From Alphaproteobacteria bacterium (GTDB lineage: Bacteria > Pseudomonadota > Alphaproteobacteria > GCA-2731375), in the NCBI GenBank assembly GCA_965232515.1, contig CBDDPY010000002.1, positions 2,592,001 to 2,656,000 of the forward strand: a DNA stretch of 64,000 nt. The letters are read 5' to 3'. The notes under the pieces were generated by a model. The model had not been told where the DNA came from. It searched no databases and worked only from the letters and a program-made list of their open reading frames with translations. The translations under genes were made by a program, and so were the position numbers. Below are positions 1 through 64,000 of this stretch, one piece after another; position 1 is the first letter of the stretch; every line of letters begins with the position of its first letter.

Positions 1-155
1 CTCCTTTTGACCGCTGACGCAAAGTGTCCCGGAGATGAGTAACGAGGATTACTTACAGTACCCGGCAAACGCTCCGACAATCTGCCCTCATTCCCATTTA
101 ACTGCGTCACCGGGAGTTGATACCTGCATTTGCGCCGGAATGTACTTAGATATGG

Positions 156-1523
156 TTAACGATTCAAGGGTGATAGCGGTGACCAAGCGGGATCTGAAGC
201 GTCGATCGGTGTCATTATTTCGCGATCGTTGTAACCGGTAAGGTCCACGGACCAGAGACGCGTGCTGCCGCCGTTGCCCTGATTGTCGGACGGCTCCTGC
301 CGAAAGAACATCAGGACCCGGCCGTTCGGGGCCCAAGTCGGCCCTTCGACAAGAAAACTCTCGGCCAAAAGGCGTTCGCCGCTGCCATCGACGCGCATCA
401 CGCCGATGAAGAAGCGGCCTTTTGAAATCTTCGTAAAGGCGATCAGATCGCCACGCGGCGACCAGACGGGTGTTGCATATCTGCCATCACCGAAGGAAAT
501 CCGCTGTACGCCGCTGCCGTCGGCGTTCATCACGTAGAGCTGCTGACTGCCGCCGCGGTCGGAATTGAAAACGATTCGGCTCCCGTCCGGCGAATAGCAC
601 GGCGACGTATCGATCGCTGGATGGCTCGTCAGTTGCTGAATCTGGCGGGTCCGGAGGTCCATCACATAGACATCGGAATTGCCGTTCCGCGCCAGACTCA
701 TGATCACCCGGTTGCCGTCCGGCGAGAAGCGCGGCGCGAAGGTCATGCCGGGGAAGTCGCCGAGGACTTCCTGCTTGCCGGTATCGATGTTGTAGAGATA
801 CACGCGCGGCTTCTCGGCGATGTACGACAGATAGGTAATCTCCTGCCGCGTCGGCGAGAAGCGCGGCGTCAGCACCAGGTGGCCGCCATCTGTCAGGAAA
901 CGATGGCCGGCGCCGTCCTGATCCATTATCGCCAGGCGTTTGACCCGGCGGTCGGCCGGCCCGCTCTCGGCGATGTAGACGACCCGCGTGTCGAAATAGC
1001 CTTCCTCGCCGGTCAGACGCTTATAGATCGCATCCGAAATTATGTGCGCGATCCGCCGCCAGTTGCCGGGTGTCGTGAAGTAGACGAGGCCCGTCATCTG
1101 CTCGCCGGCCAGCACGTCCCAAAGACGGAACTCGACGCGCAGCCGCCCGTCCGGCTGCAGCTCGACCTTGCCGGTGACCAGCGCCTGGGCATTCAGCACC
1201 CGCCAATCGGCGAACCGCGGCTGCACCTGCATCGATTCTGGTTTCTGTATGAACGACGACGGATTGAGCGGGCGAAACAGACCCGATCTTTCCAAGTTGT
1301 TGGTGATGACGCCGGAGATGTCCTTGCCCGTCTGCGCGGAAGCGCCCCCCGGGTTGAAGAACTCGGGGAGCGCGATCGGCAGGGGATCGACGTTGCCCTG
1401 GGTAATGTCGATTTCCAGCGCGGCGCGCGCGGGTCCGCCGGCCAACAGCACCAGCAATGCAACCGCGGTCAGTACGCGCGTGCGCCAGACCGGTATCTGC
1501 AGAAGGCTACGATCCAGGATCAT
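156..1523 (-). CDS. tolB: Tol-Pal beta-propeller protein TolB
   Basis: [15 protein letters not shown]-terminus and PD40 repeats (PRFSPDG, PVWSPRG); start chosen at ATG 1523, which overlaps the tolA stop (ATGA). Confidence 0.95.
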
Positions 1524-2431
1524 CCTTGCAACATCTCCTTCGGGTTGAAGGTCAGCGTGATCTCGCGCCAACGCTCATACTTTGTGACCGGCAGGTTCTT
1601 CAAGGGGCTGCACTTCTGCACGGCGCGGCGCGCGCTCTCCGCGGCGACCCGGAAGAACTCCTCGCCCGGCCGAGTCATGCGCCCGCCATCGATGATCTCG
1701 GGCGGCCGGGCGAGCGAACCATCCGGCTTGAGAAAGATCCTGATCTGAACGATCAGGTTCTCGGCATCTCGCGCGCCGGCGGGTATCGACCAGCATTGCT
1801 GGATCTGAAACCGGATCGCGTCGATCTCGCTCATCGTCAACGGCTGGTCCGAACTCAGCGCCACTCGTGGCGTCGGCTTCCGTTCGGCCTGCGCCGCCTT
1901 CGCCGTTGTCTCCGCCGCCTTGGCGACGGGCTGTTTCTGATCCTTCATGCGCTTGTCAAGCAGCGCGGCGATACGGTCGGCACTGAAGCGCTTCTCCGGC
2001 TTGACCGGTTTGGTCCGCGGCTTCGGCGCCTTGGAGAGGTCGACCGGCTTGGCCTGCGGTTCGGGTTTCGGTTTCGGCTTGGGTTCCGGCTTCGGCACCT
2101 CCGCCAGTTCCTTCGGCTTCGGTTCCGGCTTCGGCGCCGGCGGCGTCGGCTTCGCTTCCGGCGGGGCCGGCGGCGGCGGCGCTGGCGCGGCCACGGGCTC
2201 GGGCGGCTTCGGCGGCGGCTTCTTCTCGACCTCGACTTCCTTGACGGGCTCCGGCTCGGGTTCCGGCTCCGGCGGCGCCTGGCTGGTGGTGACTTCGTCG
2301 ACCGTCACCAGTTCGACCAGCAATGGCTGTGTCTCGAGCTCGTCAGGTTGGAACAGGCTGGGCAGACCGAACACCGCAAGTACGATCATGCTGACATGCA
2401 GCATGGCGGATATGATCAGCCCGTTACGCAA
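1520..2431 (-). CDS. tolA: TolA cell-envelope integrity protein
   Basis: N-terminal TM (SAMLH), Pro/Lys/Glu-rich linker, C-terminal QIQQCW...AVQKCSPL; lies between tolR and tolB. Confidence 0.9.
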
Positions 2432-2440
2432 CGGTTCGCC

Positions 2441-2884
2441 CTAATTGTCCACGGTCGGCGCCTCGGCAACGAGCGCGACCTTGTTGAAACCGGCGGCATT
2501 GATCGTGCTCATCACCGTCATCACCCGGCCATAGTCGATGGCGCGGTCGCCGCGGACGAAGATCCGCGTTTCGCCGTTGCGGGTCTGGGCGATCGCCTGT
2601 AGGCGCGGCACCAGCTCCGACATCTCGATTTCGGTCTCCTGCAGAAAGACCTTGCCGGCGGTATCGACCGTGATGGTCAACGGCTCTTCCGAACCCTGCA
2701 GGTTCTGCGCGCTGGCTTTCGGCAGGTCGACCGGCACGCCGACGGTCAACAGCGGCGCGGTGATCATGAACACGACCAGCAGCACCAGCATGACGTCGAC
2801 GAACGGCGTGATGTTGATCTCGGACATCGGCCGATGCCGGGCCGACGCGCTGCGCGCCTTGGCATGACGCATAAAGACCGCCAT
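2441..2884 (-). CDS. tolR: TolR/ExbD
   Basis: SEINITPFVDVMLVLLVVFM motif. Confidence 0.95.
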   Translation of the reverse strand: MAVFMRHAKARSASARHRPMSEINITPFVDVMLVLLVVFMITAPLLTVGVPVDLPKASAQNLQGSEEPLTITVDTAGKVFLQETEIEMSELVPRLQAIAQTRNGETRIFVRGDRAIDYGRVMTVMSTINAAGFNKVALVAEAPTVDN

Positions 2885-3618
2885 CAGCCCTGCCTCTCCT
2901 CGAGTTGACGCGACAGGATGGCCGAGAACTCGCCGACGAAGCCGTCGAGGCGATTGGCGTAGCGGCCGAGATCGTCGGAGAACTTGTTGTAGGCGACCAC
3001 GGCCGGGATCGCGGCGATCAGGCCCAGCGCCGTCGCGAACAAAGCTTCCGCGATGCCGGGCGCGACGACGGCTAGGTTGGTGTTCTTGCTGAGCGCGATC
3101 GACTGGAAGCTGTTCATGATGCCCCAGACGGTGCCGAACAGGCCGATGAACGGCGCCGTCGAGCCGACGGTCGCCAGGAAGCCGAGATAGCGTTCCAGCC
3201 GCTGCATCTCGCGGTCCATGGTCACCTGCATGACCTGACCGATGCGTTCCTTGATGCCGGCACGGAGCGACTGCTCATTGCCGATCCCCTTGGCGGTCGA
3301 CCGGCGCCATTCGCGCATGGCGGACGCGAACAGGATCTCCATCGGGTGATCGGGTCTGGCGCCGATATGGTCGTAGAGGTCCTCGAGGCTTCCGCCGGAC
3401 CAGAACGAGTCTTCGAACTCGTCGGCCTGCGCGCGCAGACGGCGGAAGCGCAGCCACTTCTCGAAGATGATCGCCCAGCACCAGACGGAGGCGACGAGAA
3501 GCAGCAGCATCACCGCTTTGACGACGAAATCTGCTTTCAGGAACAGGCCCCATAACGACATGTCTACGTCCGCTACCGAGCCCGCTAGAGCGAGGGCATC
3601 AACCGCTTGGTTTTCCAT
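2884..3618 (-). CDS. tolQ: TolQ
   Basis: LATVGSTAPFIGLFGTVWGIM and APGIAEAL motifs. Confidence 0.95.
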   Translation of the reverse strand: MENQAVDALALAGSVADVDMSLWGLFLKADFVVKAVMLLLLVASVWCWAIIFEKWLRFRRLRAQADEFEDSFWSGGSLEDLYDHIGARPDHPMEILFASAMREWRRSTAKGIGNEQSLRAGIKERIGQVMQVTMDREMQRLERYLGFLATVGSTAPFIGLFGTVWGIMNSFQSIALSKNTNLAVVAPGIAEALFATALGLIAAIPAVVAYNKFSDDLGRYANRLDGFVGEFSAILSRQLEERQG

Positions 3619-3641
3619 GCGCCTTTGTCACACGTTCATGG

Positions 3642-4088
3642 TTAACAGGATCTAATTGTCATTGCCGTCAGGGCCGCACGGACCGGCGCCGGCAGGCGTT
3701 GCGGCCGACCGCCGCGCCCGGTGCAGGCGAGACGGATCTTGCCCCGCGCCAGCACCGCGTCGGCGCGCGTCACGTCCTGGTCCAGATCGATGGTCGCGCC
3801 GCCGACGGCACGCACGGTGGTATGCACATCCAGTTCGTCGCCCAGGCGCGCCGGCGCCAGGTAGTCGATCTCGCAGCGCCGCACCGGAAACACGATCCCC
3901 TCCTCGGCCAGCAGGGCGCTCTGATCGATGCCAGCGGCCTCGACCATCTCGCTGCGCGCGCGCTCGAAGAATTTCAGGAAGTTCGCGTAATAGACGATGC
4001 CGGCCGCGTCCGTGTCTTCCCAATAAACCCGCAATCGAAAGCGCTGCGGCGCCGCCGTGACGGCGGCATCGATGGCCGTCGTCGTCAT
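3642..4088 (-). CDS. ybgC: Tol-Pal-associated acyl-CoA thioesterase
   Basis: [26 protein letters not shown]. Confidence 0.92.
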
Positions 4089-5143
4089 GCGTCGTTCCCG
4101 TCATCCGCCAGCAGGTCCAGTTGCGCCTGTACCGATGTCGGCACGGCGAGCCCGAGATGCGCGAAGCCGTTTTGTGTCAACATCCGGCCGCGCGGCGTGC
4201 GATGCAGAAAGCCCTGTTGGATCAGATAGGGCTCGATGATCTCCTCGATCGCGTCCCGCGGCTCGGACAAGGCCGCGGCCATGGTTTCGACACCGACCGG
4301 CCCGCCGCCGAAATCGCTGGCGATGCGCGACAGGTACCGGCGGTCCATGGCGTCGAGGCCGCGCTGATCGACCTCCAGCCGGTTGAGCGCGGCATCGGCC
4401 TTGACGGCATCGACGGTTTCGGCGCCGGCGACGGCGGCGAAGTCGCGTACCCGCCGCAACAGCCGGATCGCCACGCGCGGCGTGCCGCGTGACCTTTTTG
4501 CCACCTCGCGCGCGCCGTCCGCCGTCAGGTTCATGTCCAGCAGCTTGGCGCCGCGGCGGACGATCCGGTCGAGCTCGTCGACATCGTAGAAGTTCAGTCT
4601 GACCGGAATGCCGAAACGCTCGCGCAGCGGTGTCGTGATCAGGCCCGAACGGGTGGTCGCGCCCACCAGCGTGAACGGTGGCAGATCGATGCGCACGTTG
4701 CGCGCGGCCGGCCCCTCGCCAATGACCAGATCGAGCTGAAAATCCTCCATGGCCGGATACAACACCTCTTCCACGGCAGGATTAAGGCGATGTATCTCGT
4801 CGATGAACAAAACATCGCCGGACTGCAGATGCGTCAGGATCGCGGCCAGGTCGCCGGCCTTGGCGATGACCGGGCCCGACGTGGCGCGGAAGTTGACGCC
4901 GAGCTCGCGCGCGACGATCTGCGCCAGCGTCGTCTTGCCCAGGCCCGGCGGTCCGAAGAACAGCACGTGGTCCAGCGCCTCGCCGCGGCCCTTGGCCGCC
5001 TCGATATAGACTTTCAGATTCTCGCACTCGGCCCGCTGACCGACGAAGTCGCTCAACAGCTGCGGCCGTAAGCCCACATCGCCGGCGTCCTCGGCCGTGC
5101 CGTCGGGATTGACCAGCCGGGGCGTCCCGGCGCTGTCGGTCAT
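4085..5143 (-). CDS. ruvB: Holliday junction helicase RuvB
   Basis: [22 protein letters not shown]. Confidence 0.98.
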
Positions 5144-5757
5144 CGGGCCAGCTCCTGCAGGCTGCCGCGGATCAGGGCCTGCAGATCCGTTTCCGCGCCG
5201 AGCGTGCGCACGGTCGTCTGCACCGCGCTCAACGCGTCAGGCTGCCGGTAGCCGAGATTGACCAGGGCCGAAACCGCGTCGCCGGCGGCATCGCCCAGCG
5301 CGACCGCGGGACCGGCCGCCTCGGCGCCAGCCACGACACCCGGACCGAGGGCGAGATTGCCGACCTTGTCCTTCAGCTCGTTGACGACGCGCGTGGCGAG
5401 CTTCGGCCCGACGCTGGGCGCGCGGGTCAGCGCCGTCTTGTCCTGGGTCATGATCGCCTGCAGCAGCTCGCCCGGCGCCAGCACCGACAGCACGCCGAGC
5501 GCCACGCGGGCGCCGATGCCCTGCACGCTCTGCAGCAGGTTGAACCAGTCGCGCTCGGCCTGATCGGCGAAGCCGAACAAATGGATGTGGTCCTCGCGGA
5601 CATGGGTTTCGGTGTGGACCTCGACCGCCTCGCCCGCCGACGGCAGCGCCGAGAGCGTACGGCCCGAGCAGAACACGCGATAGCCGACGCCGCCGACATC
5701 GATCACCGCCCAATCGTCGCCGACGCTGTCGACGCGGCCTTTCAGTTTGGCGATCAT
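5140..5757 (-). CDS. ruvA: Holliday junction binding protein RuvA
   Basis: [24 protein letters not shown]. Confidence 0.97.
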
Positions 5758-6269
5758 CCGCCGGCGCCCGCCGCGGCGATGGCTGTGTCGATGCGGGCCG
5801 CCGATTGCCGGTGATGCGCGTGGCAGATGGCGACCGCCAGCGCGTCGGCCGCGTCCGCCGCGGCGATCGCAACGCCCGGCAGCAGGGTCTGCACCATCAT
5901 TTCGATCTGGCGCTTCTGGGCGTGGCCGGTGCCGACGATCGATTTCTTGATCAGGTTCGGCGCGTACTCCGCCACCGTCAGGCCGGCAAGCGCCGGCGCC
6001 AGCAGCGCGATGCCGCGGGCCTGGCCCAGCTTCAGGGTCGAGGTCGGATTCTTGTTGACGAAGGTCTCCTCGACCGCCGCCTCCTCGGGCGCGTAGTCGT
6101 CCAGCACCGCGTTCACGCCCTCAAACAGCTGCCGCAGGCGGTCGGACAGCGCGCGATCCGGATCGGACCGCACCAAGCCGTTCGCGACATGGCGCAGGCG
6201 ATTGCCCGATGCCTCGATGATGCCCCACCCGGTATGCCGCAGGCCGGGGTCCAATCCGATGATGCGCAT
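5754..6269 (-). CDS. ruvC: Holliday junction resolvase RuvC
   Basis: [28 protein letters not shown]. Confidence 0.97.
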
Positions 6270-6282
6270 GCCCTCTCCGGTC

Positions 6283-7032
6283 TCAGGCGCTCAGCTTCTG
6301 CATGACCTCTTCAGAGACATCGAAGTTGGCCGTGATCTGCTGCACGTCATCGTTGTCTTCCAGCACTTCCAGCATTTTGAACAGGGTCGATGCCGTGTCC
6401 TCGTCGATCGGGATCGTCGACTGCGGCCGCCAGGTCAGCCGGGCGCTGCGCGGATCGCCAAAGCGGCTTTCCAGCGCCTCGCGCACCTGATGCAGATCGT
6501 CGGGCGCGCAGACGATCGTATGCCCCTCGTCCGACGTCTCGACGTCGTCGGCCCCGGCCTCGACCGCGGCCTCGAACATTTCGTCGGCGCCGGCCGCGTC
6601 GGCCGCATACTCGATGGCGCCGATGCGGTCGAACATGAAGGCGACGCTGTTGGTCTCGCCCAACGAACCGCCATACTTGCCGAAGGTCGCGCGGACGTCG
6701 GAGGCCGTGCGGTTGCGGTTGTCGGTCAGCGCCTCGACGATCACGCCGACGCCGCCGACGGCAAAGCCCTCGTAGCGGATCTCCTCGTAGGCCTCGCCCT
6801 CGCCGCCCTGGGTCGCCCGTTTGATGGCGCGCTCGACATTGTCCTTCGGCATGTTGGCGGCGCGCGCGGCCTGGATGGCGGCGCGGAGACGGGGGTTCAT
6901 GGCCGGATCAGGCAGCCCCTGGCGCGCGGCGACCGTCAGCTCGCGAATAAGCTTGGCGAAAACCTTGGCGCGCTTCGCGTCCTGCGCGCCCTTGCGGTAC
7001 ATGATGTTCTTGAATTGGGAATGACCGGCCAT
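6283..7032 (-). CDS. yebC: YebC/PmpR family protein
   Basis: [25 protein letters not shown]. Confidence 0.97.
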
Positions 7033-7244
7033 GGTCGAAGATTACCCTTGTCTTGTATGCAACCCGCCCAACATCTACTAGATATTGTGGCAACCTGCAG
7101 CAATTAGCCCTAACAACGCAATATGGCAAGATTGAGGCGTGGCGCCGGTCCGGCACGGCCGGCCGAACGTAAAGCTTCCTTAATGCCGATGTCCGAAAAT
7201 GCCAACCTTTTGCACATCCTGCGACGCCACCGGGAGGGCGTGAA

Positions 7245-7535
7245 GTGGGACGAGTCCAAGACGAAAAACCGCTCGTGCTGGACGCGGAGTCGCTGCCCGA
7301 GTGGATCGACATCGCGCGCCGCATCGACGAGGTAATCGGCGAGATCTATCGCGTCAGCAACAACATGAATGTTGCGGCGCTGGATGCCGTGCTCGAGGTG
7401 GCGGAAACGTCAACGCGTCTACGGACCGCGGCCGCCGAAGCCAAGTCGCTGGCTGACCAGGTCGCCGGTGCCACTGCGGCGTTGACCGCGCAGTTCCGGC
7501 ACGACACCTCAAACCAGTCCGGCGACGGCGCCTAG
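7245..7535 (+). CDS. hypothetical helical protein (96 aa)
   Basis: GTG start with GGGAGG upstream; fills the yebC-ymdB gap on the opposite strand; no recognised motif. Confidence 0.5.
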   Translation: MGRVQDEKPLVLDAESLPEWIDIARRIDEVIGEIYRVSNNMNVAALDAVLEVAETSTRLRTAAAEAKSLADQVAGATAALTAQFRHDTSNQSGDGA

Positions 7536-7538
7536 CCG

Positions 7539-8351
7539 CTATCGCGGCCAGCAGGCGGAAAGCTGTCCGCCCTCGCGCAGCGACGCCACATAAGTGGCGC
7601 GACCGGTGCGGTCGTCGCTCTCGACATAAACCCCGCAAATCGTCGTCTCGCCCAGCGCCGCCGTGAAGCGGCCGGTGGCGATCTTGCGGGTGAACCGCTG
7701 CAACGGCTCAACCTTGTCCATGCCGATCACCGACGCATAGTCGCCGCACATGCCGACATCGCTGATATAGGCGGTGCCGCCCTCCATGACGTGCGCGTCG
7801 GCCGTCGGGACATGGGTATGCGTGCCGGCGACCAGCGAGACGCGGCCGTCGAGATAATGACCCATCGCCATCTTCTCGCTGGTGGCCTCGCCGTGAATAT
7901 CGACCATCACGAACTGCGCGTCGCGGCCCAATTCGATGTCGGCGAGCGCCGCGTCGACACAGGCGAAAGGATCGTCGAGCGGATCCATGAACACCCGCCC
8001 CATGACCTGCACGACGATCGCCGTCCGACCGCCCTTCACCTTGTAACGGCCGATGCCGCTGCCCGGCGCGCTGGCGGGAAAGTTCTGCGGCCGCAGCAGC
8101 CGCGGCTCGCGCTCGAAGACCGGCAGGATCTCCTTTTGGTCCCAGACATGGTTGCCGGTAACGATGACGTCGGCGCCGGCCTCGAACAGTTGGTCGCAGA
8201 TCTCCGACGTGATGCCGAAACCGCCGGCCGCGTTCTCGCCGTTGACGACGACGAAATCGAGCGCCAGCTTCTTGATCAGCTTCGGCAGGCGCTGACCGAC
8301 CGTGTTGCGCGCCGTGCGCCCGACGATGTCGCCGAGATAGAGCGTCTTCAT
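7539..8351 (-). CDS. ymdB: YmdB/TIGR00282 metallophosphoesterase
   Basis: LGDIVG, NGENAAGG, TGNH, HGEATSEK, GTHTHV. Confidence 0.93.
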   Translation of the reverse strand: MKTLYLGDIVGRTARNTVGQRLPKLIKKLALDFVVVNGENAAGGFGITSEICDQLFEAGADVIVTGNHVWDQKEILPVFEREPRLLRPQNFPASAPGSGIGRYKVKGGRTAIVVQVMGRVFMDPLDDPFACVDAALADIELGRDAQFVMVDIHGEATSEKMAMGHYLDGRVSLVAGTHTHVPTADAHVMEGGTAYISDVGMCGDYASVIGMDKVEPLQRFTRKIATGRFTAALGETTICGVYVESDDRTGRATYVASLREGGQLSACWPR

Positions 8352-8956
8352 GCGGCGCGCTCCGGAAAACGGACGGCGCCGGCCTCGCTGACCAGCCAGT
8401 CCAGCGGCTCGTCGCCGTCATCGTGCGGCAGGGCCTCGACGCGCTGGCCGGCGAAGGCAAGCCCGACCGCCGACACGCCCCAGTCCTGCGCGCGCAATGC
8501 CGCGAACGTGCGGTCGTAGTAGCCACCGCCATAGCCGAGGCGATAGCCGTCATCGTCGAAGGCCAGCAGCGGCGCGACGATGACATCGGGCCGCACCGCC
8601 GCGGCGTTATCCGGCGGCACCGACACGCCGAACGATCCGGTCTGCAATTCCGTGTCCGGCGTCCAGGCGCGAAACACCAGCGGTTCGGCCCGGCCGGTCA
8701 CGACGGGCAAGGCGCAGAAATGGCCATCGGCATGCAACGCCGACAGCAGCGGCCGGCAGTCGAACTCGTCCGGCAACGGCCAGTATCCCGCAACCGTCGT
8801 CCGTCCGCGCAGCGGCAGCGCCTCGCGGAAGTGCGCGACGGCCCGCCCGCCGGCCACGTCCGCGCCGGTGGCGGCCAACCGCCGCCTGCGCGCCCGCGTC
8901 TCTGACCGGAGCGCCTGCTTGCGCGCCTTGAGTTCGTCGCTAACCACTGGCTGCAT
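8348..8956 (-). CDS. ygfA: 5-formyltetrahydrofolate cyclo-ligase
   Basis: PLLAFD..GYRLGYGGGYYDRT. Confidence 0.95.
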   Translation of the reverse strand: MQPVVSDELKARKQALRSETRARRRRLAATGADVAGGRAVAHFREALPLRGRTTVAGYWPLPDEFDCRPLLSALHADGHFCALPVVTGRAEPLVFRAWTPDTELQTGSFGVSVPPDNAAAVRPDVIVAPLLAFDDDGYRLGYGGGYYDRTFAALRAQDWGVSAVGLAFAGQRVEALPHDDGDEPLDWLVSEAGAVRFPERAA

Positions 8957-8996
8957 GTGTTTGGAAACTGCCTTGCCGGGCCATGTGATGTCGAAA

Positions 8997-9158
8997 GCGG
9001 GACCGCAGCGACCGTGAGCGTTTCTCGCTCTCCTGTGGCCTACATAACGTAGGTGGGCGCCGTTGATACCGAGACCACGATCCCGGAAGGGACAGCTCCC
9101 GTCACAGTCGATATTGGCCCAGGGACCGTAACGCTTGCACGCATCGTGCAGTGCCCGC
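8997..9158 (-). ncRNA. ssrS: 6S RNA
   Basis: Canonical position between zapA and 5-FCL; ends pair (GCGGG/CCCGC); alphaproteobacterial-like blocks GGGAGCTGTCCC and GGCGCCCACC on the minus strand; boundaries approximate. Confidence 0.88.
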
Positions 9159-9169
9159 CGGATGTCTAA

Positions 9170-9502
9170 TTAAGTCGTTTCCAGGCTGGCGGCAACGGTC
9201 TCGACCCGCGCGGCCAAATCCTCCATCGCTTCGGCCGCGCCGTTATCGCCCTCCGTTGCCCCGGCGCCGGCGCCGCCGGCCTTGAGGTCGTCGAGCTCAT
9301 GATAAGCTTCTGCCAGCTCGTCGGCGATCAACAGCGAGACCATCAGCAGCAGCCGCGCCTCGCCCACCTGGCCGACGGTTCCGGTCAGCTCGCCGACCCG
9401 TTCGTCCAAATAAGATGCCAGCTCGGTGACGTGCTCCTCGTCGCCGTCGTCGCAGGCAATCTGGTAGTCTCGTCCGTTGACGGTGACGGTGACCTGCGCC
9501 AC
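9170..9502 (-). CDS. zapA: cell division protein ZapA
   Basis: VTVNGRDYQIACDDGDEEH...RLLLMVSLLIADEL. Confidence 0.93.
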   Translation of the reverse strand: MAQVTVTVNGRDYQIACDDGDEEHVTELASYLDERVGELTGTVGQVGEARLLLMVSLLIADELAEAYHELDDLKAGGAGAGATEGDNGAAEAMEDLAARVETVAASLETT

Positions 9503-9503
9503 G

Positions 9504-9776
9504 TCACGCGCCCCGCATCGTTTTCAGATCGCCGATGGCATGATCCAGACGGTTCGACACCGTCGCCGTGACCTCGCGCAGCTTGCGGTAATCGGCGCGA
9601 ATCGTATCCAGTTCGCGCATCAGCCGTTCGCGTTCGTCGCGCAGCGCCGCCAGCTCCGTCGACAGCCGCGCCGTTTCGTCGCTCGCCGGCTGCTGCGCCT
9701 GCATCTTGCCGACCGCGTTTTCCAGTCGACCGACCGCCGACTCCAAACGCACCTTCGCCGCCTCGATATTGGTCAT
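9504..9776 (-). CDS. coiled-coil protein (DUF4164-like) upstream of zapA
   Basis: [19 protein letters not shown]...VSNRLDHAI; internal ATG of the longer ORF chosen. Confidence 0.75.
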
Positions 9777-10077
9777 GAGGCAAATTCGCCTTTTTCCAGA
9801 AAGACTTACGCCGTCACAAACGCGGCAGCATAACCACCAGCGGGAAGTGCCGTCAACCAACCTGGCCTGCCCCGCCACCGGCCGTCCGGAGACGCCCATC
9901 GGGTGCTTGACGGATCGGATCGTGGTCGTCATGTTGGCCGCCGTCGACAGCCCGGAAAACCGGGCCGCTTCCGCACCGAAATCCCCGCCGGCGCACCATG
10001 CTGCAGACGCAACCTTCGAGCCGACAGCAAACTGCTTGCCGGACTTCCGATTCCGAACCCAGCCGGGACACATTGAG

Positions 10078-12084
10078 ATGACAGTCACCGACGCGAAAGT
10101 CGCGCCCGTTGCCGCCAGCCATAACGACATGGCGAACGCGATCCGCGCCTTGTCCATGGACGCCGTCCAGGCCGCCAAGTCGGGCCACCCCGGCATGCCG
10201 ATGGGCATGGCCGATGTCGCGACCGTGCTGTTTACCCGCTTCCTGAATTTCGATCCCGCCGCCCCCGACTGGCCGGACCGCGACCGCTTCGTCCTGTCGG
10301 CCGGGCATGGCTCGATGCTGCTCTACGCCCTGCTCTATCTGACGGGCTACGAGGACATTGACGAGGACCAGATCCGTCGCTTCCGTCAGTTGAGCAGCCG
10401 CACCGCTGGGCATCCGGAGTTCGGTCACGCGGCCGGCATTGAAACCACGACAGGACCGCTGGGCCAGGGCCTGGGCAACGCCGTCGGCATGGCGCTCGCC
10501 GAACGCATCCTCGCCGCCCGTTTCGGCGACGCGTTGGTCGACCATTACACCTATGTCATCGCCGGCGACGGCGATCTGATGGAAGGCGTCAGCCACGAGG
10601 CGGCGTCGCTTGCCGGTCACCTGCGACTGTCGAAGCTGATCGTGCTGTTCGACGACAATCAGATTTCCATCGACGGTCCGACCAGCCTGACCGTCAGCGA
10701 CGATCAGCAGGCGCGCTTCGCCGCCTATGGCTGGGACGTGAGCGCCGTCGACGGTCACGATCCCGAGGCCGTGGCCGCCGCCATCGAGGCGGCGCGCGCC
10801 AGCGATCGGCCGTCGCTGATCGCCTGCCGCACCGAGATCGGCTTCGGCGCGCCGACCAAGGGTGGCACCGCGGCGACACATGGCGCGCCGCTCGGCGACG
10901 AGGAGATCGCGGGCGCCCGCGCGAAGCTCGGCTGGTCGCATCCGCCGTTCGACCTGCCGGACGACGTTCGGTCCGCCTGGCGGCAGTCCGCGACACGCGG
11001 TGAAGATGCGCACGCATCCTGGCGGCAACGCTTCGACGCGGCCGACGCCGATATCCGCGCGGCATTCGAGCGCGCCACCATCGGCGAGCTGCCGGCCGAA
11101 CTCGACACGGCGATCGTTGCGCACAAGCGCGGCCTCAGCGAGTCTGCGCCGACCGTGGCGACGCGCGCGGCGTCGGGCGACGTGCTCGACGTGATCAATG
11201 CGGTCCTGCCGGAGACGATCGGCGGTTCGGCCGACCTGACCGGCTCGAACAATACCCGCAGCTCGCAGCACCGGCCGATCACGGCGGACGATTTCGGCGG
11301 CCGTTACATTCACTACGGCGTGCGCGAGCACGGCATGGCCGCGGCCATGAACGGCATGGCGCTGCATCGCGGCGTCATTCCCTATAGCGGCACGTTTCTG
11401 GTGTTCAGCGATTACTGCCGTCCGTCGATCCGCCTGTCGGCGCTGATGCGCCAGCGCGTCGTCTACGTGATGACGCACGATTCCATCGGCCTCGGCGAAG
11501 ACGGCCCGACCCATCAGCCGATCGAGCATCTGGCAAGCCTGCGCGCCATGCCGAACCTGGCTGTGTTCAGGCCAGCCGACGCGGTCGAGACGGCCGAGTG
11601 CTGGCAGCTGGCCTTGGCCAGCCGCGACCGGCCGTCGGTGCTGGCGCTGACCCGCCAGGGCCTGCCGACCGTTCGGACGGCGCACACGGACGAGAACCTC
11701 AGCGCGCGTGGCGCCTACGAGTTGCGGTCCGCGAACGGCGCGGCCGCCGTCACCCTGCTGGCGACGGGATCGGAAGTCTCGATCGCGCTCGCCGCCGCCG
11801 ATCTGTTGGAGACCGACGGCACGCCGACCCGTGTCGTCTCGATGCCTTGCTGCGAGCTGTTCGATGCCCAGCCGGACGACGTCCGCGCGGCCATCCTCGG
11901 TCCGGGCACGGTCCGCGTCGCCGTCGAGGCCGCGGTCGGCTACGGCTGGGAACGCTATATCGGCCCCGACGGCGGCTTCGTCGGGATGACCGGCTTCGGC
12001 GCCTCGGCCCCGGCCAAGGATCTCTATCGTCATTTCAATATCACGGCCGAAGCGGTGGCTCATGCCGCCAAAGACCGGCTATAA
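10078..12084 (+). CDS. tkt: transketolase
   Basis: [37 protein letters not shown]. Confidence 0.98.
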
Positions 12085-12119
12085 ACCGCTAGCGTCAATA
12101 CAACCCCCGGGAGGAATGC

Positions 12120-13127
<1,008 letters not shown>

Positions 13128-13139
13128 GGATCCACCACC

Positions 13140-14336
13140 ATGGCCAAGTTCGCGACACTCGACGATCTCGACGTCGCGGGTAAGCGTGTCCTGCTGCGGC
13201 TCGATCTAAACGTGCCCATGAAAGGCGGCGAGGTGACGGACGCGACGCGGATCGAGCGCGCCGTGCCGACCGTCACCGAACTTGCCGACAGGGGCGCGCG
13301 GGTCGTGATCATGTCGCATTTCGGCCGGCCGAAGGGAAAGGCAGTGCCGGAGATGTCGCTCGGTGCCGTCGTCGCGCCGCTCAGCGCCGCGCTCGGCCAG
13401 CGTCTGGTGTCCTTCGCCGTCGATTGCGTGGGCGAGAAGGCCGCGGCCGTGGTCGACGGTCTGGCCGACGGCGAGATCGCCGTGCTGGAAAATCTTCGGT
13501 TCCATCCTGGCGAGGAAGCGAACGACGAGACCTTCGCCGGCCAGTTGGCCGCGCTTGGCGATTTCTATGTTAACGACGCCTTCTCGGCCGCGCACCGGGC
13601 GCACGCCTCGACGGAAGGCATCGCCAGGCTGTTGCCGGCCGCCGCGGGGCGGGCCATGGAAGCCGAGCTCGACGCGCTCGAGCGCGCATTGGCGACGCCG
13701 GAACGGCCGGTGGCGGCGCTGGTTGGCGGCGCCAAGGTGTCGACCAAGCTCGCCGTCCTCAATCACCTGATCGACAAGGTCGATTGCCTGATCATCGGCG
13801 GCGGCATGGCGAATACGTTCCTGCACGCCGAAGGCGTCGAGGTCGGCCGCTCGCTGTGCGAGCATGACATGGCCGAGATGGCTCGCGAGATCGTCGACGC
13901 GGCCGAGCAGTCGGGCTGCGAGATCATGCTGCCGCGAGACGTGGTGCTGGCGCACGAGTTGAAGCCGAACGCCGACACGTCGACGGTCGTCACCGAGCAT
14001 GTGGCCGAGGATATGATGATCCTGGATGTCGGGCCGCGCGCCGTCGCCGATCTGATCGAACGGCTGCGCGGCTGCCGGACGCTGATCTGGAACGGGCCGC
14101 TCGGCGCCTTCGAGACCGCCCCGTTCGATCAGGGCACCAACGAAGTGGCGCGGGCCGCGGCCGAGCTGACCAAATCCGGCAGCCTGGTTTCGGTGGCCGG
14201 CGGCGGCGATACCGTGGCGGCGCTGAACAATGCCGGCGTGACCCGGGACTTCAGCTATGTCTCGACCGCCGGCGGCGCGTTCCTGGAATGGCTGGAAGGC
14301 CGGCCGCTGCCAGGCGTGGTTGCGCTCTATCAATGA
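13140..14336 (+). CDS. pgk: phosphoglycerate kinase
   Basis: [37 protein letters not shown]. Confidence 0.98.
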
Positions 14337-14340
14337 CCGG

Positions 14341-14754
14341 ATGACTGGGGTCGCTGTAATCTTTCACAATGTGTCCCAGTTATCCGCCGCCCTTGCCGTC
14401 GCCGAACAGACCGGTAAGCCGATAATGCTGCTGACGCCACCCGGCGGGGCCAGCTATGCCGGGCCTGGTTTCTATCGACGCCTGCTGGACCAGGCTTCGT
14501 CGGCGTATCGGCACGCGCAATTCCACTGCTTGCTGGACTGCGGCACGGATGCCGCGCTGGCGTTGCAGGCCTTGCGAGACGGCTGGACTGAGATCGTGTT
14601 CTGCGGTCCGGCGGAAGTGCGCGAGAAGGTCGAAAGCGCTGCCGGAACGATGGAGGCCCGTGTTCACGCGGCGGCGCCGGCCGCCGTCGATCTGCTGGTC
14701 TCGGCCGATATCGACGCCGCCTGCCGTGCGGCGTTGACCGGGGACCAAGTGTGA
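14341..14754 (+). CDS. hypothetical protein (partial aldolase-like alpha/beta fold possible)
   Basis: In operon 4 nt after the pgk stop; LLTPPGGASYAG and LDCG motifs. Confidence 0.6.
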   Translation: MTGVAVIFHNVSQLSAALAVAEQTGKPIMLLTPPGGASYAGPGFYRRLLDQASSAYRHAQFHCLLDCGTDAALALQALRDGWTEIVFCGPAEVREKVESAAGTMEARVHAAAPAAVDLLVSADIDAACRAALTGDQV

Positions 14755-14835
14755 TTGCCAACACTGCGATAGCTGCGGTATTCACGGCAGAAATCGCCGA
14801 CCAAAACTGACAACGACAGACAAGGGGCCGTCGAT

Positions 14836-15765
14836 ATGAAGCTGACGCGGAAAGTCCGCCAGATCCTGGACAACTACGAGAGCGATACGCCGGGCACCAA
14901 GGCCAACCTGGCCCGCATCCTGATGCACGGCAAGCTGGGGGGCACCGGCAAGATGGTGATCCTGCCGGTGGACCAGGGTTTCGAGCATGGCCCGCACCGC
15001 AGCTTCATCCCCAATCCGCCGGCCTTCGATCCGCAGTATCACTTCCAGCTCGCCGTCGACGCCGGCCTGAACGCCTTCGCGACGCCGCTCGGCATGGTGG
15101 AGGCTGGCGCCAGCACCTTCGCGGGGCAGATCCCGCTGATCCTGAAGGTGAACAGCGCCAATTCGCTCTATCCCGGCGAGGAGCCCAAGGACCAGGCGAC
15201 CACGGCATCGGTCAAGGACGCGCTGCGGCTCGGCTGCTCGGCCATCGGCTTCACCATCTATCCCGGCAGCGAAGCCTCCTACGACATGATGGAGGAGATC
15301 CGGGAGATGGCCGAGGAGGCCAAATCCGTCGGCCTCGCCGTGGTCGTGTGGTCGTATCCGCGCGGCGGCGACGTCACCAAGGACGGCGAGACGGCCATGG
15401 ACGTGGCCGCCTATGCCGCACACATGGCGGCGCTGCTGGGCGCGCATATCATCAAGGTGAAGCTGCCGAGCGACCATCTGATGCAAGGCGAGGCCAAGAA
15501 GGTCTACGACCTCTACGGTGTCGATTTGGCGACCCAGGCGGCGCGGGTGCGCCAGGTCATGCAGGCTGCCTTCGACAGCCGCCGCATCGTCGTCTTCTCC
15601 GGCGGCGCCAAGAAGGGCGAGGACCAGGTCTACGACGACGCCCGGGCGATCCGCGACGGAGGCGGCAACGGCTCGATCATCGGCCGCAACACCTTCCAGC
15701 GGCCGCGCGAGGAAGCCATCGCCATGCTGAACAAGATCATCCGGATCTATCAGGGCAAAGAGTAG
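14836..15765 (+). CDS. fbaB: class I fructose-bisphosphate aldolase (DhnA/FbaB type)
   Basis: [34 protein letters not shown]. Confidence 0.93.
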
Positions 15766-15769
15766 GCGC

Positions 15770-16423
15770 TTGGCCGAACCGCGGGACCGCTGCCGGCTCT
15801 ATCCGATCACGCCGCCGGCCATCGATCCGGCCTCATTTGGCAACGATCTGGCGGCCGCGCTCGACGCCGGCGATGTCGCTTGCCTGCAGCTCAGGCTGAA
15901 GGATGTGGATGACGACACGGTGCGCCGGGCGACCGAGGTGCTGATGCCGGTCGCGCATGCGCGCGACGTCGCTTTTCTGATCAACGACCGGCCGGATCTC
16001 GCAGCCGAGATGGGGGCCGACGGCTGCCATGTCGGCCAGGAGGATACGGCCTACGCCGAGGCCCGGCGCCTGGTCGGCGACGACGCCATCGTCGGCGTGA
16101 CCTGCCACAACTCCCGCCATCTGGCGATGGAAGCGGGCGAAGCCGGCGCCGACTACGTGGCGTTCGGGGCCTTCTTCGCGACGGGCACCAAGCAGCCCAA
16201 AACCGTCGCGACCACCGAGATCCTCGACTGGTGGTCCGAGCTGTTTGAGATCCCATGCGTCGCCATCGGCGGCATCACGGTCGAGAACTGCGCGCCTCTG
16301 GTCGCCGGCGGCGCCGACTTTCTGGCCGTCGTCGGCGGGATCTGGAACCATCCCGACGGCCCGGCCGCTGCGGTCAAAGCCTTCAATGCCGAGATTGCGC
16401 GCGCCGCCAAAGCTGGCGGCTAA
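15770..16423 (+). CDS. thiE: thiamine-phosphate synthase
   Basis: [33 protein letters not shown]. Confidence 0.92.
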
Positions 16424-16623
16424 TCGACGGGTTGTCGTAAGACCGACAGCGGCTGTCGGTTTACCTCGGGCGTCGTATAGCAGTCGACGTCGGCCAGCGT
16501 ACGGTAGCAATAGCCGGTGACGGCTGCCTTGGCGCCGTCACCCTCACAGTCCGGGCAGACTGCGCAGCCAGCCAGCAGGACGGCGCCAAGCACCGCCGCC
16601 GCAACCGTCGTCAAAGACGGCAT
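16420..16623 (-). CDS. small Cys-rich lipoprotein
   Basis: Signal peptide with LAGC lipobox; CPDC and [12 protein letters not shown]. Confidence 0.6.
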
Positions 16624-16643
16624 CAAGATCGTCCTGATGCCGC

Positions 16644-16991
16644 TTATTTCGCCGCCGTGACCATGATCTCGACAACAAATTGCGGCGCCGCGAGCTTGCT
16701 CTCGACACAGGCCCGGCACGGTGGGTTCTCGGGATCGATCCAGGCGTCCCAGACCGAATTCATGTCGGCGAAGGTGCCGATATCCGAGAGCCAGATCTGC
16801 GCCGACAACAGCTTCGACTTATTACTGCCACATTCGGCCAGCAGGCTGTCGATCCGGTCGAGGATCTGCTGGGTCTGGCCCTTGACGTCGGCCGACGGGT
16901 CCGAGGCGACCTGACCGGCGAGAAATACGAGATTGCCGTATTCGACAGCCTGGCTCATGCGTGGACCGACGTCATGGCGGGTGATGGTCAT
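16644..16991 (-). CDS. RidA family protein (YoaB-like)
   Basis: RMSQAV, LAGQV, MNSVWDAW, PCRACVE; C-terminal part of the longer ORF. Confidence 0.9.
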   Translation of the reverse strand: MTITRHDVGPRMSQAVEYGNLVFLAGQVASDPSADVKGQTQQILDRIDSLLAECGSNKSKLLSAQIWLSDIGTFADMNSVWDAWIDPENPPCRACVESKLAAPQFVVEIMVTAAK

Positions 16992-17156
16992 GTCACGACT
17001 CCCTGAATTTTGGATGATGTCTTGGCCGGCATTATCCACGAATTCCCGGCCTTCGCCAGCCGCGCGATTTGCCACGGCTTCAGCGTTGCGCCGAGGCAGG
17101 CGAGTTGATAGCTTCCGCGGCGCGTTAACGCGGCTCAATTCCAACGAGATCATGCC

Positions 17157-17723
17157 ATGCGAATCAACGGCAACGCCATCCGTCCGGGCAACGTCATCGA
17201 GCATAATGGCGAACTCTGGCGGGCCATGAAGATCCAGCACACCCAGCCGGGCAAGGGCGGCGCCTATATGCAGGTCGAACTGCGGAATCTGCGCAACGGC
17301 AGCAAGCTGAATGAGCGGTTCCGCGCCTCTGAGAGCGTCGAGCGCGTGCGGCTCGACCAGAAGGAGCACCAGTTCCTGTTCGGCGACGGCGACAGTTTCA
17401 CCTTCATGGATTCCGAGACCTACGAGCAGGTCGAGTTGAACAAGGATCTGCTGGGCGATCAGGCCGCTTATCTGCAGGACGGCATGACCGTGATCATCGA
17501 AAGCCATGAAGGCAGCCCGCTGGGACTTAGCCTGCCGGAGCATGCGACGTTCGCCGTCACCGAGACCGAGCCCGCCGTCAAGGGCCAGACGGCCGCCGCG
17601 TCCTACAAGCCGGCCATGCTGGAAAACGGCCTCCGGACAACCGTGCCGCCCTTCGTCAACATTGGCGACCGCGTCGTTATCAGCACCGAGGACGGCAGTT
17701 ACGTGAAGCGGGCCGACGCCTGA
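17157..17723 (+). CDS. efp: elongation factor P
   Basis: QPGKGGA, KGQTA...YKPA, VPPFV. Confidence 0.97.
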
Positions 17724-17747
17724 CGGCTGGAGAATTGGATTTCTGCA

Positions 17748-18581
17748 ATGGCCCTTAAGTCACCGCTGATCAACGTCATGACCGGCGCCGCGTTGAAAGC
17801 CGGACGGGCGCTGGTGCGTGATTTCGGCGAGGTCGAAAATCTTCAGGTCTCGCGCAAGGGACCGGCCGATTTTGTCTCTGTGGCCGACGTCAAGGCCGAA
17901 AACATCCTGCGGCGGGAGCTGTCCCGGGCCCGTCCCGGATTCGGGTTCCTGATGGAGGAATCGGGCGCCGTCGACGGTGACGATCCAAGTCATCGCTGGA
18001 TCGTCGACCCGCTGGACGGCACCACCAACTTCCTGCACGGCATTCCGCATTTTGCCGTTTCGGTCGGTCTCGAGCGGGATGGCGTGATCGTCGCCGGCGT
18101 GATCTATAACCCCATCAGCGACGAGATCTATTGGGCCGAGAAGGGCCAGGGGGCGTTTCTGAATGACCGGCGGCTGCGCGTGTCGGCCCGCGAAAATCTG
18201 AGCGATGCGGTGCTTGCCACCGGTATTCCGCATCTCGGTCGCGGCGATCGCGCCGGTTTCCTCTCCGTATTGGACGAGGTGATGACGAAAGTGGCCGGCG
18301 TACGGCGATTCGGCTGCGCGTCGCTCGACCTCGCCTACGTGGCGGCCGGACGCTGCGACGGGTTCTGGGAAGCGGACCTCGACGCCTGGGATGTCGCCGC
18401 CGGCGCGATCCTTGTTCGCGAGGCCGGCGGCTACGTTACGAATTATAAAGGTGGTGACGCGATTTTTGCTGACCGGGAAATAATCGCGGGAAATGACCGC
18501 ATGCACGAGAGCCTGCGCAAGCTGCTGTCACAAAGACCGATCGACAATGAGGTCGCCGATGTTCACGCGGCTGGCACCTAG
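17748..18581 (+). CDS. suhB: inositol monophosphatase family protein
   Basis: WIVDPLDGTTNFLHG, WDVAAG. Confidence 0.93.
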   Translation: MALKSPLINVMTGAALKAGRALVRDFGEVENLQVSRKGPADFVSVADVKAENILRRELSRARPGFGFLMEESGAVDGDDPSHRWIVDPLDGTTNFLHGIPHFAVSVGLERDGVIVAGVIYNPISDEIYWAEKGQGAFLNDRRLRVSARENLSDAVLATGIPHLGRGDRAGFLSVLDEVMTKVAGVRRFGCASLDLAYVAAGRCDGFWEADLDAWDVAAGAILVREAGGYVTNYKGGDAIFADREIIAGNDRMHESLRKLLSQRPIDNEVADVHAAGT

Positions 18582-20091
18582 ATTACGCGCCGCCGGCGGC
18601 CGTCCAGCCGCGACGCGTTGCCCGATGTATCGCATTGAGATATCGTTTGCGCCGGATTCGAAGCGGTCGCTGAAGGCCGCCGAAGGCTCGGGGGAAGGTT
18701 CTCTGGGGTATCGCATGCGCGGCGCCTTTCGCCTCAATGGCCATCGGGCCATCAAATCCTGCCGCTTGACCATGGCTGCCGCAGCTTCCGTCGGCATCTG
18801 GCTGTCGACGACGGTCATGGCGCAGAACACCTATACCGTCGGCGCCGGCGGGCGGCCTAGTGTCGAAATCGATCTCGGCGTCGTCGACGCACCGGCCGGC
18901 CAGCGGCCAATCACGGTCGCGCCGGGTCTGGCGCCCATCGGGTCGCTGCCGCAGCAGCAGTTGCTGTATCCGAATGAGCGGAGCGCCGGTCGGATCACCC
19001 TGACGCCGCCAGGCAGCCGCAACGCCCCGACCTTGCGTCGGCCGCCGCAACGCAGCGCGCCAGCCATGGCCGCGGTGCCGCGGACGCCGGTGTTGTCCGC
19101 GCCGATCCCGGCATCGAAGCCGCAGGCGGTTGCGGCGGCGCCGGCCCCGACGCCACCGCCCGCCCTCAGAGCCCCGGCGCCGGTTCGCACCGCGGCGCCA
19201 GCGGCAGCCGCCCCTTCGGCGCCGCCGCCACGGGCTGACGCGGACACGACCGCCGCATTGAGATCGACCGCCCCACGCATCGACACCACCCGGCAGTCGC
19301 CGCCGCCATCGGCGCCGAAAGTGGCCTCGAAGGCGCCGGTCGCGCCGTCGCCGACCGCCGCTTTTCCGCCGCCGCCCGCGCCGTTGAGCAAACCACCGGC
19401 GACGTCGGCGAGACCGCTGCCTGCCGCGCCGCAACCGAAACCGCCACCGGCGGCCGAAGCAGCGCCACCGACACAGATCGCCGCGGCGCCGCCACCGGCA
19501 GCGGCGCTTCCGCGGCCGCCGGCGACGTCGGCTGCACCGTCAACGACGACGCCGGTTGTCGCCGCACCGCCACCTCCACCACCGCCGCCCCTGCCGGCCG
19601 TCAGCACGTCGAGTCCCGCGCCGGCCAATCAGGACGACGTCCCCAGCGTGCCCAGGGGCCAGGTCACGGCCGCGCCGCTGACGGCCGCCGAACCCGCACC
19701 GACGGCGGCGACGGCGCCCACTCCGGCCAGGGACAGCACCCCGACCGAGGCCACGCGGATGGTCGCGCTGCCGCCGGCCGGCGGCGATATCCTGCAAGTC
19801 GAGTTCGCGCAGGGAAGCTCGGCATTGTCCCGCGACATCGAATCGAAGCTGGGCGCGCTCGCGGCGCAGCTGAAGGCCACCGACGCCCGGCTGCAACTCA
19901 AGGCCTTCGCCAGCACGAACGGCGACAACATCAGCCGGGCCCGTCGCCTGTCGCTGTCGCGGGCGCTCGCCGTGCGGTCGTTCCTGATCGAGCAAGGTCT
20001 GCGCAGCACCCGGATCGATGTCCGCGCCCTGGGCATCGCCCGTGACGGCGGCGCGAGCGACCGCGTCGACGTCGTGCTGCTGTCCCCCTAG
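18493..20091 (+). CDS. Pro/Ala-rich exported protein with C-terminal OmpA-like domain (true start probably ~18715-18772)
   Basis: Long Pro-rich linker; C-terminal ARRLSLSRALAVRSFLIEQG...RIDVRALG...DRVDV. Confidence 0.8.
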   Translation: MTACTRACASCCHKDRSTMRSPMFTRLAPRLRAAGGRPAATRCPMYRIEISFAPDSKRSLKAAEGSGEGSLGYRMRGAFRLNGHRAIKSCRLTMAAAASVGIWLSTTVMAQNTYTVGAGGRPSVEIDLGVVDAPAGQRPITVAPGLAPIGSLPQQQLLYPNERSAGRITLTPPGSRNAPTLRRPPQRSAPAMAAVPRTPVLSAPIPASKPQAVAAAPAPTPPPALRAPAPVRTAAPAAAAPSAPPPRADADTTAALRSTAPRIDTTRQSPPPSAPKVASKAPVAPSPTAAFPPPPAPLSKPPATSARPLPAAPQPKPPPAAEAAPPTQIAAAPPPAAALPRPPATSAAPSTTTPVVAAPPPPPPPPLPAVSTSSPAPANQDDVPSVPRGQVTAAPLTAAEPAPTAATAPTPARDSTPTEATRMVALPPAGGDILQVEFAQGSSALSRDIESKLGALAAQLKATDARLQLKAFASTNGDNISRARRLSLSRALAVRSFLIEQGLRSTRIDVRALGIARDGGASDRVDVVLLSP

Positions 20092-20142
20092 CGGCGGCGG
20101 CACCGCAGCACATCTCCGCAAATACATTGGCGAGGTGACTCC

Positions 20143-21282
20143 TTGACGAAACCGACCCGCTACCTGACGCGCATGATCATCTTTATCATCGCCGTGGTGG
20201 CGGTATCCGGCGTCCTCTTCGGTCCGATCGCGCGCGCCTTCCAGGCCAACCCGCCACTCAACGGAATGATCATCGCGGTGCTGCTGTTCGGCGTCGTCTA
20301 TGCATTCCGGCAGGTCGCAAATCTAAGGCCGGAGGTCGAATGGATCGAGACCTTCCGCCGCTCGGAACCCGGCCTGTCGATCACCGCCGCGCCGGTTCTG
20401 CTGGCGCCCATGGCAACCATGCTGGGCGAGCGTCAGGGCCGGGTCTCGTTGTCCGCGCTGTCGATGCGCTCACTGCTCGACAGCATCGGCGCGCGCCTCG
20501 ACGAACGCCGCGACATCGTCCGCTATCTCACCGGCCTGCTGGTCTTCCTCGGGCTGCTGGGCACGTTCTGGGGCCTGCTGAACACCGTCAACGCGGTCGG
20601 TGACACGATCGGCAACCTGTCGCCCGCGGTTGGCGATTTCGGCACCTTCTTCAGCGAGCTGCAGACCGGCCTGGAGTCGCCGTTAAGCGGCATGGGCATC
20701 GCCTTCTCGTCCTCGCTTTTCGGCCTCTCGGGCAGCCTGGTTCTGGGTTTCCTCGAATTGCAGGCGAGCCAGGCGCAGAACCGCTTCTATCTCGATCTCG
20801 AGGAATGGCTGTCGACGCGCACGCGCCTGTCCAGCGGTTCGAGCCTGGCGGAAGGCGATCAGTCCGTGCCGGTCTATGTGCAGGCGCTCCTCGAACAGAC
20901 CGCCGACAGCCTGGAAAACCTGCAACGCACCATCGCGCGGGCCGAGGACAGCCGATCGTCGGGCCAGACGGCCATGCTGACGCTGTCGGAACGCCTCGCC
21001 ACGCTCACCGACCAGATGCACAGCGAGCAGGACCTGATGGCCAGGCTGGTCGAGCATCAGATGGAGATGAAGCCCGTGCTGCAGCGCATCGCGCAGGGCG
21101 CCGACCAGGCGTCGGCCGGGCTCGACGATGCCAGCCGCAATCACCTGCGCAACCTCGATGTCTATGTGATGCGCCTGCTCGAGGAGATGAGCGAGGGCCG
21201 CAACCAGACCATCGCCGAGCTGCGCAGCGAGATCAAACTGCTGGCCCGCACCATCGCCGCGCTCGGCGAAGAACGGCGTTGA
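20143..21282 (+). CDS. MotA/TolQ/ExbB-like membrane protein with long C-terminal helical tail
   Basis: LVFLGLLGTFWGL and GMGIAFSSSLFGL channel helices. Confidence 0.85.
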   Translation: MTKPTRYLTRMIIFIIAVVAVSGVLFGPIARAFQANPPLNGMIIAVLLFGVVYAFRQVANLRPEVEWIETFRRSEPGLSITAAPVLLAPMATMLGERQGRVSLSALSMRSLLDSIGARLDERRDIVRYLTGLLVFLGLLGTFWGLLNTVNAVGDTIGNLSPAVGDFGTFFSELQTGLESPLSGMGIAFSSSLFGLSGSLVLGFLELQASQAQNRFYLDLEEWLSTRTRLSSGSSLAEGDQSVPVYVQALLEQTADSLENLQRTIARAEDSRSSGQTAMLTLSERLATLTDQMHSEQDLMARLVEHQMEMKPVLQRIAQGADQASAGLDDASRNHLRNLDVYVMRLLEEMSEGRNQTIAELRSEIKLLARTIAALGEERR

Positions 21283-21309
21283 CGGCGCGGCCGTCATTGG
21301 CAGCCGGCC

Positions 21310-22644
21310 ATGCGTCCGCGATCGCGTAGCGAATCAGCCAGCTACTGGCCGGGTTTCGTCGATGCCCTGACCACGCTGCTGCTGGTCATCATCTTCCTGC
21401 TGGTCGTGTTCGTGCTGGCTCAGGTCGTGCTCAGCAGCGCCATTACCGGCAAGGACGAGGCGCTGGACCGCCTCAATCGGCAGGTCTCGGAACTCGCCGA
21501 CCTGCTGGCGCTGGAACGGCAGGACAACGCCAATCTGCGGCTCGACGTGGCGCAGCTGTCGAGCTCGCTGCAGACAGCCGTCTCCGAACGCGACGAATTG
21601 GTGTTGTCGTTGCAGCGCATGACCGACCGCGCGGGCGAACTGGAGCGCCGGGCCGAGGCGGCCGAAACGGCGCTCGCCGAGGCCGAGGCGACGGTTACCG
21701 CCAGCAAGGAGACGCTTGAGCTGCGCTTGCGCGAGATGGCGAGCCTGCGTCGCGACATCGCCGCGTTACGCGAGCTTCGCTCGGATCTCGAGAGCCGCAT
21801 CGGACAGCTCACCGGCAATCTCGAGGAGAGCCGCACCGAGGTTGGCTCGCTCCGAGACCGCACCAAGGAGCTCGAGGCGCAACTGGCCGACGCCGAGGAG
21901 CGGACGCTGCTGGCGCAGAAGGAAATCGCCGACCGCGACGTGCGCCTGTCCGAGTTGCTGGACCTCTATCAGCGCCTGGACGAGGACTATGCCGCCGAGC
22001 AGAAGCTGAGCGGCGAACAGCGGGCGCAGATCGGGCGGCTGAACCAGCAGATCCTGGCCCTGCGGCAGGAGCTGCAGAAGCTCAACGCGGCGCTCGACGC
22101 CGCCGAGCTGAAAGACCAGGAAAGCGAGGCCGTGATCGCCGATCTCGGCAAGCGCCTGAACCGGGCGCTCGCCGGCAAGGTCGAGGAACTGTCGCGCTAC
22201 CGCTCGGAATTCTTCGGCCGGCTGCGCGAGGTGCTGGGGAGCCGCCGCGACATTCAGATCGTTGGCGATCGCTTCGTGTTCCAGTCGGAAGTGCTGTTCG
22301 ACAGCGGCTCGGCCGAGCTGGAACCGGAAGGCCGGGCGCAACTGGCGCAACTCGCCGAGACGCTGTTGGAGATTTCCCAGCGTATCCCGGGCGAAATCAA
22401 CTGGATCCTGCGCGTCGACGGCCATACCGACAGCCGGCCGATCGCCACCGCCAGGTTCCCATCGAACTGGGAGCTCTCGGCCGCCCGGGCCATCTCGGTG
22501 ACGAAATTCCTGGTTGATCAGGGCGTGCCGTCGGAACGCCTGGCCGCGACCGGTTTCGCGGCCTTCCAGCCGCTCGACGACCGCTACGACGAAATCGCCT
22601 ACCGCCGCAACCGGCGCATCGAATTGAAGCTAACGCAACGTTAG
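21310..22644 (+). CDS. MotB/OmpA-like peptidoglycan-binding protein with long coiled coil
   Basis: YWPGFVDAL TM with conserved Asp; VDGHTD, NWELSAARA, NRRIE. Confidence 0.88.
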   Translation: MRPRSRSESASYWPGFVDALTTLLLVIIFLLVVFVLAQVVLSSAITGKDEALDRLNRQVSELADLLALERQDNANLRLDVAQLSSSLQTAVSERDELVLSLQRMTDRAGELERRAEAAETALAEAEATVTASKETLELRLREMASLRRDIAALRELRSDLESRIGQLTGNLEESRTEVGSLRDRTKELEAQLADAEERTLLAQKEIADRDVRLSELLDLYQRLDEDYAAEQKLSGEQRAQIGRLNQQILALRQELQKLNAALDAAELKDQESEAVIADLGKRLNRALAGKVEELSRYRSEFFGRLREVLGSRRDIQIVGDRFVFQSEVLFDSGSAELEPEGRAQLAQLAETLLEISQRIPGEINWILRVDGHTDSRPIATARFPSNWELSAARAISVTKFLVDQGVPSERLAATGFAAFQPLDDRYDEIAYRRNRRIELKLTQR

Positions 22645-22651
22645 AACGGAG

Positions 22652-24463
22652 TTAGTTGCCCGCGACAATGCGCGGTGTCGGGACCGCCTGGCCGGTCTCG
22701 AACTGCAGCGCCGCCAGGTGCGCGTAAAGCCCGTCGCGCTGGATCAGTTCCGCGTGCGTGCCGGTTTCGACGATGGCGCCCTGATCCATGACCACGATGC
22801 GGTCGGCCCGCAGCACCGTTGCCAGCCGGTGGGCGATGACGACGGTCGTGCGGTCCGCCATCAGCTTTTCCAGCGCCGCCTGCACCATGCGCTCGCTCTC
22901 GGCGTCGAGGGCGCTGGTCGCTTCGTCCAGCAACAGCACGGACGGATTGCGCAGGATCGCCCGCGCGATGGCGATGCGCTGACGCTGGCCGCCCGACAGC
23001 CGGACGCCGCGCTCGCCCAGGAACGTCTCGAACCCGTCCGGCAGCTCGTCGATAAAGGCGGCGGCGTTCGCCGCCACCGCCGCGGCCCTGACCTCGTCGT
23101 CGCTCGCCTCGGGCCGGCCGTAGCGGATGTTCTCGAAGGCGTTGGCGGCGAAGATCACCGGATCCTGCGGCACCAGGCCCAGCCGGCTGCGCAGCGCCTG
23201 CGGCTCGACGGCGGCGATGTCGACATCGTCCAGCAGGATTTGCCCGGACTGCGGATCGAAGAACCGAAGCAGCAGTTGGAAGATCGTGCTCTTGCCGGCG
23301 CCGGATGGCCCGACCAGCGCCACGGTCTCGCCGGGCGCGATCGTCAGATCGAAGTCGATGACGGCGGCCTGCTCCGGCCGCGAGGGATAGTTGAACCCGA
23401 CGGCCTCGAAGGTGACGGCCCCGCGCGCCGGCTCGGGCAGCGGCAACGGTTGCGCCGGCGCTGCGATTTCCGGCTCGATATCGAGCAACTGCATCAACCG
23501 CTCGGCGGCCCCGGCCGCGCGCTGCAGGTCGCCGAACACCTCGGACAGGGCGCCGAGCGCGCCGGCAACGACGATCGCATAGAACACGAAGGCCGCCAGC
23601 TCGCCGCCCGACATCACGCCCTCGACCACGTCCTTGGCGCCGATCCAGACCACCAGATCGACCGCGCCGAAGACCAGCAGCATGACCATGGCCGTCATCC
23701 AGGCCCGTGCCCGGGTGCGCTTAACCGCGGTGTCGAAGGCCGACGTCGTGACCTCGGCGAACCGCGCCCGGTCGATCGCCTCGTGCACGAAGGCCTGCAC
23801 GATCTGCACGGCGTTGAGACTTTCGCCGGCATGACTGCTGATATCGGCCACGCGGTCCTGGCTCGCCCGTGACAATCGCCGGACCTTGCGCCCGAAAATC
23901 ACGATCGGCAGGATCACGACCGGCAGCATCAGGAACACGAGGCCCGTCAGCTTCGGGCTGGAAATCACCAGCAACACCGAGCCGCCGAGAAACAGCAGCA
24001 GGTTGCGCATCGCCACCGAGGCGGTCGAGCCGACCACGGTCTGGATCAGGGTGGTGTCGGCGGTCAGCCGCGACAGCACCTCGCCGGTCCGCGTGGTCTC
24101 GAAGAAGGCGGGGCTGAGGCCGATGACATGGTCGTAAACGGCCTTGCGGATGTCGGCGACCACCCGCTCGCCCAGCCATGTCACCAGGTAGAAGCGCATA
24201 AACGTGGCGGCGGCAAGCACCGCGACCACGCCCAACAATCCGATGAAGTACTGGTCGATCAGATGAGCATCTTCGGCGAAGCCGTGGTCGACCACCCGGC
24301 GGATCGCCTGGCCGATGGCCAGCACCGCGCCGGCGGCGATGATCAGCGCCACCAGGGCGCCCAGCATGACGTGAATGTAGGGCCGCACGAACGGCCCCAG
24401 CCGCCGCAGCCCGGTCAGACGCCGATCGCCCGACGTGTCCTCAACTCCCGACTTGTCGCTCAC
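22652..24463 (-). CDS. ABC exporter, fused TM+ATPase (MsbA-like)
   Basis: [28 protein letters not shown]. Confidence 0.93.
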
Positions 24464-24611
24464 CCGGCTTCCCGTCTCGTCCGTCGCATCCGTCCCGCCA
24501 GACCGCCCTTTGGGGGTATAGCAACAGGTGGGGGCCGGCTCAACGCAAAGGGTTCTTGCTACCGACCCGCCCGTTAGCTATATACGCGCGTCGAGATCCT
24601 GGAGTTCCGCG

Positions 24612-24833
24612 ATGAAGAAAGAAATCCACCCCGAATACCACGAAATCACCGTGGTCATGACGGACGGTACCGAGTTCAAGACCCGCTCGACCTATGGCAG
24701 CGCCGGGGATGTCCTGAAGCTGGATATCGATCCCAACACGCATCCGGCCTGGACCGGCGGCCCCCAGCGCGTGCTCGAAACCGGCCGCGTGGCGCGGTTC
24801 CGCAACAAGTTCAAGGATTTCAATCTGGGCTGA
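24612..24833 (+). CDS. rpmE: 50S ribosomal protein L31
   Basis: [10 protein letters not shown]...HPAWTG; lacks Zn-binding cysteines. Confidence 0.95.
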
Positions 24834-24851
24834 GCGGCGGCGGCACCCACG

Positions 24852-25286
24852 TCAGGGGCGGCTGTTCCGGGCCACGATCTCGTCCAGGCGCGCGATCCGC
24901 GCGTACAGGCCCTCGCTTCGATCCAAAAGCTCAAGCAGATCCCGCGGCAATCCCGCCGTCGGCAGGGGACCTTCGGCCAGGCAGACGGTCTGGCCGCCCA
25001 AGCGCCAATTTTCGGACGCCAGCTCTTCGGAGGCAATTTCGCCCGCATGGGCCGCCCGCTGCACGATCAGCCAGGCCATCACCTGGGTCAGGCGTGACGT
25101 CAGCCGCATGCTCTCGACGCTGTAGGCGAGGCCACGGTCGACCGGCAGTCCGGAGGCATCCCGCTGCCCCTTGACCGTCAGATAGTCCCGCGCCTCCTGC
25201 AGCAGGCGCAGGGCCTCATCAAAGGTTCGGCCGAAATAGACGGGATCGGCATCGCCGCCCACGGCCGGCATCTCGACGTCCCGCAA
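24852..25286 (-). CDS. rcdA: RcdA/DUF1465 regulator of CtrA degradation
   Basis: ESMRLTSRLTQVMAWL..QRA; next to rpmE as in other alphaproteobacteria. Confidence 0.85.
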   Translation of the reverse strand: MRDVEMPAVGGDADPVYFGRTFDEALRLLQEARDYLTVKGQRDASGLPVDRGLAYSVESMRLTSRLTQVMAWLIVQRAAHAGEIASEELASENWRLGGQTVCLAEGPLPTAGLPRDLLELLDRSEGLYARIARLDEIVARNSRP

Positions 25287-25373
25287 AACCTGTCCCTCGT
25301 CTGCCGACGTGTGCCCGTGAATAGGTCGGATTATCGGCCGGAATCGTTAAGAAACTGGCCGGTTCGGACCGGT

Positions 25374-25401
25374 CTTGAATCGGCCGCGGACGGCCATATC
25401 T
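25374..25401 (+). promoter_or_regulatory. RpoH (sigma32)-type promoter
   Basis: CTTGAA-N14-CCATATCT upstream of a small heat-shock gene. Confidence 0.75.
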
Positions 25402-25407
25402 AGAGGT

Positions 25408-25511
25408 TGTACCGGGTGCCGGATATGGGCCCGGGAACATCGCCGGCCCGGCCGAAAACGGCGGGCCACTGAAACGCTGGTATTGCTCATGAAGGAGGAT
25501 ATCAAGCCATG
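25408..25511 (+). promoter_or_regulatory. ROSE-like RNA thermometer in the ibpA 5'UTR
   Basis: GC-rich ~100-nt UTR; TTGCT directly 5' of the AGGAGG SD. Confidence 0.55.
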
Positions 25512-25940
25512 CGTCGCTTTGACCTTACCCCCCTCTATCGTTCTACGGTTGGTTTCGACCGCTTCAATCGCGTCTTTGATGCGATCGGCGGCCTCGATGC
25601 GCCGGCCCAGACCTACCCGCCCTACAACATCGAAAAGTCCGGCGAGGATGCCTACCGCATCACCATGGCCGTCGCCGGCTTCCGCGAGGCGGATATCGAC
25701 GTCACCGTGACCGACAGCACGCTGGTCATCACCGGCAAGCAGATCGCCGATCAGGAAGGCGTCGAGTACCTGCACCGCGGCATCGCCGGACGCCCGTTCG
25801 AACGCCGGTTCGAGCTGGCCGACAGCATCAAGGTCGTCGGTGGGCGGCTGGAGAACGGCCTGCTGCACGTCGATCTCGTCCGCGAGGTGCCGGAGCACAA
25901 GCGCCCGCGGCAGATCAAGATCGACGCCGTTGCGGCCTGA
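25509..25940 (+). CDS. ibpA: small heat shock protein IbpA-type
   Basis: RSTVGFDR, YPPYNIEK, YLHRGIA, NGLLHVDL. Confidence 0.93.
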   Translation: MRRFDLTPLYRSTVGFDRFNRVFDAIGGLDAPAQTYPPYNIEKSGEDAYRITMAVAGFREADIDVTVTDSTLVITGKQIADQEGVEYLHRGIAGRPFERRFELADSIKVVGGRLENGLLHVDLVREVPEHKRPRQIKIDAVAA

Positions 25941-26049
25941 CGCCTCAACCAACCGTTAACCACAGCAACGTGATGGCCCCGCCGCTCGCGGGACGACAGG
26001 ACGGGTGCGTCCGCCGGCGGGGCCCATCCGGAATTCGATGGAGTTGATC

Positions 26050-26529
26050 ATGGCATCCAATCGCCTCGTTCCCTGGAACCGCCGCTTTCCGGCCTCAAGC
26101 CCGCTGTTCGGCGATCTGCAGCAGCAGATCAACCGCCTGTTCGACGACGCCTGGGGCGGTGACGTGGCCTCGCCGCAGGCCGAAGGCATCGCGCATCTGA
26201 CGCCCAGCATCGACGTCAGCGAAACCGACGACGCCTATCACATCGACGCCGAACTGCCGGGCGCCGACGAAAAGGACATCGACGTCACGCTGACCGACGG
26301 CGTCCTCAGCCTGAAGGGCGAGAAGAAGGTCGAGTCCGAGCGAAAGGAGAAGAACGCGCTCGTCAAGGAACGCCGCTACGGCAGCTTCTTCCGCTCGTTC
26401 CGCCTGCCGCCCGAGGTCGACGTCGACGGCATCCAGGCCAAGTTCGAGAAGGGCGTCCTGCACGTCACCGTGCCGAAAAAGCCGGAAGCGAAGCAGGCCA
26501 CCAAACAGATCGAAATCAAGTCGTCGTAA
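26050..26529 (+). CDS. Hsp20/alpha-crystallin family protein
   Basis: DVSETDD, AELPG, ERRYGSFFRSF, GVLHVTVPK, IEI. Confidence 0.93.
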   Translation: MASNRLVPWNRRFPASSPLFGDLQQQINRLFDDAWGGDVASPQAEGIAHLTPSIDVSETDDAYHIDAELPGADEKDIDVTLTDGVLSLKGEKKVESERKEKNALVKERRYGSFFRSFRLPPEVDVDGIQAKFEKGVLHVTVPKKPEAKQATKQIEIKSS

Positions 26530-26559
26530 CCCGACGTTTAAGCAATCGAAATCGATTGT

Positions 26560-26592
26560 CGCCCGTCCTGCCCGGGGCGGGCGCTTTCGTTT
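26560..26592 (+). terminator. intrinsic terminator
   Basis: CGCCCGTCC..GGGCGGGCG hairpin followed by CTTTCGTTT. Confidence 0.55.
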
Positions 26593-26604
26593 GGAGCCGG
26601 TCCG

Positions 26605-27393
26605 CTAGAAGAATGCCCGCATGGCGTCCAGGGTCTCGTCAGGGGCCTCTTCCATCATGATGTGGCCGACGCCTTTCAGCACGGTCACGTCGGCCTGCGT
26701 CATCGCGGCGGCCAAACCGCGCGCCACCTTGACCGGCGCCATCATGTCTTTTTCGCCCAGCACGAACAGCGCCGGACAGCTGATGGCTTCGGCCGCCGCC
26801 TCGCCGTCGTTGTAAGCGTTGCAGGCGTTCAGGTCGTTGAACAGCACGCCGTCGCCGGCATGTTCCAGCACCCTTAGGCCGCCGCGCATCATCCACAGGC
26901 CCGGCACGCGGTGGCCGCCGAACTGGGCGTTGCGGCCGAAACCCCAGCTGTTCACCAGGTCCATGGCCAGATGCTCGTTCGCCTTCGCCGGCTGCAGCAA
27001 GGCGTCGTTCACCCGCATCGGATAGCCGGCGCCCAAGAGGCAGATCGACATCACCCGGTCGGCATGGCGCGCCGCCGCGTCGAGCGCCACCAGCGCGCCC
27101 ATGCTGTGGCCGGCAAGCGCCGACTTGCCGACGCCGGCGGCGTCCAGCAGCCGCATCAACCAATCGGCCATCTCGGGGATCGTTTCCAGCAACGGCCCCT
27201 CGGACCGGCCATGGCCCGGCAGGTCGACCGCCAGCACGCCATAGCCGTGCCAGGCGAAGTATCGCGTCTGCAGGGTCCAGACCGTGTGATCGAACGAAGC
27301 GCCGTGGACAAAGACGATCGTCGGCAGCGACGGATCGAACGGCTTGCCGCCGGTGGCGGCGAACACCTTGCGGTCGTCGACAGTCAGTTCCAT
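26605..27393 (-). CDS. alpha/beta hydrolase
   Basis: FVHGA, DLPGHGRS, GHSMG, GH near the C-terminus. Confidence 0.9.
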   Translation of the reverse strand: MELTVDDRKVFAATGGKPFDPSLPTIVFVHGASFDHTVWTLQTRYFAWHGYGVLAVDLPGHGRSEGPLLETIPEMADWLMRLLDAAGVGKSALAGHSMGALVALDAAARHADRVMSICLLGAGYPMRVNDALLQPAKANEHLAMDLVNSWGFGRNAQFGGHRVPGLWMMRGGLRVLEHAGDGVLFNDLNACNAYNDGEAAAEAISCPALFVLGEKDMMAPVKVARGLAAAMTQADVTVLKGVGHIMMEEAPDETLDAMRAFF

Positions 27394-27398
27394 GACGG

Positions 27399-28694
27399 CT
27401 ACCCCTTCTGCGCGGCGCGCAGGCCGCGCTTCAGATCGTCGACCAGATCGGCCGGATCCTCGAGACCGATCGACAGGCGCACCAACTCCTCGCCGATCCC
27501 GGCCGCCTTCAGTGCGTCGGCGTCCATCTGCTGATGTGTGGTGCTGGCCGGATGGATAACGAGGCTTTTCGCGTCGCCGACATTGGCCAGGTGCGAAAAC
27601 AGACCCAACGCCTCGATGAAGCGGCGGCCGGCCTCCCGCCCGCCCTTGACGCCAAAGCTGAAGATCGCCCCGCAGCCATCGGGCAACAGCGTCTTGGCGA
27701 GGTTGTGGTCGCGATGGCTCGGCAGTTCGGGATAGCTGACCCATTCGACGGCCTCGTGTTCGTCGAGAAAGCCGACGACCTTGCGGGTGTTCTCGACGTG
27801 ACGCTGCATGCGCACGCCCAGGGTCTCCACCCCCTGCAGAATGTAGAAGGCGTTCTGCGGCGGCATCGCGGCGCCGAAGTCGCGCAGGCCCTCGGCACGC
27901 GCGCGCATGATCAAGGCGCGTGGGCCGAACTCCTCGGCGAAGTCGAGGCCGTGATAGCCATCATAGGGTTCGGTCAGCGTCGGGAACTTGCCCGACGCTT
28001 CCCAATCGAAGGTGCCGCCGTCGACCAGCACGCCGCCGATGGCAACGCCGTGGCCGCCGAGGAACTTGGTGGCCGAATGCATGACCAGATCGGCGCCATG
28101 CTCGAACGGCCGGAACAGGTGCGGCGTGGCGAAGGTGTTGTCGATCATCAGCGGCAGGCCGTGATCGTGAGCCACCTTGCCAATGGCTGCCATGTCCATG
28201 ACCTCAAGGCCGGGATTGCCCAGCGTCTCGCCGAAGACAAGGCGCGTCTCGGGCCGAATGGCGGCGGCGAACGCGTTCGGATCGCGCGGGTCGACAAATG
28301 TCGTGGTAATGCCGAAGCGCGGCAGCGTGTGCTGCATCATGTTGTGGCTGCCGCCGTAGATCGAAGCCGACGAGACGATATGGCCGCCGTGGCCCATCAG
28401 CGTCGCGATGCCGAGATGGAGCGCCGCCTGGCCGCTCGCCGTGCAGATGGCGCCGACGCCGCCCTCGAGCGCCGCAATGCGTTCCTCCAGAACGGCCACG
28501 GTCGGGTTGGAGATGCGCGAATAGATGTGACCGGCGCGCTCCAGATTGAACAGGGCGGCGGCATGGTCGGTGTCGTCGAACACGAACGACGTCGATTGAT
28601 AGATCGGTACGGCGCGCGCGCCCGTCGCGGGGTCCGGACGCTGGCCCGCGTGCAGGCTCAACGTATCGCGCTTCAGATAATTCGGATCCGCCAT
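27399..28694 (-). CDS. metY: O-acetylhomoserine aminocarboxypropyltransferase
   Basis: [39 protein letters not shown]. Confidence 0.9.
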
Positions 28695-28801
28695 GTCGCG
28701 CCTCGCCGTTGTCGGGAACGGCGGGCATGGTAGTCGGCCCCGTTGAAATGTCCAACAGCCCGCGGTCAGCCGATCACTGGCGACGAGGTGCGGAATTAGT
28801 T

Positions 28802-28834
28802 AAGGGGCTGCCGTTTCCGGCAGCCCCTTTTTTT
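28802..28834 (+). terminator. intrinsic terminator with no upstream + strand CDS
   Basis: AAGGGGCTGCCG-TTTC-CGGCAGCCCC followed by a T7 tract. Confidence 0.7.
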
Positions 28835-29036
28835 GTTGTCGCCTCGACCTGTCAGACTCGCGTCTTTGTCAAGATGTGACCTTAAACACTGTGCAAAGAC
28901 GGTCAAGTCCGAAAACGATTCGTTAACTCATTTTAAGTCGCCACCAAATTCTCGCGTTGCCGCAATTAACCAGCGTTTGCCCAACAGCACAGTGGCGCAT
29001 GCATCCGAAATTCCGTCGGAATGTAAGGAAATAGGC

Positions 29037-29140
29037 AAAAAAAGGAGCCGCGCGGGAGCGCGGCTCGAGTCAACAGGGAGGCGTCAACAGACTGGATGAG
29101 ATCCAGCTGGGACAAGCTTGACTGGAATCAATCAAGCTAT
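29037..29140 (-). ncRNA. candidate trans-acting sRNA with CCUCCC anti-SD motif
   Basis: Minus strand: two hairpins, then CUGUUGACGCCUCCCUGUUGAC, then GAGCCGCGC/GCGCGGCUC terminator and U7; 5' end uncertain. Confidence 0.65.
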
Positions 29141-29163
29141 AGTGGAGACGGTAGGCCTGAAGT

Positions 29164-29179
29164 GTTAATGAAATCTTAA
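29164..29179 (-). promoter_or_regulatory. CtrA-binding box
   Basis: TTAA-GATTTCA-TTAAC matches TTAA-N7-TTAAC exactly. Confidence 0.7.
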
Positions 29180-29257
29180 AAACGTTAACAAATTTGAATT
29201 TTTTCGTTTTTTCTTGTGGATAGACTGTGGATTTAGATGGGGTAACCTCGGCAGTTT

Positions 29258-29440
29258 CTATTTTTTAAAGAAGGCTTCGGCGCCGCCGCGCGCGTCTTCC
29301 TTGAGGGCGATGGCCTCACGGACACGCGCGATTTCGGCCTCGAGGTCGTCGATATACTCGTGCAGCGCCTCGATCGACATTTCCTCGAGCTTGGGCTTCT
29401 CCGGCTTCTTCGGTGGCGGATCCAACGTATCCCAATCCAT
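29258..29440 (-). CDS. DUF1192 family protein
   Basis: LEEMSIEALHEYIDDLEAEIAR...AEAFFKK; divergent from qor. Confidence 0.85.
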   Translation of the reverse strand: MDWDTLDPPPKKPEKPKLEEMSIEALHEYIDDLEAEIARVREAIALKEDARGGAEAFFKK

Positions 29441-29542
29441 TGAACTGCCTCCCTGACTGTGCCGGCCTATTCGCCGGTTGCCTGCCGTTGTCGAACATAC
29501 TAGACCGGATACCATTATCGCCAGACCCGAGCCGGATTTGCC

Positions 29543-30544
29543 ATGACGACGTTGCCCGACAACATGACCGCGATCGAGATCACCGAGCCTGGAGGCCCGG
29601 AGGTCCTGCGGCCAACAACACGGCCGCTGCCCAGCTATGGCGAGGGGGAGGTCTTGATCAAGGTCGCCGCGGCCGGCGTCAATCGCCCGGACTGCATGCA
29701 GCGTGAGGGCGGTTATCCGCCGCCACCCGGCGCGCCGGACATTCCGGGTCTGGAGCTTGCCGGTAGCGTCGTCGCCGTTGGCCCAGGTGTCACCGGCCTG
29801 GCGGTCGGCGATCGGGTCTGCGCGCTGGTCGCCGGGGGCGGCTATGCCGAATACTGCATGGCCGCGGCAGACCTGTGCCTGCCGGTGCCGACGGGCTTCG
29901 GCATGACCGAGGCTGCCGCGCTGCCGGAGACCTTCTTCACGGTTTGGACGAACGTGTTTCAGCGTGGCCGTTTGCAGTCGGGCGAAACCATCCTGATCCA
30001 TGGCGGGTCGAGCGGCATCGGCACCACGGCGATCCGCCTCGCGAAGCATTTCGGCGCGCGCGTCTTCGTAACCGCCGGCAGCGCCGACAAGTGTCGGGCC
30101 TGCGAGGCGCTGGGCGCGGACCAGGCGATCAACTACCGCGAGGCGGACTTCGTTGAGACCGTCAGGGAACTGACCGATGGCGCCGGCGTCGATCTGATCC
30201 TGGACATGGTCGGCGGCGACTACATGCCCCGCAACGTCCAGGCGCTCGCCGTCGAGGGGCGGCTGGTGCAGATCGCCTTTCTACGCAGCCCGAAGATGGA
30301 GTTCAATTTCCTGCCGATGATGCTGAAGCGCCTGACGCTGACTGGGTCGACCTTGCGGCCGCGCACAGTGGCCCAGAAGGCCGTCATCGCCGAGGAATTG
30401 CGCAGCCGGGTCTGGCCGCTGCTGAACGATGGCAAGGTCAAGCCGGTGATGGATTCGACGTATCCCCTGGCTGACGCCGCCGGCGCCCATGCGCGCATGG
30501 AAAGCAGCGGCCATATCGGTAAGATCGTGCTTGAGATTTCGTAG
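29543..30544 (+). CDS. NAD(P)H-quinone oxidoreductase (PIG3 family)
   Basis: GVNRPD..QREG.YPPP, IHGGSSGIGT, GSTLRPR. Confidence 0.93.
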   Translation: MTTLPDNMTAIEITEPGGPEVLRPTTRPLPSYGEGEVLIKVAAAGVNRPDCMQREGGYPPPPGAPDIPGLELAGSVVAVGPGVTGLAVGDRVCALVAGGGYAEYCMAAADLCLPVPTGFGMTEAAALPETFFTVWTNVFQRGRLQSGETILIHGGSSGIGTTAIRLAKHFGARVFVTAGSADKCRACEALGADQAINYREADFVETVRELTDGAGVDLILDMVGGDYMPRNVQALAVEGRLVQIAFLRSPKMEFNFLPMMLKRLTLTGSTLRPRTVAQKAVIAEELRSRVWPLLNDGKVKPVMDSTYPLADAAGAHARMESSGHIGKIVLEIS

Positions 30545-30653
30545 ACACGGGCTTTGTGTCGGGGCGCACTTGCACTATAAAGCGCGCTTGTTCATGACAG
30601 TTTGAATTTGGGCGGTCCGAATCCGGGCCGCCCGGCACCGTGGGAGAAACGGT

Positions 30654-31451
30654 ATGTCCAAACCGCTTATGCCGAAAGCGACGGCCGTCTGGCTGGTCGA
30701 CAACACGTCGCTGACGTTCGAGCAGATCGCCGACTTCTGCGGCCTGCATCCGTTGGAAGTGAAGGGCATCGCCGACGGCGAGGTGGCGCAGGGCATCCAG
30801 GGCCTCGATCCTGTTGCGACGGGCCAGATCACGCGAGAGAACCTCGAGCGCAGCGTCGCCGACCCGAACATCATGTTGACCATGGAGAAGCCGCCGGTCG
30901 AGCTGCCGCCGACACGCGGCCGCGGCGGCCGGTACACGCCGCTCAGCAAACGCCAGGATCGGCCGAACGCCATTGCCTGGCTGCTGCGCAATCACCCCGA
31001 GTTGACCGACGCCCAGGTCGGCAAGCTGGTCGGCACGACGAAACCGACGATCCAGTCGATCCGCGACCGCTCGCACTGGAACATGCCGAACATCAAGCCG
31101 CAGGACCCGGTCACGCTCGGCCTGACCACGCAGGTCGATCTCGACGCGGCCGTGCAGAAGGCGCAGGAAAAGCTGCGGCGGCAACAGCTGAAGGAAGAAA
31201 AGGCGACTGCCAAGGCCAAGGCCGAGCAGTTGGCCGCCGCCGAGGCCGCCGGCATGCCGTCGACCCAGCCCGTGCCCGAACCGGAGCCCGAAGCCGAGGC
31301 CGCCACCGAAGCGCCCATCGAGCCCGCGCCGGCGGCCGATCCGCTTCTGGAAGAAGCGCCGGCGCCGAAGCCGGAAGAGCGGGAGCTGTCGGCCGAGGAT
31401 GTGTTCGGCGCCGCACCGCCCGAAGACAGCGGCGACGACGAACGCCCGTAG
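30654..31451 (+). CDS. DUF1013 family protein (TrcR-like)
   Basis: PLMPKATAVWLVDNT, YTPLSKRQDRP, IRDRSHWN. Confidence 0.9.
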   Translation: MSKPLMPKATAVWLVDNTSLTFEQIADFCGLHPLEVKGIADGEVAQGIQGLDPVATGQITRENLERSVADPNIMLTMEKPPVELPPTRGRGGRYTPLSKRQDRPNAIAWLLRNHPELTDAQVGKLVGTTKPTIQSIRDRSHWNMPNIKPQDPVTLGLTTQVDLDAAVQKAQEKLRRQQLKEEKATAKAKAEQLAAAEAAGMPSTQPVPEPEPEAEAATEAPIEPAPAADPLLEEAPAPKPEERELSAEDVFGAAPPEDSGDDERP

Positions 31452-31589
31452 CGCCGATCCCGGCGACGGCCGGGCCATATCGACAAACGATCGACGACCG
31501 CTTGCCGCCACAAGGCGGCTGGCGTTCGCGCACGCCAGCGGGCAAAGTGCCCCTGCCGGAAAAATGGACCTGCGGGAGGAGAGGACACG

Positions 31590-33224
31590 ATGGCGCGGAT
31601 GACGGGCGGACGGGCGCTGGTCAAATCGATCATGGCGCATGGCGTAGATACCGTATTCGGTCTGCCCGGCGTCCAGATGGATCATTTCTTCAACGCCCTG
31701 CACGACGAAGGCAATGCGATCCGCGTCATCCAGACCCGGCATGAACAGGGCGCGGCCTACATGGCCTTCGGCTATGCCGCGGCCACCGGCAAGGTCGGCA
31801 CGTTCGCCGTGGTGCCGGGCCCGGGCCTGCTGAACACGACGGCTGCGCTGTCGACGGCCTATGGCTGCAACACGCCGGTGCTGGCGCTGACCGGCCAGAT
31901 CCCATCGGCCTATATCGGCCGCGGTCTCGGCATGCTGCACGAGATCCCGGACCAGCTGGCGCTGATCCGCGGCCTGACCAAATGGGCCGAGCGCATCGAG
32001 CATCCGGCGCACGTGCCTGGCCTGGTCGCCGAAGCCTTCAAGCAGATGCGGACCGGGCGGGAACGCCCGGTCGAGCTGGAGATGGCGCTCGACATCATGG
32101 CGACGGAAACCGAGGTCGGCGAGTCGCTGCCGGCCGCGCCCGCCCCGCCGACGCCCGTCGATGTCGATCTGATCGAGAAAGCGGCCAAGCTGTTGGGCGA
32201 AGCGGAACAGCCGCTGATCTTCGTCGGCGGCGGCGTTTTCGGCGCCGAGGCCGAGCTTCTGGAAACGGCGGAGATGCTGCAAGCCCCGGTCATCAGCCAC
32301 CGCATGGGCCGGGGCGCGATCGACGATCGGCATTACCTGTCGCAGAACCAACCAGTAGGCCATCGGCTCTGGGCGACGGCCGATGTCGTGCTGGCGGTCG
32401 GCACACGGCTGCAGCACCAGCGCATGTCTTGGGGCACGGATGCCGGTCTCAAGATCGTGCATATCGACATCGATGCGACCGAGCTGAAACGCATCTCGAC
32501 GCCGGCCGTCGGCATCGCGGCCGATGCCAAGACGGCGCTCGCGGCCCTGCTGCCGGCGCTCGCCAAGCACAATCGCGCGCGGACGTCGCGCGAGGAAGAA
32601 TTGTCGGCGCTAAAGGCGGAGATGCTGGCGCTGTTCGAGGACAAGCTGGCGCCGCAGATGGCCTGGCTGAACGCGCTGCGCCGAGGCCTGCCGGAGAACG
32701 GCATCCTGGTCGACGAGTTCACGCAAGTCGGCTACATGGCGCGCGCCGCCTTCCCGGTTCACGAACCGCGGACGTTGTTGTCGTCGGGTTATCAGGGCAC
32801 GCTCGGTTACGGCTACGCGGCGGCGCTCGGCGCCAAGGTCGCGCGGCCGGACCGGCCCGTGCTGTCGGTGAACGGCGACGGCGGCTTCATGTTCAATGTG
32901 CAGGAGCTGGCGACCGCGGTGCAGCACGGCATTGGCGTCGTCGCCGTGGTGTTCGACGACGGCGCCTACGGCAACGTGCAGCGCATGCAGGAGGAAATGC
33001 ATGGCGGCCGGGTAATCGCGACCGACCTGCGCAATCCGGACTTTGCGGCCATGGCCGAAAGCTTCGGCGCGGCCGGCCGCCGGGCAGAGACACCGGCCGA
33101 GCTGGAGACGGCGCTGAGGGAAGCGGTCGCTGCCGGCGAGCCATGCGTTATCCACGTGCCCGTCCCGCGCATGCCAGATCCCTGGCCGATCCTAATGCCG
33201 CGCCGTAACCGGCCGCCGCGATGA
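31590..33224 (+). CDS. thiamine pyrophosphate-dependent enzyme (ALS-like)
   Basis: VFGLPG, RHEQGA, GDGGFMF. Confidence 0.9.
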   Translation: MARMTGGRALVKSIMAHGVDTVFGLPGVQMDHFFNALHDEGNAIRVIQTRHEQGAAYMAFGYAAATGKVGTFAVVPGPGLLNTTAALSTAYGCNTPVLALTGQIPSAYIGRGLGMLHEIPDQLALIRGLTKWAERIEHPAHVPGLVAEAFKQMRTGRERPVELEMALDIMATETEVGESLPAAPAPPTPVDVDLIEKAAKLLGEAEQPLIFVGGGVFGAEAELLETAEMLQAPVISHRMGRGAIDDRHYLSQNQPVGHRLWATADVVLAVGTRLQHQRMSWGTDAGLKIVHIDIDATELKRISTPAVGIAADAKTALAALLPALAKHNRARTSREEELSALKAEMLALFEDKLAPQMAWLNALRRGLPENGILVDEFTQVGYMARAAFPVHEPRTLLSSGYQGTLGYGYAAALGAKVARPDRPVLSVNGDGGFMFNVQELATAVQHGIGVVAVVFDDGAYGNVQRMQEEMHGGRVIATDLRNPDFAAMAESFGAAGRRAETPAELETALREAVAAGEPCVIHVPVPRMPDPWPILMPRRNRPPR

Positions 33225-33958
33225 CCTATTGCGTGGGCGTCTTCGTCGATGCCGGTCTGGTGCTGGCCGCCGACAGCCGGACCAACGCGGGCGTCGACCA
33301 GATCGCCAGCGTCGAGAAGATGTTCGTCTTCGAGCAACCGGGCGAGCGCGTCATCGTGCTGCTGTCGGCCGGCAACCTGGCGATCACGCAATCCGTCATC
33401 AACCTGCTGAACGAGGGCTGCGCGCCGGGTGGCGACGAGGTGCCGGACCTGATGAGCGCGCCGACCATGTACCGCGCCGCGCGCGCCGTTGGCGATGCGC
33501 TGCGCGAGGTGCACCGGATCGACGCGCCGCATCTGGCCGAACAGGGCATCGACTTCAACGCCGCCTTCATCGTCGGCGGCCAGATCGGCGACGAGCGCCC
33601 GCGCCTGTTCCAGGTCTACGCCGCCGGCAACTTCATCGAGGCGTCCGCCGGCACGCCGTTCCTGCAGATCGGCGAGACGAAATACGGCAAGCCGATCCTG
33701 GACCGCATCGTCGAGCCCGGCGCGAGCCTGCCGGAAGTGGCGAAATGCGTTCTCTTGTCCTACGCCTCGACCATGCGCTCGAACGTCTCGGTCGGCCTGC
33801 CGATCGATCTCCTGTGCTACGCCAAGGACAGCCTGACGGCCGACAACCGCACCCGGATCGATGCAGGCGACGCCTACTTCAAATCCATCCGCGGCGGCTG
33901 GGACGACGGTCTGGTCCGCGTCTTCCAGGAGCTGCCGGACCCCGACTTCGTCGGCTGA
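33221..33958 (+). CDS. Anbu proteasome-type Ntn protease
   Basis: MTYCVG N-terminal Thr, DSRTNAGVD, QIGETKYGKPILDR, STMRSNVSVGLP. Confidence 0.9.
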   Translation: MTYCVGVFVDAGLVLAADSRTNAGVDQIASVEKMFVFEQPGERVIVLLSAGNLAITQSVINLLNEGCAPGGDEVPDLMSAPTMYRAARAVGDALREVHRIDAPHLAEQGIDFNAAFIVGGQIGDERPRLFQVYAAGNFIEASAGTPFLQIGETKYGKPILDRIVEPGASLPEVAKCVLLSYASTMRSNVSVGLPIDLLCYAKDSLTADNRTRIDAGDAYFKSIRGGWDDGLVRVFQELPDPDFVG

Positions 33959-34083
33959 GCGGTCCTCGTCTCGGATTTGCCTTGGACCGTTTGGTCTCAA
34001 TACCTTAACCAAGGCGGGGTAGATACGGAGGCGGGAGACCGGCGGGTGGCGCATGCGGCCCGCCCCGACCACGGGACGGACGC

Positions 34084-34920
34084 ATGGACGGCGATTACCT
34101 GGCCCATTACCGCGAGCACGGCTATGCCGTGGTCCGTGCCCTGTTCGGGCCCGACGAGGTGGCCGAGATCACCGCCGCCTTCGACCGGCTCTACGAACAG
34201 GGCCTGGCGCATGGCGCCAGCTTCCGGCACGGCAACCTGCTGTACCGGGTGCAGACGGACGCCAACCTCGGCGCGATCGTGCCCATGGTCCAATGGCCGG
34301 CCTATGTCGAGCCGGTGCTGGAGCGGGTGCGCCGCGACCAGCGCATGCTGGACCTGCTGGCGCCGCTTCTGGGCCGCGATCTGAAACAGATCATTAACCA
34401 GTTGCACTGGAAACCGCCGGGTGCGTGCGCCGTGGGCTTTTCCTACCACCAGGACGCCATGTTCCGCCGGCCGGTTGAGGCCTATCGCGATCTCGCCAAT
34501 TCCTACGTGCAGACCGGCATCGCCATCGATCCCCACGGACCCCGGAACGGCGGCATGCGGGTCTATCCCGGCAGCCATCGGCGCGGCGTCCTGCGGATCG
34601 AGCGGCCGGGCCGGGTCACCGACTACGACATGGCCGACGCCGACCTGGAGGCCCTGGGCCTGGACCCGGCCGGCGCGGTGAGCCTGGACCTGGCGCCGGG
34701 CGACCTGGCGCTCTGGCATCCCTATACGGTCCACGGCTCCGGCCCCAATCCGAGCGCCGGCGACCGCCGCTTCTTCATCAATGGCTATGTCCGGGCCGAG
34801 AATTGCGATCGCGGCGAATGGGCCTTCCGCGACGGCGCGCCCTGCCCGCTCGGCGACCCGGTCCTGGTGCATTACGAAGACCTGCACGTCCGGCCGGAGC
34901 CGCACTATACCGGCGACTGA
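34084..34920 (+). CDS. phytanoyl-CoA dioxygenase family (Fe/2OG)
   Basis: YHQD, NGGMRVYPGSH, VHGSGPN....RR. Confidence 0.9.
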   Translation: MDGDYLAHYREHGYAVVRALFGPDEVAEITAAFDRLYEQGLAHGASFRHGNLLYRVQTDANLGAIVPMVQWPAYVEPVLERVRRDQRMLDLLAPLLGRDLKQIINQLHWKPPGACAVGFSYHQDAMFRRPVEAYRDLANSYVQTGIAIDPHGPRNGGMRVYPGSHRRGVLRIERPGRVTDYDMADADLEALGLDPAGAVSLDLAPGDLALWHPYTVHGSGPNPSAGDRRFFINGYVRAENCDRGEWAFRDGAPCPLGDPVLVHYEDLHVRPEPHYTGD

Positions 34921-34922
34921 TC

Positions 34923-35087
34923 TGTCCCAGACCGGGACAGCGGCAGTTCTTTCTCAGAGAAATCCGCAGGAATCCGGGCTCGGGGCGCATTCTGCCGGGT
35001 CCGGGACCTGAAAACCGTCTCAGATGGCCGGATCTGGGCCGCGTTGTCCCGCTCTGGGACAGAAAATCTGCGCGTCAATACGGGACA
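34923..35087. promoter_or_regulatory. repeated TGTCCC-N5-GGGACA palindromes (candidate enhancer sites)
   Basis: Perfect copies at 34923-34939 and 35045-35061; half site ending 35087. Confidence 0.55.
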
Positions 35088-35179
35088 AATACGCAGAAAA
35101 TCCAATTCAGCCGCGATGGCCCCGTGTTTTCAGCGGCTTAGCGGAAAATCGCCAACTCTGCCTCATTTCGGCCACAAAC

Positions 35180-35196
35180 TGGCCCGCGCCCTGCAA
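35180..35196 (+). promoter_or_regulatory. sigma54 -24/-12 promoter candidate
   Basis: TGGCCCG-CGCC-CTGCA with correct GG/GC spacing. Confidence 0.5.
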
Positions 35197-35310
35197 GGTT
35201 CGGGGTGAGCCGCCCCGGCGCCGGAAACGGCCAGGGGCACGAACCGAGGACCTGGGGGTCTCGACCAACTCCGCCAAAGCAGGCGGGACCCGATCGAGAG
35301 GAGAGTTCAG

Positions 35311-35928
35311 ATGCTGTTCGGTCGTATCGTCAAAGCCACCGCCACCACCGTCGCCGCCGCCGGCCTGCTGCTGAGCGCGGCTACCCTGCCGGCCCAGGCC
35401 GACGAGGCCAGCGCCACCGCGCATGTCGCCAAGCTGAGCGAGAACGCCGTGGCCCTGCTGACCGACCGGCAGATCGACGCCAACGACAAGGCCGCCGCGC
35501 TACACCAGCTGTTCGTCGAGGGCTTCGACATCCGCACGCTGAGCCGCGCCGTGCTGGGCCGCCACTGGCGCAAGGCCGACGACGCCCAGCGCGCCGCCTA
35601 CGTCCAGGCCTTCGAGGCCTATGTGGTCAAGACCTATGTCCGCCGCCTGTCGCAGCTCGACGAGGTCAGCGTCAAGATCAAGGGCGCCCGCGAGCTGAAC
35701 GAGAAGGACACGCTGGTCAGCACGCGCTTCGCGGGCCCGAACGGCCAGCCGCTGAACATCGACTGGCGGGTCCGCACCCGCGACGGCGAGGCCAAGATCA
35801 TCGACGTGATCATCGAGGGCGTGTCGATGGCCGTGACCCAGCGGGCCGAGTTCTCGGCGCTGATCCGCAGCAACGGCGGCAAGCTGGACATGCTGATCGC
35901 GGCGCTGGAGAAGAAGGCCGCGGCCTGA
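35311..35928 (+). CDS. MlaC/Ttg2D family periplasmic lipid-binding protein
   Basis: Signal peptide; FD...SRAVLGRHW, KIIDVIIEGVSM..TQRAEF. Confidence 0.9.
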   Translation: MLFGRIVKATATTVAAAGLLLSAATLPAQADEASATAHVAKLSENAVALLTDRQIDANDKAAALHQLFVEGFDIRTLSRAVLGRHWRKADDAQRAAYVQAFEAYVVKTYVRRLSQLDEVSVKIKGARELNEKDTLVSTRFAGPNGQPLNIDWRVRTRDGEAKIIDVIIEGVSMAVTQRAEFSALIRSNGGKLDMLIAALEKKAAA

Positions 35929-36048
35929 AGCCCGGCCACCAGGACGCACGGATTTATCGCCGGGAGACGTCGCCACCGGGCAGTGCAATCGGGATCGCCG
36001 TCCCAGCATTCGTCGCCCAAGTCAGCGCAGACATCCCCGGCCTTTCCA

Positions 36049-36085
36049 CGGCGGCGCCCCTCCCCCAGGGCGCCGCCGTTTTTTG
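36049..36085 (+). terminator. intrinsic terminator
   Basis: CGGCGGCGCCC..GGGCGCCGCCG followed by T6. Confidence 0.75.
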
Positions 36086-36235
36086 TGCGTTTTGCAGGGT
36101 CCCGGGGGGGGGGGTACGCGCCGGGGAGATCGCGGAACAACCCCATGCACAGGAACGGTCAAGAACAATGAATCCTGCCCTCGCAAGGACTTAGCTTATT
36201 TCGATTTCTGTCGAAATGACGCCCCCACGGCCATG

Positions 36236-36263
36236 AAAAAAGCGGCCCCGCGAGCGGGGCCGC
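36236..36263 (-). terminator. intrinsic terminator on the minus strand with no obvious CDS
   Basis: GCGGCCCCG/CGGGGCCGC hairpin preceded by A6 on the + strand. Confidence 0.65.
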
Positions 36264-36555
36264 CGAGTCGCCGGCGGCGGTTCGAGGCCGCCACCGGTCC
36301 AGGCCGAGGCGGAGTCCGTCGCGGTGGCTTGGCGGCCCGGGCGGGCCGCGGCCAAGCCGACCGTGTCGGACACCAACGAGGACGCCCAGCCTGCCGGGTC
36401 CATGTTTCCAACGCATGTCCGCACCCGCGCGGTTTGGTTTCAGATGTGTCCACCGACCGCCGCCCGCGCATGGCCACGGTCGGAGATGAAGGATGCCTTC
36501 CTGTCGTCCTATACTTGCCGCCCGCCGCGACGAGGAACCGAGCGCCGCATGCCGC

Positions 36556-37419
36556 ATGGACCCTGCTAGCCTGATCAACGCGCTGACGCCGCTCGCCTGG
36601 CCGCTGGTGGCGCTGGCGGCGCTCATCGTCCTGCGCCAGCCCCTGGTGCAGGCGTTCCGCCGCCTGCTCCGGCTCGACCTGGAGGCGAAGGGCGTGAAGA
36701 TCGCGGCGACGCTGTCGGGCCGCGTGACCGACGACGACATGGCGGTCGTCGCCAAGGGCCATGGCGCGGCCGTCACGACGCGGCGCGTGGTCGTCTCGGT
36801 CATGATTTTCGATCTCGATTGCGATACCGACATGCTCTCGGCCGACGAGGCGAGCGCGCTGTTGAACCGGATCCAGGGGATCGTCGTCGACGCGGTCCGC
36901 GACGCCGAGGGCACGATCGATTCCTGGGACCCGGACTGCCTGGTCGCCTATTGGAACGCGCCGGTCGAGCGGGAAGACCACGCCCGGCGGGCGCTCAACT
37001 GCGCCATCGAGGCGCAGAGCGCCCTGATCACGCTGCGCGGAAACACCGAATTCCGGCCGCTGCTCAGAAGCCATGCGCTGGTGACGACCTTCGATTCCAG
37101 CGTCGGCGTGATCGGCGCCGGCGCGAACCGGGCGTTTCGCATCCTGGAAAACGTCGATCAGAAGATCGGCAGCCTCCGGGCGTTCGCACGCGCGTTCAAT
37201 CTCGACGTCGCCGTCACGGGATTCGCCAGGGACCATCTCGACGACGAAACGGGCCTCACGCATCTGGGCAAGGCGATTGTCCGCGGCAAGATGGAGCCGG
37301 TCGACGTCTACGCCGTGCCGTTGCCGGGCGGCGCGGATGTCGCGGAAGCGCGGCGCCACTTCGATGAACTGGCCGCGGAGAGCGGATCGGACACCTTTCC
37401 GTTTCACATCCTGAAGTAG
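36556..37419 (+). CDS. membrane-anchored degenerate class III nucleotide cyclase
   Basis: N-terminal TM; VMIFD, GTIDSWDPDCLVAYWNAP...DHARRAL, VRGKMEPVDVY. Confidence 0.75.
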   Translation: MDPASLINALTPLAWPLVALAALIVLRQPLVQAFRRLLRLDLEAKGVKIAATLSGRVTDDDMAVVAKGHGAAVTTRRVVVSVMIFDLDCDTDMLSADEASALLNRIQGIVVDAVRDAEGTIDSWDPDCLVAYWNAPVEREDHARRALNCAIEAQSALITLRGNTEFRPLLRSHALVTTFDSSVGVIGAGANRAFRILENVDQKIGSLRAFARAFNLDVAVTGFARDHLDDETGLTHLGKAIVRGKMEPVDVYAVPLPGGADVAEARRHFDELAAESGSDTFPFHILK

Positions 37420-37543
37420 CCGCGCCGCCCGCCGCGCCCGCCTTTCACGGCGAATTGAGGCGGGCGGCACGGTGCGACACATGGTAAGACGTCGCCGGGG
37501 GTCACATATAAGTGCCTGGGCAGGTGGGGAGCCGGCGGGCCGC

Positions 37544-39160
37544 ATGCAGGGCCGACAGGAACAGCAGGACGCGCGACAGGACGGGCCGGCCGACGAACGC
37601 TACCGGATCGTTATCGAGCCGCTGGCCGGCCGCGTGCAGGGCGTCTACGCGGGCGCGATGCTCGCCGACACGACGGACGCCAAGATCCTGCACGAGACCA
37701 ATTTGCCCTCGGTGATCTTCGTGCCGCGCGCCGACGTGGCGATGGACCACCTGCAGCGGATCGAGCTGCAGACCTTCTGTCCCTTCAAGGGCAACGCCAC
37801 GCACTGGCGGCTGACGCTCGGCGAGCGGACCGTGGAGCCCGCGGCCTGGAGCTACGAAACGCCGCTCGCCGAGGCCGACCCCATCGCCGGCCATATCGCC
37901 TTCTACCCGCAGGCGATCGAGCAATGGACGCGGGACGGCGAAACGCTGCACGCGATGACGCCGCTCCGGACCGAGCGGCATCCGCTGACCGACTGGCTGC
38001 TGCTGTCGGCGGGCGACGCCGCCTCGCCGGAAGAGCTCACTGAGCAGCTCGGCAGGAAGCTCATCGCCGCGGGCGTGCCGCTGTGGCGGATCAGCGTCGC
38101 GATCTGGACCCTGCACCCGCAGCTCGCCGGCACCACCTACAACTGGCGCAGCGACCGCGAAGGCGTGGCGCAGATCTACACGCCGCACGGGGCGCTGCAG
38201 AGCCCAGCCTATCTCAACAGCCCGGTCAAGTTCGTGACCGACGGCCTGGGCGGCGTGCGCCAGCGCCTCGATACCGGCGAACCGCGCTATCCGTTCCCGG
38301 TGATGAACGACCTCAAGGCCGAGGGCGCCACGGACTACGTGGCCATGCCGCTGCCGTTCTCGGACGGCAGCATCCATTCCATGACGCTGACCTCGCGCGA
38401 CGCGGACGGCTTCTCGACCGCGGACCTCGGCATGGTGTTCGAGAACTCCGTGGTGATCAGCCGGCTCTACGAGGTGCATACGCTCAGGGCCAACACGGCC
38501 GTGCTGCTGAACACGTATCTGGGCAAACGCACGGGCGCGCGGGTGCGCGAGGGCCAGACCCGGCGCGGCGACGGCGAGCGCTTGAAGGCAGTGATCTTCA
38601 TGGCCGACCTGCGCGGCTCGACCGCGCTCGCCGAGCGCCTGAGCCGCGAGGATTACCTCGACGTCTTGAGCGGCTTCTTCGATTGCACGGCGACGCCGGT
38701 CACGGAACGCGGCGGCGAGGTGCTGAAGCTGATCGGCGACGCGGTGCTGGCGATCTTCCCGCTCCCCGACGCGATCGACGATGCGGCGGCCGAGGCGGCG
38801 GCGGCCGCGGTCTGCCGCCGGGCGCACACGGCGGCGCGCGACAGCCTGCGGCGGATCGAGCAAGCGAACCGGACCGGCGGTCTGGCTGCCGAGATCCGCT
38901 GCGCCGTGGCGCTGCATCTGGGCGAGCTGACCTACGGCAATGTCGGCTCGCAGGACCGGCTGGATTTCACCATCGTCGGCACGGCGGTGAACGAGACCGC
39001 GCGGCTCGACGCGGTGGCGAAGAAGCTCGACGAGCCCGCTGTTTATTCGGGCGACGTGGGCCGGCACCTGGGCGACGCCGCCCGCTCCCTCGGCAACCAC
39101 GCGCTGCCCGGCGTCGGCCGCGAGATCGAAATCTTCGTGCCGGTGGAGGCGGCAGGATAA
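37544..39160 (+). CDS. DUF427 domain fused to class III adenylate cyclase
   Basis: TFCPFKG.A, AAWSYETP (DUF427); FMADLRGST, LKLIGD, FTIVGTAVNETARL. Confidence 0.88.
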   Translation: MQGRQEQQDARQDGPADERYRIVIEPLAGRVQGVYAGAMLADTTDAKILHETNLPSVIFVPRADVAMDHLQRIELQTFCPFKGNATHWRLTLGERTVEPAAWSYETPLAEADPIAGHIAFYPQAIEQWTRDGETLHAMTPLRTERHPLTDWLLLSAGDAASPEELTEQLGRKLIAAGVPLWRISVAIWTLHPQLAGTTYNWRSDREGVAQIYTPHGALQSPAYLNSPVKFVTDGLGGVRQRLDTGEPRYPFPVMNDLKAEGATDYVAMPLPFSDGSIHSMTLTSRDADGFSTADLGMVFENSVVISRLYEVHTLRANTAVLLNTYLGKRTGARVREGQTRRGDGERLKAVIFMADLRGSTALAERLSREDYLDVLSGFFDCTATPVTERGGEVLKLIGDAVLAIFPLPDAIDDAAAEAAAAAVCRRAHTAARDSLRRIEQANRTGGLAAEIRCAVALHLGELTYGNVGSQDRLDFTIVGTAVNETARLDAVAKKLDEPAVYSGDVGRHLGDAARSLGNHALPGVGREIEIFVPVEAAG

Positions 39161-39176
39161 CCAACCAAAAGGGGCT

Positions 39177-39280
39177 AACCACAGAGTTCACAGAGGACAC
39201 AGAGAACCAAAAAGCTGGTTGGCGCGAAGCGCCGAAAAAACGAGTTTGTTCCTCTGTGTGCTCTGTGCCCTCTGTGGTGA
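39177..39280 (+). repeat. REP/MITE-like palindromic element, copy 1 (9-bp periodic arms)
   Basis: (CACAGAG-NN)x3 arm, central GGCGC-GAA-GCGCC, (CTCTGTG-NN)x3 arm. Confidence 0.85.
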
Positions 39281-39408
39281 GTCTTTTTCCTTCTTTTAGC
39301 TGGCAGCCCGGCAATGGGCGGGGCGGTTTTGCTTGTGGCGGCGGGGGGCGGTGCTACGATTGCACGATCCGATATCGAGCGGACACGCAATCTAGGGAGG
39401 AGATGCCC

Positions 39409-39837
39409 ATGTCCACAGCTACTGCGGTTGCCGAGAAGCCGGCGGCGATGGAAATCGGCGGCGGCGTTATGGTCGCCAAGAAGGACGAAGCCATCTATGT
39501 GAAGGGCCGGCGCGACTGGATGCAGTACCGCGAGCTCGGTGTGACGCAAGGCAGCAGCGGCCGCATCCGGGCCCAGGTGACCTCGTCGTCGCAGGGCCTG
39601 TCGGAGCCGACCGGCTGGCACGTGCATCTCTGCGAGGGCCAGCTCGTCTATATGCTGACCGGCTGGGTGGACCTGGAGTTCGCCGGCGGCAAGGTGGTGC
39701 GCGTCGCCGAAGGCGACAGCATCTACATCCCCGGCAACACGCCGCACAACGAAATCGCCACCTCGGATTCATTCGAGCTGCTGGAAGTCAGCGTGCCCGC
39801 CGACATGGGCACCGAGCCCTGCGACCCGCCGGCGTAA
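39409..39837 (+). CDS. cupin domain protein
   Basis: GWHVH...QLVYML.GW, GDSIYIPGNTPHNE; GGAGGA SD. Confidence 0.88.
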   Translation: MSTATAVAEKPAAMEIGGGVMVAKKDEAIYVKGRRDWMQYRELGVTQGSSGRIRAQVTSSSQGLSEPTGWHVHLCEGQLVYMLTGWVDLEFAGGKVVRVAEGDSIYIPGNTPHNEIATSDSFELLEVSVPADMGTEPCDPPA

Positions 39838-39861
39838 CGGGTTAAACAGACAAGCGAGAAT

Positions 39862-39966
39862 TCACCACAGAGGGCACAGAGCACACAGAGGAACAAACCT
39901 GTTGGTTCGGCGCTTCGCGCCAACAAACGTTTTGGTTCTCTGTGTCCTCTGTGAACTCTGTGGTTA
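39862..39966 (-). repeat. REP/MITE-like palindromic element, copy 2 (inverted relative to copy 1)
   Basis: Near reverse complement of 39177-39280, core GGCGCTTCGCGCC. Confidence 0.85.
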
Positions 39967-40011
39967 AACCATCTTGTTTGTTTGACATTGCGATTGTGAC
40001 GGGAGGTGGGG

Positions 40012-40899
40012 ATGGCAGACGTGATCAATATCGAGTTCACGCGGTTCTCGGCCTTTTACAGTCCGCTGATCGCGACCATCGCCGGCGGGTTCCTGGAGGA
40101 CGAGGGCCTGACGCCCAAGCACGCGGTGTCGGCGCCGGGGCGCACGGCGATTGCCTCGTTGCAGGCCGGCACGGCGCATGTGGTGCAGTCGGCGCTGAGC
40201 CAGGGCTTCGGGCCGCTGGAGCGTGGCGAGACGCCGCCGGCGGTGCATTTCGCCCAGATCAACGAGCGCGACGGGTTCTTCCTCACGGCCCGCGCCCCCG
40301 ACCCGGATTTCGGCTGGGCGAAGCTCGCCGGCAAGCGCGTGCTGGTCGACCACGGCGGCCAGCCGCTCGCCATGTTCAAATACGCCTGCCACAAGCAGGG
40401 CCTGGACTTCGGCAGCATCACGGCTGTCGACGCCGGCAGCACACCTGAGATGATCGAAGCGTTCCGTAACGGCGACGGCGACTACATCCACCTCCAGGGC
40501 CCGGCCCCGCAGCAGCTCGAACACGACAAATCAGGCCACGTCGTGGCCTCGGTCGGCGCGGCCATCGGCCCCGTCGCCTTCTCCAGCCTCGCCGCCACCC
40601 GGGACTGGCTCCAGACCGACATGGCCGCCGCCTTCATGCGCGCCTACCGCAAGGCCCGCGCCTGGCTGATCGAAACGCCGGCCGCCGAGGTCGCCCGCGC
40701 CGAAGCGTCATTCTTCCCCGACATCGACAGCGACGTTCTCACTGCCACCCTCGCCTTCTACCAAACCCTCGGCTGCTGGTCCCCCCACGTCGAGATCAGC
40801 CCCGAGGCCTACGCCGTCACGGTCGACGTGTTCATGCATGCCGGCCTGATCACGCGGCGGCATTCCTACGAGGCGATTGTGGCGACGCCGCCGGGGTAG
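40012..40899 (+). CDS. NMT1/THI5-like ABC substrate-binding protein
   Basis: FYSPLIA....GFLEDEGL, FAQINERDGFFL; no permease or ATPase nearby. Confidence 0.75.
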   Translation: MADVINIEFTRFSAFYSPLIATIAGGFLEDEGLTPKHAVSAPGRTAIASLQAGTAHVVQSALSQGFGPLERGETPPAVHFAQINERDGFFLTARAPDPDFGWAKLAGKRVLVDHGGQPLAMFKYACHKQGLDFGSITAVDAGSTPEMIEAFRNGDGDYIHLQGPAPQQLEHDKSGHVVASVGAAIGPVAFSSLAATRDWLQTDMAAAFMRAYRKARAWLIETPAAEVARAEASFFPDIDSDVLTATLAFYQTLGCWSPHVEISPEAYAVTVDVFMHAGLITRRHSYEAIVATPPG

Positions 40900-41061
40900 A
40901 TGGTGATCGTCATTGAGGTCCAATTTCCACCTCACTTAGGTCGATGAACTTGCAAATGAAATTTTTTGGTTAGGTTTGTTCGTTGTTTGTTCTTTCAACG
41001 AATTTGCCCTACAATCGCCGGGTTGGCATATGGTGTGTGGCAACTCTCATAGGTTTGTGAG

Positions 41062-41772
41062 ATGTCGATGAAATCGCCAAAGGCACGGCTGCTTTCGCTA
41101 TACGACTTGTTCCCGTTTCATCTGCATCCGATGTGGTTGGCGGTGGAACGCAAAGAGCTATCGTTAGAGGAAGTCCTTGCGGCAGAGACCCAACATTGGA
41201 TTCGCACACGCGCAGGTCAAAGACTTCGGAAAGAAGCGCTCGATGTCGCAAGCGGCACGAGCGAACTAATTTTCGAGTTTCTTCTTAAGACCTATCTCGA
41301 AGAGTGCACGGAAGACAGCACAGGGCCAAGCCATCTAGACCTCATCGAAAGGCTCTTGATCACCGGCGGCCTGTCCATGAAGCAGCTTGAGGAGACATGG
41401 CCGACGCCCGGAAACTCAGCCGCAATCGCCTTGTATAGTGATATTGGTTCACGGGGTGCGGGGTGTCACATGCTAGGCGCCGGGGCGGTCGAACATTTCT
41501 ATTCCAAACTGAGTCCGCAGATATTTGACGCTTACACAAACCACTACGGTATGTCAGCGGAACAGGCAGAAACCTACAAAATCCATGGATCATTGGATGC
41601 AGTGCATGCTGATCGCGCGTTCGCAATTTTAGAGGAAGCAATCGAACTTCACGGCTGGACACTGATCGAGACAAGTGTTCGGGATGCTTTCGTTGCAACT
41701 AGCTTGCACTACGACGGCATGCTGCAAGCGGCCACGGGTCAAATTTCATACTGGGACGGAGCAAATAGATGA
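41062..41772 (+). CDS. heme-oxygenase-like diiron oxidase (CADD/PqqC/TenA fold)
   Basis: HPMW N-terminus; E81, H91, E144, H175, D179, H182 parallel the CADD diiron ligand set. Confidence 0.8.
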   Translation: MSMKSPKARLLSLYDLFPFHLHPMWLAVERKELSLEEVLAAETQHWIRTRAGQRLRKEALDVASGTSELIFEFLLKTYLEECTEDSTGPSHLDLIERLLITGGLSMKQLEETWPTPGNSAAIALYSDIGSRGAGCHMLGAGAVEHFYSKLSPQIFDAYTNHYGMSAEQAETYKIHGSLDAVHADRAFAILEEAIELHGWTLIETSVRDAFVATSLHYDGMLQAATGQISYWDGANR

Positions 41773-42338
41773 GCAGTTTCATCTACACTCTTTTCGGGAA
41801 GGCAGACCCCGGCCATGGGTGGATACTGAACGATCCGATTTTTGAAGGTCCTGCACCGACACTTGGAGCATGCGTCCCAAACATCCGCAGTTCCGTAACT
41901 GTCGGCGATTGGGTTTTCGCGGTTAGCGGCCGCGTCGCTAATGAACGTCAATTCGTGATTGGCGGATTTCGCGTCGCAGAAAAGATCGATCAACTCGCCG
42001 CTTATCATCGATTTCCGGAGTATCGACTCTCCCACTCGCCTAATGGTCAACTCATCGGCAACGTAATAGTCAACAGCGACGGATCTCAGCATTCTGCCGA
42101 TACTCACCAGAATTTTCAGCGTCGGATTCAGAACTATTTGGTCGGAGACGAGGCTGTGTTTCTAAGTCGAGCAAGCGAATACGAAACTGCTCGTGCGGAA
42201 ACAATTGCGGTTCTGTCAAAGATCATTGGAAAATCTGGCAACCGCGTGTTCGACCTAATCGGACGTCAAAAGAAACTTACCCAAGATCAAACTGCTAGTG
42301 TGCTTGATTGGCTTCTCAGTGTCCAAGCAAGAGGTTGA
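41769..42338 (+). CDS. Nmad2-like (nucleotide modification-associated) protein
   Basis: DP.....PTLGACVPNIRSSVTVGDWVFAVSG motif, later GN..V and H..D. Confidence 0.65.
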   Translation: MSSFIYTLFGKADPGHGWILNDPIFEGPAPTLGACVPNIRSSVTVGDWVFAVSGRVANERQFVIGGFRVAEKIDQLAAYHRFPEYRLSHSPNGQLIGNVIVNSDGSQHSADTHQNFQRRIQNYLVGDEAVFLSRASEYETARAETIAVLSKIIGKSGNRVFDLIGRQKKLTQDQTASVLDWLLSVQARG

Positions 42339-42341
42339 GTT

Positions 42342-43463
42342 ATGGACAGACTTCGGGAAGTAATTAGCGAAAGCCGAATTGATAGACATAGACTTAGTGA
42401 AAAATCCGGCATCAGTGCCGAACGTCTTGCAGCATTGGAAAATGGTCAGACGCCGACCATGTCGGAACTTCGCTCGATTGCGCAAACCCTCGGATTGCAT
42501 GTCGGTGATTTTCGGTCGCCAACGGGCCGTGAGGCCGAGACAGAACTTCTTTTCCGAAGGGCACGAATAGGAGGAAGTTCCGTCGACGATGTGGTGCGGT
42601 CGAAGCTGTCTCGCAGAATAGCCGATCCACTTTCGCTCATGACGTTTGAGGCATCGAGTGCTCTGCGCTGGCATGGCCAATTCAATCGTGGTCCGGATAC
42701 GGCAGAGACGAACGCCCACAAGTTCCGCGCGCTATTCTGTAACAATGATCAACTGAGCCCCCTGCTTTCTCTTCCACGAATTGTGGAAGAGGAGATGGGC
42801 GTAGTTCTTCTGGTGATCCGCAACAGTGAGATCGATGGAGCGTCCGGTTATCTGGATGGTGTCCCGTTTGTACTTTTGTCGGCTCGGTTCACTCCTCGGA
42901 TGCTTTTCACGTTGGCGCACGAAGTTGGACACCTCATCGCACATCATAATCCGCGGTCGTCAGTCGCTGTGATTGATCAGGACGTCCAATCGAGTGTTGG
43001 TAGAGGCGAAGAGGTTGCCTTTGAGCGGGAAGCAAATGCATTTGCCTCGATCTTGCTCATGCCAGCACAAGCCATCGGACTAGCTCTGAAGACAATCCGC
43101 AAAGTAAGGGGAATCACCGATGAGGAGCTCGGTGATCTTGAGATCAATTACCTGGCTCGCATCTTTGGCGTCAGCTTCTGGGCAGCTGCAATACGATGCG
43201 AACACCTAGGACTGCTGCCTTCCGGCGGCGGTTCAGCCCTTCACAAGGAGCTGACCGACCGCTACGGAAGCCCTGAAAAACGGTCGGATCAGGCAGGCCT
43301 TCCACCTCGGCCTGAAGTTCGATTTCCGTCGGTCCCGACATCACTACTGCGTTCGGCAGTAGATCGGATAAGGGCTGGCGAAGTTTCAATCGGCAGGGCC
43401 GCAGAAGCTCTTGAAATGTCGATTCCCGAAATCATGGCGATTCATGCCAGCCAAAACACGTGA
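42342..43463 (+). CDS. XRE-HTH + ImmA/IrrE (peptidase M78) metallopeptidase with C-terminal HTH
   Basis: N-terminal HTH (LSEKSGISAERLAALENG), FTLAHEVGH, EREANAFASILLMP, FGVS, GEVSIGRAAEAL. Confidence 0.88.
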   Translation: MDRLREVISESRIDRHRLSEKSGISAERLAALENGQTPTMSELRSIAQTLGLHVGDFRSPTGREAETELLFRRARIGGSSVDDVVRSKLSRRIADPLSLMTFEASSALRWHGQFNRGPDTAETNAHKFRALFCNNDQLSPLLSLPRIVEEEMGVVLLVIRNSEIDGASGYLDGVPFVLLSARFTPRMLFTLAHEVGHLIAHHNPRSSVAVIDQDVQSSVGRGEEVAFEREANAFASILLMPAQAIGLALKTIRKVRGITDEELGDLEINYLARIFGVSFWAAAIRCEHLGLLPSGGGSALHKELTDRYGSPEKRSDQAGLPPRPEVRFPSVPTSLLRSAVDRIRAGEVSIGRAAEALEMSIPEIMAIHASQNT

Positions 43464-43960
43464 ACTATATATTTGACGCGAGTTGCCTCTTTAATCTTGC
43501 TCATGGCGAGGTATTCGACACCATTCTTGAGCTAGAGGTATTGTCAGCTCAAGTTGGGCCTATTGTTGTAAGCGAATGCGCATCAATAAAGAGCGTTGTC
43601 GACACAGCCATAAGCGCCGGGCAGATTGAGCTTCTTGATGATAGCGCGGTGAACGCAGATCTCTTTATTTCGCTTCTCGACACGTACAATCTTGGCCCTG
43701 GTGAAACGGAATGCATAGCGTTTGCAAAATCGACTACCGCCATGATCTGTATGGACGACGGTAAGGCGCGAAAAGCTGCAACGCACGAGATTGGCGCGGA
43801 CCGTGTCACCGGATCATTAGGCTTGCTGCGCATAGCCACCGAAGCAGAACAAATCTCTGTCGAAGATGCGTTTGGCGCTTATTCAAAGATGATCGCTGAG
43901 GGAGCTTTTCTACCTGTCTTTAGCAAAAATACTTTCGTTTCAGATGTATTAGAAAAATGA
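43460..43960 (+). CDS. PIN-domain protein (DUF3368-like)
   Basis: YIFDAS, VVSE, LGPGETECIA, MDDGKARK, TGSLGLL. Confidence 0.82.
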   Translation: MNYIFDASCLFNLAHGEVFDTILELEVLSAQVGPIVVSECASIKSVVDTAISAGQIELLDDSAVNADLFISLLDTYNLGPGETECIAFAKSTTAMICMDDGKARKAATHEIGADRVTGSLGLLRIATEAEQISVEDAFGAYSKMIAEGAFLPVFSKNTFVSDVLEK

Positions 43961-44124
43961 TTCTTCCAAAATTTTCTGAGTTCGACTCAATACCCGAGCC
44001 AACCGTCGAAACTTTTCCAGACCGCTGAAAAAGACACACTTTCTTATGGGTAGATGATCAAAGAGCGGGGCAATGGCCATTGGAACCACGACTTCGATGA
44101 TCAGCAATATGTTGCGGCAAACAA

Positions 44125-44892
44125 ATGAACAAACAGACATCGCTTGAGACCAATCCAATAGCCGCTGCAAGAATTGAGCAGGTTGAACGTGAACTGCGGG
44201 CCTTTGCGGAAAAGCCTATTTCATTCACATTCAATCCATCCGGAACCACCCTATTTTCGATAATGGAACTTAGGCAAAGCTATGCAAAACGATGTGTGGA
44301 CCTTGCGGACACAATTCGCTCGCTCGTAAGCCAAAGCCGCATAGTGCCTGCTACTGTGATTGGTCGTGCGCTTATCGAGACGGTTGCGATGGGATGTCTT
44401 TATTTACACGAAATGAGGCGACTAATTGATGCCGGAGATCTTGAGCGTTTGGAAGCAAGACATACCCGATTCTATGCAGGAATTAGAGGTAAGTCCGTTG
44501 AACCGGTGCACGTGATGGATGCAATGCGACATCTCGAAAAGATCGACGGAAACTACGTCGCCTACTTGGACCAGAAGTTTGGTGTATTCACCCTCGCGAT
44601 AGAAAAGCTGAAGGCTACTGGGCAGGATCTAGACGTCAACGATGTACGTGAACTGTTATCAACTATGAAGAATTACAATGATCTCTCTGAAATCTCGCAT
44701 CCAAACGGACTTGGCACTCAATTTCTTTATCCAGATTCCAGCAACGAAAACGATGCCGTCGCAATGGTGCGGGTGCGATACCGTGTGACGTCCCTCAGTT
44801 CAATTTGGCAATGCCACCACCTGGTAAGGGCGCTGGGCGAAAGCGAAGATCTGCCTGAGCGTTACAAGGCGACATTCATGGCGAGCGATTAG
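44125..44892 (+). CDS. hypothetical helical protein, DUF5677/HEPN-like
   Basis: GRALIE and YNDLSEISHPN motifs. Confidence 0.55.
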   Translation: MNKQTSLETNPIAAARIEQVERELRAFAEKPISFTFNPSGTTLFSIMELRQSYAKRCVDLADTIRSLVSQSRIVPATVIGRALIETVAMGCLYLHEMRRLIDAGDLERLEARHTRFYAGIRGKSVEPVHVMDAMRHLEKIDGNYVAYLDQKFGVFTLAIEKLKATGQDLDVNDVRELLSTMKNYNDLSEISHPNGLGTQFLYPDSSNENDAVAMVRVRYRVTSLSSIWQCHHLVRALGESEDLPERYKATFMASD

Positions 44893-45099
44893 TTGCGACG
44901 AAACAGACTCTTTGATCAGGTCATATGCTGGCCGTTGAGTAACTAATTGCTGTCGGCCCGCAGCGGCCGGTAGATTTCGGGGCGACTGCAAGACGATCAA
45001 AAGGCGTCCCAATACCAAGTGAAACTAGGTCGGTGCGCACCCACGTCACCGCGCGCCGAACACGTCTAACGAGCAGTCGATCAGAACGGCGGACGAATT

Positions 45100-46122
45100 T
45101 CAAGATCGCGTCGCGCGATGGCCTCCAAACGGCTCCGACTTCAACCACTCAACCGTCTCCCGCAGAAACGTCGGGATGTCGCGCAAGGGCACGTTGAAGC
45201 TGTTGCGGCGGGTGAAGTCGAAGCCGGTGGGGGTGACGGGCGGCTCGGTGAGGGGGGCGGGCATGGCCATGTCGGGGAGGATCTTTTTGAGCTCGGCGTA
45301 GATGTCTTGCCAGTGCCAGCTGTCGTAGACGCCGTAGTAGCGGCCGGACGCGGCCTCGTTTTCGTAGGCCGCTAAAAATAGCGCGGCGAGGTCGTGGAGG
45401 TGGATCATCGAGGTCGAGTCGTTGGGGACCGTCGCGTGCCGCGGCGGGCCGCCGGCGATGAGGGACCGCAGCCATTTGTGCGGGTTGTGCTCGAGATGTC
45501 CCGGCAGGATGACAGGGCCGAACATGCCGGTCGGCAACAGGATGCAGAGGCGCATGTCGTGCTCGGCGGCAAACGCGATGGCGGCCTTTTCCATCACGGT
45601 CTTGGTGGCTGACGTGTATTTCTTGGCCCGGCATTGTTCGGCTTCGTCGGACCAGTGGTCGACCTCGTTCTTGACCGGCACGGGCGGCACCGGGTTGGTG
45701 CTGCTGGTGCTGCTGCAGATGATGGCGGTCTTGACGCCCTGGCGGGCGGCGGCGCGCAGGATGTTGAGGCAGCCGTTGACGGTCGGCATGATGATCTCGG
45801 CATAGCCCTGTTCGTCGTCCATCTCGCGGGCGGGCTTGCCCGAGGGGCCGGCATAGGTGGGAATGAGGCTGGCGATGAAGACGGCGTCGGCGCCGGTGAG
45901 CGGGGCGTCGAAGCTATTTTCGTGGGCCATGTCGGCGCTGTGGAGCGTCAGCCGCTCGGCGGCGCCGGGCAGCGCCATCAGGTAGGGCGCCTTGTCCGCC
46001 GCGTTCGCATCGCGCAGCGTGCCGCGCACGGTGTAGCCGCGGTCGAGCGCGGCTTTGACGATGTTCGAGCCGACAAGGCCGCTGGCGCCAACGATGCAGA
46101 GGGTTTTGTCCGTTTTGGTCAT
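45100..46122 (-). CDS. NAD-dependent epimerase/dehydratase (aldehyde reductase-like)
   Basis: VGASGLVGS, YTSATK. Confidence 0.88.
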   Translation of the reverse strand: MTKTDKTLCIVGASGLVGSNIVKAALDRGYTVRGTLRDANAADKAPYLMALPGAAERLTLHSADMAHENSFDAPLTGADAVFIASLIPTYAGPSGKPAREMDDEQGYAEIIMPTVNGCLNILRAAARQGVKTAIICSSTSSTNPVPPVPVKNEVDHWSDEAEQCRAKKYTSATKTVMEKAAIAFAAEHDMRLCILLPTGMFGPVILPGHLEHNPHKWLRSLIAGGPPRHATVPNDSTSMIHLHDLAALFLAAYENEAASGRYYGVYDSWHWQDIYAELKKILPDMAMPAPLTEPPVTPTGFDFTRRNSFNVPLRDIPTFLRETVEWLKSEPFGGHRATRS

Positions 46123-46167
46123 AGTCCTTCCGCTTCTCTCCTGTTGGGCCGGCCCAAAAGGGGATGA

Positions 46168-46270
46168 TTCACCACAAAGACACGAAGACACAAAGAACCA
46201 AAAGAAGTTGATTGGCGCGAAGCGCCGATAAACAGGTTTGTTCTTTGCGTCTTTGCGCCTTCGTGGTGAA
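46168..46270 (+). repeat. REP/MITE-like palindromic element, copy 3 (variant arms)
   Basis: TTCACCAC...GTGGTGAA ends, 9-bp periodic arms, same TTGGCGCGAAGCGCCGA core. Confidence 0.8.
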
Positions 46271-46313
46271 AACCTCCTCGCCTTCGCTGAACCGGGCCCG
46301 AATGCGGGATGCG

Positions 46314-46826
46314 CTAGGCGCCGGTCGACATCTGCAGCCAGGCGCCGAGGAAGCCCAGCGCCACGCCGGCGAGCCCGGTGACGGCCGGCACCAGCGAGGT
46401 CGGCCAGGAGGTGCCGCTCTTTTGCGCGAGCGCGCGGCTGTGCAGTTCGATGCAGGAACCGATCAGCGCCTCGATCTGGGGGCCTTCGAGCGGCGGGCGG
46501 GTGAGCTTGCGCCGCTCGGACGATGTCATGCCGTCCAGCCGGGCCTGGTCGACGCGGACCCGCTCGCCGGGGCTGTAATCCTCGTCCAGCGCCCAGCGCA
46601 GCCGCAGGCCGATGCCTTTCTGGTCTTCGGGCCGGTTCGAGGTGCTGGTGCGGAAGAACTCGGGATGCTCGGAACAGACCTCGTACCAGTCGGCGCCACT
46701 TTTCGGCTTGCCGAGCTTTGCCTCCCATTTGTCGGATTCCCGGGAGGTGAATTTGGGATAGGAGCCCATCACCTGGATCGCGGCGATGAGGTCCTGGAGC
46801 CGGTACTCAACAAGGTAAGGCGACAT
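46314..46826 (-). CDS. hypothetical protein with C-terminal TM
   Basis: RLQDLIAAIQVMG, EHPEFFR; hydrophobic C-terminus. Confidence 0.65.
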   Translation of the reverse strand: MSPYLVEYRLQDLIAAIQVMGSYPKFTSRESDKWEAKLGKPKSGADWYEVCSEHPEFFRTSTSNRPEDQKGIGLRLRWALDEDYSPGERVRVDQARLDGMTSSERRKLTRPPLEGPQIEALIGSCIELHSRALAQKSGTSWPTSLVPAVTGLAGVALGFLGAWLQMSTGA

Positions 46827-47003
46827 TTTTTTCTCGTCCTTGGCGAATAAACGGGGCGCAGGCATTCGCCTGTGGCGGCAGGATAGCAGGTGTGGGGCGA
46901 TTTGACTTCCCAGGGCACGGCGGCGCGCGCGGCGGTTGAAGGTCCCGCCGATTGGCCGCAGAATCGGAAATCGACCCGCCAGGACCCGAGGGAGACCGCT
47001 GTA

Positions 47004-47297
47004 ATGAGCGCCTACGTCATCGCGCACGCGACCATCAACGATGCCGACAAGTTGAAGGAATACGGCGCCATCGCCGGGCCGACGATCAAGGCGGCGGGCG
47101 GCGAGCTGGTCTCGGCCGGGCACGTGGCGGACGTGCTGGCCGGCAGCCATGCGCACAAACGCGCCATCATCATCCGCTTCGCCGACGCTGAGGCCGCGCG
47201 GGACTGGTACAACGGCGAGGCCTATCAGGCGGCGATCCCGATCCGCGAACAGGCCATGGACGCGGTGTTCATCCTGTCGGAGGACCCGCCGGCGTAA
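47004..47297 (+). CDS. DUF1330 family protein
   Basis: MSAYVIA, IIRFAD.EAARDWYN..AYQ. Confidence 0.88.
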   Translation: MSAYVIAHATINDADKLKEYGAIAGPTIKAAGGELVSAGHVADVLAGSHAHKRAIIIRFADAEAARDWYNGEAYQAAIPIREQAMDAVFILSEDPPA

Positions 47298-47318
47298 TGG
47301 CGGCGGGGCCGGCCCGGG

Positions 47319-48797
47319 CTAGGCCAGGGGGAAGCTGGGCTGGCGGCCGTTTTCGCAGATCCAGTTGACCCAGAGCTTGTCGTCGGTGCCCTCGTCCAGC
47401 GTCACGTAGTTGCGGGCGCGGATGTATTTGTCCGACCCGAAGGGCTTGAGCATGGCGATCTCGATGGTGCGGTCCTCGTTCAGGAATTCCGCGTGGTCGT
47501 TGGTCGCGGCCATGATGCCGAGCCATTGCAGGCGGCTGGGCGCGGGGTGGACGATGCCGGACGAGACGACCTGGTGGACCATGCGCGGGCGGCCGTCGCG
47601 CCGGTCGATGACGGCGCCGACGCAGCCGATATGCACATCGCCCGAGAGGATCACGGTGCGGCAGCCGGGGCGTTGCTGCGCGTTCTCCAAGAGCCGCATG
47701 ATCAGGCGGGCGCGCTCGCCCTCGTGCTGCTCGGAGCGCCAGTGGTCCTTCAGGTCGTCGGTCAGCTCCTCCTCCCAGGGCGTGGCGTCGAACACGGTCT
47801 CGACGGCCGAGAAGTCGCGGTAGACCACGGGCACGGCCGAGAGCACGAACAGGTTGCCCGCGGTGACGGCTTGCAGGCGGGCGTTGACGGCCTGCCATTG
47901 CGCCGGGCTCATGACGCGGGCGCGGGTGCGCTCGGCCCGGTTGTCGAGGCCGAGGATGTGCTGGCCGCGGAAGGCGAGCGCGAAGGCGTAGTGGTCGGCC
48001 GCGGGGTCGAGCAGGCTGCGGTTGGCGCGGGAGCGGATCTGGAACAGCTCGAAGTAGCGCCGGGCGACAGCGAAGATCGCCTGGTAGACGGGGCTCTGCT
48101 GCAGGTCGTCGGGATAGCTGCCCCAGCCGTCGAAGATGTCGTGGTCGTCCCACATCATGACCGACGGGATCGAGGCCAGCATCTCGCTCATGACGGGGGA
48201 CTTCCAGCGCGCCTGGTAGAGATTTTCGTAGAAGGTCTCGAGCTGGCGCCGCATGGTCTTGGACGGCCGCTGGGTGACGCGGCGGCGGCGGCGGCGCTCG
48301 GCCCACTTCGCGACCTCCGGCACCTTGCCCCAGACCTCGTCGGCATAGATCTGGTCGCCGCCCATGACCAGGAGCGATAGCGGGTTCGCGGCGTGCCGCG
48401 CCTTCATCTCCTCCCACAGCGCATAGGGCGCCTCGGTCTTGGCGACGAGGTCGGCGCTGGCGAAACCGTTACACGATGCGTAGGCGATCGCCGGCGCGGC
48501 ATCGGCGGCGGGCACGTGGAAGCGCCAGGCGTCGCGGCCGTTCTGGTCGGTGGCGGCGGCGCCGTCGGTCGCGATGGCATAGTCCATCCAGGCGCCGGCC
48601 GCGGGCGGGGCGATGTCGATCTCGGCGCGCCAGTACTTGCCGGTGCGGAGCGCGGCGATCTCCGTCGCCGGGTGCGGCGCGCCGTTCAACGTGACGGCGG
48701 CGCTCGCGACCGAGGTCTCGGTCAGAAAGCAGATCGTGTAGACGGACTCCGATTCCAGGCCCAGCAACGGGCCCAGCAGCAACCGCGACATCGCCAC
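47319..48797 (-). CDS. PhoD-like metallophosphatase
   Basis: ASCN, GGDQIYAD, WDDHD, LSGDVH. Confidence 0.88.
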   Translation of the reverse strand: MAMSRLLLGPLLGLESESVYTICFLTETSVASAAVTLNGAPHPATEIAALRTGKYWRAEIDIAPPAAGAWMDYAIATDGAAATDQNGRDAWRFHVPAADAAPAIAYASCNGFASADLVAKTEAPYALWEEMKARHAANPLSLLVMGGDQIYADEVWGKVPEVAKWAERRRRRRVTQRPSKTMRRQLETFYENLYQARWKSPVMSEMLASIPSVMMWDDHDIFDGWGSYPDDLQQSPVYQAIFAVARRYFELFQIRSRANRSLLDPAADHYAFALAFRGQHILGLDNRAERTRARVMSPAQWQAVNARLQAVTAGNLFVLSAVPVVYRDFSAVETVFDATPWEEELTDDLKDHWRSEQHEGERARLIMRLLENAQQRPGCRTVILSGDVHIGCVGAVIDRRDGRPRMVHQVVSSGIVHPAPSRLQWLGIMAATNDHAEFLNEDRTIEIAMLKPFGSDKYIRARNYVTLDEGTDDKLWVNWICENGRQPSFPLA

Positions 48798-49005
48798 GCC
48801 TCCCCTCGTTTTGTCTTCTTATCGACGGCCCGGGCATTAGAGCACAAGACAAAAATCCCGTGCGCCGATAATGCGCGCAATGTTCATCCGGGCCGAAGAC
48901 CGGCCGGCATGAGCGGGCTCGCACCGCCGGCCGTCGCGGCACTTGCCGACGCCGGCGGTCTGCGGAAGACTGGGGGATGCGCCGAGACCGACCTCGGAGG
49001 CGACG

Positions 49006-49821
49006 TTGAGGCATCTGACGATCACGCTGTTTGCGGCCGCGGTCTGGTTGGCCGCGCCCGAGCCGGCCTCGGCCGCCGCGCCGTCCTGCACGCCCCCGGC
49101 GGATGACGCGGTCGAGCGGGTCGACATCGCCGACACCCGGCGGAACGGCGAGATCGCCTCGGTCACGGGCTATCTGCTGAAGCCGGCCGGCGCCGGCCCG
49201 TTTCCGGCCGTCGTCCTGCTGCACGGGAGCGGCGGCCACCAGCCCGGTTATCTGTGCATCGCCGAGACGATGGTCGGCTGGGGCTATGTGGCGCTGGCGA
49301 TCGACAGCAACAGCACGCCGTCGACGGGCCGGCCTTATTCGATGGGCGGCTTCCTCGACACCGAGCAGGCGCAGGACGCGCATCGGGGCCGGCGGCTGCT
49401 GGCGTCGCTGCCGTATGTCGACGGCGACCGGGTCGGCGTCATCGGCTGGTCGGCGGGCGGACAGGCGGCGCTGACCGCGGTGTCGAGCCACCGGACGTTC
49501 GCGAACGGCAGGTGGCATGGCGTCGAACGGGACGGCGCCTTCGCCGCCGCGATCGCCGTCTATCCGGTCTGTCACGCCGCGCTCGAAGACCTCGACGCGC
49601 CGCTGCTGATCCTGATCGGCGCCAACGATACCTCGGTGTCGGCGACCTATTGCGCGACCATGGCGCGGACCGGCCGACGCGATGTCGAGATCGAGCTGAA
49701 GATCTATCCCGACGCCGTGCACGGCTTCGACGGGCCGTGGTCGGGCTGGACCGAGGGGACTGCCGTCGCGCCCGACGCCCGCCGGCGCATCAAGGCCTTC
49801 TTCGCCAGGCACCTGAACTGA
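49006..49821 (+). CDS. exported dienelactone hydrolase family protein
   Basis: TTG start after GGAGG; signal peptide; LHGSGG, GWSAGG, HGFD. Confidence 0.85.
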   Translation: MRHLTITLFAAAVWLAAPEPASAAAPSCTPPADDAVERVDIADTRRNGEIASVTGYLLKPAGAGPFPAVVLLHGSGGHQPGYLCIAETMVGWGYVALAIDSNSTPSTGRPYSMGGFLDTEQAQDAHRGRRLLASLPYVDGDRVGVIGWSAGGQAALTAVSSHRTFANGRWHGVERDGAFAAAIAVYPVCHAALEDLDAPLLILIGANDTSVSATYCATMARTGRRDVEIELKIYPDAVHGFDGPWSGWTEGTAVAPDARRRIKAFFARHLN

Positions 49822-49867
49822 GCCGGCGTTGTGGCGACGGCCTCTCGGCCGCTTGGCCGGGGGGCTC

Positions 49868-49944
49868 GACCCGTCCCGCTCCCCCACCCGACCACCCACG
49901 GGAGTATGCTTGATGGGTGGTCGGGTGGGGGAGCGGGACGGGTC
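49868..49944. repeat. 31-bp perfect inverted repeat between convergent genes
   Basis: GACCCGTCCCGCTCCCCCACCCGACCACCCA, 15-nt loop, exact reverse complement. Confidence 0.85.
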
Positions 49945-49962
49945 AAGTCAACCGCAAAGACC

Positions 49963-50430
49963 TCAGGCGTTCTGGTCCCAGTTGGGGTCGTCGCTGGGGC
50001 TGAGCGGCGTGTCGCCGACAAGCAAGCCCTTGCCGGGCACGAAGTTGATCTCAAGGCGGATGCCGTCGGGGTCCTCGAAGACGATGTAGTAGTAGCCGGG
50101 CGCGAAGTCGCCCTCGATGGGACCGCGGTCGATATGGGCGCCCATCTCGCGCAGCTTGGTGGCGACCGCGTCGACGTCCTCGCGCGCGCGGGCGCGGAAG
50201 CACAGGTGATGCAGGCCGACGCGGTTCTGGGCGAAACGCTCGCCGCCGTATTCCTCGGCGCAGCGCTGGATGCCGAGCGCGGTGCGGCCGCCGACGTGAT
50301 AGACGAAGTTGTTCCCGTCATAGACCTTGGTGAGGCCGAGGAACGGCAGCAGCTCGCAGTAGAAATCGCGCGCCGCCTCGAAATCGCTGACGGTCAGGAT
50401 CACGTGCGCCATGCCGTTGATGTCGATCAT
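49963..50430 (-). CDS. VOC/glyoxalase family protein
   Basis: HVILTVSD, GLHHLCF, FEDPDGIRLE. Confidence 0.9.
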   Translation of the reverse strand: MIDINGMAHVILTVSDFEAARDFYCELLPFLGLTKVYDGNNFVYHVGGRTALGIQRCAEEYGGERFAQNRVGLHHLCFRARAREDVDAVATKLREMGAHIDRGPIEGDFAPGYYYIVFEDPDGIRLEINFVPGKGLLVGDTPLSPSDDPNWDQNA

Positions 50431-50444
50431 GCGGGCGCGCTCCC

Positions 50445-51143
50445 CTACCCCCGCCCGGGGTTGGCCTGGGCCATGAGGTTCTTGCGGGCTTCTTCGTCCC
50501 AGTCGCCGGTGGGCTTGCCGAACTCGCGGCCGACGTCGTAGCCGCGGCGCAAGGCTGGGCGCTGCTGAAGGGTCTTGTACCAGCGCCGGACGTTGGGGAA
50601 TTTCTCCAGGTCCACCTCCTGGCGCTTGTAGGTGATGACCCAGGGCCAGATCGCCATGTCGGCGATGGAGTAGTCGCCGGCGACGTAGTCACGGTCGGCG
50701 AGGCGCCGGTCGAGCACACCGTAGAGCCGGTGCATCTCGTTGTCGTAGCGCTCCTTGGGATAGGCGAGCTGCTCGGGCGCGTAGAAGCGGAAGTGGCCGG
50801 CTTGGCCGAACATCGGGCCGACGCCGCCCATCTGCCACATCAGCCATTCCAGCACTTCCATGCGGCCGCGCAGGTCGGTGGGCATGAAGCGGCCGGATTT
50901 TTCGGCCAGGTAAATCAGGATGGCGCCGCTCTCGAATACCGAGACCGGGTCGCCGCCGCCGGGCGGGTCGTGGTCGACGATGGCCGGCATGCGGTTGTTG
51001 GGGCTGATGGCCAGGAACTCGGGCGCAAACTGGTCGCCCTTGTTGATGGCAACCGGCACCACGCGGTAGTCGAGCTCCATCTCTTCCAGCGCGATGGAGA
51101 TCTTCCAGCCGTTCGGCGTTGGCCAGTAGTAGGCGTCGATCAT
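50445..51143 (-). CDS. glutathione S-transferase (YfcG/Nu-class-like)
   Basis: PTPNGWK, ISPNNRMP, FESGAIL, YSIADMA. Confidence 0.92.
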   Translation of the reverse strand: MIDAYYWPTPNGWKISIALEEMELDYRVVPVAINKGDQFAPEFLAISPNNRMPAIVDHDPPGGGDPVSVFESGAILIYLAEKSGRFMPTDLRGRMEVLEWLMWQMGGVGPMFGQAGHFRFYAPEQLAYPKERYDNEMHRLYGVLDRRLADRDYVAGDYSIADMAIWPWVITYKRQEVDLEKFPNVRRWYKTLQQRPALRRGYDVGREFGKPTGDWDEEARKNLMAQANPGRG

Positions 51144-51156
51144 GTGGAACGTCCGA

Positions 51157-51765
51157 TCATTTGGTCGCGAAGGCTTTTTGCAGGGCGGGACGCGCCTTCA
51201 GGCGGTCGATGTAAGCAGCGAGGTTCGGCTTGTCGCTGATGTCGGCGCCGAGGCGACTGGCGACGATGCTGGCGTGGCCGGTCATGATGTCGGCGCCGGA
51301 GAAATCGCCGGCGAGGTAATCGCGGCCGTCGAGCGCCTTGTCGACGGCGCCTAGCATGCGGGTGAGCAGCTTGATGGCGCGGTCGACGTTCACCTGATTG
51401 CGCTTGTCCTCGGGCAGGATGATGGTCTCGACGACGAGGGTGTTGACCGGCGGCATCAGCATGCCCTCGGCATAGTGCAGCCATTGCAGGTAGTCGGCGA
51501 ACGCGGGCGTCGACTGGTCCGGGACCAGGCGGCCGTCGCCGTATTTCGCCAGCACGTATTCGACGATGGCGCCGGATTCGAAGATCCTGATATCGCCGTC
51601 CTCCAGCACCGGCACACGGCCGAGCGGATGCACCTCGAGATATTCGGGCGCGCGCATGCGCGGGTCGCCGAGCGTGAATTGCTCCAACTCGTAATCGAGG
51701 CCCAGCTCCTCGCACAGCCAGACGATGCGCACGGCGCGGGTGTTGGGGGCGTAATAGATCTTCAT
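51157..51765 (-). CDS. glutathione S-transferase family protein
   Basis: TRAVRI.WL.EELG, HPLGRVP, FESGAI. Confidence 0.92.
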   Translation of the reverse strand: MKIYYAPNTRAVRIVWLCEELGLDYELEQFTLGDPRMRAPEYLEVHPLGRVPVLEDGDIRIFESGAIVEYVLAKYGDGRLVPDQSTPAFADYLQWLHYAEGMLMPPVNTLVVETIILPEDKRNQVNVDRAIKLLTRMLGAVDKALDGRDYLAGDFSGADIMTGHASIVASRLGADISDKPNLAAYIDRLKARPALQKAFATK

Positions 51766-51813
51766 GCGTCCTCCGTTACGCGAGGTCGGTGGGGCTGGGG
51801 CCGGCGGCGACGC

Positions 51814-52722
51814 CTAGCGGTTGGAAGCGGTGGGCGCGTAGGCCTCAGCGCGGTCGTCCGGTGTGGTCTCGTGCGCGAGCTCGGTCGCCGGATCGCCGGC
51901 GACGCGGGTGTGGCGCATGACCCGCGGCAGGTCGAAGTCGTAGGGCCGCGCGCGGTGCAGGACGCAGCGGTTGTCCCAGATGATCGTGTCGCCCGCCTGC
52001 CAATGGTGGGTGTAGATGCGGGGCGGTTGGCAGGCAAAGTCCTGCAGGTCGTCGAGCAGCGCCAGCGCCTCGGCGTCGTCGAGGCCGGGGATGCGGTAGG
52101 TATGGCGGCCGATGAACAGCGACTTGCGGCCGGTGACGGGATGGGTCTTGACCAGCGGACGCAGCGGCGCGCCCTTGGTGTGATAGCCGTAGCCGGCGCC
52201 GGTCTTGATCTCGTAGCCCATCTTGGCCTGCGACTGGTAGAGCGAATGATACGCCGAGAGCCCTGATATGCGCTGCTTGCGCACGTCGTCCAGCTCGTCG
52301 TAGGCGGCGCGCATGTCGGCCCACTCGGTCTCGCCGCCGCTTGGCGGCACCACGACCGCCGACAGCACCGAGGCCTTGGCGGCGAGCGGCATGTAGGAGC
52401 TGTCGGTGTGCCAGCCCTCGTTGCCGCGCAGCACCTTGAAGCGGTGCTCCTCGGCCTTGGCGACCGAGCCGTCGGGCTTGGCGTTGCTAATCTCGACGGA
52501 CTTGGCGTCGCTGTCGCCGCGCAGGATCTCGATCTCGCCGAAGCGGGCGGCGAAGGCCTCCTGCGCCGCCCGGCTGAGGTTCTGGCCGGGGAAGATCAGA
52601 AGCGCGTATTGGTGAAACGCGTCCTCGACGGTGGCCCAGGTCTCGTCATCCAGGTTCGAAAGGTCGATGTCGGTGATGGTGGCGCCGAGGGTGGCGTCGA
52701 GGTCTGCGATGGTGGGCGCCAT
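51814..52722 (-). CDS. TauD/TfdA Fe/2OG dioxygenase
   Basis: WHTDSSY, GGETEWAD, WDNRCVLHRA. Confidence 0.92.
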   Translation of the reverse strand: MAPTIADLDATLGATITDIDLSNLDDETWATVEDAFHQYALLIFPGQNLSRAAQEAFAARFGEIEILRGDSDAKSVEISNAKPDGSVAKAEEHRFKVLRGNEGWHTDSSYMPLAAKASVLSAVVVPPSGGETEWADMRAAYDELDDVRKQRISGLSAYHSLYQSQAKMGYEIKTGAGYGYHTKGAPLRPLVKTHPVTGRKSLFIGRHTYRIPGLDDAEALALLDDLQDFACQPPRIYTHHWQAGDTIIWDNRCVLHRARPYDFDLPRVMRHTRVAGDPATELAHETTPDDRAEAYAPTASNR

Positions 52723-52809
52723 GGCTGTTTCCTGCTTGTCGTTAGGCCCCAATAGTATGGGCGGGCGCGCCGTCCGATGACAAGCGCCCGCCCGTGGAGC
52801 AGCCAAGAT

Positions 52810-54552
<1,743 letters not shown>

Positions 54553-54683
54553 CTATTGTCAACTCGGAACTGGAACCACCGGCCCGAGACACAAACCGAC
54601 ATCCCCCCGGATCACTCCCGAAACCGTCCTTCGACGATAGCCGACGCGACGACCGTGTCAAACCGCGAACGCTCGGCCGGCGG

Positions 54684-55133
54684 TCAGAGCATGCGCGACA
54701 TCAGGACATAGCGGTCGCGCATCGCGAAACCGAGGCGATCGTAAAGGCGCTGGGCGCGAGTGTTGGCGCGGGCGACCTCGAGGTGCAGCGCCTCGACGCC
54801 GAGACCGCGCGCCGCGTCCGCGACCTGATCCAGCGCCGATTTGCCGAGCCCCCGGCCACGCGCCGCCTCGACGAGATACATCTCGTCCACGAAGGCATCG
54901 CGTCCGCCGAACTCGATGCTGTAGCCGAAGCAGAGCGCGACATAGCCGACGACATGTTCATCGTCACGGACCAGCCAGACGCGCCCGGCGTCGGTCTGCG
55001 CCAACAGCGGCGCAATGGCAGCGGCGGTGGCGACGGCATCATGCGGAATCTGCTCGAACGTGTGGTAGGCCGCGATCAGCCCGAGCAGCACGTCGCTGTC
55101 AGACGATTTTGCAAGACGGATGGACACCGCCAT
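54684..55133 (-). CDS. GNAT acetyltransferase
   Basis: RGRGLG, N..AQRLY..LGF. Confidence 0.88.
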   Translation of the reverse strand: MAVSIRLAKSSDSDVLLGLIAAYHTFEQIPHDAVATAAAIAPLLAQTDAGRVWLVRDDEHVVGYVALCFGYSIEFGGRDAFVDEMYLVEAARGRGLGKSALDQVADAARGLGVEALHLEVARANTRAQRLYDRLGFAMRDRYVLMSRML

Positions 55134-55566
55134 TTAGTCTGTTCTCCCTTTAGGACGCCGGCTCGTATACGCCTGCCACAACCTTATTGCCGCCAGCTTG
55201 AATCACAATCGATCCGTGATCGGAAGCGCCTGTTCAAATATCCCGTGTTGGATCTCAATCGGACGTCGTGGCCCGAGCTTCAACAAAGGGGAGTTGACCC
55301 GGTATCGTTGTTCGACCGGATCGAGAGACGATGGCCGGTTTCGGCCACGGATCGATCATTCGTCGGGTTTGCGGCGAATGACGCCTTGAGCCCATACCTA
55401 CCCGGGTGCTGCGAGGCGGCGAAGGGCCGCTTTAGGCATCGGAACAAGGAAACTACGACGTCGCATCGACGTGTTTCATATGAATGTCGATTTGACGCGT
55501 TCCCTCCATTGAGTGCATCGAGCGCTTGACATCCATCAAGCAGGTATGACAAGTTAACTTGTCCAA

Positions 55567-56004
55567 ATGGTAAGGAAGCTTTTCATGCCAACCTCTACAC
55601 GATCTCAGATAGCGATATCTGTCGTCGCTTTTCTCGGCGCCGCTTACATTTGGGTGTTTGGTGTTCCGTTTTTCGCGACCGTTATCTTCACGGTTCTTTG
55701 TCTCATGTGGTCGGCGTGGACTTTCATCTCAATTTTTCGGGGAACCGACGAAATAAAATCGGCAGGCATAAGGTACGCCCTCGCGGTAGCCAGCGGGGTT
55801 GGCGTTCCCCTTTCCATCGCATTTGTGATGCTGATGGTCGCAACGCCGGATATTCAGCGTGTGATCACAAGCATTGCAGCGTTTTCAAGAAGCGGATTGT
55901 CGCCTGCCGCGGTTGGCTTCGTGTTGGGCGTATCGTTTACCTTTATTTTGTTGTGCGCTGTATTCGCCATTAGCCATTCAGTTTGGTGGGCATCGAAACG
56001 GTGA
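55567..56004 (+). CDS. hypothetical integral membrane protein (~4 TM)
   Basis: Hydrophobic segments; paired with the downstream HTH gene. Confidence 0.7.
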   Translation: MVRKLFMPTSTRSQIAISVVAFLGAAYIWVFGVPFFATVIFTVLCLMWSAWTFISIFRGTDEIKSAGIRYALAVASGVGVPLSIAFVMLMVATPDIQRVITSIAAFSRSGLSPAAVGFVLGVSFTFILLCAVFAISHSVWWASKR

Positions 56005-56028
56005 TAGGCCCAGGCATCTGAACTAAAA

Positions 56029-56241
56029 ATGAAAAACAGCATCCGGGTTTTGCGTGCTGAACGACGCTGGACACAGGCCGATCTCGCCAGAGAGCTCGGC
56101 GTTTCGAGGAATTCCGTCAACGCAATCGAGAATGGAAAATACGATCCTTCATTGCCGCTGGCATTCAAAATCGCGCGGCTGTTTGAGCTAACGGTTGAAG
56201 AAATCTTCGAAGACGATGGCGCTGAGCGGCAAGGCCCGTAA
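56029..56241 (+). CDS. XRE/Cro-C1 HTH regulator
   Basis: WTQADLARELGVSRNSVNAIENGKYDPSLPLAFKIA. Confidence 0.92.
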   Translation: MKNSIRVLRAERRWTQADLARELGVSRNSVNAIENGKYDPSLPLAFKIARLFELTVEEIFEDDGAERQGP

Positions 56242-56538
56242 ACAATATAGATGTTCACAGAGTTTTTCCTCAAAACAACTCAAAGCAGACGTTCAGGAAG
56301 ATTTGTTGAATGTTCGCTTTGTCCGCATAGCGACCGTTCACGTCAGTAAGCAGAGCGGTTGCTTCGGGTCGGTCGACTTCAAGATATCCTGGCGCCGGTC
56401 TTCGGCAGATCGTGACCTATTTCGGCATTCACAGATTGGCGACCATGAACGGTCGATGGCGGCAGTTGGCCATGCGGGCTTCAGACAAAACGATAAACTC
56501 GCTCGCTTATTGCCTCAGGCTTCAGCACGAGGGATCGG

Positions 56539-57042
56539 ATGATCGAGATACCGACGATTGAGACCGAGCGGCTTATCCTCCGCCCGCCCGGAATGGAAGA
56601 CTGGCCATTGTATGCCGAGCTGATGTTCTCGGAACGCGCCGTCCACATGGGCGGCCCTTTTTCGACCAATGTCGCCTGGGGCATCTTCTGCCACGACGTT
56701 GCCCAGTGGACGCTGATGGGGCACGGCGCGCTGATGGTGGATGCCCGAGACTCCGGCCAGTGTCTCGGACAGGTGGGCATCAATCACGGACCGCTCTTTC
56801 CCGAACACGAGCTGGGTTGGCTTGTTTATGCCGACGCCGAGGGAAAGGGCTACGCGTACGAAGCGGCACTGGCATTGCGGGCGTGGGCTTTCGCTACGCT
56901 GCGCCTCAAGACTCTTGTCAGCTACATCGATCCGCGGAACACCAGATCCCGCAGGCTTGCGGAGCGCTTGGGCGCTGTTTTGGACACAACAGCGCCGCGT
57001 CAAGATCCGGACGAGCTGGTCTATCGGCACCTCAAGCCTTAA
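56539..57042 (+). CDS. GNAT acetyltransferase (RimJ/RimL-like)
   Basis: IETERLILR, ELGW, EGKGYAYEAA, N.RSRRLAERLG. Confidence 0.9.
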   Translation: MIEIPTIETERLILRPPGMEDWPLYAELMFSERAVHMGGPFSTNVAWGIFCHDVAQWTLMGHGALMVDARDSGQCLGQVGINHGPLFPEHELGWLVYADAEGKGYAYEAALALRAWAFATLRLKTLVSYIDPRNTRSRRLAERLGAVLDTTAPRQDPDELVYRHLKP

Positions 57043-57142
57043 CAACGCTCAGGGCGCGATCAGTTCGAGCACGACATCCAGACCCCCTGGTTCGGCAAGG
57101 CGGACGGGCACTGTCATGGAATCGGTGCTCCCGAGCGCATGG

Positions 57143-57413
57143 CTAGCCCGCATTTCTCACCCCCATCACGGTCTGCGTCGCGCACAGGCGTCCGCTCCGC
57201 CAGGAGCGGGCCGAAAAGCGTAGCGGGGGCTACGGTTGAGGGCCGCGACGCCGCGGGCGGACGCCTGCGCGCGACCCTTCGGGCGGCGCCGTGCTGCCGA
57301 CAGGGGGCGTCGCGCTGCTTACCCGATGCCCCACATCGCGCCGCGCAGCGCTCCTGCCCTGTCGGCAGCACGACGCCGCGCAGACCATGATGGGAGTGAG
57401 AAATGCGGGCTAG
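57143..57413. mobile_element. MITE-like element (271 bp)
   Basis: ~35-bp TIRs CTAGCCCGCATTTCTCACCCCCATCACGGTCTGCG / CGCAGACCATGATGGGAGTGAGAAATGCGGGCTAG; two internal hairpins; no convincing ORF. Confidence 0.8.
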
Positions 57414-57677
57414 ACATGCTTTCAAATAGCCGTGGGCTCGTAAACGCCGCGCCACGGCCTGGTTGCCAACAGCCCAAATTACAGACGAACGGCGATCGGC
57501 ATCACCCATTCAAATGTCCGGTGCTGGATCTCAACTGGACGTCGTGGCCCGAGGTTCAATAGGGGGCGATATGACCCGAGTCGGACGTTCGCGAAACGTC
57601 GTCCGCAACCGAATGATCGACGCGCGGATCGCTGCCGGACGGTAAGCGTCCGATCTGACCCACCTTGCCTGTCGACG

Positions 57678-58127
57678 TTATTCATCTTCGGCATCAACGA
57701 GTTGTGACCGCGCGGTCGTCGCGAAGCGCTGCAAATCGTCATCAATGTGGAGCCACGTTAATCGCTGCGATTCATGAGCGTGAAGTTGCGGAGCGAGGTC
57801 GTCGGCCTGGTCGAGAACGCCGACAGGGATGTAGACCTGTCCCGGCAGATACGCGTACCGCCCCGAGATCGGAGATCCGCAGACCGGGCAGAACGTACGC
57901 ACCACGCCAGGGTTGGCGATCACCTTGCGCCCTTCGTTCGGCGTGAACGTCACCGCTGTCTCATCGAATGCCGCAAACGCCGCGACGGGCGCACCCGTCA
58001 CCCGCCGGCAGTCAATGCAGTGGCAGTAGGCGATGGTTTGCGGCAACTGCGTCGCGCTGATCGTCGTCGCGCCGCAATAGCACCGCCCTGTAAGCTTCCT
58101 CACGGTGTCGGTGTCCGGCTTGGTCAT
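57678..58127 (-). CDS. GFA (glutathione-dependent formaldehyde-activating-like) family protein
   Basis: GRCYCG, YCHCIDCRR, FCPVCGS. Confidence 0.9.
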   Translation of the reverse strand: MTKPDTDTVRKLTGRCYCGATTISATQLPQTIAYCHCIDCRRVTGAPVAAFAAFDETAVTFTPNEGRKVIANPGVVRTFCPVCGSPISGRYAYLPGQVYIPVGVLDQADDLAPQLHAHESQRLTWLHIDDDLQRFATTARSQLVDAEDE

Positions 58128-58375
58128 GTCCCCCGAGACTTTCCATTAAGTGTGTTCTGGTGCGTATCGACGGATTCCAGTTGCGCTGCCGCGGCAGCGT
58201 AACGCCAGGGCAAGAGTTCGTCGACAAGGCTGACTTTGTGATCGACGATGTCAGGGTTCGACCAAGGTCCGTTCGGGACTCACTAACGGCCGCTCATCCC
58301 AGTAGAGCAGCAGGTCTGCTTGTCACCCAATAGCCGCCTCGGATTGCAAGTGGACAACCTATTGAGGCTCCACAG

Positions 58376-59893
58376 CTAGTTGCCGCTCAGCCGCGCGGCC
58401 ATCACCCGGGCAAAAACTTTGCTGCCACTTCTATGCTCGGGATTTCCGTAGTTGCCCGCGAACACCGTCACGACGATCCGCTTTTCGGGCACGATGAATA
58501 TGCGCTGGTCCCCTCGTCCGAGGGCGGCAACGACGTGGTCGCCATCGTTTCCCCTCGTCTGGCCGGCGTACCACATGAAGCCGTAGCCAATGGCGCCATC
58601 CGGGCTTAAGGCGATGTTCTGGACGTGCCGTTGGGTGGATAGTTCGACCCACGCCGCGGGGACGATCTGCTGCCCCTTCCAGGCTCCCTTATGCAGAAAC
58701 AGCGAGCCGAACTTGGCGAGGTCGCGTGCCCGCAGCCGTAATCCAGATGCGGCACTGGGGAACTTCTCCGGGCGCCAGACGGGCGATCCCAGCCATTCGT
58801 AACGGGTGATGCCGAGGGGGCCAAACAGCGTTTCCTCGGCGAATTCGTCAATGTGCTTGCCGGTCTTGCGATGGATCAGGCCGGCCAGAAGCTGGGTCAG
58901 ACCGCCGTTGTAGGTCCACCGGCTGCCGACCGGATCGCGGACGGAACGGCCAAGCACCATGCCGATCGGGTCCGGGTCGTCATTCATGCGAATTTCGTCG
59001 TTCTCGGCATAGGGAACGCCGAGCTCTTTCCATTCAAGACCCGCGGTCATGGTCAGGACGTGGCGCAGCGTGATGTCTTCCACGCCGGCCCCGAACTTTC
59101 CGTCGAGATCCCTGAAGGATTCGACAATCGGCCGCTCGATCGCATCTGGATAGTCATCGCCGAGCGCGATTCCCAAGAGCGCTGTCGTGACGCTCTTGGT
59201 CACTGACCGCAGATCATGAAGGCTATCGTGATCGAAGCTGATGTCTCCGATCGGACGGTCCCATCGTTCGTCCTGGCCGGAGAAGTACTGCTCGTATACC
59301 AGGCGACCGGCATGCTCGACGATGACGGCGTGAACGTTGGGGATGTCGTTGCTCTCGATTTCCGCAGTGAGTGCAGCCAGGGCCGCGGGGTCGAAGCCCG
59401 CCTCGGAGGGGGCGGCGACCGCCCAGCCATCGTCACGTCGGGCCGGAGCTTGATCGAGAACATCGGCCGCCGCGTTCGGCGCGGTCGAATTCGGCGTCCG
59501 CGCCGCCGCTGCCGGGACGACGTTGATAACAACCGTATCCCGGCCCCAGAAGGTGACGGAATCGGTCCCGGTAAAGCCGGGATCTGATGTGTACATGATC
59601 GCTCTTACCGGCACGCGCCTGTTGCAGCGATTGCTGTACCGTTCGCTGACGCCGCCGCCGGAAAGCGCGCCATGCGCCGGCGGTCGGGTCACGGCATTTG
59701 CCGCCAAGACCGCTTCAAAGGATGGCGCGACATCCTTCGCGCATTCGTTGCGCTGTCCATAGATCATCGTTGGCACGCCGGAAGTCACGACAAAATCGGG
59801 GGCGTCTTGGGCTTGGGCCGCCCCCAGGTCGGTCTCAAAAACACCGCCGATAAATGCAGCGAGACATAACGAAACAAAGGCCCAGCGCCTCAT
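58376..59893 (-). CDS. exported serine hydrolase (beta-lactamase fold) with N-terminal Ig-like domain
   Basis: Signal peptide; YTSDPGFTGTDSVTF; SVTK, YNGG, LRARDLAKFG. Confidence 0.85.
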   Translation of the reverse strand: MRRWAFVSLCLAAFIGGVFETDLGAAQAQDAPDFVVTSGVPTMIYGQRNECAKDVAPSFEAVLAANAVTRPPAHGALSGGGVSERYSNRCNRRVPVRAIMYTSDPGFTGTDSVTFWGRDTVVINVVPAAAARTPNSTAPNAAADVLDQAPARRDDGWAVAAPSEAGFDPAALAALTAEIESNDIPNVHAVIVEHAGRLVYEQYFSGQDERWDRPIGDISFDHDSLHDLRSVTKSVTTALLGIALGDDYPDAIERPIVESFRDLDGKFGAGVEDITLRHVLTMTAGLEWKELGVPYAENDEIRMNDDPDPIGMVLGRSVRDPVGSRWTYNGGLTQLLAGLIHRKTGKHIDEFAEETLFGPLGITRYEWLGSPVWRPEKFPSAASGLRLRARDLAKFGSLFLHKGAWKGQQIVPAAWVELSTQRHVQNIALSPDGAIGYGFMWYAGQTRGNDGDHVVAALGRGDQRIFIVPEKRIVVTVFAGNYGNPEHRSGSKVFARVMAARLSGN

Positions 59894-60057
59894 TGCCACC
59901 TCCCCGTTGCCGACGAACCGATATCCCACGAGCCCTCACGGTAAGGGACCGGCAAACACCCTTCCGGGGCAGTGAAAAATACAGGATGGGAAGTTGACGG
60001 CAGTCTATGGAAGCGCAATGGCCGAGTCCATTGGCACGGCCGAAAGGCACGTGGGAG

Positions 60058-60669
60058 CTAACGCGTCGCGACGACGATGCCGGAGCCGATGAGGAGCATC
60101 CCGGTCGCCTGCTTCAGCCGTTTGGCCAGCGTTGTGGCGGCCAGGAGGCGGCGGGCGCGATCGGCCAGGACGATGCAGCCGCCATACACGAGATAGGAGA
60201 TGCCGGCGACGATCCCGGCCAGCACCAGGAAGTCGGCAACCCCCACCCGCGTCATGTCGACAAATGTCGGCAAGATCGCGCCGAAAAACAGGATCGCCTT
60301 TGGATTGCCGAGCGTCGCCAGAAGGCCGAGACCGATGTCGCGCAGCAACGCGCCGCTCGCTTCAGCTTGCACAACCGCGGGATCGTCTGCCTCGACCAAT
60401 GCCCGATAGCCGCGCCAGATCAGATAGGCCGCACCGGCATACTTCACGACCTGGAACATCGGTCCCATCACGGTCGCGATCGCCAGGAGCCCGACGAACG
60501 CGATGCCCAGGAAGATGAGGTCTGCGATGACCAGGCCGGTAATCACGGCAAAACCAGCCCTGGGTCCCGATCCAAGCGCGCGCGAAACGACGACCGCGAG
60601 ACCAGGCCCCGGCAACAGCGTCCACAGGAACATGGCGACGGCGAATGCCGCTGCGTACTCAATGGTCAT
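60058..60669 (-). CDS. LysE/RhtB family translocator
   Basis: PGPG, KYAGAAYLIW, GNPKAILFF. Confidence 0.92.
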   Translation of the reverse strand: MTIEYAAAFAVAMFLWTLLPGPGLAVVVSRALGSGPRAGFAVITGLVIADLIFLGIAFVGLLAIATVMGPMFQVVKYAGAAYLIWRGYRALVEADDPAVVQAEASGALLRDIGLGLLATLGNPKAILFFGAILPTFVDMTRVGVADFLVLAGIVAGISYLVYGGCIVLADRARRLLAATTLAKRLKQATGMLLIGSGIVVATR

Positions 60670-60987
60670 TTATCGGTCTCTCGTGCGTCGTCGGCATTCC
60701 CAACGGTATATGCAAGCGCCGTCACCCGGCAATTGCCGGAAAACGAGGCTCGTCTCCGCCTGACCATTTACAACCTAGGCGACTGCAGCCGTGGGTGGCC
60801 GCTTCCCGATCCGAAAACGGCCAGGTTCGACCAAGGTCCGCTCGGGACTCAGACTCAATAGCGGCCGTTCATCCCCGTAGAGCAGCAGGTCCGCTTGTGA
60901 CCCGAACCGGAGGTTCGCCTCGTCTTCGACAACGTCTGCTCTGCAGACGAAGAGGACTTACGCTCCAAACCGCGATAGAAGCAGAGT

Positions 60988-61821
60988 TCACATACGCGAA
61001 ACAACGGCAATCTCTCCTGCTTCCGGCGTCCAAGGTTCTCCGGTCATGACATCAAGGACTTCTTCTACGACCAGCCCGGCTTCGTGCACTTCGCTCGAGA
61101 TCATCTCGGGATCAAAATACTGCATCCAGTTGAAAATCTCGAACCGACGTTCCGGCGCAACGATCAGATAACGGTCCAGGGCGATCTTATCTTGATCATA
61201 GAGAAAGGTGGTCTGGAAACCGAAGTGGTCGTCCGGCGACCAAAAGTCTCCCATAGGACGGCGACCGTAGGTCATGACCTCACGCCGTTTCTCGAATTGC
61301 TGCGTGGTTGCCACATCGAAAACGAATCTCCCGCCGGGGTTCAGCATTCCTTTAATCCGCTTCAGAAGGGTGCGTCGCTTCTCGGGTGGGAGCGTGCAGA
61401 AGTCGCACCAGATCAAGCTGATGAAATCTTGCTTATCGGGCAGATCGTCGATCAGATAGTCTGCTTTTCGGTATTCGATATCCAGATTATGGGCGGCGGC
61501 TTCGGACCTCGCATAGTCGAGTGAAACGACCGAGAAATCGACGCCGATCACCCGAGCGCCTCTTGTCGCCATGCGCCTTGCATATAGTCCCGGCCCACAG
61601 CCCAGATCGCAGACGTTCTTACCCAACAGGCCGATCTTTCGGTCAAACCATCCCACAATGTCGTCGATGGTCTGACTCTTCCGCGAGGCCAAGTCAGTGC
61701 TCTCGTCCAGATGCACTTTTAGCATTTGCTGTGCGATCCAGGGATCGGTCCAGAGCATATCGGTTGTGTAACGGGAAAACGGCTCGGGTTTTCGATTGAA
61801 ATCATCCAGACGTGAATACAT
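60988..61821 (-). CDS. class I SAM-dependent methyltransferase
   Basis: DLGCGPGLY, GVDFS, LNPGGRFVFD. Confidence 0.9.
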   Translation of the reverse strand: MYSRLDDFNRKPEPFSRYTTDMLWTDPWIAQQMLKVHLDESTDLASRKSQTIDDIVGWFDRKIGLLGKNVCDLGCGPGLYARRMATRGARVIGVDFSVVSLDYARSEAAAHNLDIEYRKADYLIDDLPDKQDFISLIWCDFCTLPPEKRRTLLKRIKGMLNPGGRFVFDVATTQQFEKRREVMTYGRRPMGDFWSPDDHFGFQTTFLYDQDKIALDRYLIVAPERRFEIFNWMQYFDPEMISSEVHEAGLVVEEVLDVMTGEPWTPEAGEIAVVSRM

Positions 61822-62162
61822 GACGGATCGACTCCTTCCGATACGTGCCGTCCAGCAAGACTGCTTTCTCGAGTCTCACTGTGAGGAAACGGTGTCAAGT
61901 GAACGCCCGCAAAGGACTCGAAGCGGTCATTGCGGCGCTGATGAGCAATGGCCGTTCCTGGCTAGAATTAGACGTCAGGGAGATGTCTGGTTCACGACCG
62001 GCTTGTCTCCAAAATCGGTCGTGCAGGTCCAACCCGTAGCTCAACGTCGGGCGCGCAATCGAAACCGGTCGTGGAACGTCGTGCAGATTTCCGGATCAAG
62101 ACTGACCGGAGTCGGTCAGCGGAAGCGGGACCGGGTTTTGAAAGCGGCTATGTCGCCGGGGC

Positions 62163-62939
62163 TCACGCGCAGAAATCGCTCGGGCTACGTCCGAGGGTGC
62201 GGCGAAACATGTAGCTGAACGCGCTTGAAGACGCATATCCCATGTCGAACGCGACCGAACTGACCTTCTCGCCGGCGGCAAGCCTCGAAATCGCGTGAAG
62301 AACGCGCGCGTGCCGCAACCAGCGCAACGGCGGCATGCCTGTTTCGGCAATAAACAACCGTTCGATGGTCTTGCGGCTGGCGGCGGCTTCGGCGAGCCAG
62401 GAGTCGACCGACTCGACAACGCCCGGGTCGTCGAGCGCCGCTTCGGCAAGACGGCGAATTCGATGGTCCCGTGGCATGGCGATCGAGAGCGGTACGTCCG
62501 GGGCGGCGACGAGTTCGTGACGCAGGAGATCGTGAAGCGCATCGTTGTGGTCGTTCGCGCGGCCCGATCCGTTGTCGGGCATGGTGGCGGATATCAGGGC
62601 GCTCAGTAACGGCGTCATTGCCATGATCCGGCATACCGCGCCGATCTTGTCGGCTTCGTCCTGGGGCACATCGACATAGCGCATCTCGTTGTTCGACCCG
62701 TATCGCATCCAGTGCTCGACGCCCGGCGGAATCCACAACGCCATCGCCGGGCTCAGCAACAGGACGCGGCCCGGCGTGCCGACATACATGGACCCCGACG
62801 CAGCGGAGATGAGCTGCCCGAAGTGATGGGTGTGCCAGTCGTAGCTCTCGCCGGATGTCGGCCTGATTAATTCCCCCAGATAACGCGGCACGCGCGTTTC
62901 GCCGGGATCGCTCAGGGGATGGTGTTTCGGGCTGGCCAT
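62163..62939 (-). CDS. AraC family regulator (cupin + HTH)
   Basis: WHTHHFGQL, VAFDMGYASSSAFSYMFRR..G.SP. Confidence 0.92.
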   Translation of the reverse strand: MASPKHHPLSDPGETRVPRYLGELIRPTSGESYDWHTHHFGQLISAASGSMYVGTPGRVLLLSPAMALWIPPGVEHWMRYGSNNEMRYVDVPQDEADKIGAVCRIMAMTPLLSALISATMPDNGSGRANDHNDALHDLLRHELVAAPDVPLSIAMPRDHRIRRLAEAALDDPGVVESVDSWLAEAAASRKTIERLFIAETGMPPLRWLRHARVLHAISRLAAGEKVSSVAFDMGYASSSAFSYMFRRTLGRSPSDFCA

Positions 62940-63064
62940 GATCTTTGACGATTTCTAGATGTAATTCGTCTTGATGTCGACTGAAAGACACGCCGCTCTG
63001 ACCTAGGCTGCGCCAGCATTTCGGGCACGATGCCCGCCCGTCCGGATCAGAGCCTGACGCCGCC

Positions 63065-64000
63065 ATGGAAAACCGCCGCCTCCTGACATGGTTCGCGCTG
63101 GGCCATTTCGCCAACGACTGGCCGCTCAGCGCGCTGTGGCTGATCGTGCCGACGGCCGGCATCGCCATGGCGCTTTCGCCGGCCGAGGTCGGTCTGCTGT
63201 TCACGATCTGCAGCATCGGCGGCGCGCTCGCCTATCTGCCAGCCGGCATCCTCGCCGATCACGTCTCGAACCAGGGCCGGCTGCTGGTCGTCACGTTCTG
63301 GTGGGTCAGCGTTGGTTATCTGCTGGCCGCCATGGCGCCGGGATTCTGGAGCCTCGCGCTGCTGCTCGCCGTCGCCGGCATGGGCGATGCGGCGTGGCAC
63401 CCGATCGCCACGGGCGCGCTCGTGCGCGAAAACAAAGAGCGGCGCGCTCACGTGCTCGGCATTCACGCCATCGGCGGCTCGCTGGCGGAGGTGCTGGCGC
63501 CGCTCGCCGTCGGCTTTCTCCTCGCGTATGTCGACTGGCGCGCGGCATTGGCGATCTCGGCGCTTCCCACCGCGGTCATGGGGTTCTGCTTCTTCCGGGT
63601 GGCGCGCGCGGTTCCGCGTATCGAAAAAAAGTCGGTCAGCACGCAGGACATGCTCGGCCTTCTCAACATGTGGCGGCGGGGCAACGGTCTCCGCATGGTC
63701 GGGATGATCTGCCTCTACAACATGGCGCTGATGGCGCTTCTCAGCATGATCCCGCTCTATCTCGCGGACCGTCACGGATTCGGGCCGGCGGCGGCCGGCA
63801 TCGCGTTCTCGGCCATGCTGATCGTCGGCGCGCTGGCGCAGCCCTGGATCGGCAAGATCTCCGACATCGCCGGGCGCCGGCCGGTCGTGGTGTTCGGCAA
63901 TCTCACGGCGGCACTCGCGAGCGCGCTGCTGGTTTTCCAGCCATCGCTCTGGGCCATGATCGCCGCGATGATCGTCGCGGTCGCCGCGCTGGATGCGATC
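63065..64000 (+). CDS. MFS transporter (runs off the window end)
   Basis: Read manually from ATG 63065: MENRRLLTWFALGHFANDWP...AGILADH, later GKISDIAGRR; divergent from the AraC gene. Confidence 0.85.
   Translation, partial: MENRRLLTWFALGHFANDWPLSALWLIVPTAGIAMALSPAEVGLLFTICSIGGALAYLPAGILADHVSNQGRLLVVTFWWVSVGYLLAAMAPGFWSLALLLAVAGMGDAAWHPIATGALVRENKERRAHVLGIHAIGGSLAEVLAPLAVGFLLAYVDWRAALAISALPTAVMGFCFFRVARAVPRIEKKSVSTQDMLGLLNMWRRGNGLRMVGMICLYNMALMALLSMIPLYLADRHGFGPAAAGIAFSAMLIVGALAQPWIGKISDIAGRRPVVVFGNLTAALASALLVFQPSLWAMIAAMIVAVAALDAI

Follow-up and report, generated by a model that had tools for sequence, protein, structure and literature searches.

A conserved four-gene cassette linking a putative diiron oxidase and a divergent Nmad2 protein to a predicted peptidase-PIN toxin-antitoxin pair

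The window analysed here, a stretch of 64,000 nucleotides from an alphaproteobacterial contig, contains five co-oriented genes, A to E (Table 1), and raises the question of whether these genes form a unit and what such a unit might do. The original prediction regarded them as a new defence or nucleotide-modification operon in which oxidative chemistry or modified-base sensing is wired to a protease-controlled RNase toxin. The ORFs, their overlaps and the tight coupling of the first four genes were as described: A and B share an ATGA overlap at 41769-41772, a 3-nt gap (42339-42341) separates B from the ATG of C at 42342, and C and D share a GTGA overlap at 43460-43463. The GTG start of D is supported by its N-terminus, which aligns with those of 24 homologues.

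Table 1. Positions of the cassette genes and associated features in the window.
Feature	Position	Strand	Product	Assignment
Gene A	41062-41772	+	236 aa	Heme-oxygenase-like (CADD/PqqC/TenA-type) putative diiron oxidase
Gene B	41769-42338	+	189 aa	Divergent Nmad2, predicted PUA-like (YTH/EVE/ASCH) fold
Gene C	42342-43463	+	373 aa	Xre-type HTH, M78 (ImmA/IrrE, DUF955) zinc peptidase and UPF0175-like C-terminal tail; predicted antitoxin/regulator
Gene D	43460-43960	+	166 aa, GTG start	PIN-fold, COG2405/DUF3368-type putative nuclease toxin
Gene E	44125-44892	+	255 aa	DUF5677-family protein, islet passenger outside the cassette
Islet	40900-45125			Variable hotspot of low GC, bordered by two conserved host genes; from GC and same-genus comparison
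Box	40978-40992	+		GTTC-N7-GTTC direct repeat (GTTCGTTGTTTGTTC), SOS/LexA-type box, 84 nt before the ATG of A
Possible promoter	40987-41015	+		TTGTTC-17 nt-TACAAT, -35 inside the box; inferred from the sequence

The claim that the genes sit on a compositionally foreign islet was borne out by a GC content of 0.46-0.54 from approximately 40750 to 45000, compared to 0.62-0.73 in both flanks (about 0.68 for genome and flanks). In a second genome of the same genus, matches to the flanks extend to position 40899 of the window and resume from about 45125-45155, which sets the islet limits. Between the same flanks the second genome has low-GC cargo of a different kind, comprising a STAND NTPase and a protein matched by PADLOC PDC-S01. 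No tRNA occurs within the window and no repeats resembling a target-site duplication bracket the islet; a repeat search of 40400-45600 yielded short repeats only.

Among 28 genome loci found with B as seed, C adjoined B in every case, in hosts belonging to the Alpha-, Beta- and Gammaproteobacteria, Acidobacteriota, Bacteroidota, Saccharimonadales, Dormiibacterota and others. D followed downstream of C in 26 of them, and in the remaining two the contig ends within approximately 240 nt past C. With A as an independent seed in metagenomes, B came next in 66/66, C in 55/55 and D in 42/42 loci with the room demanded (at least 300 nt for B, at least 1000 nt for C and at least 2000 nt for D). The identical gene order was found again in 28 genome and 80 metagenome loci, a recurrence that places the arrangement beyond chance. 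The genes have also diverged jointly: the pairwise identity matrices of A, B, C and D were correlated (r = 0.69-0.85; 18 loci with all four genes), and none of 500 label permutations matched the observed correlation for B-C, A-B or C-D. The four genes are a real unit, and their order is kept across many bacterial phyla. Since the co-occurrence of the oxidase and Nmad2-like genes with the ImmA-PIN pair is strict and crosses phyla, the objection foreseen in the original prediction, that they might never be found together elsewhere, does not hold.

The cassette is rare (of 401 genomes sampled across the phylum, one had A), with a patchy phylum distribution, and it appears as a self-contained unit amid very dissimilar surroundings. 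A single plasmid record carries it, and three scans of viral contigs returned no relative. Mean pairwise identity was 55% for A, 54% for B, 40% for C and 36% for D; the higher conservation of A and B fits housekeeping-like enzymes as well as sensors. A was found in 20 of the 28 B-seeded loci, and its place is taken by a non-homologous zinc-ribbon protein in seven of the eight loci without A and in the plasmid copy. The oxidase thus kept its predicted place in the module only as an exchangeable part: with A missing from 8/28 loci, the core can do without oxidative chemistry.

The fifth ORF, E, had been proposed as a further member but occurs beside the cassette in none of the 28 genome loci and none of the 23 metagenome loci with sufficient room. 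It belongs to a family of its own, the DUF5677 family, with 76 homologues of about 255 aa, many of which carry PF18928 (DUF5677); in the Atlas, only hypothetical or DUF5677 clusters were found. The label 'HEPN-like' found no supporting evidence.

C matched Pfam Peptidase_M78 (E = 4.7e-13) and HTH_26/HTH_3 (about 1e-7) and, in PADLOC, RmrA (1.3e-18, the best of 16 RmrA models matched), capP (1.8e-16) and capH. H193-E194-x-x-H197, E228, G346 and S349 are invariant in 27 sequences. The last ~35 residues matched UPF0175 in a single register in 19 of 27 homologues, all below threshold (at most 21.9 bits compared to a Pfam cut-off of 27.9); the tail of the window's own C gave no UPF0175 match. D was matched by six PADLOC PDC-S70 models (best 1.5e-11), described in the available part of PMC12988326 as a PIN nuclease candidate. 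Pfam DUF3368 matched 9 of 25 members of the D family (best 4.9e-6), and the window's own D had no Pfam match. The D structure model (pLDDT 97) gave PIN domains of PAE2754, VapC and Nob1 as top Foldseek rows (E = 1.2e-3, TM 0.55-0.68; none with E<=0.001), and D6, E82, E84, D99 and D100 are invariant in 25 sequences. The RmrA match of C and the PIN fold of D support the HTH-ImmA peptidase and PIN assignments, and the residues originally named, H175/D179 in A, HExxH in C and D6 in D, are all invariant in the homologue alignments.

Structure prediction of a C-D complex gave ipSAE values of 0.89, 0.90 and 0.90 compared to 0.30 for the best of three controls. Of 80 solved complexes 58 attained this mark, as did 2 of 110 mismatched pairs, counts that are rough here with our own alignments. 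Partner pLDDT was 93 and contact agreement between runs was at least 95%. The predicted interface joins residues 343-372 of C (together with 3-4, 37-44 and 53-59) to residues 7-8, 11, 77-84, 100-105 and 145-150 of D, and the C tail and HTH are predicted to sit over the invariant acidic pocket of D.

The C-D pair is of an already known predicted kind, an HTH and M78/DUF955 peptidase with a COG2405/DUF3368-type PIN protein. Matelska et al. 2017 (PMC5499597) describe operons of HTH, DUF955 (COG2856) and PIN-like (COG2405/DUF4411) components, and the available part of that paper predicts HTH-DUF955 protease and COG2405 PIN to act as a three-component toxin-antitoxin system whose protease-triggering signal is given as unknown. 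C corresponds to an HTH-DUF955 fusion with HExxH and D to the COG2405/DUF3368-type PIN directly downstream. As far as the same part goes, the cassette differs from these operons in the diiron oxidase and Nmad2/PUA-like protein strictly linked upstream (Supplementary Figure S6C may show variants), in the UPF0175-like tail of C, predicted to cap the PIN protein, and in the SOS-type operator. The paper also states that UPF0175 occurs solely with COG2405, and its table marks COG2405, with two to five conserved acidic residues, as '+/-', so that activity of the family is not assured. D falls in the same PIN family as the toxins of UPF0175 (COG2886)-COG2405 (DUF3368) pairs, and the C tail resembles the UPF0175 core; UPF0175 antitoxins stand alone, whereas the motif in C is fused to a protease-regulator. 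C further shares its HTH and ImmA-type peptidase architecture with the antitoxin of RosmerTA (RmrT/RmrA; PMC10440598), a source whose available part assigns HTH-peptidase antitoxins to the RosmerTA kind and pairs an ImmA node with PIN-like domains. However, RosmerTA is a pair of toxin and protease-domain antitoxin with an anti-phage role, while the cassette is a four-gene unit read from its genes alone, and neither its toxin family nor its accessory genes belong to those that this part of the source validates. The novelty originally claimed for the combination stands in part: no description of the four genes together was found in the literature searched, and the first two have not been described before in such a module, but the C-D half had been predicted earlier (PMC5499597).

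A exceeded the Pfam cut-off for Haem_oxygenas_2 (E = 9.1e-9, 35.8 bits; cut-off 28.9). In a profile search of the PDB, its best match was the CT610/CADD 4-aminobenzoate synthase (E = 5e-4), with H175, D179 and H182 falling on the H..D..H of that enzyme; a PqqC-named protein and TenA were other solved relatives. H136, H175, D179 and H182 are invariant in 20 sequences, and E42, H45, E80, E81, H91 and E144 nearly so. A thus has the family and the H-x3-D-x2-H motif in common with CADD/CT610, other heme-oxygenase-like diiron oxidases (HDO), PqqC and TenA, but sequence similarity to these relatives is low and they lack its invariant C-terminal motif DAFVATSLHYDGM. The genomic partners of A are a predicted toxin-antitoxin pair rather than a biosynthetic cluster. 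A is a CADD-like putative diiron oxidase and an exchangeable first gene.

B passed the Pfam cut-off for Nmad2 (E = 7.6e-8, 32.5 bits; cut-off 26.1); proteins of this family come from operons predicted to serve nucleotide modification and conflict, and the Nmad domains were reportedly defined by Iyer et al. in 2013. On the Nmad2 model in the genome scan, B reached 31.8 bits compared to 71-223 for canonical members, placing it in the same family (PF18753) but on a distant branch. Its structure model (pLDDT 96) matched McrB-N bound to m5C DNA, THYN1 EVE and ASCH in Foldseek and Mmi1 YTH (Z 9.4), PH1033 (8.5), ASCH (8.1) and VcaM4I (7.2) in VIA-align. The alignment of 30 sequences has 36 invariant columns, and the median pI of the family is 8.8. 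The expected Nmad2-like gene was thus recovered, and B is, according to its model, a divergent Nmad2 protein with a PUA-like fold typical of modified-base readers. One natural fusion of HTH_3, Peptidase_M78 and a B-like domain (P0202, 581 aa), belonging to a single cluster with a 584-aa member from a second source, suggests a link between B and the protease. Canonical Nmad2 genes lay beside AbiEii, TIR+SLOG or SIR2 in three of five fetched neighbourhoods and had an Nmad3 partner in two; B lacks this partner and is paired with C-D instead.

An SOS-type operator, which the original prediction does not mention, precedes A. GTTC-N7-GTTC is the alphaproteobacterial LexA motif according to the available part of PMC8565304. 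The strict motif occurred in 9 of 73 unique upstream regions compared to a mean of 0.34 and a maximum of 3 in 200 shuffles; under a relaxed pattern, 36 of the 73 regions were without any box. In the window's genome the strict motif also precedes recA, lexA and two Y-family-polymerase loci, and it was not found at five of the nine SOS-type genes checked there. With 183 sites, compared to 151 expected from base composition, it is common in this genome, and a single site is therefore weak evidence alone. At Acidobacteriota-type loci, a related box precedes the cassette as well as recA, DinB-family, radical-SAM (splB-like) and Lhr-like helicase genes. These patterns suggest that the box is common to the cassette and the host DNA-damage regulon in many hosts; in some hosts it could instead be an operator of C itself. 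Such an operator would make DNA damage a transcriptional input. The possible promoter scores 8/12, under the threshold of 9/12, and is thus absent from the consensus-scan listing.

A defence neighbourhood, as the original prediction anticipated, was found at some loci: at L029 the cassette sits inside a type I R-M operon, with hsdM/hsdS on one side and hsdR on the other, and it is flanked by REase_I and SoFic at L021 and by Borvo BovA at L036. The STAND NTPase and PDC-S01 protein at the matching site of the same-genus genome and the AbiEii, TIR+SLOG or SIR2 neighbours of canonical Nmad2 genes add to this defence context. In 18 of 27 scanned loci, however, no flanking ORF had a PADLOC match at E<=1e-5.

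Taken together, gene order and joint divergence, folds and catalytic-type residues, the predicted C-D interface and the common operator motif, an in silico basis throughout, lead us to favour, by a little over even chances, a Rosmer-like toxin-antitoxin or defence module that is induced by DNA damage, takes its input through two new genes and has spread horizontally. Inferred beyond this basis are a toxic action of D, the proteolytic activity of C, binding of LexA and what A and B do. D would be a PIN-fold nuclease and C its antitoxin and regulator, whose tail would cover, with the HTH, the acidic active pocket. B, always located before C, is most likely the input module, which would read a base or nucleotide that is modified or damaged and signal to the protease, and A, substituted elsewhere by the zinc-ribbon protein, probably makes or alters what B reads. 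LexA would keep the operon low until DNA damage, or damage induced by phage, derepresses it; C would then cleave itself or lose its tail, and the freed D would cut RNA and stop growth.

A second reading, which we regard as rather unlikely, is an SOS-regulon operon for repair of base damage in DNA or RNA or for nucleotide sanitation. A would oxidise a base or nucleotide bearing damage such as alkylation (an AlkB-like job with another fold), and B would detect the lesion. C would regulate the operon in response to damage, and D would serve as an accessory RNase or be no more than an addiction partner of C. This would suit the box in common with recA and the DinB-family, splB-like and Lhr-like genes, the methyl-base-reader fold of B, which in VIA-align also matched an ASCH-type ac4C amidohydrolase at the lower Z of 3.0, the stronger conservation of A and B, the weak matches of A to TenA-type relatives, and a dATP/dGTP diphosphohydrolase-N gene (PF18909, E = 3.6e-33 and 1.4e-30) adjoining the cassette in two loci without A. 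A strict tie to a PIN and antitoxin pair would be unexpected for a repair enzyme, however, and the cassette is rare, patchy, located on islets of foreign composition and even inside an R-M operon, with A dispensable. Heme-oxygenase-like diiron enzymes are not known to act on nucleic acids.

Self/non-self modification, the modification reading of the original prediction, appears improbable. On this view, a modified base in host DNA or RNA would be introduced or kept up by A and B, and C-D would be a toxin-antitoxin pair that makes the cell dependent on the modification or attacks invaders lacking it. The Nmad2 family name, the Nmad3 pairing of canonical members, the PUA-like fold and the type I R-M operon around the cassette at L029 speak for it, but the cassette contains no transferase, glycosylase or other base-exchange enzyme, B scores far below canonical Nmad2 and has no Nmad3, a constitutive self-mark would hardly be expected under SOS control, and a non-homologous zinc-ribbon protein can replace the oxidase. 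Still less credible, with only a slight chance, is a leftover mobile-element switch, in which a repressor and anti-repressor like ImmR/ImmA would derive from a prophage or ICE and A, B and D would be carried along as cargo. C has the HTH and ImmA/IrrE architecture of such switches, the low-GC islet occupies a variable site, and an SOS link is typical of prophage control. However, no integrase-like Pfam match occurred among the flanking ORFs scanned (PADLOC is not designed for integrases), the window has neither tRNA nor flanking repeats, the viral contigs gave no relative, and the four genes remain self-contained in their dissimilar surroundings.

Regarded as the favoured toxin-antitoxin or defence module, the cassette resembles the DNA-damage-responsive repressor/protease pairs ImmR/ImmA, DdrO/IrrE and CapH/CapP (the last from CBASS), as far as the available descriptions go: an M78 peptidase goes together with an Xre-type HTH, and there is a connection to DNA damage, which in the cassette runs through the operator. 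Unlike these pairs, C holds HTH and peptidase in one polypeptide, what it is predicted to control is a PIN protein bound to it and not transcription only, and the damage link is a common operator motif rather than a demonstrated protease activation. PDC-S70, whose models D matches, is in the available description a single-gene, unvalidated and mostly archaeal candidate, whereas D closes a fixed operon of four genes.

Re-reading of the window reproduced exactly the five ORFs and the gene junctions of the original prediction: an oxidase gene (A), an Nmad2/PUA-like gene (B), an HTH-M78 peptidase gene (C), a PIN gene (D) and a fifth ORF (E). A and B share an ATGA overlap, B and C are separated by a 3-nt gap, and C and D share a GTGA overlap. 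Scanning one genome per species with a profile of B yielded 28 loci in Alpha-, Beta- and Gammaproteobacteria, Acidobacteriota, Bacteroidota, Saccharimonadales, Dormiibacterota and others. According to tblastn, C directly followed B in 28/28 of these B-seeded loci, D followed C in 26/28, and A preceded B in 20/28. In the two loci without D (L022 and L031), the contig ends approximately 220–240 nt past C, and in another one (L011) the contig has room for the first 48 residues of D only. A-seeded scanning of metagenome contigs, independent of the B scan, gave 80 loci. Wherever the contig was long enough, the next genes were present: B after A in 66/66 loci (at least 300 nt available), C in 55/55 (at least 1000 nt) and D in 42/42 (at least 2000 nt). 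The scan patterns were specific to one A subfamily, and the linkage holds for that subfamily, not for all HDO enzymes; this A subfamily was never seen without B-C-D.

Within the 18 loci that contain all four genes, leaving out L011, where D is incomplete, and L023, which nearly duplicates L021, the pairwise-identity matrices of A, B, C and D were correlated (r 0.69–0.85), and 0 of 500 permutations reached the observed value in each of the three pairs tested. A and B (mean pairwise identity 55% and 54%) are better conserved than C (40%) and D (36%). On the basis of the 28 genome loci, the metagenome loci and the correlated matrices, we reject a chance neighbourhood of unrelated genes, and the co-occurrence of A and B with the C-D pair elsewhere, on which the original prediction hinged, was found in both the genome and the metagenome loci. 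The fifth ORF, which had been counted as a possible operon member, had to be removed from the unit since it adjoined the cassette in 0/28 genome loci and in 0/23 metagenome loci with at least 3200 nt of room. It belongs to a stand-alone DUF5677 family of its own (about 255 aa, 76 homologues); many of the homologues carry DUF5677, and E itself gives a weak DUF5677 match in Pfam only (E 0.014). None of the results supports the HEPN-like label that the original prediction gave to E. The cassette is rare. A occurred in one of 401 genomes sampled from the phylum, the window's own genome, and an exhaustive B-profile search of 1.84 billion entries retrieved no more than 190 representatives at E≤1e-3, of which 40 reached E≤1e-30. 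The B family is compact: of 306 candidates, 228 proteins had E≤1e-3; the homologues are about 186 aa long and share 50–73% identity among the 120 matches listed.

Coordinates of the cassette, its putative operator and associated features (window positions, or positions within the named locus or contig)
Feature	Sequence	Position	Remarks
SOS-type box	window	40978–40992	upstream of A
Gene A	window	41062–41772	oxidase
Gene B	window	41769–42338	Nmad2/PUA-like
Gene C	window	42342–43463	HTH-M78 peptidase
Gene D	window	43460–43960	PIN
Gene E	window	44125–44892	DUF5677
Inverted repeat, two arms	window	39159–39280 / 39862–39983	122 nt
Partial third repeat copy	window	46202–46232	right of islet
Low-GC cargo	L009 (G001:C418)	3337–10027	same-genus genome
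Partial right-flank gene copy	C418	23920–24505	same-genus genome
X360	L025	4884–5963	directly upstream, same strand
X360	L027	1586–2668	directly upstream, same strand
X360	L030	9509–10591	downstream, convergent
X360	L032	5073–6155	downstream, convergent
X360	L033	2794–3993	downstream, convergent
X360	L034		downstream, convergent
X360	L036	9226–10323	downstream, convergent
X360	L131	5892–7004	
PF18909 gene	L030	9160–9504	E 3.6e-33
PF18909 gene	L034	6394–6750	E 1.4e-30
Gene C homologue	L031	2282–3400	in-frame stop

The product of A matched the Pfam family Haem_oxygenas_2 with 35.8 bits (cut-off 28.9), and its nearest solved relatives were the 4-aminobenzoate synthase CT610/CADD (E 5e-4), a PqqC-named protein and TenA. 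Residues H136, H175, D179 and H182 are invariant, and E42, H45, E80, E81, H91 and E144 nearly so. H175, D179 and H182 align with the H..D..H residues of CT610 and are putative metal ligands; we take the aligned His and Asp residues to be the iron ligands in CADD. The C-terminus carries an invariant and unique motif, DAFVATSLHYDGM. A was absent from 8 of the 28 B-seeded loci, and seven of these eight have in common a zinc-ribbon protein of approximately 360 aa, designated X360. This protein consists of an internally duplicated module, in which a beta-rich part with YPGG..WGS..GVHVH is followed by a CxxC..H..H..CxxC zinc ribbon. Neither Pfam, the PADLOC scan of the flanks, the PDB profile search nor Atlas assigned a family to X360, with zinc-ribbon-like stretches as the only matches. 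The order X360-B-C-D also occurs on the Azospirillum argentinense plasmid NZ_CP032324.1, where RefSeq names X360, B and D 'hypothetical' and C 'ImmA/IrrE family metallo-endopeptidase'. B-C-D thus constitutes the core of the cassette, and the first position is taken by an oxidase or a zinc-ribbon protein. RefSeq has no name for three of the four cassette genes. In two of the loci that lack A, both from Bacteroidota, D and X360 are separated by a gene for a dATP/dGTP diphosphohydrolase N-terminal domain (PF18909).

According to Pfam, C comprises an Xre-type HTH (residues 3–57) and a Peptidase_M78 domain (residues 151–286). PADLOC matched it to 16 RmrA models, with a best E of 1.3e-18 over residues 13–250, and to capP and capH. 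The HExxH motif (H193, E194, H197) is invariant in 27 sequences, as are E228, E312, G346 and S349. A homologue on a short Bacteroidia contig, L031, has an in-frame stop, which points to a broken copy or else to an error in sequencing. The structure model of D (pLDDT 97) has a PIN fold: the top Foldseek rows were nearly all PIN proteins (PAE2754, VapC, Nob1 and HARP-type RNase P) at TM 0.45–0.68 and a best E of 1.2e-3. PADLOC gave a PDC-S70 match for D, and the Pfam family DUF3368 matched 9 of 25 D relatives (best 4.9e-6) and not the D of the window. Five acidic residues (D6, E82, E84, D99 and D100) are unchanged across 25 sequences and form a candidate active site.

Complex prediction for C and D gave scores of 0.89, 0.90 and 0.90, with a best score of 0.30 among three controls, a partner pLDDT of 93 and a contact agreement between runs of at least 95%. 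Of 80 solved complexes, 58 pass the score mark applied, as do 2 of 110 mismatched pairs; these counts are a rough guide since user alignments were employed, and the C-D pass may mirror likeness to an already solved similar complex, if one exists. On the C side, the predicted interface includes parts of the HTH together with residues 343–372, where the invariant G346 and S349 are located; on the D side, it includes residues 7–8, 11, 77–84, 100–105 and 145–150, the surface that bears D6, E82, E84, D99 and D100. The modelled interface supports a role of C as an antitoxin that would block the active site of D. The last 35 or so residues of C resemble the UPF0175 core in 19 of 27 homologues, at constant register. 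These 19 tails matched UPF0175 (PF03683) at E values of 1.4e-4 to 0.22, all below the 27.9-bit cut-off, and the C tail of the window gave no match, so we regard this likeness as a lead only. UPF0175 occurs exclusively alongside COG2405 according to the accessible part of PMC5499597.

B scored 32.5 bits against Pfam Nmad2 (PF18753), just over the gathering cut-off of 26.1, and many B homologues carry a precomputed PF18753 annotation. In the genome scan, B reached 31.8 bits on the Nmad2 model compared to 71–223 bits for canonical Nmad2 genes. The structure model of B is confident (pLDDT 96). Using VIA-align, the top 18 rows were all YTH, EVE, ASCH, McrB-N, VcaM4I or structural-genomics proteins grouped with these, at Z 6.0–9.4 over 121–146 aligned residues. 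YTH reached up to 9.4, ASCH 8.1 and the modification-dependent endonuclease VcaM4I 7.2, where a Z of 8–9 is only moderately over the stated background of the tool. Foldseek returned McrB-N, THYN1 and MJECL36 with probabilities of 0.95–0.99; the McrB N-domain among these structural relatives is bound to m5C DNA. By both aligners, the modelled B is a member of the PUA-like superfamily with the YTH/EVE/ASCH fold. The family is basic (median pI 8.8) and has conserved aromatic and basic residues; C35, K72, D111 and H113 are among its invariant positions.

No fusions of B among longer proteins were obtained by word-index search, and two, P0202 (581 aa) and P0199 (339 aa), were found by exhaustive profile search. 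P0202 consists of HTH_3 (residues 16–66), Peptidase_M78 (250–342) and a B-like domain (377–561; E 1.6e-54), and its peptidase part is 29% identical to C (E 4e-10). A second member of its cluster, 584 aa in length, comes from another source. As the order of peptidase and B in P0202 reverses the gene order of the cassette, the fusion is no read-through of neighbouring genes. This single fusion cluster suggests that B is tied to the protease. In P0199, the B-like domain is fused to a weak tautomerase-like stretch.

A putative DNA-damage operator upstream of A had been missed in the original prediction. The sequence GTTCGTTGTTTGTTC is a strict GTTC-N7-GTTC motif, the pattern given for LexA of Alphaproteobacteria in the accessible part of PMC8565304. 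Among 73 unique 160-nt regions upstream of A, the strict motif occurred in nine (200 shuffles: mean 0.34, maximum 3) and the relaxed motif TTC-N7-RTTC in 37 (shuffles: mean 2.6, maximum 8). The boxes fall into two classes, and about half of the 73 regions are devoid of any box. Class 1, the strict motif with a T-rich spacer, is carried by the window, by Rhizobium and Methylocella MAG loci and by six metagenome loci. In the window's own genome, the strict box lies 121 nt 5' of the longest recA ORF, approximately 50–60 nt 5' of lexA, 86 nt 5' of one Y-family polymerase gene and 645 nt 5' of another IMS-family frame, hence at two of three IMS-family loci and at four of nine SOS-type genes; it is absent at uvrA, two ssb genes, the third IMS gene and a second LexA-like gene. 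Genome-wide, 183 strict sites occur compared to 151 expected, so that a lone site proves little and the recurrence is the evidence. The box in the window overlaps the -35 region of a possible promoter, TTGTTC-17-TACAAT, read by eye and under the scan threshold; in a consensus scan for promoters and terminators nothing exceeded the shuffled controls, and the region upstream of A had no listed site.

The class 2 box is the 14-nt sequence TTCGCYTTTTRTTC, frequently followed by TAG, which is present in either orientation 15–71 nt before the start in approximately 26 upstream regions. Exact copies numbered 2, 6, 6, 2 and 7 in the genomes holding L015, L017, L018, L021 and L023, respectively, and by our own estimate from a reversed-pattern control (9–13 hits per genome at no more than one mismatch) well below one copy per genome is expected by chance. 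Among 29 ORFs adjoining 22 of the 23 exact sites (loci L135–L163) were cassette gene A in all five genomes, recA (one), DinB/DinB_2-family genes (three), radical-SAM genes (three) and Lhr-like DEAD/Helicase_C/HRQ1-WH helicases (two); unrelated or unnamed neighbours comprised two response regulators, ParB, PD40, DUF5666, a phosphoesterase and several ORFs without family. TTCGCYTTTTRTTC is probably the SOS box of these genomes (G431–G435, Acidobacteriota-type and Dormiibacterota), marking a small regulon. Since the boxes are common to the cassette and to recA-type genes, the putative operator is shared with the DNA-damage regulon of the host in two or more host groups that differ widely; it is most likely the LexA box.

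The C-D half of the cassette is a member of a predicted class. As in the HTH-DUF955-PIN three-component toxin-antitoxin systems (Matelska 2017, accessible part of PMC5499597), an HTH + DUF955/M78 gene lies directly 5' of a co-oriented PIN gene, and the HExxH zinc motif demanded for that class is kept in C. In antitoxin architecture this half is RosmerTA-like: C matches the RmrA-type antitoxin, an ImmA-like zinc peptidase that often has an N-terminal HTH. This half is not new. In the literature searched, no account was found of a divergent Nmad2/PUA-like protein and an exchangeable diiron oxidase being strictly coupled to such a pair, of a UPF0175-like tail fused to a protease or of an SOS-type operator in such a cassette, with the proviso that supplements or figures of PMC13092281 and PMC5499597 may show this or a similar operon. 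'NMAD' domains, the Nmad family being unspecified, occur in one validated and one predicted system of DefensePredictor in the accessible part of PMC13092281, and an Asgard virus preprint has Nmad1 only.

Four results were obtained in silico: the conservation of the unit, the protein folds with their motifs, the predicted interface of C with D, and an operator motif in common with host genes. Going beyond these, in the reading we favour, LexA would control the cassette, D would be toxic as a nuclease, and C would cleave itself, by analogy to ImmA, IrrE and a proposal in the accessible part of PMC5499597; B might act as the reader of a signal and A as its maker or converter. Assembled into a new damage- or modification-sensing switch, the diiron oxidase or its zinc-ribbon substitute would create or convert a nucleobase or nucleotide altered by oxidation or in another way, B would read it and dock on the HTH-metalloprotease C, and C would cut itself to free the PIN RNase D. 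We consider this complete chain possible and rather unlikely. The main rival accounts for the same four genes by taking A and B to be enzymes of repair or sanitation that the SOS response induces, and C-D to be a regulator and an addiction pair.

If the switch from altered base to PIN release were true, it would supply the missing 'upstream signal' for the entire HTH-DUF955-PIN and Rosmer-type class, and toxin-antitoxin or immune signalling would gain its first described heme-oxygenase-like diiron enzyme. The activating signal of the protease-containing HTH-DUF955-PIN antitoxins is unknown according to the accessible part of PMC5499597. These antitoxins and Rosmer are widespread, and the cassette offers two candidates for the input, proteins that are closely inherited together and that, by their folds, may act on modified bases or recognise them. 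Together with the putative DNA-damage operator, these proteins provide a concrete and testable path from signal to toxin release. The substrates of the diiron oxidase and of the uncharacterised Nmad2 family could show via a simple growth or phage phenotype, and the cassette is small (2.9 kb) and self-contained with clear catalytic residues, hence easy to clone and to mutate.

PADLOC analysis of the surroundings covered 141 of 155 flanking ORFs at 27 loci, leaving out the near-duplicate L023. Matches at E≤1e-5 were present beside nine loci, and at four of these they were strong. The L029 cassette has type I hsdM/hsdS on one side and hsdR on the other; REase_I (7e-228) and SoFic (2.8e-46) accompany the cassette of L021, Borvo BovA (6.4e-130) that of L036 and a PD-T4-6-type kinase that of L013. 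At 18/27 loci none of the flanking ORFs gave a PADLOC match at this threshold. The context of canonical Nmad2 was scanned in five neighbourhoods from genomes of the same phylum (L126, L128, L129 and L130 among them). Canonical Nmad2 adjoined Nmad3 in two, one of which also had AbiEii and DUF6088 alongside; it adjoined TIR_2, SLOG and a relaxase in one, and lay near a ParA-like ATPase and SIR2_2 in one. Three pattern-based scans of viral contigs with the B, D and A profiles, which constitute weak evidence, found no relatives, and the plasmid scan found a B relative in one of 72,556 records.

The islet has a GC content of 0.46–0.54 over approximately 40750–45000, compared to 0.62–0.73 outside. 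In the same-genus genome G001, the left flank aligned with the window up to 40899 and the right flank again from about 45125–45155. The low-GC cargo in between is different and consists of genes for a STAND-type NTPase of 1363 aa (nSTAND3, E 1.1e-6) and for a DUF4143/AAA_14 protein (PADLOC PDC-S01 match, 1.1e-78), plus a MerR-type HTH gene. The occurrence of the same flanks with different cargo indicates that the islet site is a variable hotspot. No tRNA genes were found within the window, and a repeat search of 40400–45600 yielded short repeats only, none of them on both sides of the islet. A second, partial copy of the right-flank gene is present in G001. Just left of the gene flanking the islet, an inverted-repeat pair with 89% complementarity encloses approximately 580 nt; together with its partial third copy, it resembles a dispersed repeat element.
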